From assembly GCF_000143415.4 (NCBI RefSeq), contig NW_003314270.1:3007668-3071667 (forward strand): a stretch of 64,000 nucleotides of DNA. Reading direction: 5' to 3'. The translations under genes were made by a program, and so were the position numbers. The notes under the pieces are model-generated. The model saw nothing but the letters and a program-made list of their open reading frames with translations. It had not been told where the DNA came from and did not search any database. This document shows, piece by piece, positions 1-64,000 of this stretch (position 1 is its first letter; each line of letters opens with the position of its first letter). Source of the DNA: Selaginella moellendorffii. Its lineage: Eukaryota > Plantae > Lycopodiophyta.

Positions 1-23
1 TGAATTTGCTCCCCGGCACTTAC

Positions 24-125
24 CATAAAGGAGCGGATCGCAAAAGGCGTGCGATTGCGATTGCACAACAAGCCCGGAACCCTAAATCTCCCACACACAT
101 CATGGGAGAGAATGGAATCTCCCAT
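24..125 (-). CDS. Possible first coding exon of a gene running off the left edge
   Basis: ATG at 125, 34 open codons (MGDSILSHD...IRSFM), then a strong GTAAGT donor at 23-18. No family recognised. Confidence 0.3.
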
Positions 126-418
126 CCAGGCCGGGGAGATTGCCCGAATCTCATTCAACTTTCATTCCTCTCTGGGTAAGAAAAAAGAAAGAAAGAGTGA
201 TTGGCTTTTGGTTGTGCCGGCAATCACGAAGAACCCAACCGAACAAGCTTTGCAAATTGCAAGCTTTTTTACATTTGGATAGATTTGCTATTTGGTACAG
301 CTGTAGAGAAAAGTCGGCGTCAGACATATCCAATCCGCTTTTTGCCCTTAGGGCTCTTTTAGGGCTTGAATAGGGCTAAACACTTTTAGGGCAAACCAGA
401 GGAATAGAATATTCGGCT

Positions 419-429
419 CCCAACGGCTA
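419..429 (+). promoter_or_regulatory. MSA (M-phase specific activator, MYB3R-binding) element
   Basis: CCCAACGGCTA matches the consensus YCYAACGGYYA exactly, 86 bp upstream of the ATG at 515. A TTTGAA lies just downstream. Confidence 0.55.
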
Positions 430-514
430 CCTGGATTTTGAATGCTACCCCCCCGGCTTTTAAAATGGGAGAGAGTGCTCGCGTTTTGGGGCAGTGGAGC
501 TTTGGTACCTAGCT

Positions 515-1574
515 ATGGAGGCGGTGCCAGTCCGGAGAACACGTAGCCAGGCAAGGAAGGAGCAGCAGCAGGAGGAGGAAGTGATCTTAGCCGGTGAGTC
601 TTCTCGATTTGATTTCTTGTATTGCCCAAATCGATTTTGTTTCCTGGCCTGCCTCTCCAGTGGATTTGCAGATCGATCCAATCGCGGCAGAGGAGCATGC
701 GAAGCTCGGGTGGCGGCGGCGCGGCGTGCCCGGCAAGAGGAGGACGGCGGCCCCGCGGCGGCGGCCACTGGCGGACGTGACCAACGATTCGCCCATCGCT
801 GGGATGTGCAAGGGCTCGCCGGCGGCGGCCATGGCTATCGCGAAGAACAAGAGCGCGGCCGTGGTGTTGGAGGAAGAAGAAGAGGCCGGTGAGAGCTTGC
901 TGAGATCTCAGGTCCAGTCCTTGCTCGAGACGGTCGATCCTTGCAAGGTGACTAGCTTCGTGTACTCGTCGCCGTGCTCGGATCATGGCGGCCCAACGCC
1001 CGCAAACACCCCAGCTGGTGGCGCCACCGCCGCCGCCGCCGCCGGGATGATCACTATCGCTATCCACGATCCAGCCGAGGAGGAGGACGACCAGAGCTCC
1101 AACTGGTCAGTGGATGTGAATGTAAGCTCGCCCCAGAAGAGCGTGGAGGAAGAAGAGGAAGAACCCGTGATCCAGAAGGACGGGAAGGCGAATCCAAGTC
1201 GCCCAAATCCATGGGCGATGCGCGATCACACTTCCAAGCTCGTAGATCCCGAGTTTGAGGACGAAGGAGCGATCGATCAAAGCCCCGGGGCCAAGAAGGA
1301 GGAAGAATTCGGCGAGGAGGAGGAAGAGGACGAGGTTGTGGATGACGAGCTATGCCGCGGTGTGAGTGGAATCTGTGTGTCGAAGAAGCCACTCTTCGCC
1401 CAATTCGCTGGAAAGCACATCCGCTACAAGTATAACAGCGATGACGAGCTGCTGGAGGAGGAAGTGATCGATCCACCATCACCGCCACCAGTGGCGGAGC
1501 CATCGCCATCGATCACCAAGCTCAACGGGGTCCCAATCGCCGCTGGCAAGCATCTCCGCTTCCAGGACCCATGA
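515..1574 (+). CDS. Conserved land-plant acidic/disordered protein (At5g66230-like family) with a D-box; exons 515-593 and 661-1574
   Basis: A GT-AG intron at 594-660 joins MEAVPVRRTRSQ in frame to the 326-aa ORF. Family motifs DVTNDSPI, GESLLRSQV, PTPANTP, WSVDVN, FAGKHIRY and GKHLRF are present. Confidence 0.8.
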
Positions 1575-1691
1575 AACTTTCGATCGATCAGTCACATCTC
1601 AAGCTCTTTTTGAGAAGAATCAAGGCTTTTTTTTTCTAGAGTTTCCTGTGTCGATCAGCTCGTAGCTTTCAATGGATCAACGAATCTTTCC

Positions 1692-1797
1692 AGATGACAC
1701 GCTCGATCGAAAGAGATGAACACTCTCGATCGAACGAGATGAAGAACGCTCGATCGAAAGAGATGAAGAACGCTTGATCGAAAGAGATGAAGAACAC
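1692..1797. repeat. Tandem repeat, about 24-25 nt unit, 4-5 copies
   Basis: Repeated AGATGAA(GAA)CRCTCGATCGAAAG between the convergent 3' ends of two genes. Confidence 0.8.
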
Positions 1798-1804
1798 GAC
1801 TATC

Positions 1805-3628
1805 CTACCCATCTCTGGCAGTGATGGAGATTTGCGAAGAGCACGCATTGGAAAGCAACATAAACGCGGAGGAGTTCCCTGGATCGAGCTTCATCACATT
1901 CTTGGCAGCTCGAGCGCCCCTCTCGACGTCGCCATGAACCCTACACGCGCCCAGCAGCGCCGCCCACGCCACCGCCCCGGGCAAGTAGGGCATCGATTCC
2001 ACAAGCTCCTCCGCGTCGTCCAGCAATCGCCTGTTGGATCGCCCCAGCAAATCCACAATGCAGCAGTAGTGATCGTGCTCTGGCGCGATCCCATAGACGC
2101 TGCTCATCGCCAGGAAGCAATCCCTGCCCTCTTCCACCATCCCAGCGTGGCTACATCCGTGGAGGATCACCAAGAATGTGATCGAGTTTGGGCGAATTCC
2201 ATCCAAATCCATGGACCGCAGCAGCACTAGAGCTTGCTTGCATTCGCCCTTGTGGCAGTTCGCCTGGATCATCAGCGTCCACGCGATCTCGTCCTGGTGT
2301 GACACCGATTGGAAGAGCTCGCCCGCGCGAACCACATCCCCATTCAAGGCATACGCCGCGAGCATCATCGTCCACGACGTGGGATTGCGCTCTAGCATCG
2401 AATCAAACGCTTCTCTAGCTCGGATGAGATCGTTCTTGTGAATGTAAGCCAGCAAGATGGCGTTCCATGAACCAATGTTTCGATGTGGTATCCGATCGAA
2501 CAAGATCTTAGCTTCTTCCAGATGCCCAAGCAGGGCATACGCTGCGAGCATCGTGTTCCACAGAACAAGATCGTGGCCCCCCTTGCTAGCGAGCATCATC
2601 GTTCTAGCGCGATCGATATGCCCGTTTAGAGCATAGGCCTGGATCAAGCTCGTCCTTGACACCACGTCGTGCTCGCCCATTCCATCGAAAACACGCTGCG
2701 CTTGCTCCAGATCGCGCCCCTGCGCGAATGCCGTGATCATGCTCGTGCACGACTGGAGATTGTGCTGCGGCATTCGATCGAACGCCCTCCTCGCCTGTTC
2801 CAGATCTTGATCCAGCGCATGCGCCTGGATCAAAGCCCCCCACGGGAAAACATCCCTCTCCGGCATCGCGTCGAACAGACTCTTGGCGGATTCCACTCGC
2901 CCGGCCTCGCCGCACAGCCCGATCATCGCGGCCCAGGGGATTCCATCCCACGCCGGCATTCTCGCGAACAATCCCATGGCAGCATCGAGAAGGAAGCTTG
3001 GATTTCCAGCGTGAACCAGCGCCAGCAGCATGCTCGTCCATGCCGCCAGATCCCGCCGCTCCAGCCCCTCGAAGATCTCCCTCGCCTCGCGGCACCGCCC
3101 CAGCTGCCCTAGCGCGTGGATCGCGCACAGCCCGGAGACACGATCCCTCTCTGGAGCTCTATCAAGCGTGTTCTTGGCCTCGGCAAAATGCCCATACTGC
3201 GAATATGCGCTGGCCATGGCGTTCCACGACACGGCCGTACGCTGCGGCATCCGGGCAAAGACCGCCGCGGCGCCCGCGGCTGTACCGCGCGGCATGGAAA
3301 ATGCCGCCGACAGCATGGTATTCCACGTCAGCACGTTGCGCCGCGGCATGGCGTCGAAGTGGGATTTTGCGTCCTCGAGATGCCCGTTCTGGGCATATGC
3401 CGTGAGCATGACGTTCCAGGTGACCACGTTGGACTGCGGCGCTACCGCGGCGAAGACGCGGCGGGCCTCGTCCACGCCCCCGCATTTGCCGTACATGTCG
3501 ATGAGGAGGTTGAGGAAGTAGCGGCTGTTGGTGGCGACGATCTGGGCGTGGAGTTTGCGGGCCTGGCGTAAGTCCCTGGATCTAATGCAGCGCTTGACGA
3601 GCTGCGATAGTAGTGGTTCCTTCTCCAT
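1805..3628 (-). CDS. PLS-class pentatricopeptide repeat protein with E domain and no DYW (putative organellar RNA-editing specificity factor)
   Basis: Intronless 607-aa ORF with repeated FDxMPxRNVVxWNxM motifs. It ends HYCCIVDLLGR...WAALLGACRVHGDVERG...MLLSN. Confidence 0.93.
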   Translation of the reverse strand: MEKEPLLSQLVKRCIRSRDLRQARKLHAQIVATNSRYFLNLLIDMYGKCGGVDEARRVFAAVAPQSNVVTWNVMLTAYAQNGHLEDAKSHFDAMPRRNVLTWNTMLSAAFSMPRGTAAGAAAVFARMPQRTAVSWNAMASAYSQYGHFAEAKNTLDRAPERDRVSGLCAIHALGQLGRCREAREIFEGLERRDLAAWTSMLLALVHAGNPSFLLDAAMGLFARMPAWDGIPWAAMIGLCGEAGRVESAKSLFDAMPERDVFPWGALIQAHALDQDLEQARRAFDRMPQHNLQSCTSMITAFAQGRDLEQAQRVFDGMGEHDVVSRTSLIQAYALNGHIDRARTMMLASKGGHDLVLWNTMLAAYALLGHLEEAKILFDRIPHRNIGSWNAILLAYIHKNDLIRAREAFDSMLERNPTSWTMMLAAYALNGDVVRAGELFQSVSHQDEIAWTLMIQANCHKGECKQALVLLRSMDLDGIRPNSITFLVILHGCSHAGMVEEGRDCFLAMSSVYGIAPEHDHYCCIVDLLGRSNRRLLDDAEELVESMPYLPGAVAWAALLGACRVHGDVERGARAAKNVMKLDPGNSSAFMLLSNACSSQISITARDG

Positions 3629-3744
3629 CCATGCTTGGCTTTATTTTGATTTCGATTCTTCTCTTTGGAGCGAACAAGGATCTAGGAAGGAATTCTTGTT
3701 AGAATGCTGGAAGAATTTACACGCTACCTAGAAGAGAGAACTGC

Positions 3745-4642
3745 TTAGACGCTCTTGTGTTTCTTCCTTATGGATGCCATCATCTTTGCTTCTCGGCTGT
3801 GAAGAAAAGAAGGAAAGAAAATGGTGACGCTATGAATAAGCGAACAAGCCTTTACCTGGCGGCGTGCTCTACTCGAGCCTTTCTCATGAGGCGGCCTTTA
3901 ACATTGCTGAAAGCGCCAGAAGATCCACCACCTGGAGTGAGACGAAAATAATCGCCACGATCAGAGACGTTTCTTGACAAGATCTTTCGGTCTACTCACT
4001 GCCAAAGCTTCTCTTCGGCTCCGGTGGAGATTTGTAGCATCGCTTGAGCTGCCTGCTTTGTTTCTCTGGATAGACACGAGCAGCATCGAGTAAATCAGGA
4101 AAACTCAAAGACGAAGAACAAGTTACTGGATTCTTCTTCCATGTGTAACCGTTGGAGCAACTCCACGCCTTTTTGCTGCTTCTCTTCGCGATGCTTGAGC
4201 TTCGCCTGACCAACAAGAAAATAAAAGGAGGAGAAAAAAACCAAAACCAAGAGAAGTGAGAGATGGTATCACCACAGGCCAGAGATTACCTCGTACAAAT
4301 CCCTCCACTTAAACTGGCTCTTGGAGGCATGCTTCAATTTGGACTCCACAAGCTCCAAGCTATGCGGGCCAAAATCACGGCCGTAGCATTTCTTCCACAG
4401 CTCGTTCGTCACGGGTGCCAAATCCCTATCCTGTGAGGAGGAGCCAGGAATCGCATCGCTGGAAGCAAATCCTCACTGACCTTGCTACAATTCTCGATGT
4501 GCCGCAGCTGGTCCGTCGTGCAATGCGGCAGGATGATGCGCAGGAGATCCAGATCCGTGTCGCCGACATCGCCAAACCTGTGGAGATTATCGATGGCGGT
4601 GTGGATGCAAAGCTCTTGCAGCGATGGAGCTCGCGCTCCCAT
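3745..4642 (-). CDS. ELOA: Elongin A (RNA Pol II elongation factor SIII subunit A), six exons
   Basis: BC-box-like PSLQELC, then GDVG, LPHC, IENCS and ELWKKCYGRDFG...KWRDLYE across short GT-AG introns. TAA at 3747-3745. Confidence 0.85.
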
Positions 4643-4780
4643 CCCCGCGAGGAAGAAGAAGAGGAAACCCTCTTCCCTCTTGTGTGGCACAAAAAAAATA
4701 TTTTAGGGCTAACTAACGTGCTCTCACGGAAATATTTCTAGGGCGCGTAGATCTGAGCTGGGGAGCTCGAGAGCTCGGCG

Positions 4781-7700
4781 ATGGGGGGGACAGCATCGAC
4801 GCCGCGGCCGGATGCGCGGCCGGAAGAACACCGCGATTATCTTCTCGGGGCGATGGTAGGCGGCCGAATTTACGATCTAAGCTCCAGCTTTTGGGAGAAG
4901 CTGTTGCTGCTGCCTCCGGCATTCGAATGGTCCGTGGAGCGAGTGAATGAAGCTGGCGCTCTACTCGGTAAGCACCGATTCTTCCTTCGCGGATCGGCTG
5001 CTGAGGCAAAACATTTCTCGCGATTGTCTCTTTCAGCTCAGAACAATCTCCAGACTCGGCATTTCCCCAAATTGCTCGTCCATCTCGTGTGGAGCATCCA
5101 AGAGGTGACTGCCTCGCCGGGATCCAAATCCTCGGCCGTGAAAGTCATCAATGCGACGTACTTCTCTCGGGTGTTTCTCAAGTACTTAATCGAGAATTCT
5201 TCCTCGTCTTTCTCGAGCCATCTCGTTCTACACATCAGTGATCACGACGCAGGGATCTCAAAGCTACCCGAAGGTATGCATGGCTCGCTCTTTTCTCTTC
5301 TTTTTTCCTTGATATGGATCTCTAAAGTTGACTTTAACCAGCAGGCGATCTAAATGTTCCCAGCCTAGTGCTGCATGGATTGCTGACTTTCATCGGTGCC
5401 TCGGATATAAAGTACGTAGTGTGATGCTTAGATCTCAAGTAACTTCCACGGATGTGTTACCTCATTTTTTCTTTGTGTAAGTCCTTACACGTACATGCTA
5501 CACCTCGAGCTTGTGAACTTGCTTCTCGTCATGATGTCGACACAGCTTTATTCGCCTATGAGCGCAGGCTTTCATCCATTTCTAGATGCCGCTATTGCAC
5601 AGGTCAATAATGTTCTTTAACATGTTCTTTAACATCCAGAGTTTTCACATATGGAAAATGTACAGGAAAGCTATGTTGTTGGTCCTTTCATTCGCAAGCT
5701 GCTCCTTTCGTTTATTGCAAGAACTCCTTTGCCATCAGAAGCTGCGTACTACGGGACGCAGGACAAAGAAACGGGTGTTATACGGAAAATGAGCTCAGCA
5801 GCTGGTAAGAAGATGAAAAGCCGAAGCGCGATTTATGCTCTTTTTTCGTTCTTCCAGCGACGGTGTTTATGCTGCCGTACTACACCTACACGTATTTGCT
5901 GAGCCCCGGGAGTGACCGCTTTTCCAAATTCCCGTTGGCGGATAACAGTTTGCTTCTGCTTTTGGTTCTTGTTCACTATGGAAAGAGAACCCATGTTACT
6001 CCTCTGGACAATGATGTAGAACCTTGTACCGAAAACTTGGCGGTGGGTCTGCACAACCCTTTTCGTCGAGCACTATCATCCTCAAGAGATACAGACTGTA
6101 CGTGGAAACTATGCTTTAGTTTTCATTTGTGTGTGTCCGTTTTTTTTCTAATTATATGTATGCTGCTACAGTTGACATCGCAGACATCGAGCAAGCTGGG
6201 CAGGGAGTTCGAATTCCGTTTGCGGCCTTGTTTGATAGGCTTGGACCGTATGTAGTGCGATTGGTTGCTTGAGTAGACATTGATGTTGTTTTTTTGTTTC
6301 CAGGGGCCTCACCGAAGACGCAACTATTTTGCTCCTTTACTCGCTTGTCCATGGGAATCCGGCATTCTTGGAGTACGTGCTAGTGCGAACTGATTTAGAC
6401 ACTCTGGTACGCCTTGGCTTTGTGGCGTCTTTTCTTCGTTCTAATGCACAGTATGCACAACAGATTATGCCGGTGCTAGAGATGCTTTATGATGTACAGA
6501 AACGAACTCCAAATCAAATATACATGCTCCTGGTTATCTTTCTTATACTTAGCCAGGATTCGACGTTCAACGCAAGCATACACAAGCTGGCACGTACATG
6601 TCCTCCAAAGTTTCATGTGATTGACTCCAGTCTTACAGATATTACCAGGGGTTTCTTGGTATAAAGAGCGTCTTCTTCCAGGGATTTCTCTGGGATCGTT
6701 GATGGTTGTCATTCTTATCAGAACAGTGAAGTTCAACCTGTCCAAGCTTCGAGTAAGCTAGTGCTTTTTCTTTAGAGGCCTCAACGATTGTGACGTCTCT
6801 CTCTTGCAGGATCTATTTCTTCACACAAACTGTCTTGCCATTTTGGCGAACATGGCCCCACACATGCATCAGCTCAATGCTTATGCGTCTCAAAGGCTCG
6901 TGAGCCTTTTCGACATGCTCGCACGAAAGTAAGTGTCGTAATCAAACTTCCTTTCACTCAAAGCTTTTCTCCTTGATACAGATACAAGAAGGTTGTGGAT
7001 GCCAATATCAACGTCAAGGTTGCGGTTGCGAAGCTCGGTCAGGTGGAAGGCTTTGAGGCTTCAGAGGATATGGTGAGCAATCATTAGGTTCCTCTGAAGG
7101 TTGGGTAATGATGGATTGATTACAGAGGTTTCAATAATGCAAGTTTTCTTGCAGCCAACAGAGCTACATATCTACACTGATTTTTTGCGCATTGTTCTGG
7201 AAATCATTAACGCGATCCTAACGTACGCTCTTCCTAGAAATCCGGAGGTGAGCATTCTCTTTGTAGCGAGCTTCTTATCCTAAGCTTTCGTTTTCAGGTT
7301 GTGTATGCGCTTTTGCACAGACAAGAGTTGTTTCAACCGTTTAAGGAGCATCCTCGTTTCTATGAGCTTCTGGAGAACATATTCAATGTGAGTTTCTGGT
7401 TGAATTGCTCTCCAATGCTCTGACGTTTTCATGCGGCGATGCATAGGTTCTAGACTTTTTCAACGTCCGCATGGATGATCAGCAGTCAAATGCGGAGTGG
7501 TCCGTCGAGAAAGTCTTGCAAATAGTAATCGCAAACGCAAGATCCTGGCGAGGTGAAGGAATGAAGGTAGCTTACCACTTTACTGCTTTTAACAAGGCCT
7601 GTATTGGTAACTCTTTTCTTTGCTCAGATCTTCACACAGTTGCGATTTACATACGAAGAAGAGCTCCACCCAGAGGAATTTTTTGTGCCATACATTTGGC

Positions 7701-7955
7701 AGCTAGTAGTAGACCAAAGGTACGGTAATACCTCGCATTCATAGTAATAAAAGTAACGCTTGTTTCCTTCCAGAAATATAGATTGGAACCTCGACATGAT
7801 CTCTTTGTTTCCAGCCAGATCACAAGTAGAAGTGCGTAAACTTTCCATCTTCGAGCAATCCTCTGCTAACGCCAAGTCTTTTCTTCTTGCAGCTTGGAGA
7901 CGGCCATGTTGATAAACAGCTACAAGATATTCCTGTTTCAACCAATCCTGTTTGA
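4781..7955 (+). CDS. DYM: Dymeclin (Golgi protein), multi-exon
   Basis: MGGTASTP N-myristoylation-type start. Exons encode [35 protein letters not shown] and [20 protein letters not shown]. Stop at 7953-7955. Confidence 0.92.
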
Positions 7956-8056
7956 TTTGCTTGTCCAAACTTCCGGGGTGATGTATAAGCTTTTAGAAGA
8001 GAGAATCTAAAGAATAATAAAGAAAGAGAAGAACAAAAATATCCCTCGCACTCAAA

Positions 8057-10891
8057 TCAAAATCGTTCTCCAAATCTAACATACAATGCTCCAGAACCCG
8101 CATTACAGTCTCTGGCGTACTCCGCTCTCACGAGTCCCAGCTTCACTCCAACTCCGTACGAGCCTCCGTGACCAACGCGCCTGAAAAACTCGGTGGGATT
8201 TCCTCGCACGTCTTTGGAGCTGCCGAGGTCTGTTCCGTACTCCACAAAACCGTAACAATGCGTGTTCTTTACAGGGACTCGCAACTCAGCCGCAGTCTGG
8301 CAGGAAAGAAGGGAAAAAATGGATCCACAGGACAAGAAAGAAGGAAGAAAACTATACCTCGAGGATGTTTCTGCAAGCTGCAAGCTCCCCTAGATTATAG
8401 CCGCGAACGGAGTAAGGTCCTCCCAGAGTGAACGCATCGTAGCTTGGAAGATCGCCAATGCAGCCTCCGTAGTGACCGTGGATCACCAGAACCGGAGGTG
8501 GCTGCTCGCCGTGTCTATCTTCGGGCCTCAGTTGTATAAACCGAGTCAATGTAAGTTGGTGTCGATTGAAAAATGGAAACCTGGAGCCGACTCCCAGTCC
8601 TTGATCGAGCTGTTACCATCATACCAGGAAGCAGTGAGAATGAGAGCTAATTGACCATACACTTCTTACCTGGAAGATGTTCCTCGAGCCAATGGGTGTT
8701 CCATTTACGAACTTTGTGTTGTCGTGTGTGAGATTGGCCTGGAAAAATCCCACCCGGTCAGTCCCGGTGTCGCTGTGAGTAGTCGGGGGACCGTCCATGC
8801 TCAAGGCCCCGCTTGGAAGCACGCGAGCCCCGTTAGTGCAAATGGCACTGTTCTCGTCGCGCGTTGTGACTTCCTCCATGACAAATCCATACGTCAGCTT
8901 GCTCTGCCTGGTGAAGTTCTGGACGAGATAAACAGTGAGTATATAACAAGCCAAGCAAAGCTTAACAATTACCTCAGTTATACCGGCTTTAAATCCAGCT
9001 CGATCGACCCATATACCAGGCACGTCTTCCAAACCGGGACCTCCAGTAAACACAGCACTGACTTTGCGACTGTTAAAACAGCTAGCCTTGAGCGTACGCT
9101 CCCTGGGATCGGTCACACCGTCGAGATACGGGTGCACGTATTCCATCTTGAATCCTAAGTCATCCTACAAATCCACATTGCGGTGCGTAAATATCGAAAA
9201 GATCTGAGAGGGAAGTACCGGACCTGGGGATTGAAGAGATTATTCGACGTGACAGTACAAATCAATGTGCGGTTCAAGCCTTTGATATTCCGATGCTCAA
9301 AGGTTACGTTACCACCTGGCTGGATCGAGGCCTGTATCAACAAAAACGCATAAGCAGTGAAGATCATTTGGATATAAAGTGACTCACCAGTGTTGGACGT
9401 CCAGAATTCCCTGGCACTATGCTCCACTCGGTGCTGATCTCAGCAGTTTTCTGCTCGAGCTCCTTCAACTTCACTTCCACTATAATACCTCCCTCGATCT
9501 CTTCATCCGGCCTTGGATTGACTTCAATGTTAGAAAAGAGAGAAAGATTGTTAATGTTGCGCAAAGCTTTCTTGCCCGCTTCAATGTTGAAGATCTTCCC
9601 GGAGCTAAGCTGCATCCAGCAAAACAACAAATGAGAACCACCGGAGAAAATAAACAAGCAATACCTGTGAAGGAAGCTCCCTCTCTATGATAGGGACTTG
9701 AGTGTTCCCTTCAACTGGAAGCCCCATCTTGTCCTGGAACATTATTTGCACGTCTGTGATGTCCCCTTCCACTACTTCACAGACTATTTCGTTCGTATTG
9801 AGGTTTCCGAAGTTGACGACTTGAGCGCACGCATAGCCTTCATCGTGATACCACTTCTGTATTCTCTCCCGGATTCTCTGCAGCATTCTCGCAGTAACAC
9901 GAGACTCGGCAGACAGCCAGCCCGAAATTTCCTGCTCGATCCTTCTCGGTAGCATGCACTTCCTGGCTTTCCTCACCCGCTTCTTGTACTCTTCTTCTTG
10001 CTTCCCAAGATATTCCTGCTGCTGCTTCTCGGTCATGCTGTTAAAATCGGGTTGCTTGGTCTGAGCCAACAGCCCAACGTTGATACACCGCACACTTTTC
10101 GCCGCTTGCCACTGGCTCTCGACAAAGTTGATGTTGATCTTTATAGTCCCATCAGCCTGAGTGACGCCTTCCATCTCCACGGTCTGGAACATGCCACAGT
10201 TGACGAGGTTCTCCAGCTCCGACTCAAGCTGGTCTTTCGTGAAAACCCCACCATTCCGGAGCGTGACAAGCTCGAAAAATGGATCCTTGCCATCGACGGC
10301 CTTTTTGCTGCGCTGATCCACGAGATCGACGCCGGAAAGCTTGTACTTCTTGTTGGGGCTGAGCCGGCTTACCGGTGCCGTGAGGCCGACTTTAGCACCG
10401 TGAGGATCCCAATCTCCACTGTTTTTATCGTCGGCCCTGGCACCACTGCCCCCAATCGCCGCGCACAGAAGCTCCCACAGCCAATTTCCACCACCAGGTC
10501 CTCCTCCAAAGCCTCCGCCACCACCGCCGCCGCCGCCGCCGCCTCCTCCACCACCTCCACCGAAGCCTCCAAATTCACCACCACCACCACCCAGCAAGAT
10601 CATAGCATTGGCTCCCAAAGCTAGAGAGGCCAAAGCTACATTTTTCTTAAATCCACCATTGCCGGGCTCTAGCTTTCTGGATTTTCTCCTACTGCTGCTA
10701 CTCTTACCCGAGGAGGCTGAGGACGAGGAAGGAGGAGGCTTGGTAAAGCGAAGCCACGGGGCGAAGGCCCTGGTTTTGATGGAAATCCCCCCCTTTCGCT
10801 GCTGCTGCCAGGATGGAAACGAGGACGAGCAGGCGATCGATTCGACGGCTCGGTGATGCCCCGCGAGGCCGGAGACCATGGCGCAAGGCAT
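8057..10891 (-). CDS. TOC75: Chloroplast outer-envelope import channel Toc75 (Toc75-III type), intact and multi-exon
   Basis: Transit peptide plus polyglycine stretch, POTRA motif GYACAQVVNFGNLNTNE, beta-barrel exons and C-terminal YVRFGERF. The first ATG is at 10891; the track start at 10900 is a GTG. Confidence 0.95.
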
Positions 10892-11051
10892 GGCGGCCAC
10901 GAATCCACTCTCCGCCGCTGTCGCGAACTAATGGATCATCGCCTAAACCCTACCTCGCGCTCTCTGAGATATTTCGATCCTCGCCCAGCAAACCCTAAAC
11001 CTCCATTGGTGAAAACAAAAAATACATATCAGAAAAAATGACTTAATTTAA

Positions 11052-11125
11052 TGCTTTCACTGAGAGTTGAACTCAGGACCTCCCGCTTACTAAACGGGTG
11101 CTCTGACCAACTGAGCTATGAGAGC
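11052..11125 (-). tRNA. tRNA-Thr(AGT)
   Basis: GCTCTCATAGCTCAGTTGGTCAGAGCACCCGTTTAGTAAGCGGGAGGTCCTGAGTTCAACTCTCAGTGAAAGCA folds as a cloverleaf with an AGT anticodon. A T6 terminator lies downstream at 11038-11033. There is one C:A mismatch in the acceptor stem. Confidence 0.92.
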
Positions 11126-11423
11126 AAATTTGAAATTTGGACTCAGATCACATAAAATACAAGATAATTTATTCACTTTGAATGACTATGTTGAGTTTTG
11201 AGATCATGAGCTAAAAAGTCGTCCAGTCTCTAGGAGAAGGGTCTCCCGAGCTAAAAACTGGTCCAGTCTTCCAAAGAAAAGTCTCCACAAGTGGTGCAAT
11301 CTTGAAGCACTTGTTTTTGGAGGTAATTTTCTGCTTCAAATATGCGGCTCCATTTGTATGACTTTCAGTCCTCATCCCACCACAACTTTTGTATTACATA
11401 ATAAGTTTATATTATTTCAAACA

Positions 11424-13763
11424 TCAACGAAATGCCACTTTTGCTATCAAAGGAGCAGAACCCAAATCCAAATGCCCTTGCAACACTTCCACTATTGTCC
11501 TCATGGATGGCCGAGAATCAGCATTGTCTTGAATGCACCACAGTGCAAGATGAACCATTTTCTTGGCCTGCTGATAGTTTTCACTGGCACTTGCTCTCAC
11601 CCTCTCGTCAATCACTTCGAGAAAATTCCCCTTCTCCACCTGGTTCACCACCCAAGTTGGAAAATACCAGCTCTCGTCCGGCTGAGTGTTGTCCCCAAAG
11701 TTCACAGCCTTTGAGAGATCAATGTTCCTACGACCCCCAATTAGTTCCAAAAGCACCTTTCCATAGCTGTAAACGTCGCATCTCTTTGTAGCCATGAAAT
11801 GTGTGAGCCATTCCGGAGCCATGTAGCCTGGAGTGCCCCGCATGGTCGTCATGACCTGCGTCTCGTTGCGGTTCTCAAGCAGCTTTGCCATCCCAAAGTC
11901 CGCCACCTTTGCGACAAACTCTGTGTCCAACAGAATGTTCTGGGGCTTGATGTCCAAGTGCAGTATGGGCTCCCTGCATTCCTCGTGAAGATACGCAAGT
12001 CCTTGAGCCGTGCCAAGGGCAATGTCGATCCTCTGCTGCCAACTGAGCCATAAATTCTCTGAAGTTTGCTCGAAAAGCCATTTGTCGAGTGATCCATTGG
12101 GCATAAATTCGTAAACCAGCAGCCACTGTGTTGCTCCCTCGATGCAAAAGCCACAAAGTTTAACAATGTTTACATGACTTATGCCTCCAATTCCAGCAAT
12201 CTCGGTCACAAACTGTTTTGCCCCTTGCGTTCCACTGTAGTCAAGCTTCTTGACTGCCACAACTCTACCATCACTCAAAACTCCTTTGTAAACTGATCCA
12301 TATCCCCCAGCTCCCAGCTTTGTGCTATATCCTTTTGTCGCAGTATCCAATGTCGTATATGAGAATCTCTGAGGCAAACGGCCTTGCATACTAGCCAACA
12401 ATGCTTCAATCTCCTTTGCCGGATTGAACTTGAGCTTGCGCTCATTAAACGCAAGAGCACATACCGCTAGGAAGCATAGGAATATCACTGTGCAAGTCAT
12501 GGTAAGAGATATAATGTAAAGTTTCGGTTGATGGTGAGCCTTCAGTGTTTTGATGATAAGAGTTATATTTTTTGTAGTGTCATCTCTGTAGAAGCTCCCA
12601 TATATATCATACGAAATGAAGAAGCAGTCCTTGGTATCGCCATTGAAAATAAGTGACATACACCTGCTACAATTCATAACAAAGCAGGCTTCTGTGCACT
12701 TGTGTAGAGAGGAATTCCTTTGGTTGGGCTGCATGAATTCAGTTCTATAATATCCAATATCAGCAAACTTCTCTTTCATCACAATGTAGTTAGGATATTG
12801 TTCTCCGAAGTCCAAATCGGAGCAAGAACTTAGATAAGAATGCGCCCTCCAAAAACCCCCTGCTAAGGACCCAGAGCGAGTGTATAACTCACACATTTGA
12901 TGTTCATCGGGCTTCAAGCAGCTGCAGTTTCCATCGCGGGTATTGCAGATACCATATTGAGAACAATCGTTACATGCAGGATTTCCTGGCCATGATTTTA
13001 TCTGGTTTGTATAGTCCGTTAGCTGAATGTCTTTAATCCATTGATTTCCTTCATACTTGTAAGATATAATGCTCCCATCTGAGTCAAATTGCAAGAATGG
13101 CAAAAGAGGAGTACTTGATTCAGTTGAAGTTGTTAATGATAGCTGCTCACAATCATTGGAGAGGGTCAAATTGCTCCCAGTGTACTGAAGAAAAGTTGAG
13201 GTTGAGCCTTCACATGTAGAAGTAAATCGCCACGCTTGATATGCTTGGTGGTGTTGGAATTGTCCTTCATAAAACTCAGAGGGAGAAATCCAAAACAGTC
13301 CCTCATCTTGGACAATAACAAGAGTCTCATAGTCGTTGCTCATTATGCGCATTCCTGTTTTCAAAATTTGGGTTGGGAGGAGAAATTCTGAGGGAAAATC
13401 GAAACTTTGCCACACACTGCCGTTGTAAAAATAAATGAGGACATTTCCAGAGTTTTGTAACACTAGGGAAGCTGCATCTTCTAACGAAAATCGAATGGAT
13501 AAAGGATAGATTGAGCGATTCATATGCAATAGCAGGTATTTTCCTTGATCGTGTGATGCAAGTGAGAAATTCCCATTGTCACTGACAATATCTTTGCCCC
13601 CGGCCTTCATGATTTCAAAGCCTTCAGTGGTGTTCATAAAAACTGAATAATTTCTATGATTGTTGCCTGGCAATTGTCGAAAATACCAGTCAGGTGGAAG
13701 CTCATACCTCATGCCCATGACAATCACAGGGAAAAGAAATAGCAGCACCACTACTGTGTCCAT
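11424..13763 (-). CDS. S-domain (G-type lectin, SD-2-like) receptor-like kinase, copy 1, non-RD
   Basis: Intronless 779 aa: signal peptide, lectin motif VWQSFDFP, Cys-rich EGF and PAN regions, TM, and kinase with GAGGYG, VAVKKL, HLDIKPQN, DFG and APE. Confidence 0.93.
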   Translation of the reverse strand: MDTVVVLLFLFPVIVMGMRYELPPDWYFRQLPGNNHRNYSVFMNTTEGFEIMKAGGKDIVSDNGNFSLASHDQGKYLLLHMNRSIYPLSIRFSLEDAASLVLQNSGNVLIYFYNGSVWQSFDFPSEFLLPTQILKTGMRIMSNDYETLVIVQDEGLFWISPSEFYEGQFQHHQAYQAWRFTSTCEGSTSTFLQYTGSNLTLSNDCEQLSLTTSTESSTPLLPFLQFDSDGSIISYKYEGNQWIKDIQLTDYTNQIKSWPGNPACNDCSQYGICNTRDGNCSCLKPDEHQMCELYTRSGSLAGGFWRAHSYLSSCSDLDFGEQYPNYIVMKEKFADIGYYRTEFMQPNQRNSSLHKCTEACFVMNCSRCMSLIFNGDTKDCFFISYDIYGSFYRDDTTKNITLIIKTLKAHHQPKLYIISLTMTCTVIFLCFLAVCALAFNERKLKFNPAKEIEALLASMQGRLPQRFSYTTLDTATKGYSTKLGAGGYGSVYKGVLSDGRVVAVKKLDYSGTQGAKQFVTEIAGIGGISHVNIVKLCGFCIEGATQWLLVYEFMPNGSLDKWLFEQTSENLWLSWQQRIDIALGTAQGLAYLHEECREPILHLDIKPQNILLDTEFVAKVADFGMAKLLENRNETQVMTTMRGTPGYMAPEWLTHFMATKRCDVYSYGKVLLELIGGRRNIDLSKAVNFGDNTQPDESWYFPTWVVNQVEKGNFLEVIDERVRASASENYQQAKKMVHLALWCIQDNADSRPSMRTIVEVLQGHLDLGSAPLIAKVAFR

Positions 13764-14062
13764 GTGTTAGCCAAAGTAGAGATAATGTATGAGAAACTCT
13801 GGATAGGGCCTTGAAATAAATCACACCGAAGTCAGTCGTGCCGCGTGGGACTCTTCTACCTTGACTCGGTGTAGGTAGACAGCGTAAGAAATACGTTGTG
13901 ATGCGATGCAACAACAAACATTGGCATGCATCTACATTTCATCCCATTCTAAACAGTCTAACAAAGGCGTTTGGTTCTAACTGCGTGTGAAGCAGAGAAG
14001 AACAAAAAAGGTTTGGTTCTAACACAAATTTTCAAAAAATAAAAGAAAAAAGAAAACTTGGC

Positions 14063-14257
14063 GCATTCTTCTCGGCGGCAACTGATCCCCTGACCGTGAA
14101 ATCCGCCGCTGTCGCCCGGAGCTTCTGATACCAGCTCGACCGCTGCTCCCTTCCTCCTCCCATATGGAGCAGCATTGCCCCAGGGGATGGGAGTCTAGGA
14201 GATTAGCAGTAGCTCTAGCGCAGCAGCAGGGTCTCTGATAAAGAACCATCTCAGGAG
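14063..14257. pseudogene. Rearranged fragment of the OVATE gene 5' end
   Basis: 14063-14163 is the reverse complement of 56174-56343 with an internal deletion. 14165-14257 is a direct copy of about 56365-56469. Confidence 0.9.
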
Positions 14258-16579
14258 TAAGGTCCTCCAAGAGTGAAAGCATCATAGCTTGGAAGATCGC
14301 CAATGCAGCCTCCGTAGTGACCGTGGATCACCAGAACCGGAGGTGGCTGCTCGCCGTGTCTATCTTCGGTCCCCAGTTTTATAAACCGAGTCAATGTAAG
14401 TTGGTGTCGATTGAAAAATGGAAACCTTCCCCAGTCCTTGATCGAGCTGTTTTAATATCATACCAGGAAGCAGTGAGAAAGAGCGCTAATTTCCCATACA
14501 CGTTCCTCGAGCCATTGGACGAACTTTGTGTTGTCGTGTGTGAGATTGGCCTGGAAAAATCCCACCCGGTCAGTCCCGGTGTCGCTGTGAGTAGTCGGGG
14601 GACCGTCCAGCCCCGCTTGGAAGCACGCGAGCTCCATTAGTGCAAATGGCACTGTTCTCGTCACGCGTTGTGACTTCCTCCATGACAAATCCATACGTCA
14701 GCTTGCTCTGCCTGGTGAACTTCTGGACGAGGTAAGCAGTGAGTATATAACAAGCCAAGCAAGCGTCACAATTACCTCGGTTAAGCTCGATTGACCCATA
14801 TACCAGGCACGTCTTCCAAACCGGGACCTCCAGTAAACACCTCACTGACTTTGCGACTGTTAAAACGGCTAGCCTTGAGCGTACGCTCCCTGGGATCGGT
14901 CAAACCGTCGAGATATTCCATCTTGAATCCTAAGTCATCCTACAAATCCACATTGCGGTGCGTAAATATCAAAAAGCTCTGAGAGGGAAGTACCGGACCT
15001 GGGGATTGAAGAGATTATTCGACGTGACAGTACAAATCAATGTGCGGTTTAAGCTTTTGATATTCCGACGCTCAAAGGTTACGTTACAACCTGGCTGGAT
15101 CGAGGCCTGTATCAACGAAACCGCATAAGCAGTGAAGACGGTTTGGATATAAAGTGACTCACCAGGGTTGGACGTCCAGAATTCCCTGGCACTCTCCACT
15201 CGGTGCTGATCTCAGCAGTTTTCTGCTCGAGCTCCTTCAACTTCACTTCCACTATAATACCTCCCTCGATCTCTTCATCCGGCCTTGGATTGACTTCAAT
15301 GTTAGAAAAGAGGGAAAGATTGTTGATGTTGCGCAAGCTTTCTTGCCCGCTTCAATGTTGAAGATCTTCCCAGAGCTAAGCTGCATCCAGCAAAAACAAC
15401 AAATGAGAACCACCAGAAAAAATAAACAAGCAATACCTGTGAAGGAAGCTCCCTCTCTATGATAGGGACTTGAGTGTTCCCTTCAACTGGAAGCCCCATC
15501 TTGTCCTGGAACATTATTTGCACGTCTGTGATGTCCCCTTCCACTACTTCACAGACTATTTCGTTCGTATTGAGGTTTCCAAAGTTGACGACTTGAGCGC
15601 ACGCATACCCTGATATCACTTCTGTATTCTCTCCCGGATTCTCTGCAGCATTCTCCAGTAACACGAGACTCAGCGGAGAGCCAGCCCGAAATTTCCTACT
15701 TGATCCTTCTCGGTAGCATGCACTTCCTGGCTTTCCTCACCCGCTTCTTGTACTCTTCTTCTTGCTTCCCAAGATATTCCTGCTGCTGCTTCTCGGTCAT
15801 GCTGTTAAAATCGGGTTGTTTGGTCTGAGCCAACGGCACAACGTTGATACACCGCACACTTTTCACCGCTTGCCACTGGCTCTCGACAAAGTTGATGTTG
15901 ATCTTTATAGTCCCATCAGCCTGAGTGACGCCTTCCATCTCCACCCTCTGGAACATGCCACAGTTGACGAGGTTCTCCAGCTGCGACTCAAGCTGGTCTT
16001 TCGTGAAATCCCCACCAGTCCGGAGCGTGAAAAGCTCGAAAAATGGATCCTTGCCATCGACGGCCTTTTTGCTGCGCTGATCCACGAGATCGACGCCGGA
16101 AAGCTTGTACTTCTTGTTGGGGCTGAGCCAGCTTACCGGTGCCGTGAGGCCGAGTTTAGCACCGTGAGGATCCCAATCTCCACTGTTTTTATCGTCGGCC
16201 CTGGCACCGCTGCCCCCAGAAGCTCCCACAGCGAATTTCCACCACCAGGTCCTCCTCCAAAGCCTCCGCCACCACCACCGCCGCCGCCTCCTCCACCACC
16301 TCCACCGAAGCCTCCAAATTCACCACCACCAGGCCAAAGCTACATTTTTTCTTAAATCTACCATTGCCGTTGCTGGGCTCTAGCTTTCTGGATTTGCTCC
16401 TGCTGCTGTTACTCTTACCCGAGGAGGCTGAGGAGGAGGAAGGATGAGGCTTGGTAAAGCGCAGCCACGCGCGAAGGCCCTGGGTTTGATGGAAATCCCC
16501 CTCTTTTGCTGCTGCTGGCAGGATGGAAACGAGCACGAGCAGGCGATCGATTCGACAGCTCGGTGAGGCCGGAGAGCAT
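14254..16579 (-). pseudogene. TOC75: TOC75 pseudogene (copy 2)
   Basis: Colinear with 8409-10891 but carries many short deletions, frameshifts and a stop at 15696. The exons 3' of 8409 are absent. Confidence 0.92.
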
Positions 16580-16647
16580 GGCGGCCACGAATCCACTCGT
16601 CACGAACTGGCTCTTTGCAGCAAACCTGGAAAAATAGATATCGAGAG

Positions 16648-16684
16648 TTCACGGAGAGTTGAACTCAGGCTGAGCTATGAAAGC
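16648..16684 (-). pseudogene. Internally deleted tRNA-Thr remnant
   Basis: GCTTTCATAGCTCAG is fused directly to CCTGAGTTCAACTCTC, at the position syntenic with the tRNA of copy 1. Confidence 0.8.
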
Positions 16685-17043
16685 AGATTTAAATAAACTC
16701 TCAAATACTAGATAATTATGTTGACTTTTGAGCTCGTGACTTAAAAAGTGGTCTAGTCTCTGGGACAAGGGTCTCCCAAGTGGTGCAAGCTCGTGAGCTA
16801 AAAAGTGGTTCAGTCTCCAGTCTTTGGGAGAAAAGTCTCCCAAGTGGTCAATCTTCGGGAGAAGGGTTTCCACCAACTAGAAGAGCTCTTTAAATTTAAA
16901 CTTAAATTCACCATGTGACCAAGCACTTGTTTTCGGAGGTAATTTTCTGCTTCAAATATGTGGCTGCATTCAGTCTTCATCCCACAACAACTTTCGTACT
17001 ACAGAATATGTTTATATAATTTTGAAACATCATATACTCATGT

Positions 17044-19356
17044 TTAGCGAAATGCAACTTTTGCTATCAAAGGAGCAGAACCCAAATCCAAATGCCCTTG
17101 CAACACTTCCACTATTGTCCTCATGGATGGCCGAGCATCAGCATTGTCTTGAATGCACCAAAGTGCAAGATGAACCATTTTCTTGGCCTGGTGATAGTTT
17201 TCACTGGCACTTGCTCTCACCCTCTCGTCAATCACTTCGAGAAAGTTCCCCTTCTCCACCTGGTTCACCACCCAAGTTGGAAAATACCAGCTCTCGTCCG
17301 GCTGAGTGTTGTCCCCAGAGTTCACAGCCTTTGAGAGATCAATGTTCCTGCGACCCCCAATTAGTTCCAAAAGTACCTTTCCATAGCTGTAAACGTCGCA
17401 TCTCTTTGTAGCCATGAAATGTGTGAGCCATTCCGGAGCCATGTAGCCTGGAGTGCCCCGCATGGTCGTCATGACCTGCGTCTCGTTGCGGTTCTCAAGC
17501 AGCTTTGCCATCCCAAAGTCCGCCACCTTTGCGACAAACTCTGTGTCCAACAGAATGTTTTGGGGCTTGATGTCCAAGTGCAGTATGGGCTCCCTGCATT
17601 CCTCGTGAAGATACACAAGCCCTTGAGCCATGCCAAGGGCAATGTCGATCCTCTGCTGCCAACTGAGCCATAAATTCTCTGAAGTTTGCTCGAAAAGCCA
17701 TTTGTCGAGTGATCCATTGGGCATAAATTCGTAAACCAGCAGCCACTGTGTTGCTCCCTCGATGCAAAAGCCACAAAGTTTAACAATGTTTACATGACTT
17801 ATGCCTCCAATTCCAGCAATCTCGGTCACAAACTGTTTTGCCCCTTGCGTTCCACTGTAGTCAAGCTTCTTGACTGCCACAACTCTACCATCACTCAAAA
17901 CTCCTTTGTAAACTGATCCATATCCCCCAGCTCCCAGCTTTGTGCTATATCCTTTTGTCGCAGTATCCAATGTCGTATATGAGAATCTCTGAGGCAAACG
18001 GCCTTGCATACTAGCCAACAATGCTTCAATCTCCTTTGCCGGATTGAACTTGAGCTTGCGCTCATTAAACGCAAGAGCACATACCGCTAGGAAGCATAGG
18101 AATATCACTGTGGAAGTCATGGTAAGAGTTATAATGTAAAGTTTCGGTTGATGATGAGCCTTCAGAGTTTTGATGATAAGAGTTATGTTTTTGGTAGTGT
18201 CATCTTTGTAGAAGCTCCCATATATATCATACGAAATGAAGAAGCAGTCCTTGGTATCGCCATTGAAAATAAGTGACATACACCTGCTACAATTCATAAC
18301 AAAGCAGGCTTCTGTGCACTTGTGTAGAGAGGAATTCCTTTGGTTGGGCTGCATGAATTCAGTTCTATAATATCCAATACCAGAAAACTTGTGTTTCATC
18401 ACAATGTAGTTACGATATTGTTGTCTGAGGAAGTCAAATTTGGAGCAAGAACTTACATCAAAATTCGAAGTGTGTAAGTCACACATATGATATTTATCGT
18501 GATATTTATCACCCCTCAAGCAGCTGCAGCTTCCATTGTCGGCATTGCAGATCTCATATCGAGAACAAGCCTTACATGCAGGATTTCCTGGCCATGATTT
18601 TATCTGGTTTGTATAGTCCGTTAGATGAATGTCTTTAATCCATTGATTTCCTTCATACTTGTAAGATATAATGCTCCCATCTGAGTCAAATTGCAAGAAT
18701 GGCAAAAGAGGAGTACTTGATTCAGTTGAAGTCCTTAATGATAGCTGCTCACAATTATTGGAGAGTGTCAAATTGCTCCGAGTGTACTGAAGAAATGTTG
18801 AGGTTGAGCCTTCACATGTAGAAGTAAATCGCCACGCTTGATATGCTTGGTGTTGGAATTGTCCTTCTCGTTCAAGTTCACTGGGAGAAATCCAAAACAG
18901 TCCCTCATCTTGGACAATAACAAGAGTCTCATAGTCGTTGCTCATTATGCCCATCCCTGTTTTCAGAATTTGGGTTGGGAGGAGAAATTCTGAGGGAAAA
19001 TCGAAACTTTGCCACACACTGCCGTTGTAAGAATAAATGAGGACATTTCCAGAGTTTTGTAACACTAGGGAAGCTGCATCTTCTAATGGAAATTGAATGG
19101 ATAAAGGATAGATTGAGCGATTCATATGCAATAGCAGGTATTTTCCTTGATCGTGTGATGCAAGTGAGAAATTCCCATTGTCACTGACAATATCTTTGCC
19201 CCCGGCCTTCACGATTTCGAAGCCTTCAGTGGTGTTCATAAAAACTGAATAATTTCTATGATTGTTGCCTGGCAATTGCCAGTCAGGTGGAAGCTCATAC
19301 CTCATGCCCATGAGAATCATAGGGAAAAGAAATAACAGCACCACTACTGTGTCCAT
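17044..19356 (-). CDS. S-domain receptor-like kinase, copy 2, non-RD, intact
   Basis: 770-aa ORF, nearly identical to copy 1 except in the EGF/PAN junction. Confidence 0.93.
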   Translation of the reverse strand: MDTVVVLLFLFPMILMGMRYELPPDWQLPGNNHRNYSVFMNTTEGFEIVKAGGKDIVSDNGNFSLASHDQGKYLLLHMNRSIYPLSIQFPLEDAASLVLQNSGNVLIYSYNGSVWQSFDFPSEFLLPTQILKTGMGIMSNDYETLVIVQDEGLFWISPSELEREGQFQHQAYQAWRFTSTCEGSTSTFLQYTRSNLTLSNNCEQLSLRTSTESSTPLLPFLQFDSDGSIISYKYEGNQWIKDIHLTDYTNQIKSWPGNPACKACSRYEICNADNGSCSCLRGDKYHDKYHMCDLHTSNFDVSSCSKFDFLRQQYRNYIVMKHKFSGIGYYRTEFMQPNQRNSSLHKCTEACFVMNCSRCMSLIFNGDTKDCFFISYDIYGSFYKDDTTKNITLIIKTLKAHHQPKLYIITLTMTSTVIFLCFLAVCALAFNERKLKFNPAKEIEALLASMQGRLPQRFSYTTLDTATKGYSTKLGAGGYGSVYKGVLSDGRVVAVKKLDYSGTQGAKQFVTEIAGIGGISHVNIVKLCGFCIEGATQWLLVYEFMPNGSLDKWLFEQTSENLWLSWQQRIDIALGMAQGLVYLHEECREPILHLDIKPQNILLDTEFVAKVADFGMAKLLENRNETQVMTTMRGTPGYMAPEWLTHFMATKRCDVYSYGKVLLELIGGRRNIDLSKAVNSGDNTQPDESWYFPTWVVNQVEKGNFLEVIDERVRASASENYHQAKKMVHLALWCIQDNADARPSMRTIVEVLQGHLDLGSAPLIAKVAFR

Positions 19357-19611
19357 GTGTTGGCCAAAGTAGAGATAATGTGTGAGAAACTCTGGATAGG
19401 ACCTTGAAATAAATCACACCGAAGTCAGTCGTGCTGCATGGGACTTCTACCTTGACTCGGTGTAGGTTGGTGGTGGAGACAGCGTAAGAAATACGTTGTG
19501 ATGGGATGCAACAGCATCTACCTTTCATCCCATTCTAAACAGTCTAACAAAGGCATTTGGTTCTAACTCCATGTGATGTAGAGAAGAACAAAAAAGGTTT
19601 GGTTCTTACAT

Positions 19612-22266
19612 TGTGAGGTTTAAGTGTATGACTACGATGCTGTATATTAATATTAATATAATGAGATTTTGGTAATTATTAGATTAATTTCAATCTAAAC
19701 TACTCGCTCATGTATATAAATTAGGGTTTTTGGGCTAATTAATATACACATTTTTTATATTCCTTTTCCATATTTTATACACTCACATTGGTGGAGGTAA
19801 AAGGCATTTTTTATTGTCCCAAGGAGTGTTTGGATTTGGGATTTTGGTTTAGATCTAGCTTTTGCATTGTTTTTCATTTCCTTTTTTTTTGTTATTTTCT
19901 TTTGAGATTTTAGTTTAGATTTAGATTTTGCATTTTTTAAATCTCCTTTTCCTTTTAGCTTTTTTCATTTCATTTCTTTTGCTCTTTTCTTTTCATTTAT
20001 CTTCATGGCAGAGTAGCAGTCTCCTCCTTCTTTGACTTTGGAGTAGCAGTTAGTGCAATTGCTCAATGCTATGCGATTGCAATTGACCAACCAAACTCAA
20101 TTGATGGCGGTATTTATGGCACATAGTACAACTCCTCTTGCTATTGGTGCCAATCCTTGCATTAGGCTGGAGTTTTTTCATGGGAATCCTAGGGATGATG
20201 TGTATTATTAGTTTAATCACTTCACGGTGATTACCACATATCATTCTTGGGATGATAAGTTTCCCACATGTTTCCAAGGGACAACATTGTAATGATACAA
20301 TGGTTTAAGTGCAACCATTTGTGGGGATTGGAGTATTCTCTCGGACATCTTCAAATACGCATTAGACATACTGATGATTGTGATGATGCCTTCTAACAAT
20401 TGCATCATCTTCATCAAGGACCATATGAATCGATGATGCAATTTGGCATTCATTTCCAAAGTCTCTTGCTTTATGCAAAGCTAAATATGTCGGAGTGGAT
20501 CAAGTTAAGAATGTTGTGGCTAACACTTTGTCAAGATCTTGTAAGACTTATGCATGCACTTGCTCCAACCACCCTTGATGATGCTTTTCACTTGGCATAA
20601 TGTTATGAGACCTCGCCACTTTCACTTCTCGCTGCACATCCTTCAGTTCCACTTTCTATGGGAGATGGTCCTGTTCCAATAAAGGTTGATGCTGTTACTG
20701 CTCGAGTTCAAGGACAGGGGTGAGAACATGGTCATCGCTATGATATGTGCTGTTGGGCATGTGATGAAGTTGGTCACACTTATCAATGTTGTCGGTGTTT
20801 TTCAGATTAGCAGCCTCTATTTCTTGGATGGAGACCTTGGTGTCAACAATATCCTATTGGTGTTATTGTAGTGAAAAGTTTGGATAACCAAGATGCATTC
20901 GGGAAATGAGGAGTTGCACGAGTAACGAAGAGACCTTGCGTAAATAAGTCAGTGATTCTTCTATCTTTTTTTCAAGAGTATTATCAAAGGGTTCATTGGC
21001 ACCAGTTCATCTAGTGTTTGCTTTTCAAGCTTATTTTTATAACATGAGATTTCCTATTATTCTCTCAGTATTGGTTGATACAGGTTTAAGTTTATTTTTT
21101 ACTACTTGACCTATTGCCACACGTTGCCGTCTACATTTACATTGTGCGGTAGAGCTAGTTTTTATTCTTTATGGCAATGGCTGTACATATGCATATGCAC
21201 AGGATGAAGTAGACCTAATTGTGCATATGGGTGATCTCGAGTTTGAGTTGCAGTCATTGCGGGTGGTGCCAAGTCAAACTTTTGATCTCATCCTTGGTAT
21301 AGATTAGTTGCAATGTATTCATGCTAAATGTGACTTTGAAGTTTTTCCCTCTTATCTTATACTTCCTTATATTTTATCCATTCCTTTCACTTTCATACCT
21401 TTTCGTCCTTTTGCTTCCATTATTTTTATCTCCCCATTACTTCCTTCTATGTTTCCATCTTGTTCTGCTCTTCTCTTTTCCAATCCCTCTGATAGTTTTT
21501 GTGTTGTAGCAATTAACTGGCTCATGAAGAAGTATACCAATTTCTTTGAATTTAACCTATTGTCTGGGGCCAAGATTGCCATACATCATCTGATTCTAGC
21601 TGGGGATGCTCATTCAATCAAGGTTCCTATTCATCATTGGTCATCCAAAGAGATCAAGATTTTACGTGTAAATATCAAGGAGATATTGGAAAATGAAGCC
21701 TGATGGGATTATTTGTTTTTGCATCGTTTGTTAAACAAAGTGATGATCTCAGATGTGTACCCTCTTCCTCACACTGCTGATCTCTTGGATCATATAGAGA
21801 GAAGTTGTTAGTTCACTAAGCTAGATTTTGCTTTTAGGTACTGGCAAATACTGATGGCTGAAGAAGATATTCCTAAGACTACTTTTCATACACTATTTGG
21901 TTTGTATAAGTTTTTAGTGATGCCGTTTGGTTTAAACAATGCTCCAACAACTTTTTAGCAGATGATGGATGAGGTTCTTTGCAATATATTGGAGGTGACT
22001 GATAACTTCATTGATGATATCTTAATCCATTTGTAAAGTATATGGGAAGTTGGTTTAAAGCTAAAGCAGTCGAATTGCATATTTGGGTATAAGGATATGA
22101 CTTATTTTGGGTACCATATTTTTCATGAGGGTTTGTAAGTTAATCTTGACAAACTTGTTGATATTCTAAAGTTCCTTACTCCAAAGTGTGTGATTGATGT
22201 GCAACACTTCTTGGGCAAAGTGCAGTATCTCAATTGTTTTGTGGATTATCTTTCTGATCACATTTC
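19612..22266 (+). mobile_element. Degenerate Ty3/gypsy LTR retrotransposon, 5' part
   Basis: 176-bp LTR TGTGAG...CTCACA (19612-19787) and PBS TGGTGGAGG. Gag GPVPIKVD and CCHC knuckle CWACDEVGHTYQCC, protease LVDTG, RT motifs [13 protein letters not shown] and FIDDIL, with many stops. Truncated by the next insertion. Confidence 0.85.
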
Positions 22267-24044
22267 TATAAGTGACTAATTTTTCCATTCTACTTTAGTC
22301 ATTTAACCACACCTTCAACCACTTGGAGGAGTCTCATTCACAACCTCCATAAATCTTATTCAGAACTTGAGGCTTGTTAGCCTTGAAAATGGCATCCATG
22401 CCACTCAACCTTTGCACTTGGTCCAAGTGCTCCATGTGTCTGATCCCATGATCAACACCCCAAGATACCACTGACATATCAGCCCATTACGCTAAGGCCA
22501 TGCCCATTCACCTTGGTCACACCAGTGGTCTGACATCATTTACATCACAATCCCGTTTCTCACAGATTGTGCCATCCATCCATGAGTGATCATCCCAGAT
22601 CCACTCCTTAGCACCTTTAGGATGCCTATAGACATGGGGTACAGCCTTCCCCAATATTTCTGTTATAGTCCCCACCAAGTCCCTCTTCTGTCCATGGCCG
22701 TGTTCACCAACACTACCACTAGGACAAAGCCCACAAACCTGACCACTAAGTCCCATTGTCCTTTAGGATTTCCTTACCACATGACTATATCCTTAGTCAC
22801 TATGCCAGAGGACTACTCCTTTTTCCACAGTCTGAGACTTTGGGACAACATTTCGGAACACTGTGGCCTTATGCGAGCTTTGTGAGTACTCTCCCTGCCT
22901 TCCACCTTTGGGTGCTCTAGGAGCATTGACCATTTGATCTCCCAGGGGAACTAGAGCCGGCTTTTGAACACTTCACCAAGCTACCCCACTTGTCAGTCTG
23001 TATTCACTCTAGCCTTGGACTTCTTAGTGGTTATCTCATCACCCAACACCTGGGTACAGCCTTCCTAGGCCAAACTAGCTCTACTGGGGCTAAATTTGCT
23101 CTACTGGGGTCCAACCCCCACACTTTCCCTACTATACTTTTGGAATCCTTTGTAGCCCCTCGACACCTTGTTTTGCATGTGTTGTGCAAATTTCACTTTC
23201 CCATTCTAAGAAGTTCTTTATTTGAGGGCACTATCATCTTTTTTTATATTTCGTGCCACTCTAGACACTAAGTTCCATTCTTACATAATTTGCACTAGGG
23301 TTATCCATAGCCTTATCATTTGGTTACCTTGTTGCCCCCTCCTTTGGAACTTTCACCTTTGCCAAATTAGAACATTTAAAAATCCATCTTTGGAAGCACA
23401 TTTTCTTTCCCACAATCCATTAGCATCCAACACATTAATGTTCCTTAGCTAACTTTGCCATTTGGATTCCTTCCAATGAATCTTATGGCCCAAACTTGGC
23501 CACTAGTCTTTAGCTTCTATTCGTTGATTGTTGCACCAAGTAACAAAGGATTACTACCTCCATCCTTAAGGCATTCGTTCCGTTCCATGACAAAGGCTCC
23601 ACTTTATCAAGTTTAGAGGGTGCTCACCCCTAATAAGTCTTTTTAGCATTCTCTGTTATAGGCTTTATCCATAGCCCAACTTTCTGACCCTTCCATGGGT
23701 CTTTCTTAAAGATTACTTCCTTGGACTCATTATGCCATTGCATTGACACAACTCATTTTCTTTATATGTTCTTCCCACTTGGTCACCTTGACCAAGCCAC
23801 ACTATCATCAATAGTTCAAATCAACACTTTGAACTAGGAACTTTATTCCTAAACCTTATAAGGACATTGTCCTTGTTTTAGCCATAAGATCACCTAGTGA
23901 TTTCACTTGAACCTCATAAGGACTTTATCCTTGTTTTAGCCATAAGATCACCTAGTGATTTCACCACCCCACACTTGGTGGTGCACCCAAGCTAACCCTT
24001 CCGGCTAAAGGTCTATAGCAACTAAGACTGAGTGTCCCCATTTC

Positions 24045-24718
24045 TGTAGCGCACCTTATCTCTCTCCCCTTAAGTTAACTGGAAAAGGGGCAATTGTTTG
24101 ATGAGAGAGCCCTTAGTGGCTATTTTATCCTCATTTATCCCCCAAGGTTCCAAGGATCCACTGTGACAATATATCCAAATTTCATCCCATGATCACATGC
24201 GCTACACTCACCCCCCCTTCAGAGATGTCAATGTCTTCATTGACTATTGACTAGCAACCCCTACTGAGCCAAGGGGAACCAGCACCTCCATTTCCACACT
24301 CAATCTACCAATCTTTCCATTGTGTAGACTAGCTATTCCATGTGAGGCAATTAGTCATCCACCCGTACCGCAGTCTCACGGTGGATACCTTCGTCCGTGG
24401 ATACTCCACATAAGAGGAAGGACGTACGTATGGATGCCCAATACGTACGATTTCAAATTTAGGGGTAGGAATATACCTTGTTCAAGGGTATATTATACTT
24501 TTAAATAGCCACTAATCAATGGGAATCGAACCCGTGCCATTTGCTCTGATACCAATTGTAGCGCACTTTATCTCTCTCCTCTTAAGCCAACTGAAAAAGG
24601 GGCAATTGCTTGATGAGAGAGCCCTTAGTGGCTATTTTATCCCCATTTATCCCCTAAGGTTCCAAGGATCCACGGTGATAGTATATCCAAATCTCATCCC
24701 ATGATCACATGCGCTACA
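24045..24718 (-). mobile_element. TRIM (miniature LTR retrotransposon), 674 bp
   Basis: 162-bp LTRs (24045-24206 and 24557-24718) with TGTAGCGCA...TGCGCTACA ends. PBS TGGTATCAGAGC, PPT GAAGGGGGGGTGAG, 5-bp TSD ATTTC. An empty paralogous site exists at about 33791-33810. Confidence 0.93.
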
Positions 24719-27700
24719 ATTTCATTCACCACATTCTTAGTGCCACTTGCACCAAAGTGTTCAAGTTAGATATGTCGAATTTTCATACTAAGCAATTTAA
24801 CTGTGTATCATGACTTTGGGGCATCCCCCACTTGGCGGTGTGCCCAAGCCATTCTCTTTACTAAGAGTCCATAGCCATCGAAAAATAAGTGTCCTCATAT
24901 TCCAAATTATCACCACACTCTAATGAGTTGAGACTCGAACCCAAGCAGTAGAGGGTCGGAACTCAAACCTAACCTCTATATATGCATTTACGGAAGGCAT
25001 CACCCAAGATGCATAGCGTGACTCCTCATGCTAGTGCACCATTTTATACTTAAAGCACACCATAGATCACAGCTTAGAAACCTAATTCCTCCACATTGTT
25101 AAGTCCTTTCACTTGACAAGTCTGTGACTATGCATAGACTCCTCCATGCTTAGCCCCATAAGCCACCCTTTTTTGAATTAGCACCTTCAACTAGGGTATA
25201 TATTCCCCCGACTTGCCAATCTCACCTAACAAGTCATCCAACCACCATAACATAGTTTATGCATAAGTGTGAAAGTCCTTAACCATCAACTTTCGTTCAA
25301 AGCCCTCTCTTTAAACACTCTGGAACTACTTTCTTAACCTTGATAGCTTTACCTCATTGCAAGTTTCAAGATTACGCTTCTGCTGTGCCACTTTGATTTC
25401 ACACATTATATGAATCATTTACCCTTGGCTTTCTAGGTATTTATCTACCTAAAATTGTTTTTAGGAACCTTCAAGGAACTTTGTTCCTTAACTTGCTAAG
25501 ACCTTTCCTTTTTGCAAGCTTTTTAATTACCATATGGTCTAATATGGATAATTCTATATTTTAGACTCTTTATGGCATCACGGTTACTAATAACAACTCG
25601 TTCGAGCCCCCACTTGATTCTCCACTCCCAACTTACATAACCACCCTTGATTGTGCCTTTTGATTCCTATGGTTCGGTTCTATCCCTTTATTATTTATTT
25701 TTTGGCCTCATATGTTTCCTTCTGTTATTTTCCTCTAGACTAGAAGGATATTTTTGCACTTTCTACCATGCCTTAGCAAGTATTCATAGGGATAAACCTA
25801 CCTAATAGCGTAGGGAGTGGTTCTTTAATTTGGGTATACTCACCTTGTAATCTCACACACCGGGATTAACATTGTTATTTATAGGCCTTATATATCTATC
25901 ATTAGCCTTGCCAAAATCCTTTTTTTGGATTTGTCTAATTTAGGTAGACGGATTTTTCCCATTTCCGCAACCTTGGACATTTGAATACCACTTCCTATCC
26001 ATCATTTGTTAGGGATATACTCCCTTGGGCCTTATTTAATGCTCTCATGACACGAAATACCACTTCCTAGTGTTTTAGAATGTTTATGTGTCTCTGTGAT
26101 GGCTTTCTTTGACAATGAGCATTCCCTTTCCGACATTGACTTACTATATTGCAATTAATTTATCCCCTATAAGGGTTATGTCTAACTTCTTTATCCCAAT
26201 AAGGTAGTTACCTTTTACCAGTTTAATCCATAATTTTGCACTTTTTGCTTAGTTGCTTCATAGTTGTCAAGTCTTACAACTCATTGCTAGTGCTTCCACA
26301 CCTCCATCATTATTTGGGTCACCACACTCCAACTGCATGCTTTCCAGTTTAGGCTATGCCATTCCCATTTCCCTTAGTATTCCTTTGGGAAGGGGTTCTC
26401 ATGAACCCGCCAACTTAACCTTAAAGCATCACGCTTTGGCACATTCAGTGTCTCCACATTATTGGCTCTATGAACCTACTTTCATGACACTTTTTACTTG
26501 TGTCTAGGTCTTTGCCAAGATTAATACAGTTGCTTCTCATGCCAACTATTCATTAACACTGCACTATAGAGTTTACACACAACTTTGTGTTAAAGTTGTT
26601 TTCTTTTGAGAATCTCTTTCCCATAACTTTAGCATGGCACATTCTGCCATCAATGAGATACCCACTATTCTCATACTCGGATCTTATGATACTCCCCATC
26701 TTTTGTGGGGCAAAATGCACCTTAGTCCAAATGCTGCTACCAATCCTTTAGGACCATTCATTGACTTTACTTGAGTCATCCAACATTTTAGACTTGCTAA
26801 TTCAATGATCTGTAAAGTTCTATTTTTGAGGTGCCAGTTCACTAGAATACAACTTCTTGTATTCATGTCCTACTCATAAGGTTCATCTTTGCAAGTATTA
26901 CTTCAACACTTGATTATTTTCCGTTCTCTGTAGGCTACCTTTGCCCCTTAGGACTATCTGCCCATATGATAAGAATACCAACTCATCCTTTGAGCACACC
27001 CTCAACTCTTTGGGTTTGTTCCAGCATTTATAAAAGGGTAACCCTGGCTACCATTTCAAGGACTGGTGTCCTCATTTGTATTTAACCTCTCACGGTCATT
27101 AATTCCTGTCTCAAATTCATGAACACCAGCCTTAATTATATGAGGATAATTGTGTGACTCCTTTATTGTTTTGGAGTCTCTATCTTTCCTATGATCCCAA
27201 CTATAATTGTTTACCACAATTACATTAGCCAGTTTGCTAAGTCAAACACTCATCTGGATCACATCCTCAATTCTCTGAGGAAAACTTTATATTGTTCCCA
27301 AGATCCCAAAGTCGTTCCATTATTATCTTTTTTCTATCCACCATCTCACCTATAAGTTCACACATGAACTGTAGTGGAGAGCCATGTCTTCCCGACTTGC
27401 TACTCCTCAAGGATAGACCCACTCCTAGGACCTTTCAATGCCAACATTAGTGGTAATATACTTGAGCACCAATAAAAGTTAGACTAAGGAATAACTTTAA
27501 TACCAAATTGTAAGTGACTAATATTTTTATTCTATTTTAATCACTTAACCATACTTCCAACCACTTAGAGGAGTCTCATTCACAACCTCCATAAGTCCCA
27601 TTTAGGACTTGTGGCTTGTTAGCCCCGAGAATGGCATTTATGCCATTCAACTATTGCACTTGGTCCAAGTGCTCCACGTGTCTGATCCTATGATCAACAC

Positions 27701-28020
27701 CCCAAAGTACCATTGACATATCAACCCGTTACGCTAAAGCCATGCCCATTCACCTTAGTCACACTAATGGTTCAACATCACTTGTGTGAGACATAAAATC
27801 CCTAGGCCCCAAAGTGGAGCCGAAAGGGTGCCATGTGGTAGTGGCCAAAGCGAAAGCCAAATGAGCGTAATACATTTGGACTAAAAGCTCCGACTTGAAA
27901 AGGTCGAGAGTGGGAGTGGAACTCCCAACGAAGTGCTCGAGGAACAAGCACGAAGCGAGCAATAAGTGAGGCTCCAAAAATGGGCCCAAAAGGACCAACA
28001 CATGACACGTGAAAGTGTCT

Positions 28021-28280
28021 GAGATGAACCCAAGTTGGGGTCCAAGAAGGACCCCAAGATGGAGTCCGAGATGGAGTCCGAGGTGGACCCGAGATGGACC
28101 CGAGATGGAGTCTAAGATGGAGTCCGAGACGAACCCGAGATGGACCCGAGATGGAGTCCGAGGTGGAACCGGGACCGAGACTGAGACCGAGACCAAGACC
28201 GAGACCGAGTCCGAGTCTGTGACCGGGACTGAGACGAGTCCGAGTCCGAGTCTGAGTTCGAGCTCGAGTCCGAGTCCGAA
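28021..28280 (+). repeat. LTR-internal minisatellite of 11/12-mers (GAGATGGACCC, GAGATGGAGTCC) followed by hexamers (GAGACC, GAGTCC)
   Basis: The same array, with different copy number, is at about 31545-32013, 48741-48968 and, inverted, 50760-51030. Confidence 0.9.
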
Positions 28281-31200
28281 TACTAATATGGGCAGTTGGG
28301 TGAAAGCCCAAAGCGATCATCCTCCAGGGGGGGGGGGGGGGGGGGGAGGGCTGCGGGGGGTTCCAAAAGTATAGTAGGGAGAGTGTGGGGGTTCGAGCTT
28401 AGTGGAGCCAGTTTGGCCAGGAAAGGCTAGTTTGGTCCAGGAAAGGCTAGTTTGGCCCAGGAAGACCATACCCAGTGTTGGGTGATGAACTGACCACTGG
28501 GAAGTCCAAGACTAGAGTGAATATGGACCGACAAGCAGGGTAGCTTGGTGAAGTGTTCAAGAGCCGGCTTTAGTTCCCCCGGGAGATCGAATGGTCGATG
28601 CTCCCAGTCCAAGTGTGGGTGGCACTACCTACTTGGATACAAGGCGTGGCTCAACGGAACCTCGCTCTAAGCCCATGGCTAGAGCACCCAAAGGCGGAAG
28701 GCAGGAAGAGTACCCATGAGGCCCGCGTAGGGCCACGGTGTTCCGAAATGGTGTCCCAAAGTCCCAGACTGTGGAAAGGAAGAGGAGTAGCCCTTTAGTG
28801 TGGTGACCATAGACACAATCACATGGTGAGGAAGTCCCAGAGGACCATGGGACTTAGTGGTCAGGCCTATGGGCCTTGCCCCAGTGGCAGTGTTGGTGAA
28901 CACGGCCATGGACAGAAAGGGACTTGGTGGGGACTGGAAAAAAGTTGTCGGGGAAGGCTATTCCCCATGTCTGCGGGCAACATAAGGATGCTAAGGAGTA
29001 GATCTGGGATGATCACTCATGGACGGATGGTCTAGCCTTTGAGAAACGGGATTGTGATGCATGTGGCATTAGTCCACTGGTGTGACCAAGGTGAATGGGC
29101 ATAGCTTTAGCGTAACGGGCCGATATGTTGGTGGTACCTTGGGGTGTCAGTCATGGGATCGGACACGTGGAGCACTTGGACCAAGTGCAAAGGTTGAGTG
29201 GCATGGATGCCATTCTCGGGGCTAGCAAGCCCCAAGTCCTAACTGGGACTTATGGAGGTTGTGAATGAGACTCCTCCAAGTGGTCGGGGGTGTGGTTAAG
29301 TGACTAAGGTAAAATGGAAAAATTAGTCGCTTACAACTTGGTATCAGAGCTATTCCTTAATCCGACTCTTATTGGTGCTCAAGTATATCACCACTAGTGT
29401 TGGCATCTTGAGGAGTAGCAGGTCAGGAAGACATGGCTCTCCATTACAGTTCATGAGTGAACTTGTAGACAAGGTGGTGGATAGAAAAGGGCCAATAATG
29501 GAACGACTTTGGGATCTTGGGAACAGTGCAAAGTTTTCCTCATTGAGTTGAGGATGTGATCCAAATGAATGTTTGACTCAGTAAACTGGCTAATGTAGTT
29601 GTGGTAAACAACTATAATTGGAATCATGGGGAAGATAGAGACTCCAGAACAATAAAGGAGTCACAAGATTATCCTCACATAGTTGAGGCTGGTGCTCATG
29701 AAGGTGAGACCGGAATGGATGACTGTGAGAGGTCAAGTATGGATGAGGACACGAGTCCTTGAAATGGTAGCTGGGGCTACCTTTAATAAATGCTAGAACA
29801 AACCCAAGGAGTTGGGGGTGTACTTAGAGGATGAGTTGGTATTCTCATCACGTGGACAAGTGGTCATAAGGGGTAAAAGGTTGCCCCTAAAGAACAAATC
29901 AAGTGTCGGAGTAACACTTGCAAAGATGGTCCTTGTGAGTAAGACATGAATACAAGGAGTTGTATTCCAGTGAGCTAGCACCTCAAAAGTAGGACCTCAT
30001 GGGTCGTCGGATTAGCAAAGTCCAAAAAGTTGAATGACTCTAATAGAGTCAATGAATAATCCTAAGGGATTGATGGAAGCATTGGATTGAGGTGTGTGGT
30101 GCCCCATGAAGGATGGGGAGGATCTTGAGATCCAAGCATGAGAACAATGTGTATCTCATTGATGGCAGAAGGTGCCATGCTAAAGTCGTGGGAAAGAGTT
30201 TCCCGAAAGAAAACAACTTTGACACAAAGTTGTGCATAAACTCTATGGTGCAATGCTAATGGATAATTGGCATAAGAGACAACCATATTAATCTTGGCAA
30301 AAAGACATAGACACAAGTAAGAAATGTCATAAAGGTAGGCTCATAGAGCTGATGGTGTGGAAACACTGAAGGTGCCAAGGCATGCTGCCTTGAGGTCAAG
30401 TTGGTGGGTTCATGAGAACCCCGTCCAAAGGAATCCCAATGGAAATAGGAATGGCATAGCCTAAGCTAGAAGGCATGCGATTAAAGTGTGGTGACCCAGA
30501 TAATGATGGAAGTGTGGAAGCACCAGCAATGAGTTGTAGGACTTGACAACTATGAGGCAACTAAGCAAAAGGTGCAAAATAATTCGTTAAACTGGTAGAA
30601 GGCAACTACCTAAGACTCCTTATTGGGATAAGGAAGTTACATATACCCTTATGGGGGATAAGTTGCTTATGTTGCGATATAGTAAGTTAATGTCGAAAGG
30701 GGAATGCTCATTGTCAGAGAGGCCATCATTGGGACACCCAAACACTCTAGAACACCAGAAGGTGGTGTTTGGTGTCATGAGGGCAATGGATAATGCCCAA
30801 GGGACAAAGTCCCTAACGAATGATGGATAGGAGGTGCTATCCAAACGTCCAAGGTTGCAGTGACGGGAGAAGTCCATCTACCCAAATCGGATAAAGCCAA
30901 AGACGGGATTTTGGCGGGGCTAGTGATGGGCATATGAAGGCCCATAAGTAGCAACAGTAATCCCAGTATGTGGGATTACAAGGTGAGCAAACCCAGATTG
31001 AGGAACCATTCCCTAGGCTGTCGAGTAGGTTCATCCTTATGAATACTTGCCAAGGCATGGTAGAAAGTGCAAAGCTATCTTCCTAGTTTGGAGGAGAATG
31101 ACCGAAGGAAATGTATGAGGCCAAAAGGCAAGTAGTAAAGGGATAGAACCGAACCATAGGAATTGACAGGCATGACCAAGGGTGGTTATGCAAGTTGGGA

Positions 31201-31315
31201 GTGGAGAATCAAGTGGGCGCTCAAGCATGTTGTTACTAGTGACCGAAATGCCATGGACAGTCAAAAACATGGGAGTGTCCATATGGCAATTGGAAAGCTT
31301 GCGAAAGGAAAGGCC

Positions 31316-33010
31316 TGTGAGACACAAAATCCCTAGGCCCCAAAGTGGAGCCGAAAGGGTGCCACGTGGTAGTGGCCGAAGCAAAAGCCAAACGAGCATA
31401 ACATGTTTGGACCAAAAGCTCCGACTTGGAAAGGTCAAGAGCAGGAGTGGATCTCCCAACAAAGTGCCTGAGGAACGAGCATGAAGCGAGCAATAAGCGA
31501 AGCTCCAAAAAGGGACCCAAAAGGACAAACACATGACACGTGGGAGAGTCCGAGATGGAGTCCAAGATGGGACCCGATATGGAGTTCGAGATGGAGTCCG
31601 AGATGGGACCCGAGATGGAGTTCGAGATGGGACCCGAGATGGAGTCCGAGGTGGATCCGAGTTGGAGTCCAAGGTGGACCCGAGATGGACCCGAGATGGA
31701 GTCCGATATGGAGTCCGAGATGGAGTTTGAGATGGGACCCGAGATGGAATCCGAGATGGAGTCTGAGGTGGACCCGAGATGGAGTCCGAGATGGACCCGA
31801 GATGGACCCAAGATGGAGTCCGAGATGGACCCCAGATGGAGTCGGAGATGGAGTCCCAGATGGAGTCCGAGATGGAGTCCAAGATGAACCCGAGATGGAG
31901 CCCAAAGTCGAGACCGGGACCGAGATCGAGACCGAGATCGGGACAGAGACCGAGACCGAGGCCAAGACCGAGTTCGAGTCCGAGTCCGAGTCCGAGTTCG
32001 AGTCCGACTCCGAGAGGGTGAAAGCCCAAAGCGTTCGTCTCCCAGACCCTAGGGGGGTTTGGTGAGCTCCAAAAGTATAGTAGGGGGAGGACTGCAGTGG
32101 AGCCAGTTTGGCCAGGAAAGGCCAGTTTGGCCCAGGAAGGCTGGACCTAATGTTGGGTGATGAGCTGCCCACTGGGAAGTCCAAGACTAGAGTGAACACG
32201 GACTGACAAGTGGGGTAACTTGGTGAAGTGTTCAAGAGCCGGCTCTAGTTCCCTCGGGAGATCGACTGGCTGATGCTCCCAGTCCAAGTGTGGGTGGCAC
32301 TACCTACTTGGATACCTGGTGTGGCTCAACGGAACCTCGCTCTAAGCCCATGGCTAGAGCACCCAAGGGCAGAAGGCGAGGAGAGTACCCACGAGGCCCG
32401 CGTAGGGCCACGGTGTTCCGAAATGTTGCCCCAAAGTCCCAGACTGTGGAAAAGAAAAGGAGTAACCCTCTGGTGTGGTGACCAAGGACACAGTCACACA
32501 GTGAGGAAGTCCCAGAGGACAGTTGGACTGAGTGGTCGGGCCTGTGGGCCTTGATCCAGTGGCAATGTTGGCGAACACGGCCACGGATAGAAAGGGACTT
32601 AGTGGGGACTGGAAAAGAGATATTGGGGAAGGCTATTCCCCATGTCTGTGAGCATCCTAAGGATGTGGAGGAGTGGATCTAGGATGATCACTCATGGACG
32701 GATGGCCCAGTCTTTGAGAGATGGGACTGTGATGTAGGTGGTGTTAGACCACCTGTGTGACCAAGGTGAATGGGCATAGCCTTAGCGTAACGGGCCGATA
32801 TGTCGGTGGTACCTTGGGGTGTCGGTCATGGGATCGGACATGTGGAGCACTTGGACCAAGTGCTAAGGTTGAGTGGCATGGATGCCATTCTTAGGGCTAT
32901 TAAGCCCCAAGTCCCGAATTGGACTTTCGGAGGTTGTGAAAGAGACTCCTCCAAGTGGTCGGAGATGTGATTAAATGACTAAAGTAGAATGGAAAAATTA
33001 ATCGCTTACA
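31316..33010 (+). mobile_element. Solo LTR of family X (X3)
   Basis: TGTGAG...CTTACA flanked by TSD AGGCC. The uninterrupted paralogous site is visible, reverse-complemented, at about 25490-25520. Confidence 0.92.
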
Positions 33011-34373
33011 AGGCCTTAGCAAGCTAAAGGGACAGAGTTCCTTCGAAAGGTTCCCAATGATAATTCTAGGTAGTTGGATACTTAGAAAGCCAAGTGTAAA
33101 TGGTTCATAGAATGTGCGAAATCAGAGTGGCGTAGCAGAAGCGTGGTTTTGAAGCTTGCCATGAGGTGAGGCTATCAAGGTTGGGGAAATAGTTCCCAAG
33201 TGCTCAAAGAGAGGGCTTTGAACGAAAGTCGATGGTTAAACACTTTCACGCTTATGCATGAACTATGTTACAGTGGCTGGATGACTTGCTAAGTGAGATT
33301 GGCAAGTTGGGGGAGAACAAATACCCTAGTTGAAGGTGCTAACTTCAAAAGGGGTGGCCCATAGGGCCAAACATGGAGGAGTCCATGCATGATCATAGAC
33401 ATGTCAAGTGAGAGGACTTGGCAGTGTGGAGGAATTAGGTTCCTAAGCTGTGATTTGTAGCGCGCTTTAAATATAAGTTGGTGCACTGGCGTGGGGAGTC
33501 ACGCCAGGCATCTTGTGTGATGCCGTCCGTAAATGCATATACGGAGGTTGGGTTTGAGTCCTGACCCTTTAGTGCTTGGGTTCGAGTCCGAAATCACTAG
33601 GGCGTGGTGATGGTTTGGAATATGAGGATACTCATATTTTGGTGGTCATGGACTCTCAGTGGGGAGACTGATTTGGGCACACCGCCAAGCAAGGGATGCC
33701 TCAGAGTCGTGATGCACAGTTAGATTGCTTAGTGTGAAAGCTCAACATATCTAATTTGAACACTTTGGTGCAAGGGGGCACCAAGGACGAGGTGAATGAG
33801 ATGGGGACACCCAGTCTTAGTTGCTATGGACCCTTGGCTAGAAGGGTTGGCTTGGGCGCACCGCCAAGCGTGGGGGATGCCCCCGGGGTCATAGTCAACA
33901 ACTTAAAGGTTGAGGAGACCTAGTACCTATTAAGCTCTATTTCGTTAAAGTGGGAATTGTCATTATCCCACTTGTAAAATAAGGTTTCCAAACCTTTATA
34001 TAGTATATAAATATAACAAAATTCAACTGCATTGAGGCACATGCCATTTTATTTTAAACAAGGAAATGTCTACTCAATCACTTCTCCTCCCCCTGCCACT
34101 GCTTCACCTCTCTCTTCTCCTTGTCATCGTTATCCAATTTCTTTCCATCCTTTTAATATTGGCTCAGTTGCTTCGAGTCTAGGTGGAGCCCAAGTCCCCA
34201 TTCAATCTTTACTTTCCCCTTATTAATAAAACAACTTCGTAGACTTCCAATAACATGCTGTAACACTTCTAGTATAATGCAAATCCTCTCAAAGAATTGT
34301 CTTTTAATATTAATACAATGGCATGGAACCCCATGCCATAATAAGTTACATTTTTAAATAAATACATGCCATC

Positions 34374-37300
34374 TCAGACTGTTATTTTTTGCCTCCAACG
34401 CCTATACAATAATCTTGGAATTTCATCACTCTCCACACTATTAGGATTTAAACCCAATAGTAATGCCATCTCTTCTCTAATACGTCCACGCTCATATTCA
34501 GTGGTCGAAGAACCCATCTGGTTGAGCAGATTATGGAGATGCGGATAGTGCTTGGCTAGACAATATACATGCCATAAATGATGACTGGTGTCTGTCCGAT
34601 CAAATGGCTTCTGATATACCGTTCCATCTGCCATTTGGTTGATTTCTGCAGCCACCTCCTAGACTGGCCGGTTCTCTATCACCATCGCTCCAAGCCGTTT
34701 TGCAAGGTCCCCCAGAACATACGGTTTCTTCTCCCTAGTTTCCATACTGCAAGAGATGGGGTGCACTGCATATGTGTGCGTGTTTGCTGCAGTTTTAATC
34801 GGCGAGTCATCGATGATGAGGATTTCACTTGACCTAGCAGTCCGGTTCATCACTACAGCCTCTGGCTTGACGAAGATGGGCTTGCTACCCCTCACATGGA
34901 CCATAGTCAAGCAATCCTCCTGCGTTAGGAGAAAGTCAAATGGTAATATTACTTGCGTCTGATCGTGCATCATCTGTAGCAACGTTAATGCATTGTGGCG
35001 CATCATTGATGTCCAAACTCCCAATTGCAAATTGAACCCGGCCCTCTGTTTTAAGTGTCGCATGGTCATTATTAGATCCCGCAGTTTCTCCCGTGTAATT
35101 AATGTGAATCTGTCTCTTTTGACCAACTTGCGACCACAGGATTTGGAGGGTGCAGTGACATTCGAGGACGAGCCACGCTCATGGGAGAAAAGGATCAAAA
35201 ACGATACAGTACCTTCGCCGTGACTCTGAAATGAAATGTGTCAGCATAAAAAATGGTACAAGTCAATTTTACCATCTACAATATTAGCGAATGGTGCTCC
35301 CGATGGTCGTTGAGAGGGTTTTGGTCGAGAAAACGTGAAGGGCGGAAATACTCTCCTCTGCAATGTGGGGTCAATTGCATCCGATGGCGTGTGGGCACAT
35401 GCCATTTCAGCTGTAGACTCTGGTACAATTGGCTCAACAGTGGCATGGGGTGGTTCCGATGGCATGTGATCACACGCCATTTCAGCTGGTGCCTCCATTG
35501 GCAAAGTGGACATGACCGAACAGGCAGCAGGGGCGGTGTAGGGAGGTTCCAATGGCGCGTAGTCAGACGATTGGGCACACGTTGAGTCCGTTGGAAATGA
35601 GGATACGACCGGCTCGGTGGCTGGGGCGGCCTCATGCGGGTCCAATGGTGCCTGGTCACCGTCAGTTGGATACGTGGACAAGATTGACTCAATGGTATGG
35701 GCAGCATCAAGTGAAGTGTGGTCAGCTTGCTTGGCGTTTATTTATTATTATTATTATTATTACTATTATTTACCTGATGGTTTGTCTTGTATGACCTTCT
35801 TCCGCTGCTCTTTGGCCACCTCAGGCTGGCCATCGTCGTCATCATCGTCGTCATCGTTATTGTGATCGTCACCATTGTGAGGACCATCCAAGTCCTCTTC
35901 GTCCTCCTCTTCTTTGTCCTCCTCTTCGTCCTTCTGCTTTTCCTGCTCATTATCTTTCTCTGGCTCCTCATCCCCCTCCTGCATTTCTTCCATAGGCTGC
36001 TCAGGCTGGATGGCTTGTTCTTCCAGGACCATCTTGGGAAAATCATCTGGCCAAGTCTCCATCTCAAAATACAAGACATCCATAGCCTGTTTTAGTGCGT
36101 GACCTAGGACCGTATCCTCACCCGACTGTCTTAACATGGTTTCTGCACGTTCTTGCACCCTTCGAAGACGACGAGATGAGAAAAACGTGGCCCTGACTTG
36201 AAAAGCATCCCTCATCCATTGTACCTCTCCATTGAGATTGGGGAAGGGGAGTTTGCCATAGGAATCTGAGTCAGGAGGTGGTGACTGGCTGCTTTCACTC
36301 AGCCCTTGATCTGCAATGAATGGCATGAGCACACACGCCATAACCGCGAGGCATTACCTATCATCTTTTCGTTGCCCTTCTTCCTTTTCGAATCAAACGC
36401 CTCTGATCCCGATGACTGTCCAACGTGCTTTCGCTTTTTATGACCACTGTCAGTTTGAGCTTGGCTGGTGCTTGCCTGTTTTGCCTTTGAAGAAGTGTCT
36501 CCTGCAAAGAATGGCATGAGACCACACGCCATTGCAAATATAATTTGTACCTCCTTTTTTCCTATTGCTTGTCTGTTTGTCCTTCTTCGACGCGCCACCA
36601 GTGTGCTTTTCAGTCCTCGTGTCTGAATATTCACAACGATCTATAATCAAAATGGCATGAGGCCTCACGTGACCTTACCTTGTGCAGGTTGTGAGCTCGG
36701 CCCAACATGGGTATCTTCAACAATAGCTGTTAACGCCGTTTCAGCATCTGGGGGTGGCCACGCTCCTGCATACAGAGCTTGTGAGATAACATTTAAACTT
36801 AAAGTGCGTACTCACCAGGTTCGCAGAGAAGATACTGTTTTTCTTTGGCAACTGTAATTATATGCTCCATTGAAGTCACCTCTTCAATGGAGTTTGTCAT
36901 CGCAACACACGGGACACCCTTGAGTAGTGCGGCTCGAAAGAATAGTCCGCCATGTTGTACTCGACAACGCATTTGCCCTTGGAGTCAGAAGCAGGTGACC
37001 CACCCGCTATTGCGTTGAAGACCCAGCTGAGCATTTCCCATGCTGCACCTGGAGCTTTCTCTGGATTCGAAAGCTCCATAGCCGTCTTCAGTTCCTCAGG
37101 CACGGGTAAATTGACCTCCCTCAGATCAATTTGATCGGCCTTGTCGAACGAAGCTGGGAAGTCATTCCAGTCCCACTCTGCTGCAGGACCAATAACAAGT
37201 GCGAGTGTGAAGATGCGGACATTCGTCAGTATCTTCTTCTTAGCCATTATCCTATAGATCTCCTGCATCTCCTTGCCTTTCAACCGAGCCTTCACCTCGT

Positions 37301-39361
37301 TCAAGGCCTTCCAGAACTTGTGATAGGATTCGGAGTCGTAGATCATATAGTGGACTGAAGATTCCACCTCCGCAAGTCCCACCATTAAGTCAATGATGGA
37401 GCTGACTTCGTCTGCATGAGTGATCTCCTCGTTTGTGAAGTCCATCACACAAAAGATGTTCTTGACCTGCTCATCTCCACGGGAAACGATGCTCCTCCAC
37501 CTTTGATCCTCATCCGAATTCACGTATACCCGATAAGGTTCTCGATAGGCCTCTGCTGCGGGGTCAAGCTGTTTCTGAAGCCGGCGGTCAACATCCCTCT
37601 TAATGAAATTTTAATACTGATCCAACTTCTCAGCTTTACATTTCGTGGCATCCCGCAGCAGATCGATGAACTTGGGGGCCCCCTTCACGTACTCGTCGAT
37701 GTCTTCATTTGACAACTCCAGCTCTTCCATCATCTCTTGCGTGGTGTCGATGCTCACCCTCTCCACGGCCACTTGCTCGAAGATCCAATCTTTCAATAGC
37801 GCACGAGTTCTCAGAGTCGTGCACAAGTCCTCGTATGTCACAATATGGCCGGGAGTCATTTTGGTCTTGTTGAAGACTACCTCACCACGTAGAAGAGCAT
37901 TAGCCACTGTCAGAAGGTCGTCGTCATCTAGAGACCGCAAGAAACGCAAGGTGTTGAGCTTCAAATCATTGGGCTTCCGGCCGTCCTCCACACCCATTGA
38001 GTTTAGCAACTCCCCGTCATGGTACCTCCTTAGCACATCTACCCATTTGTCAAAAACAACTTTTGTTGCGAGTAGAATGTTATGGATGCTGAGTGTGTCA
38101 TTGACCCCCAGTGTTTTCGAGAGAAAACTCGAGAATTCCTGCAATGGAAATGGCGTGAGGCCACATGCTATGCCACATGCAACGAGGCTTACCTGCCAGG
38201 CGCTAGTTGCTGGTGCACATCCTTGTCCTGGTTTTTGTGGCTTCTTTAGTTGAACCCAGAGCTTCCGTGTTCGTGCCAATGTCTCGTGCAGACCCGATTT
38301 GTAGCACATTTCTTGCTTGACATTCTGCGCGTGGGAGATGTATATGATAGATCAGAGGGGCGAGTTGCCTTTTATCAAGCGGACAACTCTTGTCTTGAAG
38401 ACTTTCTTCACCTCCTCGCCCACCATAATATCCACAACTATCTCTTGCATCGCCAAGCTAGAATGCTGCCCTAAGACGGCATAGAACCGAATGTTCTGAT
38501 CGTCTAACACCTTCCTATTGATCAAGTCTGGAAACCTCGTCTCGCCCTTCATTGTTCGGTAGTAGGGGATCACGTCTGCGATGTCGGGTGTTACTGAACT
38601 TGCCAGCATCTTCTGCTTCAGTTTCTCCACCCACTCATTAGATACTAGCCTGTGGTTGTATTTGCTTTGGATGTCGATACGGCTCACGTCGATTGTATAT
38701 ACTTTGTTGGAATAGTAACAAGTACTATTATCTGCGACGATTTTTGCTGCCTCTTCTTGCTCTTTCTGCTTTTTGCGGCTCTTCTTTTTGGTGGGTGTAG
38801 TGTTCGAACCCGAGGCAATGGCATCACCGAGTAGCTTCTTTTTTGGAGCAGGAGAGTCGGACGTCGGCTTGAGCTTGACCACCCTTTTCTGCTTCGGGGT
38901 AGTTTCCAGATCGACCCCCTTCCCCTTCGCTTCGTGAACTGGAGTCACTCTCAATGGCTCAATGTTGGAATATAGTTTTTGAACATTGCCGTAGGTGAGG
39001 TCCGTGGATTCCATGTGATCTTCATAAACCCGCAGCGTCTTTGAAATTGTGGGCCTCCTGGACAACCTCTCCCTAGCTCCCTCTAGGAATTCCTCATAGC
39101 CGCTGCCCCCCTCCGGGAAGCCGCTAGGATGTGCAAGGTGGATCTTGAAGGCGGACGCTGTCTCTACCACAAGTGCCAGTCTATATTCTTGCACGGAACG
39201 TCTGTCACTTGGATGAGGATCCCCATGCATTCTTTTCTCCCACCATCTGTGTTGTATAGCCTCAGATCCTCGCCTTCCATCCTGAAAGTCCAACTGGTGA
39301 GCTCCTCCCCCTTCTCTGCATCCACATTGACAGTGGCTGGAAGAAGAACGCAATTCCTCGC
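34374..39361 (-). pseudogene. Transposon accessory gene or genes: ParB/Srx-like domain, helical region, acidic/low-complexity linker and FCP1/NIF-like HAD phosphatase domain; multi-exon and disrupted
   Basis: ORFs 38352-39353 and 37611-38309 are in frame across one TGA. Further ORFs are linked by GT-AG introns and frameshifts. Motifs NHR...LGQHS..AM and GVWTS...ILIIDDSPIK. The true start and gene count are uncertain. Confidence 0.65.
35738..35770. repeat. (TAT)n microsatellite
   Basis: Direct reading; it lies in a probable intron of the minus-strand accessory gene. Confidence 0.85.
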
Positions 39362-39889
39362 CTGTTCAGAAATGCACAACAATTAAAGCTGACAGATGAA
39401 AAACTAGCAGCTGGAAATAACGTGAGGCCACACGCCATTCACCACTGCATCAGATGTCTTGAGGCTGCATCCTAAGACGGCGTGAGGCTACACGCCATCT
39501 GTAACCGGACTGCACTCGAGAGCCCAATCGGTGCATGCCAATGTTGCTACTGAATGGCATGTGGCCTCATGCCATTTTCTACTTGGCCTAAAAGACTTAC
39601 CATTTGAAGCCGAATGGAGGCGTGACAATTGAGGCCAAACTCGCTGGCGAATGTGCACTGTGTGTGCAGCGGATCGTAGCAACAAGGCTACTCTGCCACT
39701 TACAGTTGGAGAGTGGCGCTGAAATCTCCCGGGACGCCAAGTGGGCTGCGTGTGGGTGGCAGAGTGGGCGGCGGAGTTGGCGGCGAAGTTACAAACTGGG
39801 TGTGTCTTGAAGTGGACGCCGATGCACACGAGCGCGATGCGAGCGCGAGTGTGATGCAAGCGCAAGTGGACGCCGATGCACACGAGAAA

Positions 39890-41409
39890 CCTATAGAGAA
39901 GGTAGATGAGCGCGAATGTGAGCGTGATCGCGAGTGGGAGCGCGATGCGAGCGCGAGTACGATGCAAAACCTAACCTCACACACGCAAAATGTCACAACG
40001 GTTGGTAATCCCGCAACGTCATCATTCCTTGGACTTGGGCGCCACCATTAATTTCTGGATCGCTGCGCGCATGCATGCACGTGAAATCCAAAAGAAATCC
40101 GCAACATCATCATTCCTCAGACTGCATGCACGCGAAATCTAAAAGAAAGATCATGATTGGGATATCATTTAATACCCTTGCTATATTTATACCATGCATG
40201 ATTGGATATTCCAAAGCATCTTGTATTTCCAAAAATGCCAGATGTTCAGCTAAATAAAGAATGGTATACAATGTCCTTCTTGATGACCCTGCAAAGAAGC
40301 ATCTTAATCGGACACCACATGAGACAACACGAGCCTTACAAGGTTTTAGGGGCATTTGCCATAAATCCAACCGTTATTTTGCTCCAAGATTCTACAGTTT
40401 GGTGTGCATTGACCTTTCCATTGACACTGCAAAGGGACATCACAATCAGATGCGGGATTACAAGAAACCAACTTCACTAACTCTGGTTTCACCAAGATCT
40501 ACATAAGGAGTTATGAAATGAAAGGACCCTCTCTATTGAAATGTGTTTATGGTCCTAGGGGCATTGTGACATATCAAAGGATTTTGAATCAAGTTCTGTA
40601 TTTGCATGTTTATCAAGCTACTGAATTGCTAAACCCTAAACCCTAAACCTGTAGAGAAGGTGGATAAGCGCGAATGTGAGCGTGATCGCGAGTGGGAGCG
40701 CGATGCGAGTGCGAGTGTGCGAGCGCGAGTACGATGCAAAACCTAACCTCACACGCGCAAAATGTCACGACGGTTGGTAATCCCGCAACGTCATCATTCC
40801 TCAGACTTGGGCGCCACCATTAATTTCTGGATCGCCGCGCGCATGCATGCACGTGAAATCCAAAAGAAATCCGCAACATCATCATTCCTCAGACTGCATG
40901 CACGCGAAATCCAAAAGAAAGATCATGATTGGGATATCATTTAATACCCTCGCTATATTTATACCATGCATGATTGGATATTCCAAAGCATCTTGTATTT
41001 CCAAAAATGCCAGATGTTCAGCTAAATAAAGAATGGTATACAATGTCCTTCTTGATGACCCTGCAAAGAAGCATCTTAATCGGACACCACATGAGACCAC
41101 ACGAGCCTTACAAGGTTTTAGGGGCATTTGCCATAAATCCGACCGTTATTTTGCTCCAAGATTCTACAGTTTGGTGTGCATTGACCTTTCCATCGATACT
41201 GCAAAGGGACATCACAATCAGATGTAGGATCACAAAAAACCAACTTCACTAACTCTGGTTTCACCAAGATCTACGTAAGGAGTTATGAAATGAAAAGACC
41301 CTCTCTATTGAAATGTGTTTATGGTCCTGACATATCAAAGGATTTTGCATCAAGTTCTGTATTTGCATGTTTATCAAGCTACTGAATTGCTAAACCCTAA
41401 ACCCTAAAC
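39890..41409. repeat. Tandem duplication of about 760-770 bp, each unit ending in telomere-type (CTAAACC) repeats
   Basis: Identical short ORFs recur at an offset of 772 (40075/40847). Telomeric heptamers are at 40629-40649 and 41390-41409. Confidence 0.92.
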
Positions 41410-42529
41410 ATGTGGCAAATGCTGCGTGAAGAAAGATGCCCTTTCTGGGCAAATGCTGTAAGAGGTAGATGCCGAGCAGATGTATCTCAGGCTAGCGAAG
41501 AGGACAAACGAAAGCTAGCTATAAACATGACGGGATGCAAATAGATTACTAGGCTAGTCCTGCGAAAATCAAAAACCATAATTGAAAACATTGAAAATGC
41601 AAAAAGAAAGGTTTATAATATTTTTGAATTTTAAGCAACAAAAGGAATGTAAGTAGGGCATGTGTTTGTAAGTTTAAAAATGCCTCAACCACTTAAATTC
41701 CCAAGTAAATAAAGCTGTTTCTATTTTTGGTACAGGTAAACTTTATAGCGTGTGGGCTCATGCAATTTTGAACCCAAAAATGCACCAAAAAATGCTCGAC
41801 TAGCATTATTCTTTGAATGGCGTGTGGCCTTATATTGCCATAAATGGACGTACACACACAGCATAATTATTCCTTTACACGGCGAATAATCTTGGCGCGG
41901 ATCGCTGACATGGCATGGCAAAGTTCGAATCACTGACATGGCACAGCTGAATCGAGGCAAGGACATGATGTGACAAAGTTCAACCTCCGACAGCAAAGTC
42001 TAGAAGCTACTCAGTTTGAAATTTGTCAGAGGAATCATAAGATCTGGTTTGTCAGAGGATTTGATGTGACGTTCAAGCGTGTGTTATTTTTGAATTCTTG
42101 AACTCATTCCTAGGTCTATCATTTTTGTGCGCCGTGTTCTTGGTTCCGCTGAGCGCAATGAGCGCTGCTTGTGTAAGCGGTGTTGTGAGCTGTGGTTTAT
42201 GCGTCTACGAGCGGTTGCGGCATTGCGAGCGCCATTGCAAGCGGCAGTTTATGCGAGTGGCAGTTTGTGCGAGCGGCGCTACGAGCAGTTGCGGTGTTGC
42301 GAGCGGCGCTACGAGTAGTTGCGGTGTTGCGAGCGGCACTATCTTTGGTGTGGCTACCGCTTCCTCTTGATATTCGGCACTTGTGCTTCCTGGTATGTTC
42401 ACCATGGAATGGCTTAGGACCACATTTAGAAATGGCATGAGGCCACATGCCATCTTGGGCCCTTGCAATTTCATGGCTAGCGTATTGTCATGTATGTTTT
42501 TACTTGCTTGCAGCTGTGTGTATATCAAG

Positions 42530-42720
42530 ATGGCATGAGGCATCATGCCATCTTTGGCCCTGCTAGCCTATTGCCATATTCCTTTTGCCTTGCTGCAACT
42601 ATATATATTTTTGTATGGGTGACTAGTCACGCACACAAAAATATATACAGTTGTAGCAAGGCAAAAGGAATATAGCAACAGGCTAGCAGGGGCCAAAGAT
42701 AGCGTGAGGCCTCATGCCAT
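42530..42720. repeat. 191-bp near-perfect loopless inverted repeat
   Basis: Centred on GTGACTAGTCAC (42619-42630). The arms end in palindrome copies. Confidence 0.9.
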
Positions 42721-42908
42721 TAGTGGTACCACTAATGGCATGAGGGCTCATGCCAATTTTGTGAATGCGAAATTTCATGTGGGTGTCAATAGCATGTTTG
42801 AATAATGGCATGTGGCCTCATGCTATTGAGGTTGTTTGGTATATTATGATTTAGGCCATTATCCAATCATTTTTTGTATGGTCTTAACTTCTTTTCTGCA
42901 CTTTCAGA

Positions 42909-45806
42909 ATGGCCTCCGCAAGTGCGACACATGTTCCCTCCGTGGATCTTAAGAACCGTGCTACATGGATTCAGGCAAAGGTGTTTCTAAACAACCCCGA
43001 GGGGGAGGTGGTAGCTGAGGGCTTAGCCACAGTTGTCGATCCAAGAGATGCGGTTGCTAATCAAGAATTGGGCTGGGATGATATTGGAGTTGCAATTTTA
43101 GAGGTTGTTGACACAAAAGAAAACAGTCTGACTATTGGAAGCATTGTGCGGTGGAAATTGAGGCACTTAGTGTTTGAGAATGTGAAGGATTCATAATCAA
43201 ACACCACTACAACTGATGACAGAACATCTCTTCATGGGAAAAGAAAGTACACCTTCCTAAAGCACAGCCAAAGGGATCTGAGCAACGAACCGAAAAGGCA
43301 GAAAATGGCGATGGAGGTTCGAATGGTCTCGACAGTTGCTTGTTGCAAGAGGAGGTGCTGTCAACATGCTGATTGGGATGCTATTGAAGAGGAGAGAGCA
43401 AGATACAAGACATTGTCCTGGAAGGCAGCTCGCAATTTTGTGTATGAGGCATTACGGTCATCTGTTGATGCTTCAGAACATCAGGTGGGGGGCATGGTCT
43501 TCCAGAGGGGTTTGGTCTGCATGAAGGCATGGAGAATCATTTATGGAGTCCCTCGAACCACATTCTACAGAATCAAAACTGAGTTCGAGGAACAAAGGGT
43601 TCAACAGGCAGTCCATGGGAACGACGGTACTCACAAAACCAAGGGTCATGTTGTATATGGAGAGGCAATCTTCAAGAGTTTTGTCGAGACATGTAGCGAG
43701 CAGCAACCACATAAAACCCGCCTCTTGGAAGATGGAACTCAAGACACCCAACGAGTTCTCCCTTCCATGTATACCAAGGGGGCCATATTGGAAGATGTGA
43801 ATCGGGAGCTCCAGAGTAATGGCTACAAGAAGCTGAGCCAATCTAGATTTAGTAGATTGTGGAGCAACAGGTTCAGGGATGTGAGTATAGGAAAGTACTC
43901 TAGCTTTTCAAAGTGTGACGAGTGCACTGCTATCAAAATGGCTTTGTCGAAGAATTCTTGCATCGCTCAAGAGCGAGAGACGTTGGTTAGAAGGCGGCTT
44001 GACCACAACATCGAGCAGAGAAGCTGCAGGACTGCATATTATCATAACAGGATTCTCTCCATGGAGAGACCTGACTCTTACCTCTGCATCATCCATGACA
44101 AAATGGACCAGAAAAAGATGTGCTTACCTCGACTCAATCCTGCCCCCAAGGCAATCTCTTCATCCATGCAACTGCCTGTATCTCTGTTTGGCATAATCGC
44201 TCATGGGCATGGTGCCCAGAACTATGGGAACTTCTTTGTACCTCTATGGGGTGGCGGGGGTGCAAACATGATGATTGCGTCCCTAGCAAAACACTTAAGG
44301 TCTCTGCAAAGTGCGCAGACTGAGCTGAACGGCCAACCCTTGCATAAGGCCCTTGTCGATCGAACCCCATACAGGATTCAGCTGGAGGAGGAGCAAAGGC
44401 TTGCAGTATCGCGTGGGGCCCCATGCCATCCCAGTGAATATGTTGGCCGTCAGATTGTAGGGTTATCACGTGAGGCCTCATGCCATTCCGACGAGGCTGG
44501 TCGCCCGGTGAATGCACAGCCTCATCCAAATGAAGCAGAATCTCAAGGAAGTTCTTGCGGCCGATGTGGCCTTCCACCCCATCTTCTGCTCCAAACAGAC
44601 AATGCTGGCAGTGAGAACAAAAACATCTATGTCTTCGCGTACTTGGCGATGCTTGTTGCCAAAGGCATATTTGAAACGGTTACACTTGGCTTTCTCATGG
44701 TTGGCCACACTCATGAAGACGTCGATGCCATGTTCAGTCACCTGGCAGAGTCCCTCCGGCGATCCAATGTCCTCACCCTCCCACAACTCTACGATGAATT
44801 CCAAAATTGCATCAAAGGCACTATTGAAGCTGCACTTGTGACAGAGGTTCCAGACTTTAAGGGGTTTGTAAGAGGCTACATCAGGGACAGATCCGAAACG
44901 CTGATTGGCCACTCCAAGCCTCTTCAGTTTCATTTTAGCATGCGTGACGGTGCTCCAGTGATGAGGTACAAGATAAGAGAATGGGACACAGTGTGGCTGC
45001 CAGTGGACGGCATTGAACTCTTCAAGAGAGATCCCATAACTGGGGAACCTATGATTCCTTAGGGTTCCCCACGGCCGATGCACCCGGATGGACTCAAAGA
45101 CCAGGAAAGTATAGTGGCCGGGATTAGACAGCATATTGCCTTCTGGAAGAGGGGGTTGGTGTTTGGTGGAGAATCCTATTTTCAGAGGTGCAAGCCTTTG
45201 ATCGAATACTGGGAGAAGATTATATCTGCTATCCAAAATGGGCCGGTTGTATATGAAGAATTGGAAGAGTCCTTTTGGCCAGAACCCAGAGCACCAGATA
45301 GTAGCGGAACAATGTCCTTTGGAAATGCAGTGACAGATAATGATGTTGAGGATCACTATTGTGGGCCGAGGAACAAGAAGCCGGATTCAGCATTCAATCC
45401 AGTACAGGTCTGCAAAGGAATGGTCGTGCTTGTCAGACCAAGTAATAAAAAACAAATGATATGGGTGGGGCGCTGCATCACTGATGCAGAGGAGGACGCG
45501 GAAACTAACTCCTTCAATGTAACTGTGGAGTGGTTCAAGCCAAGTTCCGGATATACGAAGGATTGCCTAGAAAAGAGATGGGTGCTGAATCCAAGGGATC
45601 CCAGCATGAGCATATCAGTGGATAATCTTATGCATGGTTGGATGCGGAAGTAGAGTGCCACTATCACCTTGCCAGACCATGCAAGAGATGCAGCAAGAGC
45701 ATTCATAACCCGGGTTCAAGGTGAGATTCATTAATATTCCTTTACTAAGTTTCTAATGTATTTTATTTCAAGGTGAATAATCCGAATCTGAATCAGAGGA
45801 GGCGTG
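42909..45806 (+). pseudogene. Sola-like DDD transposase, one reading frame broken by premature stops
   Basis: ORFs at 42909, 43305 and 45078 share one frame, with stops at 43194, 45060 and 45651. Motifs CCKRRCC, VCMKAW, FSKCDEC, IIHDKMDQ, QTDNAGSENKN and FLMVGHTHEDVDAMFS. A probable small last exon follows intron 45721-45772. Confidence 0.85.
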
Positions 45807-48800
45807 ATGGCATGTGGCCTTACGCCATTCCTAGGTGAGATGATACAAATAACAAGTATAAATTCTTAGTTGTTCTAGCAAATCTTACTTAAAGTTCAAG
45901 GTGAACAAGCCGAATATGAATTCATCGGATTGTTATAACAAATTGCGAGGTGATGGCATGAGGCGATACGCCATTTGAGAGTGGTAGCCATTCCTATATG
46001 AGGTGAGTGAAATATTTATTAGAAATACCTCATTCAATTGTGCACTTCTAAGTCTTGGTCCACTCAGTACTGTTTGCATGTTTTTATTTTAATTCTTTCT
46101 CTAAAATGTTATTTAGCATGTGGCTTCATGCCATTGCTCTCCACAATCATGCATTGAATTTTTCTATCCTTGCATAATACTTCTCCATATATATAGCATA
46201 TGCGCACATGTGATATGGTTCATTAGGCCTGATATAGTGTGTGAGGTAAAACAAAGATGATGTGATATATGCATTTACCAATCACACGTGCATAAATCTA
46301 ATAATATGGCGTGTGGCCCATATTAATGGCACATAAACCCATATTGTGGGCTTACGTGCTTTATGTACCATCATTCCCTTGCAGCGTGTGTGTTGGTTTC
46401 CTTTTATAACACAACGAACTCCATATTTTAGGGTGAAGAGCGTTCTCATGGCAAGCACAAAATCTGTAAGTGAGGCAGAAAAGGAGACGGAGAAGGAGAT
46501 AGGTGAAGATGTAGAATATATAAGTCTTCCAAACTCCCCGTACTATACTCCAGGTGATAATTTTTCTGAACAAATGGCAACATTAACAACTATCGAGAAC
46601 GCCCCAGTAACGTCCGAGACAATAATCCAAAGCAAAACAACTAACCCGGAGAAGGATGATAGTACCGCTGAGAGTACCAAAAAGGAGGTGTCCACTAGCG
46701 CTTAGGCTTATAATGGCATGTGCCCTCATGCCATTTACTTGATCACCAAATACCTTTTTCCCTTTGCACTAGTATATCTTAATACCGGTATGAGAAATAG
46801 AATGGCATGTGCCCTCAGGCCTTTTACTAAATCACCTTTGAAAGAAATGCAAGCCTCTATGTCGTAAAAAAAAGGTACTAGAGAAATTCCTTAATAATAT
46901 GAATGTTATTTAGTTTCATGAAAATACACTAAGGGTCAAATGAGTTAAATGACTTCTCCAGACTAGCAATGCCTCTTGCTACACCTTCACAATTAGATTC
47001 GTTAGAAAAAGATAACATTGAATAATATCTAAATGTTCTCACCATTAAGTTATATGTCTGGCTAATAGGAATGACGTTCATCTTGGAAAGCTCACCACAC
47101 GCTCAATGAATAAACAAATAGTGTGTGCGCGCATGCCATCGCTCTTCTTTAGCTTCAGATTCGGCTTGTTCACCTTGACAATGAGATTTATTATACAACA
47201 AGATGGACTCAGTCTGGACACAAAGTCACCCCGCTAGTCACCATGCCCCAGATATGTCTAGCCCCTGGACAAAAAACATATAATTTCACGTCATTTTCAA
47301 ATACTTGAAAATTTGTACCTAGTCCCATTTTACTGAATAAATCCCACTTTAATGAAATAGAGCATTATTGGCAAACCTATTAAGATGCTAAGGTTAGATC
47401 ACTATGTGATTTTATGGCTAAAACAAGGATAATGTCCTTGTGAGGTTAAGGGATAAAGTTCCAAGTTCAAAGTGTTGATTGGAACTATTGATGAAGATGT
47501 GGCTTGGTCAAGGTGACCAAGTGGGAAGGACACCTAAGGGAAATGAGATATGTCAATGCAATGACATAGTGAGTCCGAGGAAAATAATCTCTATAAGAGA
47601 CCCATGGGAGGGTCACAAAGTTCGGCTGTGGATAGACCCCATAGTAGAAGATGCTAAAGAGACATACTAGGGGTGAACACCCTCCGGACATGGCAAAGGA
47701 GAGTCTTTGCTATGGAACTGAAAGGATACCTCAAAAATGAAGGTAGCGATCCTATATTGCTGGGTGCAACAATCAAGGATAGAAGCAAAAGATTAGTGGC
47801 TACGTAAAGAGCTATGGGAATTATGGGAAAGAATCCAAATGGCAAAGTTAGGCCAAGAACACTAAAGTGTTGGGTGCTAACGGATTGTGGGAAAGGCAAT
47901 ATGTTCCCAAGGATGGATTCCTAATTGCTCCAATGTGGCAAAAGTGGAAGCTCCAAGGGTGGGAGCGGTAAGGTAGCCAAATGATAGGGACGTGGACAAC
48001 CTTAGCACAAATTATGATAACCGGAACTTAGTGCCAAAGGTGGCACAAAATCAAAGAGAGGACGATGTTGCCCTCGAGTAGAGAACTTCCTAGGATGGGG
48101 AAGTGGAGTTGCACAATATGTGCAATGCAAGGTGTCAGAGACACTCAGGAAATTGACTTCGAGAAGTCAGAATTAAAAGTTCCAAAGTGCAAGGGTTATA
48201 TCAATGGAAAGTGAGACTACTTGAGAATGAGTAATGGGATTGAGTTAGAGAAGGTGTCTCTAACAAGTTTAGTGAGAACTAAACCAATAAAAGGAGAGAA
48301 CCACCACAAGTGGTCCAATCAGTCTCTAAGTTGGAGAAACTATTCTCCTTACAGGATGGAGAGGGCATGGTGAGCCTTCAATATTAGACCATTGACGAAT
48401 ATTGGCGAGGGGCCAAAGATGGAAATAGTAATACAAGTTAGCATTACTTTATAAAATAGTTTATCGTTCAATGAGGACATTGAACTTCGTCTATGGGTGG
48501 TGGAGTTGTGAGACACAAAATCCCTAGGCCCCAAAGTGGAGCCGAAAGGGTGCCATGTGGTAGTGGCGAAAGCGAAAGCCAAACGAGCGTAACACGTTTG
48601 GACTAAAAGCTCTGACATGAAAAGGTCGAGAGTGGGAGTGGAACTCCAAACGAAGTGCTCGAGGAACGAGCACGAAGCAAGCAATAAGTGAGGCTCCAAA
48701 AAGGGACCCAAAAGGACCAACACATGACACGTGAAAGTGTCCGAGATGGACCCGAGTTGGGGTCCGAGAAGGACCCTGAGATGGAGTCCGAGATGGAGTC

Positions 48801-51155
48801 CGAGGTGGACCCGAGATGGAGTCCGAGATGGAGTTCGAGACAAACCCGAGATGGACCCAAGATGGAGTCCGAGGTGGAGCTGGGACCGAGACCGAGACCG
48901 AGACCAAGACCGAGACCGAGTCCGAGTCCAAGTCCGAATTCGAGCACGAGTCCGAGTCCGAGTCCGAATACGGGCAGTTGGGTGAAAGCCCAAAGCGATC
49001 ATCCCCCAGGGGGGGGGGCTGCGGGGGGTTCCAAAAGTATAGTAGGGAGAGTGTGGGGGTTAGAGCCCAATGGATCCAGTTTGGCCAGGAAAGGCCAGTT
49101 TGGTCCAAGAAAGGCTAGTTTGGCCCAGGAAGGCCATACCCAGTGTTGAGTGATGAACTGACCACTGGGAAGTCCAAGACTAGAGTGAATACCGACTAAC
49201 AAGCGGGGTAGCTTAGTGAAGTGTTCAAGAGCCGACTCTAGTTCCCCTGGGAGATCGAATGGTCGATGCTCCCAGTCCAAGTATGGGTGGCACTACCTAC
49301 TTGGGTACCAGGCATGGCTTAACGGAACCTCGCTCTAAGCCCATGGCTAGAGCACCCAAAGGCGGAAGGCAAGGAGAGTACCCATGAGGCCCGCGTAGGG
49401 CCACGGTGTTCCGAAATGGTGTCCCAAAGTCCTAGATTGTGGAAAGGAAGAGGAGTAGCCCTTTAGTGTGGTGACCATGGACACAGTCACATGGTGAGGA
49501 AGTCCCAGAGGACCATGGGACTTTGTGGTCAGGCCTATGGGCCTTGCCCCAGTGGTAGTGTTGGCGAACACGGCCATGGACAGAAAGGGACTTGGTGGGG
49601 ACTGGAAAAGAGTTGTCGGGGAAGGTTATTCCCCATGTCTGCGGGCAACATAAGGATGCTAAGGAGTAGATCTGGGATGATCACTCATGGACAGATGGTC
49701 TAACTTTTGAGAGATGGGATTGTGATGCAGATGGCATTAGTCCACCGGTGTGACCAAGGTGAATGGGCATGGCTTTAGCATAACGGGCCGATATGTCGGT
49801 GGTACCTTGGGGTGTCGGTCATGGGATCGGACATGTGGAGCACTTGGACCAAGTGCAAAGGTTGAGTGGCATGGATGCCATTCTCGGGGCTAGCAAGCCC
49901 CAAGTCCTAACTAAGACTTATGGAGGTTGTGAATGAGACTCCTCCAAGTGGTCGGGGGTGTGGTTAAGTGACTAAAGTAAAATGGAAAAATTAGTCGCTT
50001 ACAACTTGTATCACAGTCCTGTCTCTCACAGATTGGGCCATCTGTCCATAAGTGATCATCCCAAATCCACTCCTTAGCATCTTTAGGATGCCCATAGACA
50101 TGGGGTACAACCCTCCCCAATATCCCTGTTACAGTCCCCCCCAAGTTCCTTTTCTGTCCATGGCCATGTTCACCAACATTGCTACTGGGACAATGCCCAC
50201 AAGCCCGAACACTAAGTCCCACTGTCCTCTAGGACTTCCTCACCACATGACTATATCCTTGGTCACTATGCCAAAGGACCAATCCTTTTCCTTTCCATAA
50301 TCTAGGACTTTGGGACAACATTTTAGAATACCGTGGCCTTATGCGAGCCTCATGGGTACTCTCCCCGCCTTCTACCTTTGGGTGCTCTAGCCATGGGATT
50401 AAAGCTAGGTTCCATTGAGCCATGCCAGGTATCCAAGTAAGTAGTGCCGCCCACTCTTGGATTGGGAGCATTGACCATTCGATCTCCTGGGGGAACTAAA
50501 GCTAGCTCTTGAACACTTCACCAAGCTACCCCACTTATTGATTCGTATTCACTTTAGCCTTGGACTTCCTAGTGGTTATTTCATCACCCAGCATCTGGGT
50601 ACAGCCTTTCTGGGCCAAACTAGCCTTTCTTGGCCAAACTGACCCCACTGAGATCCAACCCCCACACTCTCCCTACTATACTTTTGGAATCCCCTACAGC
50701 CCCCGCCCCCGGGGATGATCACTTTGGGCTTTCACCCAACAGCTTGTATTAGTATTCAAACTCGAACTCGGACTTGGATTTAGTCTCAGACTCGGTCTTG
50801 GTCTCGGATTCGGACTTGAACTCAGTCTCAGTCTTGGTCTTGGTCTCGGTCTCGATTCCATCTCAGACTCCATCTCGAGTCCATCTCGGGTCCATCTCGG
50901 ACTCCATTTCAAACTCCATTTTAGGTCCATCTCAGACTCCATCTCGGGTCCATTTCGAACTCCATCTCAGGTCCATCTCGGGTCCATCTCAGACTCCATC
51001 TCAAGTTCATCTCAGACCCCATCCTGGACTCTTTCTTGAACTCTTTCACATATCATGTGTTAGTCCTCTTGTGTCGCTTTTTTCGAGACTCACTTATTAT
51101 TTGCTACATGCTCGTTCTTTGAGCACTTTGTTAGGAGTTCCACTCCCGCTCTTGT

Positions 51156-51594
51156 GAAAAATGGATCCTTGCCATCGAGAGTCTTTTTGCTGTGTTGATC
51201 CATGAGATCGACGCCAGAAAACTTAACATGTAACTTTATTTACCCTTTGGAGAACTCAAAGTGGGTGGTCAACCTTGTCCCTACCTACAAGGCAAATGGA
51301 AAACTTTTTTTTTTTTCTTTGAGAGATGATTTGGCATATCCCTTAGCTGACAACTCCATATACTTTTTGTTGGGGCTGAGCCTAACTTACTGGTGCCATG
51401 AGGCTAACTTTAGCACCATAAGGATGAAGCCTCCAAATTCACGACCACCAGCAAGATCATAGCAAAGCTAGAGAGGCCAAAGCTATATTTTTTTAAAATC
51501 CACCATTGCCATTGCTAGGCTTTAGCTTTCGCTGCTGCTAGCAAGATGGAAACAAGGATGAGTAGGTGATCATTTTGACGGTTTAGTGATGCCT
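51156..51594 (-). pseudogene. TOC75: TOC75 5' fragment (copy 3), interrupted by a ~135-bp RT-like fragment
   Basis: Matches about 10275-10860 with deletions. The insert at about 51226-51360 reads FIYPLENSKWVVNLVPTYKANGK. Confidence 0.8.
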
Positions 51595-51597
51595 TAT

Positions 51598-52110
51598 TGT
51601 AGTATATGTGGTTTTTACCTTTTATCCTATGGTGATTTACTATCATGGAGTGGAACTTAAACTCTGTATATACCACATGTCACATGCCATGTGTCTAAAG
51701 GACAATGGTGTGAAACCCAAGTTTCAGAGCCTTAAGCCACTAAATGAAAGAATTGTGCCAAACTCCTAAGTATAAAGCCAAGGAGCAAAGATATTGGAAC
51801 ACATAGTAACTCTTGAGCATGCAACTCAAAGAGTGAAAGGACAGGAGCATGAAGCGATTTAAAACAATCCTAGAGTATCTAGTATCCTAATGTCATGACC
51901 AACATGTAAAACGGAGCCAAATAAAGTTTAATGCTATTTCAACATACCGGTGGCCTAACATGAGGATATGGGTGCTCCACCAACTAATATAGTATGGAAC
52001 TTAGGCTTAAACTTAAGTCGGATGCAAAACAAAAACAAGCATGCAAGTGGGAGCTAAACTATACCTCATGTTAGTCAGTCATGCCCGACCTACCCACTAC
52101 CTTTACTATA
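51598..52110. mobile_element. Probable solo LTR or other insertion replacing the tRNA region of copy 3
   Basis: TGTAGTA...TACTATA ends and absent from copies 1 and 2. No clear TSD. Confidence 0.35.
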
Positions 52111-52411
52111 TATTTAATACATTAAATAAATACAAGATAATTCATTACTTTTTAGCTAACAAACTTGCACCATTTATCCCAGAGGCTGGACCACTTTTTA
52201 TTTCATGGGTCCAGTGTTTGGGAGAAGGGTCTCCACAATTGGTGCAATCTTGAAAAGCTCCTTAAGCTTGAATTCACCATGTGACCAAGCACTTGTTTTG
52301 GAGGTAATTTTGTGCTTTAAATATGTGGCTGCATTTATATAGTTAGAATGACTTTCAGTCTCATCACCACAACTTTTGTATTACATAATATGTTTATATA
52401 ATTTCAAATAT

Positions 52412-54700
52412 ATAACGAAATGCCACTTTTGCTATCAAAGGAGCAGAACCCAAATCCAAATGCCCTTGCAACACTTCCACTAAGCATCAACATTGTCTTG
52501 AATGCACCAGTACAAGATGAACCATTTTCTTGGCCTGGTGATAGTTTTCACTGGCACTTGCTCTCACCCTCTCATCAATCACATCGAGAAAGTTTCCCTT
52601 CTCCACCTAGTTCACCACCCAAGTTGGAAAAAACCGGCTCTCCTCCGGCTGAGTGTTGTCCCCAGAGTTCACAGCCTTTGAGAGATCAATGTTCCTGCGA
52701 CCCTCAATTAGTTCCAAAAGCACCTTTTCATAGCTGTAAACGTCGCATCTCTTTGTAGCCATGAAATGTGTGAGCCATTCGGGAGCCATGTAGCCTGGAG
52801 TGCCACCTATTATCGTCATGACCTGCGTCTCATTGCAATTCTCAAGCAGCTTGGCCATCCCGAAGTCCGCCACCTTTGCGACAAACTCTGTGTCCAGCAG
52901 AATGTTTTGGGCTGTCCAAGTGCAGTATGGGCTCCCTGCATTCCTCATGAAGATACGCAAGTCCTTGAGTTGTACCAAGGGCAATGTCGATCCTCTTCTG
53001 CCAACTGAGCCATACATTCTCTGAAGTTTGCTCGAAAAGCCATTTGTCGAGTGATCCATTGGGCATAAATTCGTACACCAGCAGCCACTGTGTTGCTCCT
53101 TCGATGCAAAAGCCACAAAGTTTGACAATGTTTATGCCTCCAGTTCCAGCAATCTCGGTCACAAATTATTTTGCCCCTTGAGTTCCACTGTAGTCGAGCT
53201 TCTTGACTGCCACAACTCTACCATCGCTCAAAACCCCTATTTGTAACAGATCCCAGCTTTGTGCTATATCCTTTTGTTGCAGTATCCAATGCGGTATATG
53301 AGAATCTCTGGGGCAAACGGCCTTGCATACTAGCCAGCAATGCTTCAATCTCCTTTGCCGGATTGAACTTGAGCTTGCACTCATGAAACGAAAGAGCACA
53401 TACCGCTAGAAAGCAGAGGACTATCAAAATGCAACTCATGGTAAGAGTTATAATGTAAAGTGTCAGTGGATGGTGAGGCTTCAGAGTTTTGATGATAAGT
53501 GTCATCTCTGTAGAAACTCCCATATATATCATAGGCAGTGAAGAAGCAGTCCTTGGTATCGCCATTGAAAATAAGTGACATACAGCTGCTACAATTCATA
53601 GAAAAGCAGGCTTTAGTGCAGTTGTCTAGAGAGGAATTCCTTTGGTTGGGTTTCATGAATTCAGTTCTATAATATCCAATACCAGGAAGCTTGTGTTTCA
53701 TCACAATGTAGTGTTGGGAGACCTCAAAATTGGAGCAAGAACTTAAATCAAAATTAGATAGACAAAGTTATCACCCTTCAAGCAGCTTCAGCTTCCATTG
53801 TGGGTATTGCAGATCTCATATGGAGAACAATCCTTACATGCAGGATTTCCTGGCCATGATTTGATCTAGTTTGTATAGTCCGTTAGCTGAATATTTTTCC
53901 TCCATTGATTTCTTCATACTTGGAAGATGTGATGCTCCCATTTGAATCAAATTCATTCATTCATTCATTCATTAATTGTTTACAAGGTCTTGTGGTATGA
54001 GACCAATGGATTATAGTAAACTGTTTTGATGATCTCATGAGGCGTTAGTTGGCTGAGCTTCTCCAGGTCTTCTGCCACCAAGCCTTCTGTCCCTGCCCTG
54101 GACTTCACCGACCTGCCTGTTGCCCCTCCTGATGCATCTTGGGTTGGAAATTGAGTACTTGATTCATTTTAATGATAATGATTGGAGAGGGTCAAATTAC
54201 TGCCAGTGTACAGAAGAAAAGTTGAGGTAGAGCTTACATGTAGAAGTAAATCACCATGCTTGATTTGCTTGGTGTTGGAAGTGTCCTTCTTGTAGAAGTT
54301 TAGTAGAAGAAATCCAAAACAGTCCCTCGTCTTGGACAATAGCTTGAGTCTCATAGTCATTCCTAATTAGGCCCATCCCTGTTGTGAAAATCTGGGCTGG
54401 GAGGAGAAATTATGAGGGAAAATCGAAACATCGCCATCAGAGTTTTGTAACACTAGGGAAGCTGCATTTTCCAACACTACGCCAAGGGCAAAATAGTTTC
54501 CAAAGTATAAACGATACAAGTGAGAAATTCCCATTGTCACTGACAATATCTTTGTCCCTGGCCTCAAGGCCTTCTGTGGTGTTCATAAAAACCGAATAAT
54601 TGATGCCTGCCAATTGTCGATAATACCAATCAGGTGGAAGCTCATACCTCATGCTCATGAGAATCACAGGGAAAAGGAGCAATAGCAATAGCAGCACCAT
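52412..54700 (-). pseudogene. S-domain RLK pseudogene (copy 3)
   Basis: Colinear with copies 1 and 2. It has frameshifts, stops, a deleted Gly-rich loop and a retroposon insertion. Confidence 0.92.
53954..54147 (-). mobile_element. 5'-truncated non-LTR retroposon with (TGAA)n tail
   Basis: Absent from copies 1 and 2 and flanked by AAATT. An open frame ends in TAA just before the (TGAA)n tail. Confidence 0.65.
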
Positions 54701-56173
54701 TTTTGCATTGTGTTGCATGAGAAACTCTGGATAGGGTTAAATCACACCGAAGTCAACCATGTTTTTGGGTCTTTCGCGAAGAAACAAGGCCGAGACTGAG
54801 ACAGCATCAGAAATACGTTATGAAGCGATGCATCTAGACACGTGCTTTGAAAAATGGTCAATCGGTTTGAAATAGAAATACGTTGAGTTTCTAGGTTTAG
54901 CCAAACACGTTCTTTGAAAAATGGTCAATCGGTTTGAAATACGTTTAAATCGTCATATGGCTCTGTCCATGTAAAATGAGCATGGGGTGCACGGTTCTAT
55001 GTCCAGAAGAGAAGATTGCCACAGCAATCATCACCTTGCTTTGTTTCTCCTGCCTGGGTGAGAGTTGGCCGAGGCAAGTGGCGCAAGAGCTGGCGAATTT
55101 TGGCGGGTCATGACGTCGCGTGGGAGAGGGTTGGTTGCAGCATCTTCACGGTGGGATCTTGTAGCTTATTTGCTTGACGAGGCAATCCGGCCCTTTTTTC
55201 TTTTGCAGCTATCTTGGATCATGAGAGCTTTTGATGCGCTTCTCAAGAAGTGGGTGAATGACTGTAGGCTGGGAGCAATTCTTGGATCGCAGACTAGGGC
55301 AAGAGGCAAGAGCTGGGCAAAGATCGCGCGTGGGGCTACGTGGTGTGCGTGGTGTGTGTGATAAGTATGGAAGTCAGTGGCAGAGTCTTGTTTCTGGGGG
55401 AGTCTGACTTCCGAAACAGTAGTGCAAGAGGTGGACTCTGCGGCGAGCCTGTATGGCGATTCCACCAGGAGCAGCTCAATCGTTGGAGGATAGTTTGCCG
55501 GACGACGGTTGACTGGAAATTGACCGACGGTTTGCAGTTTGTTGACTGACGACTCGTGTCCCTCAAGGCATTTAGCCGAGCGCCGTGGTGGAGAGGAGCA
55601 ACCCGAGCTGGAGGAACTTGCCAAGATGGAGAGGACTCCCGCTCAGTGTGACAATGGTCCCATCGCCCTTGCAAGCCCATGCTGGCAAACACGAGCTCAC
55701 TCGGTGGATGAAGCTTTGTAGAAGAGTTGAACTTTAGCTACTGCTCAAACTCTTGCTCCACCATGGACGACTCTGGGGAATCCTTAGCTTGTTCACGGCG
55801 TAAGCGGAAGCACAACCTGTCATAATCTTCGCTACTGGTCGATATTGCTCCGAGACCAATTACCATCGACTGTATCCTGCTGACCAAATTCCTATTTCGC
55901 TCGCGAAACTGCCAAGCATACAACTCGATGACTGACTCTAGAACTATGGCCATCCTCGTGTGCAGGACTTGGAGCCGCAGCTTCAAACAACTCCAATCCT
56001 CAAAGCTTCGATTCCAGTCGAAAAGCGCTAAAAGAGGAGGGAAAACCCTAGCATTTTAAATGAGGTTTCTAGCATATTCTCTTAAAGAATTTCCGCTCTT
56101 GAATTGAGAGCACACACACGCTTTAAGGGTTTCTCGTCTTTCTCTCTTTCCTTCCCGTTAAGCGGCAGTGGCC

Positions 56174-57079
56174 ATGGGAGGAGGAAGCGAGCAGCAGTCG
56201 AGCTGGTACCAAAAGCTCCGGGGGACAGCGGCGGGCAAGAGAGATGGAGCTGGCGCTAGCAACAGCAGCGGCGGCGGCGGCGGCGGAGGAGGAGGGGGCT
56301 ACGATTTCACGGTGAGGGGATCGGTCGCCGCCGAGAAGAATGCCACCACTAGAGCGCCCAAATCTGGAGCAGCATTGCCCCAGAGGATGGGTGTCTCGGA
56401 CAAAGATAAGGAGATTAGCAGTAGCTCTAGCGCAGCAGCAGGGTCTCTGATAGAGAACCATCTCAGGAGCAGGAAGGAGCCTCCCTGGGACCAGGATTTC
56501 TCCTCAATGTCTAGCTGCCGCAGTGATCTCGACGGGAATAATCCAGGGCGGCGATCATCCAACAAGGGCGGCGAGGAGGAAGATCACGACGCTCTTCCCC
56601 CTTTGCTCAGGAATCCTCACATCGCGGAATTTGACATCGTGGAGGCGTGCTCCACTTCTTCTTCCGACTGCTGCTCCGATCCAGGGGGAGAGAATGGAGA
56701 GGACGAAGAGGGCGATTGCGATCTCGACCTGGCCGGCTCATGCAGCGGCCACGGCGGTGGCTGGGCGAGAAAGAGGAGGAATCACAACGACAACAGCTTC
56801 TCTGCATGCTTGCCGTCGGAGATCAAGGGGGTGGTGGCGGACAGTATCCCGCTGGTGAAGTACTCCCACAATCCCTACCAGGACTTCCGGGACTCGATGC
56901 TGGAGATGATCCGGGAGAAGGGTCTCCAGCAGTGGTGCGATCTCGAGGAGCTCTTGTTCTGCTACTTGAGCTTGAATTCGCCCGAGCACCACGAGGTGAT
57001 CAAGCAGTCCTTTTCGGATGTTTGGCAGGATCTGGGATCGTCATCGGCTCGACTAGTTGGTCTTGGAGAGGAGGATTGA
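56174..57079 (+). CDS. OVATE family protein (transcriptional repressor)
   Basis: C-terminal OVATE domain VKYSHNPYQDFRDSMLEMI...LEELLFCYLSLNSPEHHEVIKQSF. Intronless, ATG at 56174. Confidence 0.92.
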   Translation: MGGGSEQQSSWYQKLRGTAAGKRDGAGASNSSGGGGGGGGGGYDFTVRGSVAAEKNATTRAPKSGAALPQRMGVSDKDKEISSSSSAAAGSLIENHLRSRKEPPWDQDFSSMSSCRSDLDGNNPGRRSSNKGGEEEDHDALPPLLRNPHIAEFDIVEACSTSSSDCCSDPGGENGEDEEGDCDLDLAGSCSGHGGGWARKRRNHNDNSFSACLPSEIKGVVADSIPLVKYSHNPYQDFRDSMLEMIREKGLQQWCDLEELLFCYLSLNSPEHHEVIKQSFSDVWQDLGSSSARLVGLGEED

Positions 57080-58750
57080 AAAGCCACCCCCAAAGGTAGC
57101 TCTTTCTCTTTTCTCTTTTTTTCTTTTTCTTTGTGTTCTTGCCTTTTCCTTCTTTTGTTTATCGCATCGTGTGCCATGAATGGGGGCTCGGATCGTTGGC
57201 ATCATTCATTCAAGAGAATAGTTTCTTTTTTCGTGGCAAATGTGGGTGGCATGGCATGTGCTTGGATGTTTTTAATTGTGGCATCGCTGCTCACAAACAT
57301 TGTGGTGTGTGCCAGGTGATCTCTGCTTTTCGTGACCGGACAGATGCGATGCGAGAAAAAAGGAGGCGAGTGCGCAGCGAGCTGAGCGAGAGCGGCATTA
57401 GCAAGCAAGCAAGCACGCAAGGTACCTCTTTTCTTCCATCCCTGGACCGGGAACAGAGAGGAAGAAAAGGAGAAAAGTTTCGTGGAGAAGCGTTCTTAAA
57501 TGGTGCCAGAGCGAGCAGCGGCGCAGTCCGTCCGTCCGTGGTGGCCAAGAGAAAAGAAGAAAGGAAAAGTTGGAACTGGCACATAGCAGCAGGCAACCAA
57601 CCAAGCGAGCTCTCCATCAATTCGGGTGCGCCATTTGCGACGAAAAGCTAGCGAGCAAAGAAGAGATCGATCGATCGATCAACCCGATCAAAGAACCAGC
57701 TCTTTCGACTGGAACGGGGTAACCACAGCAGCGGTGGCGATCACTCGCTCTCAGCGACACTTTCGTCTCGTTGCTTTGGAATCTGGACACGCAGCCACTT
57801 TGATCCATCCGGGGAGAGAGCATTCATAGCCGTGAAAGCGAAAAGGGGGTGAAGTGATCTCTCAAGCTGGTTGCTGCTGACCAGTGGAGGCGAGTGTACT
57901 CTCATCTATTGCGCTACAGTACAGTACACAGGACTTGTGCCCAGTGTCTACTCGCCTCTCCCTCGCAGCACTCACTCAAGTCATGCTTTTTCCTTTCGAT
58001 TCTTTTCTCTGTGCTGCTGTGACTGTGAGCCATGGCGGAGGCATTCATTAAAATCTCTGCGCGCTCGCGATGGCGACCGAGTGAGTGAGAGCTCGACGGC
58101 GACATTGGCGGAGAGGGATGAAAGCAACGTTTTGATGGACAGTAGCTATAGCTGCGCTGCCACTCTGCGGGAGTTCTCTCCAGAGGGAAGCGAGAGATCT
58201 CCTTTAAGGCGTCCGTATTAATACGATATACTATCTCGCCACCTACGCTTGGCAGCGCGGGAAACCACCGGGCGTTTGAAAAGAAAGGGAAAGGACCAGC
58301 TTGCCACCTTTTTTCTTGATTGTATAAACAAAGTGCTGGGCAGGTTCTCGAGATTCCGGTGATATTCTTGGGTATCTATACGTTAACGGGTGAGAGATCC
58401 GCTGGCAGCCAGCCGAGATGTTATTAATGAAGCCAACCGCGACACACATTTTGGAGCGCCCATCCAAATCATGACGCAATCGACCCGGATTTTCAGCTGG
58501 GCTGATCTAGTCAAGAGTTTACGAGAATCTTTACTTTAGCTCAAAACTGTGAAGGATGGTTGATTGATTGGACGAAGTGTATGTATCGTTCGTAGCGTTT
58601 GACTTTTTATTGGTGGTTCCTTTGTTTTTTTTTACGTATCGATCAAGTACCTGTACAGAGCGAGGAAGGATGTGACTATAGAATCTTAGAAACGAGGTTA
58701 CCTTTTAACCTCCAAGCCCTCGCAAAACTTCACAGAAGTCAAGCTCCCTG

Positions 58751-60259
58751 TCAAGCTCCCTGCTGTGAACTTTCTTTGGCTTTCACCCAGTGAGTCCAGC
58801 CTCGGTTGATCTCTCGGCTGCTGCCATCGAGCCTGAGAAGATGCAAAAACTGGTGTTCTTCGTCGCCGGATTGGTCCGCTGGAGAGAATGTAGCTGCCAT
58901 CGATTCCACGCAGTCGTCGTGCTTGCACTCCTGCTTGAATTCCAGGATGATCCCGCGGAGCTCGTGGCTGTTTGCGATGTCAGCCGGGAGGCTCTAGGAT
59001 TTTGTAAGGATTAGTAGATCTGCTAGAGCACGAGAAATGTGATTCTAGTACCTCCATCATCCAGCCTATGTACGCCACGTTGTTCACATGTTGATTCATG
59101 TCGAGATCCGCCCGTCTCGGCTGCATTATGGACAGTTTAAAGCCTCAAAGCAGCAACGTTTAAGATAGCACCACGACAAGACACGATTTACCTTGAGCCC
59201 GGTGATATGATGCTCTGCGTTTTCCAGTTTCGCCAGTTGGTGCTTCTTGTATGTGGCATGATCTTCTGGGAACGAAAATCTAAAATGCAGAACGAACGGC
59301 GTCACGCTTGCGACATAAACAGCTGAATCCCGACCTTGGAGGATCTAACGCGTATTGGTGATACTCTCCCCTGATCTCTTCATTTATTCTTGCAAATCGC
59401 CTTGTTTCTTGATTCATCATCACCCAGGTGCTGCACAACAACAAAAAGGTCAAAAAAAAAGAAAGAAAAGAAAGAAAAAACGTTTCGCTATATTCTTCGA
59501 AAAGACAAACCTGGTAGCTCGACCGAGTGTCAACCCGGTTTTGACATCCTTTAACAGCCAATCGCGTCGGGTCCCATTTCTATTCTCCTGGAACCATGTT
59601 TGGGCTTGCACGGCGTCACCCCTGTAAGATCAAAAGCTCTGTCACAGAAAAGAAAAACAAAGCACGCAGTTTTACCAACCAGTTTGGATAATCGTCCATT
59701 TCAATGTGCATGCGAACAGTCACCCAGATGAGATGATGCTTTCGCATCGATAAAGTTGTCGCGAATCCATCCGTGGAAAATCCAAGTGTTCTCACTTGGT
59801 TACAAGCCACCTCCTAAAATTCTCAAAAAGCTCTTGACAAGCGAAGAAAGGAAAGAATTTCCATACCTGGAGAAGATTTGCGATGGTCTGGATGGACGCC
59901 TTCTTGTTCGTGCCCACCTCGTAACAGCGTATAGTAAAATTCTCACTGTAGAGAATCCCGAAAGGCGGATCATCGCTGGCACCGCTGCTGAGATCCTTGG
60001 TCGGCGTTGGAATCAGCGTCGCAGCTGCGACGCCGTTGCTGCTCACAGCCGAATCGGACCTTAGATCGATCGCGGAGGCTATAGCTCGCCTCCCACGCCA
60101 TGCAAGAGATGGAGATTTCTCCCTGCGCTGCTGCATTCTACAAAAGGAGGAGGTGGAGCAGGAGATTTCTCCCACTCCAGCGCCTAGAGCGTTCACCTGA
60201 GCCGCATTCCTCACAGCAGGCATTGCGATCTCCATCGCCGCTCCTCCCGTGAGCGTCAT
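58751..60259 (-). CDS. FATA: Plastid acyl-ACP thioesterase, FatA-like, multi-exon
   Basis: Motifs FTIRCYEVG, GFSTDGFATT, TRRDW, WVMMNQETRR and PRRADLDMNQHVNN. TGA at 58753-58751. The start is at 60259 or 60235. Confidence 0.9.
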
Positions 60260-60599
60260 CGATCGATCGACGCCAGCGCCAGGCGTCCGCGCGTCTTGCT
60301 CCTCTCTCTCTCGCCCTCCGCAAAGAATATATTGCAAATCCCTTCCAACCCCTACCGTACACGTGGACGTCGCGTGTTCGATCCTAAACCCGTCTCTCTC
60401 CTTCCTCTCTAGGGTTTCTTTCACTATTACTTGGAGAGCTCCTGCTATGGCGATGACGATCGAAGGTTTGGCGATTTGAGATTCCATCCCTGGTCATGTA
60501 GCTAAGATTATAGCACGGATTCTTGCGCGCTGTGGCACTGGCGATGGCGATTGATTCGGCGTCGCCGAGAGCAGTGTGAGTGTTGTTCTCACGGGCACA

Positions 60600-61169
60600 A
60601 TGGCAGACACTTCAGCTTATTTTCTCGCGTGCTTGCACCCCTGTAGGCTTGCTGGACTGGCGTTCATGTTTTCTGTGGGAATTATGATGCAAATCCTGGT
60701 GAGTAGATGGAAGATTTCTCTCTGGTGGATTAAAACTCGTTTTCTTTCACAGGCTTGTGCCTTGTACAGCAATTGGTGGCCAATGCTCACAGGTACCTCG
60801 ATCAACTTTGGGTGTTCGTTGCTTTGATTCTTCTTCTCCAGCTCTCATGTACGTGATGGTTCCAATGCCTTGCTTGTTCTTCGGAAGCTCTTCGTCCGAG
60901 TCGCTTCTATCTGTCGGCGATGCTACTGGAGAGTAAGCTTCTCTTTTTTTCTTCCTCTCTAGAGAGCTTACCTGGACTGTTATAGCTGGGCTGATGCTGC
61001 AAAGTTCCTGACGGGATTTTCAACCGTGGGAAGCATTGCGATTCCGGCCATTTTGCGCCATGCGATGTTGATAGAGATCGGCGCCATGTTTCTCGCTTAC
61101 TCGTCTTTCATTATTTTGACGAGCACCGTCATCTTGTTCCAATACGTGACTCGCGAGAGCGAGTGGTAG
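60600..61169 (+). CDS. VPS55: Vacuolar protein sorting 55 (VPS55/LEPROT family), four exons
   Basis: ACALYSNWWPML, YVMVPMP and WADAAKFLTG...AIPAILRHA across GT-AG introns. Confidence 0.9.
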
Positions 61170-61379
61170 TGGCAGCAAGCTGTAACATTTGGAGGTGTTT
61201 ATGTAAGATATCAAGATTCGTGATAGTTTTTCCTCTTTGTTGTTTATGAATTTTAGAGAGAACCACCTCAATCACTTCCTTGGCTTTGAAGTAAGACTTT
61301 CCTGCAAAAATGTGTAAGAAGTCAGTCGGATGTTTTGAAACAATAGCCATCAAGTTGCCTGAAAACTCTGACGGATCAG

Positions 61380-63385
61380 CTACTTGGGCTTCTCAGGCGT
61401 TCTTGCTGGTGGCGTTTGCTCTTGCTGGAAAGCGAGCGGTGGTAGAGGTTTTGCAGAGATGTTCTTGTGGGAAAATACCTTGATGAGCTCTTCCTGCTGC
61501 TTTAGAAATTCCAGTTTGCGCCGGCGCTCCTCAAGCGTGTCCTCGCTGGGCAGCACTGTGACACCGACCGAGTCCACCACTTCGTCTGGAAGCGATGACA
61601 GTGTCGCTTGGACAGCTTCTGCCGGTTTTAGTTTGTCCGGGACGAACGCCCTGCAAGAAAAACAATGACACAGCCGGAAACGAAAGGTAAAGTTTTTACC
61701 TGGACAAGATGAGGAGCGAGGATGGTACTGAGTGATCTAGTGACAAATCAAGCCAGTTGCTTAGCTGCAGAAAGCTCTCTTCAAACTTAAGACGCAGTTT
61801 TCTGAAGAAAAATAGAGACTTTACCTGTGCTTTCATCTCTTGTGGTGTCAAAGAAACAAGCATTCCTCGTTCCCGGCAAGCAGCTCGAAGCTCGGGTTCC
61901 GAAAGTGAGTATATTCCTTCCATTCTGATTAGCCGGTCATCGGATTTGATCCTGGAAGTAAGGAGCTACACTGCGTAAGCTTGAAGCTACTGCTAGCTCT
62001 TACCATGCCAGTTTTTTGCGAAGAGTGTAGCGCAGATACGCATCCGTCCCAAATGGTCGTAAGCCCATGTATTTACACATGCTTATCAATCGCGGCCTGC
62101 GTTTACAAGGAAAACGTTTAAACCTTTGGTGCAGGAAAATCACGGCTCAGACCTGCTGATGTTGTCCAAAGTCAGTTCGTCATTGAAGAGCTTTGCAAAT
62201 CCCAGTATGTCCGCGTTTTTTATGCTTTGTCCAGTGCGGACCTGCCAGAGACAAAGCATGTTCCATAAAACCAGATGACAAAAAATATTATTCGCGAGGA
62301 CCTTGGTCATAAAGTCGTCAAGATCTTTGGCGGTTTTCTGAATATCTTCTCCCCGTTTGGATTTGAGCTCGTCCACCATTTCCAGTAACGCATTCTTTAA
62401 GCCTTTCGCGTGGCGAAGCCGTGTTTCCAATCGTTTTGTCAACTCCGCCTGAAAAAACAGAACTAGACTGATTGTACGTTGGCGCAAAAGATATAAAACG
62501 GACCTCCTGCTTCAACTTGTCCTGGAATGTCGATGGTAGCATGTTGGGGAAGACCTTGAGAAGAACTGGCAGTAAGAACTCCATGAAGGGCACGATGACG
62601 ATGATTATGAACGGGACTAAACGAGCAATGTCTCCTGCTGTCCGCCTTAGTTGGAGCTGTTCTCTTCGGCTTAGCTTCTTACCACCCGAGAGCTGGACGA
62701 GAAGCCTGGTGGAAATCCGGATCTCCGCCCATAGCAACTTACTTCCAACCCAATAATGTTGCAACTCCAGCCACACAGTCGTCTTTGCTTTCTTGAGCCA
62801 CTTTGCCCAGTCCTCTCTGGAGTAAGCAAACTATTAAGAAAATCAAGGAACTAGCACTAACAAAAAACCTTGCCTGCTCATCGAAGCCATGTTTCTCAGT
62901 CCCGAGCCGATCCTCACAAGCAGATTCCATGTCTTTTGCAGAAGGGTCTTCTTCTCCAACTTATCCGGCAAAGGATCGTCACTAACTTGGAGTTCTTCCA
63001 CTGATGCCGCAAGCCTCTTGCGCCACTTCCTCGCCTTTTCTTTCTCTTCCTCACTCGCCACCTTCCTATCATTTCTGGAAGAAGCATCGGAGGAGAAAAA
63101 TAACAATGGCGGGAGCCGAGCAGCAGCTCCATCCTTGAAGCCATGAGGGACACGAAATCTTCCCTGGTCTACTCTACGAAGCTCGACTCTATATCCATGT
63201 TGCTGCTGCTGCTGCTGCTTATCCCTTCCACCATTAGAAGACACAAGACAATCGAGCAAACTGGGAAGAGCTCGATATCCGGAGTTGTGTGGAGGGACGT
63301 AGCGAAAGCTGACAACAGTAGCGTTCCTGTGCTGTGCTAATCTTCTCACGGCAAAGCTGAGGCTCCCAGCAACACGGACTTCCAT
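61380..63385 (-). CDS. LETM1: Mitochondrial LETM1-like protein, multi-exon
   Basis: Motifs HYWVGSKLLW, RLVPF...PFMEFLLPVLLKVFPNMLPSTF, FNDELTLDNISR, ELRAACRERG and WLDLSL. The 3' end is uncertain. Confidence 0.9.
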
Positions 63386-63610
63386 GAGAAATCCAGCAGC
63401 ACGGCACCAAAGCAAAGCTGCCTCCCATTAGATCGTCGAGCAGTAAAAATCCAAATCTTGGTCCAGCCGTCCCGGGAAGATGGAAGGCCAAATGGCTGCT
63501 TGAATTCCCGGAGCAAACTAAACAAGGAGTCGTGACCATCTGGATCCAAAGTCTCCGATGTGGCACGGCCATGTCACACTAGCTAAGCTGCTGACAAGGA
63601 AGGTATTTTC

Positions 63611-63994
63611 TTACTTGCAATAGCGGTCGGCTTTCTTCTTCACGCGCTCGTCCAGAGCCGCCTCTCGCGATGCCGATTCCTTCACAGACGCCGCGACAGC
63701 CGCGGCCGCGGCAGCAGAAGATTTCGGGATCTCATACCCGAATCTCTTCGTCTCCACAGGGAAGAGCTCCTCGTATTTCTTACTCTTCTTCCCATCCGGC
63801 GCATGCCCTATCCCTGTGTCGATCTCATAGCCCCCGGATTCCTCCAGTGTCTTCCCTGCGCCGGATTCTTCCTCCTCCTGCGCCTTGGCTTTCTTCTTCT
63901 TCCTCTTCTTCGCGATCGGCCTGTCGGCCGCATTGGCGCCGAGCTTGAGCGAGAGCTTACCTCCCTTGACGCTCTCGTAGGCGGACGATGCCAT
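63611..63994 (-). CDS. Small basic nuclear protein with FRG1-like N- and C-termini
   Basis: 127 aa: AYESVKGGKLSLK...KKRKKKK at the start and ALDERVKKKADRYCK at the end. Confidence 0.8.
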   Translation of the reverse strand: MASSAYESVKGGKLSLKLGANAADRPIAKKRKKKKAKAQEEEESGAGKTLEESGGYEIDTGIGHAPDGKKSKKYEELFPVETKRFGYEIPKSSAAAAAAVAASVKESASREAALDERVKKKADRYCK

Positions 63995-64000
63995 CCCTAA

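What the first reader, a model, noticed from the sequence alone, without database searches (positions are those of the whole stretch)
36311..38192. Palindromes sit inside tiny introns, 9-11 nt from the 3' splice site
Four predicted GT-AG introns of the minus-strand gene (36311-36357, 36502-36550, 36641-36678, 38139-38192; 38-54 nt) each contain one palindrome just upstream of the AG. The introns may host DNA binding sites without costing protein sequence. Alternatively they may have spread as palindrome-bearing units, or the hairpin may allow protein-controlled splicing (inference).
Basis: partly seen in the sequence, partly recalled or inferred. Interest (0 to 1): 0.7.

Follow-up and report, generated by a model that had tools for sequence, protein, structure and literature searches.

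The report
Transposon palindromes doubling as branch points
A 22-letter DNA palindrome is repeated 27 times along one 13-kb plant transposon, likely as landing sites for a protein the transposon makes, and the four copies inside its predicted tiny introns likely sit at a fixed spot because part of the palindrome matches the splicing branch-point signal.

Summary
The four GT-AG segments exist and each holds a palindrome 9-11 nt from an AG. Intron 38139-38192 is backed by homologs; the other three by reading frame. The 38-nt call is doubtful: a 56-nt form (36623-36678) fits as well or better. No spliced read was found. The palindrome (ATGGCRTGWGGCCWCAYGCCAT) is not an intron feature. It occurs 27 times, across a 13.4-kb multi-copy DNA transposon (33935-47374) that carries a DUF7869 gene and a predicted 1,559-aa ParB/DUF3723-like, methyltransferase-like, NIF-phosphatase gene. 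23 copies are non-coding; only 4 lie in small introns, and 3 of the 7 small introns lack it. The fixed spacing is best explained by splicing geometry: the right arm reads CTCAY with its A at -16 to -18, as in palindrome-free introns of the same gene. The arms do not covary and the RNA hairpin is predicted in only 2 of 4 introns, which favours a double-stranded DNA site over a splicing hairpin. The first intron's position is shared with 25-30% identical homologs, which argues against an introner. Some related DUF7869 loci carry their own repeated palindromes. It likely works like VANDAL/VANC motif arrays; binding is untested.

The parts
33935..47374 (.). DNA transposon copy, about 13.4 kb, decayed, inserted in an LTR retrotransposon
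   Evidence: Bounded by an inverted repeat pair and a 10-bp direct repeat; flanks match one LTR-element paralog at 23162-25505; all 27 in-element palindromes fall inside; other copies seen in contigs
33925..33934 (+). Left copy of 10-bp direct repeat ACCTATTAAG (candidate target-site duplication; overlaps the left inverted arm)
47375..47384 (+). Right copy of the 10-bp direct repeat
33926..33958 (+). Left arm of imperfect terminal inverted repeat (33 nt, 85%)
   Evidence: pair I5
47339..47371 (-). Right arm of terminal inverted repeat
   Evidence: pair I5
34374..39603 (-). Predicted 9-exon gene, 1,559 aa in the family-majority reading: ParB/DUF3723-like domain, helical domain, methyltransferase-like region, low-complexity linker, NIF/HAD phosphatase-like domain; broken in this copy
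   Evidence: open frame; 11 homologs; atlas leads via P0065; NIF
39362..39600 (-). Predicted first intron (239 nt, ATG|GTAAGT) holding three palindromes (39417, 39477, 39554), none within 50 nt of the 3' splice site
38139..38192 (-). Intron, 54 nt, phase 0, palindrome 38150-38171, CTCAC with A at -18; position shared with distant homologs
36766..36815 (-). Predicted intron, 50 nt, phase 1, no palindrome, CTCAC with A at -17
36623..36678 (-).
36502..36550 (-). Predicted intron, 49 nt, phase 1, palindrome 36511-36532, CTCAT with A at -16
36311..36357 (-). Predicted intron, 47 nt, phase 1, palindrome 36320-36341, CTCAT with A at -16; last 31 nt match the 49-nt intron at 28 positions
35726..35773 (-). 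Predicted intron, 48 nt, phase 1, (TAA)n run, no palindrome, weak AAG acceptor (uncertain)
35226..35272 (-). Predicted intron, 47 nt, phase 1, no palindrome, CTGAC with A at -16
35384..35480 (-). Two palindromes inside coding exon (35384-35405, 35459-35480), 75 nt apart, reading CACAY rather than CTCAY on the sense strand
34026..34339 (.). Two palindromes in the left non-coding end (34026, 34318)
41745..42826 (.). Seven palindromes upstream of the DUF7869 gene (41745, 41817, 42432, 42530, 42699, 42735, 42805)
42909..45653 (+). DUF7869 (PF25273) gene, likely the transposase; interrupted by stops in this copy
   Evidence: (E 3e-42)
44408..44486 (+). Two palindromes inside the DUF7869 frame, in the variable insert (8-10% identity to homologs there)
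45807..47139 (.). Seven palindromes in the right non-coding end (45807, 45953, 46113, 46193, 46713, 46802, 47118)

Best explanation
The palindrome is repeated 27 times along one DNA transposon and is likely a family-specific double-stranded DNA site for an element-encoded dimeric protein, and the copies in the predicted tiny introns likely keep their fixed spacing because their right arm (CTCAY) serves as the branch point. Shown: the repeat, its confinement to the element, its depletion from coding DNA, the independent variation of its arms, and CTCAY with the A at -16 to -18 in all four. Inferred steps: (1) short-tract copying (tandem duplication, conversion) seeded copies along the element; (2) selection kept them where they cost nothing: ends, intergenic DNA, introns, variable protein loops; (3) a 22-nt site in a 47-54-nt intron has little room and either supplies the branch point or sits 5' of it, so surviving copies face the way that puts CTCAY on the sense strand with the next AG 9-11 nt past the palindrome; (4) the binder is most likely the ParB/DUF3723-like protein whose gene holds these introns, otherwise the DUF7869 protein; (5) the likely purpose is to coat the whole element to resist silencing or to assemble it for transposition, as VANC does for VANDAL elements.
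For: 27 copies in 13.4 kb, 3 in the other 50.6 kb. Density per kb: exons of the minus gene 0.43, DUF7869 frame 0.73, other non-coding 2.9, small introns 12.0, first intron 12.6. Mean flank identity between copies is 5.3 of 20, chance level, while the core is kept. Paired columns match independence; at the variable R/Y pair 12 of 27 are Watson-Crick against 14.3 expected, Fisher p = 0.42. yTnAy with the A at -17 and -16 also occurs in 2 of 3 palindrome-free small introns of the gene, and at -12 to -27 in 7 of 12 host introns. All 4 intronic copies have YTCAY on the sense strand, against 16 of 46 strands of the other copies and 1 of 4 coding copies. The gene's ParB-like nature: atlas features 0.97 to DUF3723 and model matches to ParB_N clusters, TM 0.42-0.55, for homolog P0065; PHROG ParB-like E 0.15 for the window's own piece. 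6 of 36 related DUF7869 loci of 3.5 kb or more hold 4-16 copies of a palindrome of their own, against at most 3 in 8 control stretches and in simulations. VANC21 binds motifs in introns, intergenic and terminal non-coding DNA of its element (PMC5735166, passages).
Against: No binding data. The ParB assignment rests on leads only: no Pfam hit, my model of that part had pLDDT under 50 and gave no ParB match. The orientation bias is weak once dependence is allowed: p = 0.015 for four, 0.04 for three, 0.12 for two independent cases. Branch-point use is inferred from motif and spacing only. In raw RNA reads of three samples (about 12% of each run read) the four introns had zero depth, so splicing is unobserved. 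Small introns are somewhat richer in copies than other non-coding DNA (4 in 333 nt against 19 in 5,703 nt, p = 0.035), which a pure by-product does not require. Palindrome families in relatives mostly lie in tandem arrays, and 30 of 36 loci show fewer than 4 copies.
Confidence: 0.6

Rival explanations
1. The palindromes are RNA hairpins that bury the branch point, so that splicing of the gene is switched by a protein or by conditions.
For: In the 49-nt and 47-nt introns the helix is predicted with pair probabilities 0.93-1.0 and the branch A is paired. The sense orientation gives G-U rather than A-C at the variable pair in those two.
Against: The helix has probability 0 in the 54-nt and 38-nt introns. 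No covariation over 27 copies. 23 of 27 copies are not at such a position, many in intergenic DNA and on either strand.
Confidence: 0.12
2. The introns were created by a mobile palindrome-plus-acceptor unit (introner-like) or by intronization of palindrome insertions.
For: Last 31 nt: 28 identical between the 49-nt and 47-nt introns, 22 between the 54-nt and 38-nt forms. Three consecutive palindrome-bearing introns are all phase 1 in a low-complexity linker. Their positions could not be checked in homologs.
Against: The 54-nt intron's position is shared with homologs of 25-30% identity: P0057 and P0060 end at WK|V-stop and P0062 runs into unrelated sequence at FQ|V where its close relative P0059 continues. 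The 5' halves of the introns are unrelated. Palindrome-free introns are phase 1 too. No intron-less copy in four contig sets from two samples. None of 12 host introns carries the motif.
Confidence: 0.1
3. The palindromes have no function: they are relics of slippage and gene conversion that survive wherever they do no harm.
For: Several copies are local duplicates (35384/35459, 46713/46802, 42699/42735). Depletion from exons and retention of a branch point are expected under neutrality too.
Against: The core is conserved while flanks are random, over 13 kb and in both orientations, even inside two reading frames. Unrelated palindromes recur in the same kind of place in related elements.
Confidence: 0.13
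4. The palindromes act as DNA hairpins or cruciforms in transposition or replication of the element.
For: The ideal 22-mer is a perfect palindrome; larger hairpins exist at 42553-42696 and 42694-42761.
Against: No covariation; the W/W pair is Watson-Crick in only 10 of 27 copies. The element has inverted ends and a direct repeat, which point to ordinary cut-and-paste.
Confidence: 0.05

Closest known systems
VANDAL/VANC anti-silencing systems of Arabidopsis (PMC5735166; passages read)
   Same: Long DNA transposon with an accessory gene; a short family-specific motif that accumulates in introns, intergenic and terminal non-coding DNA, often through tandem repeats; different motifs in related families.
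   Different: Motif here is a 22-nt palindrome, not an 8-9-nt asymmetric word. The transposase candidate is DUF7869, with no Mutator-type Pfam hit. The accessory protein is ParB/DUF3723-like. Binding and demethylation are untested. The passages I read do not report a VANC motif doubling as a branch point.
Introners (PMC9860276; passages read)
   Same: Sequence similarity among some introns and a palindromic part.
   Different: Similarity is limited to a 31-nt 3' tract; one intron position is ancient; no spread into host introns; that survey found no introners in land plants.
ParB/parS-type systems (recalled) and DUF3723 of fungal Starships (bioRxiv 10.1101/2021.12.13.472469; passages read)
   Same: A ParB/DUF3723-like protein encoded on a mobile element; a palindromic DNA site in many copies. 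DUF3723 is a conserved Starship cargo gene.
   Different: No tyrosine recombinase here; plant host; the protein adds methyltransferase-like and NIF phosphatase-like parts; site sequence is unlike the parS consensus I recall.
Transposase- or TnpA-bound cis-motif networks (Spm TnpA, AtMu1; bioRxiv 10.64898/2026.08.24.746577, abstract and outline only)
   Same: An element-encoded protein recognises cognate copies by sequence; the DUF7869 protein is the alternative binder here.
   Different: Sites here are spread along the whole element and into coding frames rather than being mainly near the ends (the latter recalled).

Membership tests
U2 spliceosomal introns | GT-AG ends | tested here: met
   4 of 4
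U2 spliceosomal introns | Removal restores the reading frame or matches a gap in homologs | tested here: met
   Homolog gap for 38139-38192; frame for the other three, with the 3' end of the third ambiguous
U2 spliceosomal introns | Branch-point motif at host-like distance | tested here: met
   CTCAY with A at -16 to -18; for the 38-nt form the A is only 21 nt from the 5' end against 32-37 in five other small introns of the gene
U2 spliceosomal introns | Spliced junction seen in RNA | tested here: inconclusive
   No RNA depth over the introns in X8-X10 or X12; contigs of X1-X4 are unspliced and are probably DNA
Introners | Introns similar along their length | tested here: not met
   Only the last 31 nt are alike (28 of 31 and 22 of 31); 5' halves differ
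Introners | Recent insertion: position absent in homologs, or presence/absence among copies | tested here: not met
   38139-38192 position shared with three distant homologs; no intron-less copy; the three linker introns have no homolog coverage
Introners | Copies in many host genes | tested here: not met
   0 of 12 host introns in two genes of the window; the whole genome was not available
Introners | Direct or inverted repeats at intron ends | tested here: inconclusive
   By eye: a 4-nt GCAG match in one intron, only AG in the others; no formal test
Cut-and-paste DNA transposon | Terminal inverted repeats | tested here: met
   33 nt, 85%
Cut-and-paste DNA transposon | Target-site duplication | tested here: inconclusive
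   10-bp direct repeat, but it overlaps the left arm and the one empty-site paralog has a deletion there
Cut-and-paste DNA transposon | Multiple related copies | tested here: met
   Majority form differs at 38 of 2,201 sites, 33 of them deamination-type; minor variants at lower depth
Cut-and-paste DNA transposon | RNase H-fold DDE/D transposase | tested here: inconclusive
   Conserved acidic motifs HDKMDQ, LQxDN, GHTHEDxD; model pTM 0.40, fold searches without a clear match
VANDAL/VANC system | Family-specific motif accumulated in non-coding parts, introns included | tested here: met
   own motifs in 6 of 36 related loci
VANDAL/VANC system | Mutator-type transposase | tested here: not met
   Only DUF7869 at E up to 0.05 in Pfam
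VANDAL/VANC system | Accessory protein homologous to VANC | not tested
   No VANC sequence was fetched; Pfam gave no family for the N-terminal pieces
VANDAL/VANC system | Protein binds the motif and removes methylation | not testable with these tools
   Needs EMSA, ChIP and methylome data
ParB/parS-type pair | ParB N-terminal fold with GxH-type motif | tested here: inconclusive
   GQH motif in the alignment; atlas leads; PHROG E 0.15; own model too poor there
ParB/parS-type pair | Protein binds the palindrome | not testable with these tools
   No protein-DNA test on offer
Sola superfamily (recalled lead) | Transposase similarity to Sola1-3 and a 4-bp target duplication | not tested
   No reference Sola sequence available; the papers read gave no motif to compare

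The most novel reading that the evidence does not exclude
A clade of DUF7869 transposons runs a ParB/parS-like system inside eukaryotic chromosomes: a ParB/DUF3723-methyltransferase-phosphatase protein loads on family-specific palindromes spread along the element to shield or mobilise it, and the same 22-mer is the branch point of the protein's own introns, giving one word two codes and a feedback loop on its own splicing.
Probability: 0.15. Interest if true: 0.85.

Novelty: new variant of a known kind. Interest (0 to 1): 0.5.

Why it matters
Motif arrays read by a transposon's own protein are known from VANDAL and Spm elements of flowering plants. This would be an independent version in an uncharacterised transposon group (DUF7869 gave 0 papers in the library searched), built from a ParB-like protein and long palindromes, with each family apparently evolving its own site. 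It gives a direct, cheap test for two domains of unknown function (DUF7869 and DUF3723-like). It also shows how a binding site can be fitted into a 47-nt intron by overlapping the branch point. The intron part alone is a modest finding, mostly explained by geometry.

Tried and rejected
No whole genome is held. Run search: no RNA holder listed. X12 laid nothing (can be false). First homolog search with the read-through protein found none; the profile search returned only P0065. Viral contigs: 0 of 136 stretches for DUF7869, 0 exact palindrome matches. The window's palindrome in the 62 loci: scattered 1-2-mismatch hits in 4 loci, no arrays. Fold searches for both proteins gave no clear match; PDB sequence searches nothing useful; atlas search for a DUF7869 homolog without PF25273 clusters gave only scores under 0.8; NCBIfam and PADLOC gave nothing for the ParB-like part. 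Earlier findings: four look-ups, nothing. Paper searches: DUF7869 0; DUF3723 with ParB 0; transposon/ParB/Selaginella/methylase/Sola, nothing relevant in the 20 of 24 listed; DNA transposon/palindromic motif/internal repeats/lycophyte/intron, 1 unrelated paper. Rejected: chance; intron-specific motif (23 of 27 elsewhere); selected hairpin. One search used a wrong acceptor for the first intron and was redone. In one search the 35226-35272 intron was cut 3 nt off and was redone. In one search the distance value 2 with 'None' means no AG within the tail.
Full report
Setting. The window is land-plant DNA: PPR, S-domain kinase, Toc75, OVATE and acyl-ACP thioesterase genes with LTR retrotransposon pieces. 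Twelve host introns placed by reading frame in two genes are 53-80 nt long, so tiny introns are normal here. A lycophyte such as Selaginella is my inference, not a test; PMC6157073 (passages) says its intron lengths differ sharply from other land plants.

The observation. The four segments have the stated ends and lengths and each holds one 22-nt palindrome, 11, 11, 9 and 9 nt before the last base. For 38139-38192, which is 54 nt and stop-free, homologs decide: P0055, P0059, P0063, P0064 and P0065 (a Riccia sorocarpa annotation) lack 16-18 residues exactly there. For the other three, contigs from other copies show that this copy's stops and frameshifts are its own. With the majority letters, 2 of 32 subsets of five introns leave the frame open, both needing the three reader introns plus 36766-36815, and eight introns give one 1,559-aa frame. 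That test is softer than it looks: 3,302 open GT-YAG paths exist in the linker. The 56-nt form fits host lengths and has a second yTnAy with its A 32 nt from the 5' end, like the 32-37 nt of five other small introns of the gene, whereas the 38-nt form would branch at 21. In favour of 38 nt, its last 31 bases match the 54-nt intron at 22 positions. Splicing was not observed: raw reads of three RNA samples, about 12% of each run, had zero depth from 35940 to 38849 and at most 2.2-fold at 39044-39625 in two of them; contigs of X1-X4 cross the introns unspliced and are probably DNA.

What the palindrome is. The consensus is ATGGCRTGWGGCCWCAYGCCAT. A profile trained on 20 copies outside the four introns finds 27 copies between 34026 and 47139, 3 weak hits in the other 50.6 kb, and a mean of 0.135 in 200 simulations. 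That span is bounded by a 33-nt inverted repeat and a 10-bp direct repeat, sits inside an LTR element, and holds two divergent genes: a DUF7869 gene and the intron-bearing gene. The majority form differs at 38 of 2,201 sites, 33 of them deamination-type, 25 of those in CG or CHG context: a methylated, decayed copy of a multi-copy family. Copies per kb are 0.43 and 0.73 in the two coding regions, 2.9 in other non-coding DNA, 12.0 in the small introns and 12.6 in the 239-nt first intron, whose three copies lie far from its acceptor. The two copies in the DUF7869 frame fall in its variable insert. Three of seven small introns have no copy.

Why the spacing is constant. The right arm reads CTCAY, the yUnAy branch-point consensus (consensus recalled). 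Its A lies at -18, -18, -16 and -16. Palindrome-free introns of the same gene have CTCAC at -17 and CTGAC at -16, and 7 of 12 host introns have a yTnAy at -12 to -27. All four intronic copies present YTCAY on the sense strand, against 16 of 46 strands of the other copies and 1 of 4 coding copies. The bias is modest: p = 0.015 for four cases, 0.12 if only two are independent, and the 49-nt and 47-nt introns share 28 of their last 31 nt, so they are not independent. A simple placement count shows that a 22-mer in a 47-54-nt intron must either supply the branch point or sit wholly 5' of it; neither is possible in 38 nt under my assumed limits, and the 56-nt reading is the second solution.

DNA site or RNA hairpin. 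Over 27 copies every paired column matches independence; the variable R/Y pair is Watson-Crick in 12 against 14.3 expected (p = 0.42) and the W/W pair in 10. Flanks are at chance identity, 5.3 of 20, apart from a few local duplicates. In sense RNA the helix is predicted at 0.93-1.0 in the 49-nt and 47-nt introns, burying the branch A, and at 0 in the other two. This is the pattern of two half-sites on duplex DNA; hairpin control remains possible for two introns.

Age of the introns. P0057 and P0060 end at WK|V-stop, and P0062 leaves homology at FQ|V where its close relative P0059 continues, all at the column of the window's WQ|V. A phase-0 intron here is therefore likely older than the family-specific palindrome, which entered an existing intron. 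I could not read those homologs' DNA. The three linker introns have no homolog coverage.

The proteins. The minus-strand product has a GQH-motif domain whose homolog P0065 scores 0.97 to DUF3723 clusters and matches ParB_N clusters by model, TM 0.42-0.55 on a low-confidence model; the window's piece hits a ParB-like PHROG at E 0.15. A VEYxCGG motif shared with P0055 suggests a methyltransferase-like region (by eye and recall), and the C-terminus is NIF/HAD-like, as in P0063. My own models were too poor to confirm either fold. DUF7869 as transposase is inferred from conserved acidic motifs and the element's ends.

Relatives. Of 62 DUF7869 loci, the 36 of 3.5 kb or more were scanned (first 14 kb of longer ones): 6 hold 4-16 copies of a palindrome of their own (L003, L014, L043, L048, L056, L058), against at most 3 in 8 window controls and in two simulations per stretch. 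Some of the 36 look like the same element filed more than once. Most such copies lie in tandem arrays beside the DUF7869 gene; L048 has them inside frames too. None carries the window's motif as an array, and none showed the partner gene, so intron placement was not testable there. L048 and L056 carry a C5 DNA methylase beside DUF7869 and L028 fuses it with SET, PHD and PhyH domains (68 of 121 listed frames scanned), which fits a group of elements that meddles with chromatin.

Comparison and verdict. The closest working model is VANDAL/VANC (PMC5735166, passages), but membership fails on the transposase. Introner membership fails on three tested features. I found no paper naming DUF7869 or describing this arrangement; the library lacks most subscription papers and I read no supplements. 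New variant of a known kind; interest 0.5.

Noticed in passing
window 33486-33507 and 25013-25034: A near-match to the palindrome lies in the LTR element about 430 nt outside the transposon's left end, and in its paralog. It may be chance or may hint at target preference.
   Followed up: no
window 42553-42696 and 42694-42761: Two abutting long hairpins (72-nt arms at 89%, 34-nt arms at 85%, no spacer) among the palindromes upstream of the DUF7869 gene.
   Followed up: no
window 39887-41413: About 770-nt tandem duplication (94%) between the two genes, each unit ending in telomere-like AAACCCT repeats (near 40630-40649 and 41390-41410).
   Followed up: no
window 33925-33958 and 47339-47384: The 10-bp direct repeat overlaps the left inverted arm and resembles the outer part of the right arm, so the ends are asymmetric.
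   Followed up: partly
L048:502-2343, L056:7-1644, L028:1878-9890: DUF7869 loci carry chromatin cargo: C5 DNA methylase genes, and a SET-PHD-PhyH-DUF7869 fusion.
   Followed up: partly
L056:2394-2680, 6502-7278, 13800-14242: At least 26 copies of an imperfect palindrome (GTTCCATGAAAAGTGGAAC type) in alternating orientation, in arrays on both sides of the DUF7869 gene.
   Followed up: partly
P0065 residues 100-420: A Riccia protein of this family links DUF3723 (Starship cargo) to ParB_N clusters in the atlas; a search for DUF3723 with ParB found no paper.
   Followed up: partly
window 8409-19610 and 51156-54832: Duplicated Toc75-like plus S-domain kinase block, with a third, truncated copy near 51-54 kb.
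   Followed up: no
window 39044-39625: A few RNA reads (depth up to 2.2, first mate on +) cover the 5' end of the minus-strand gene in two of three samples, without a listed joint.
   Followed up: no
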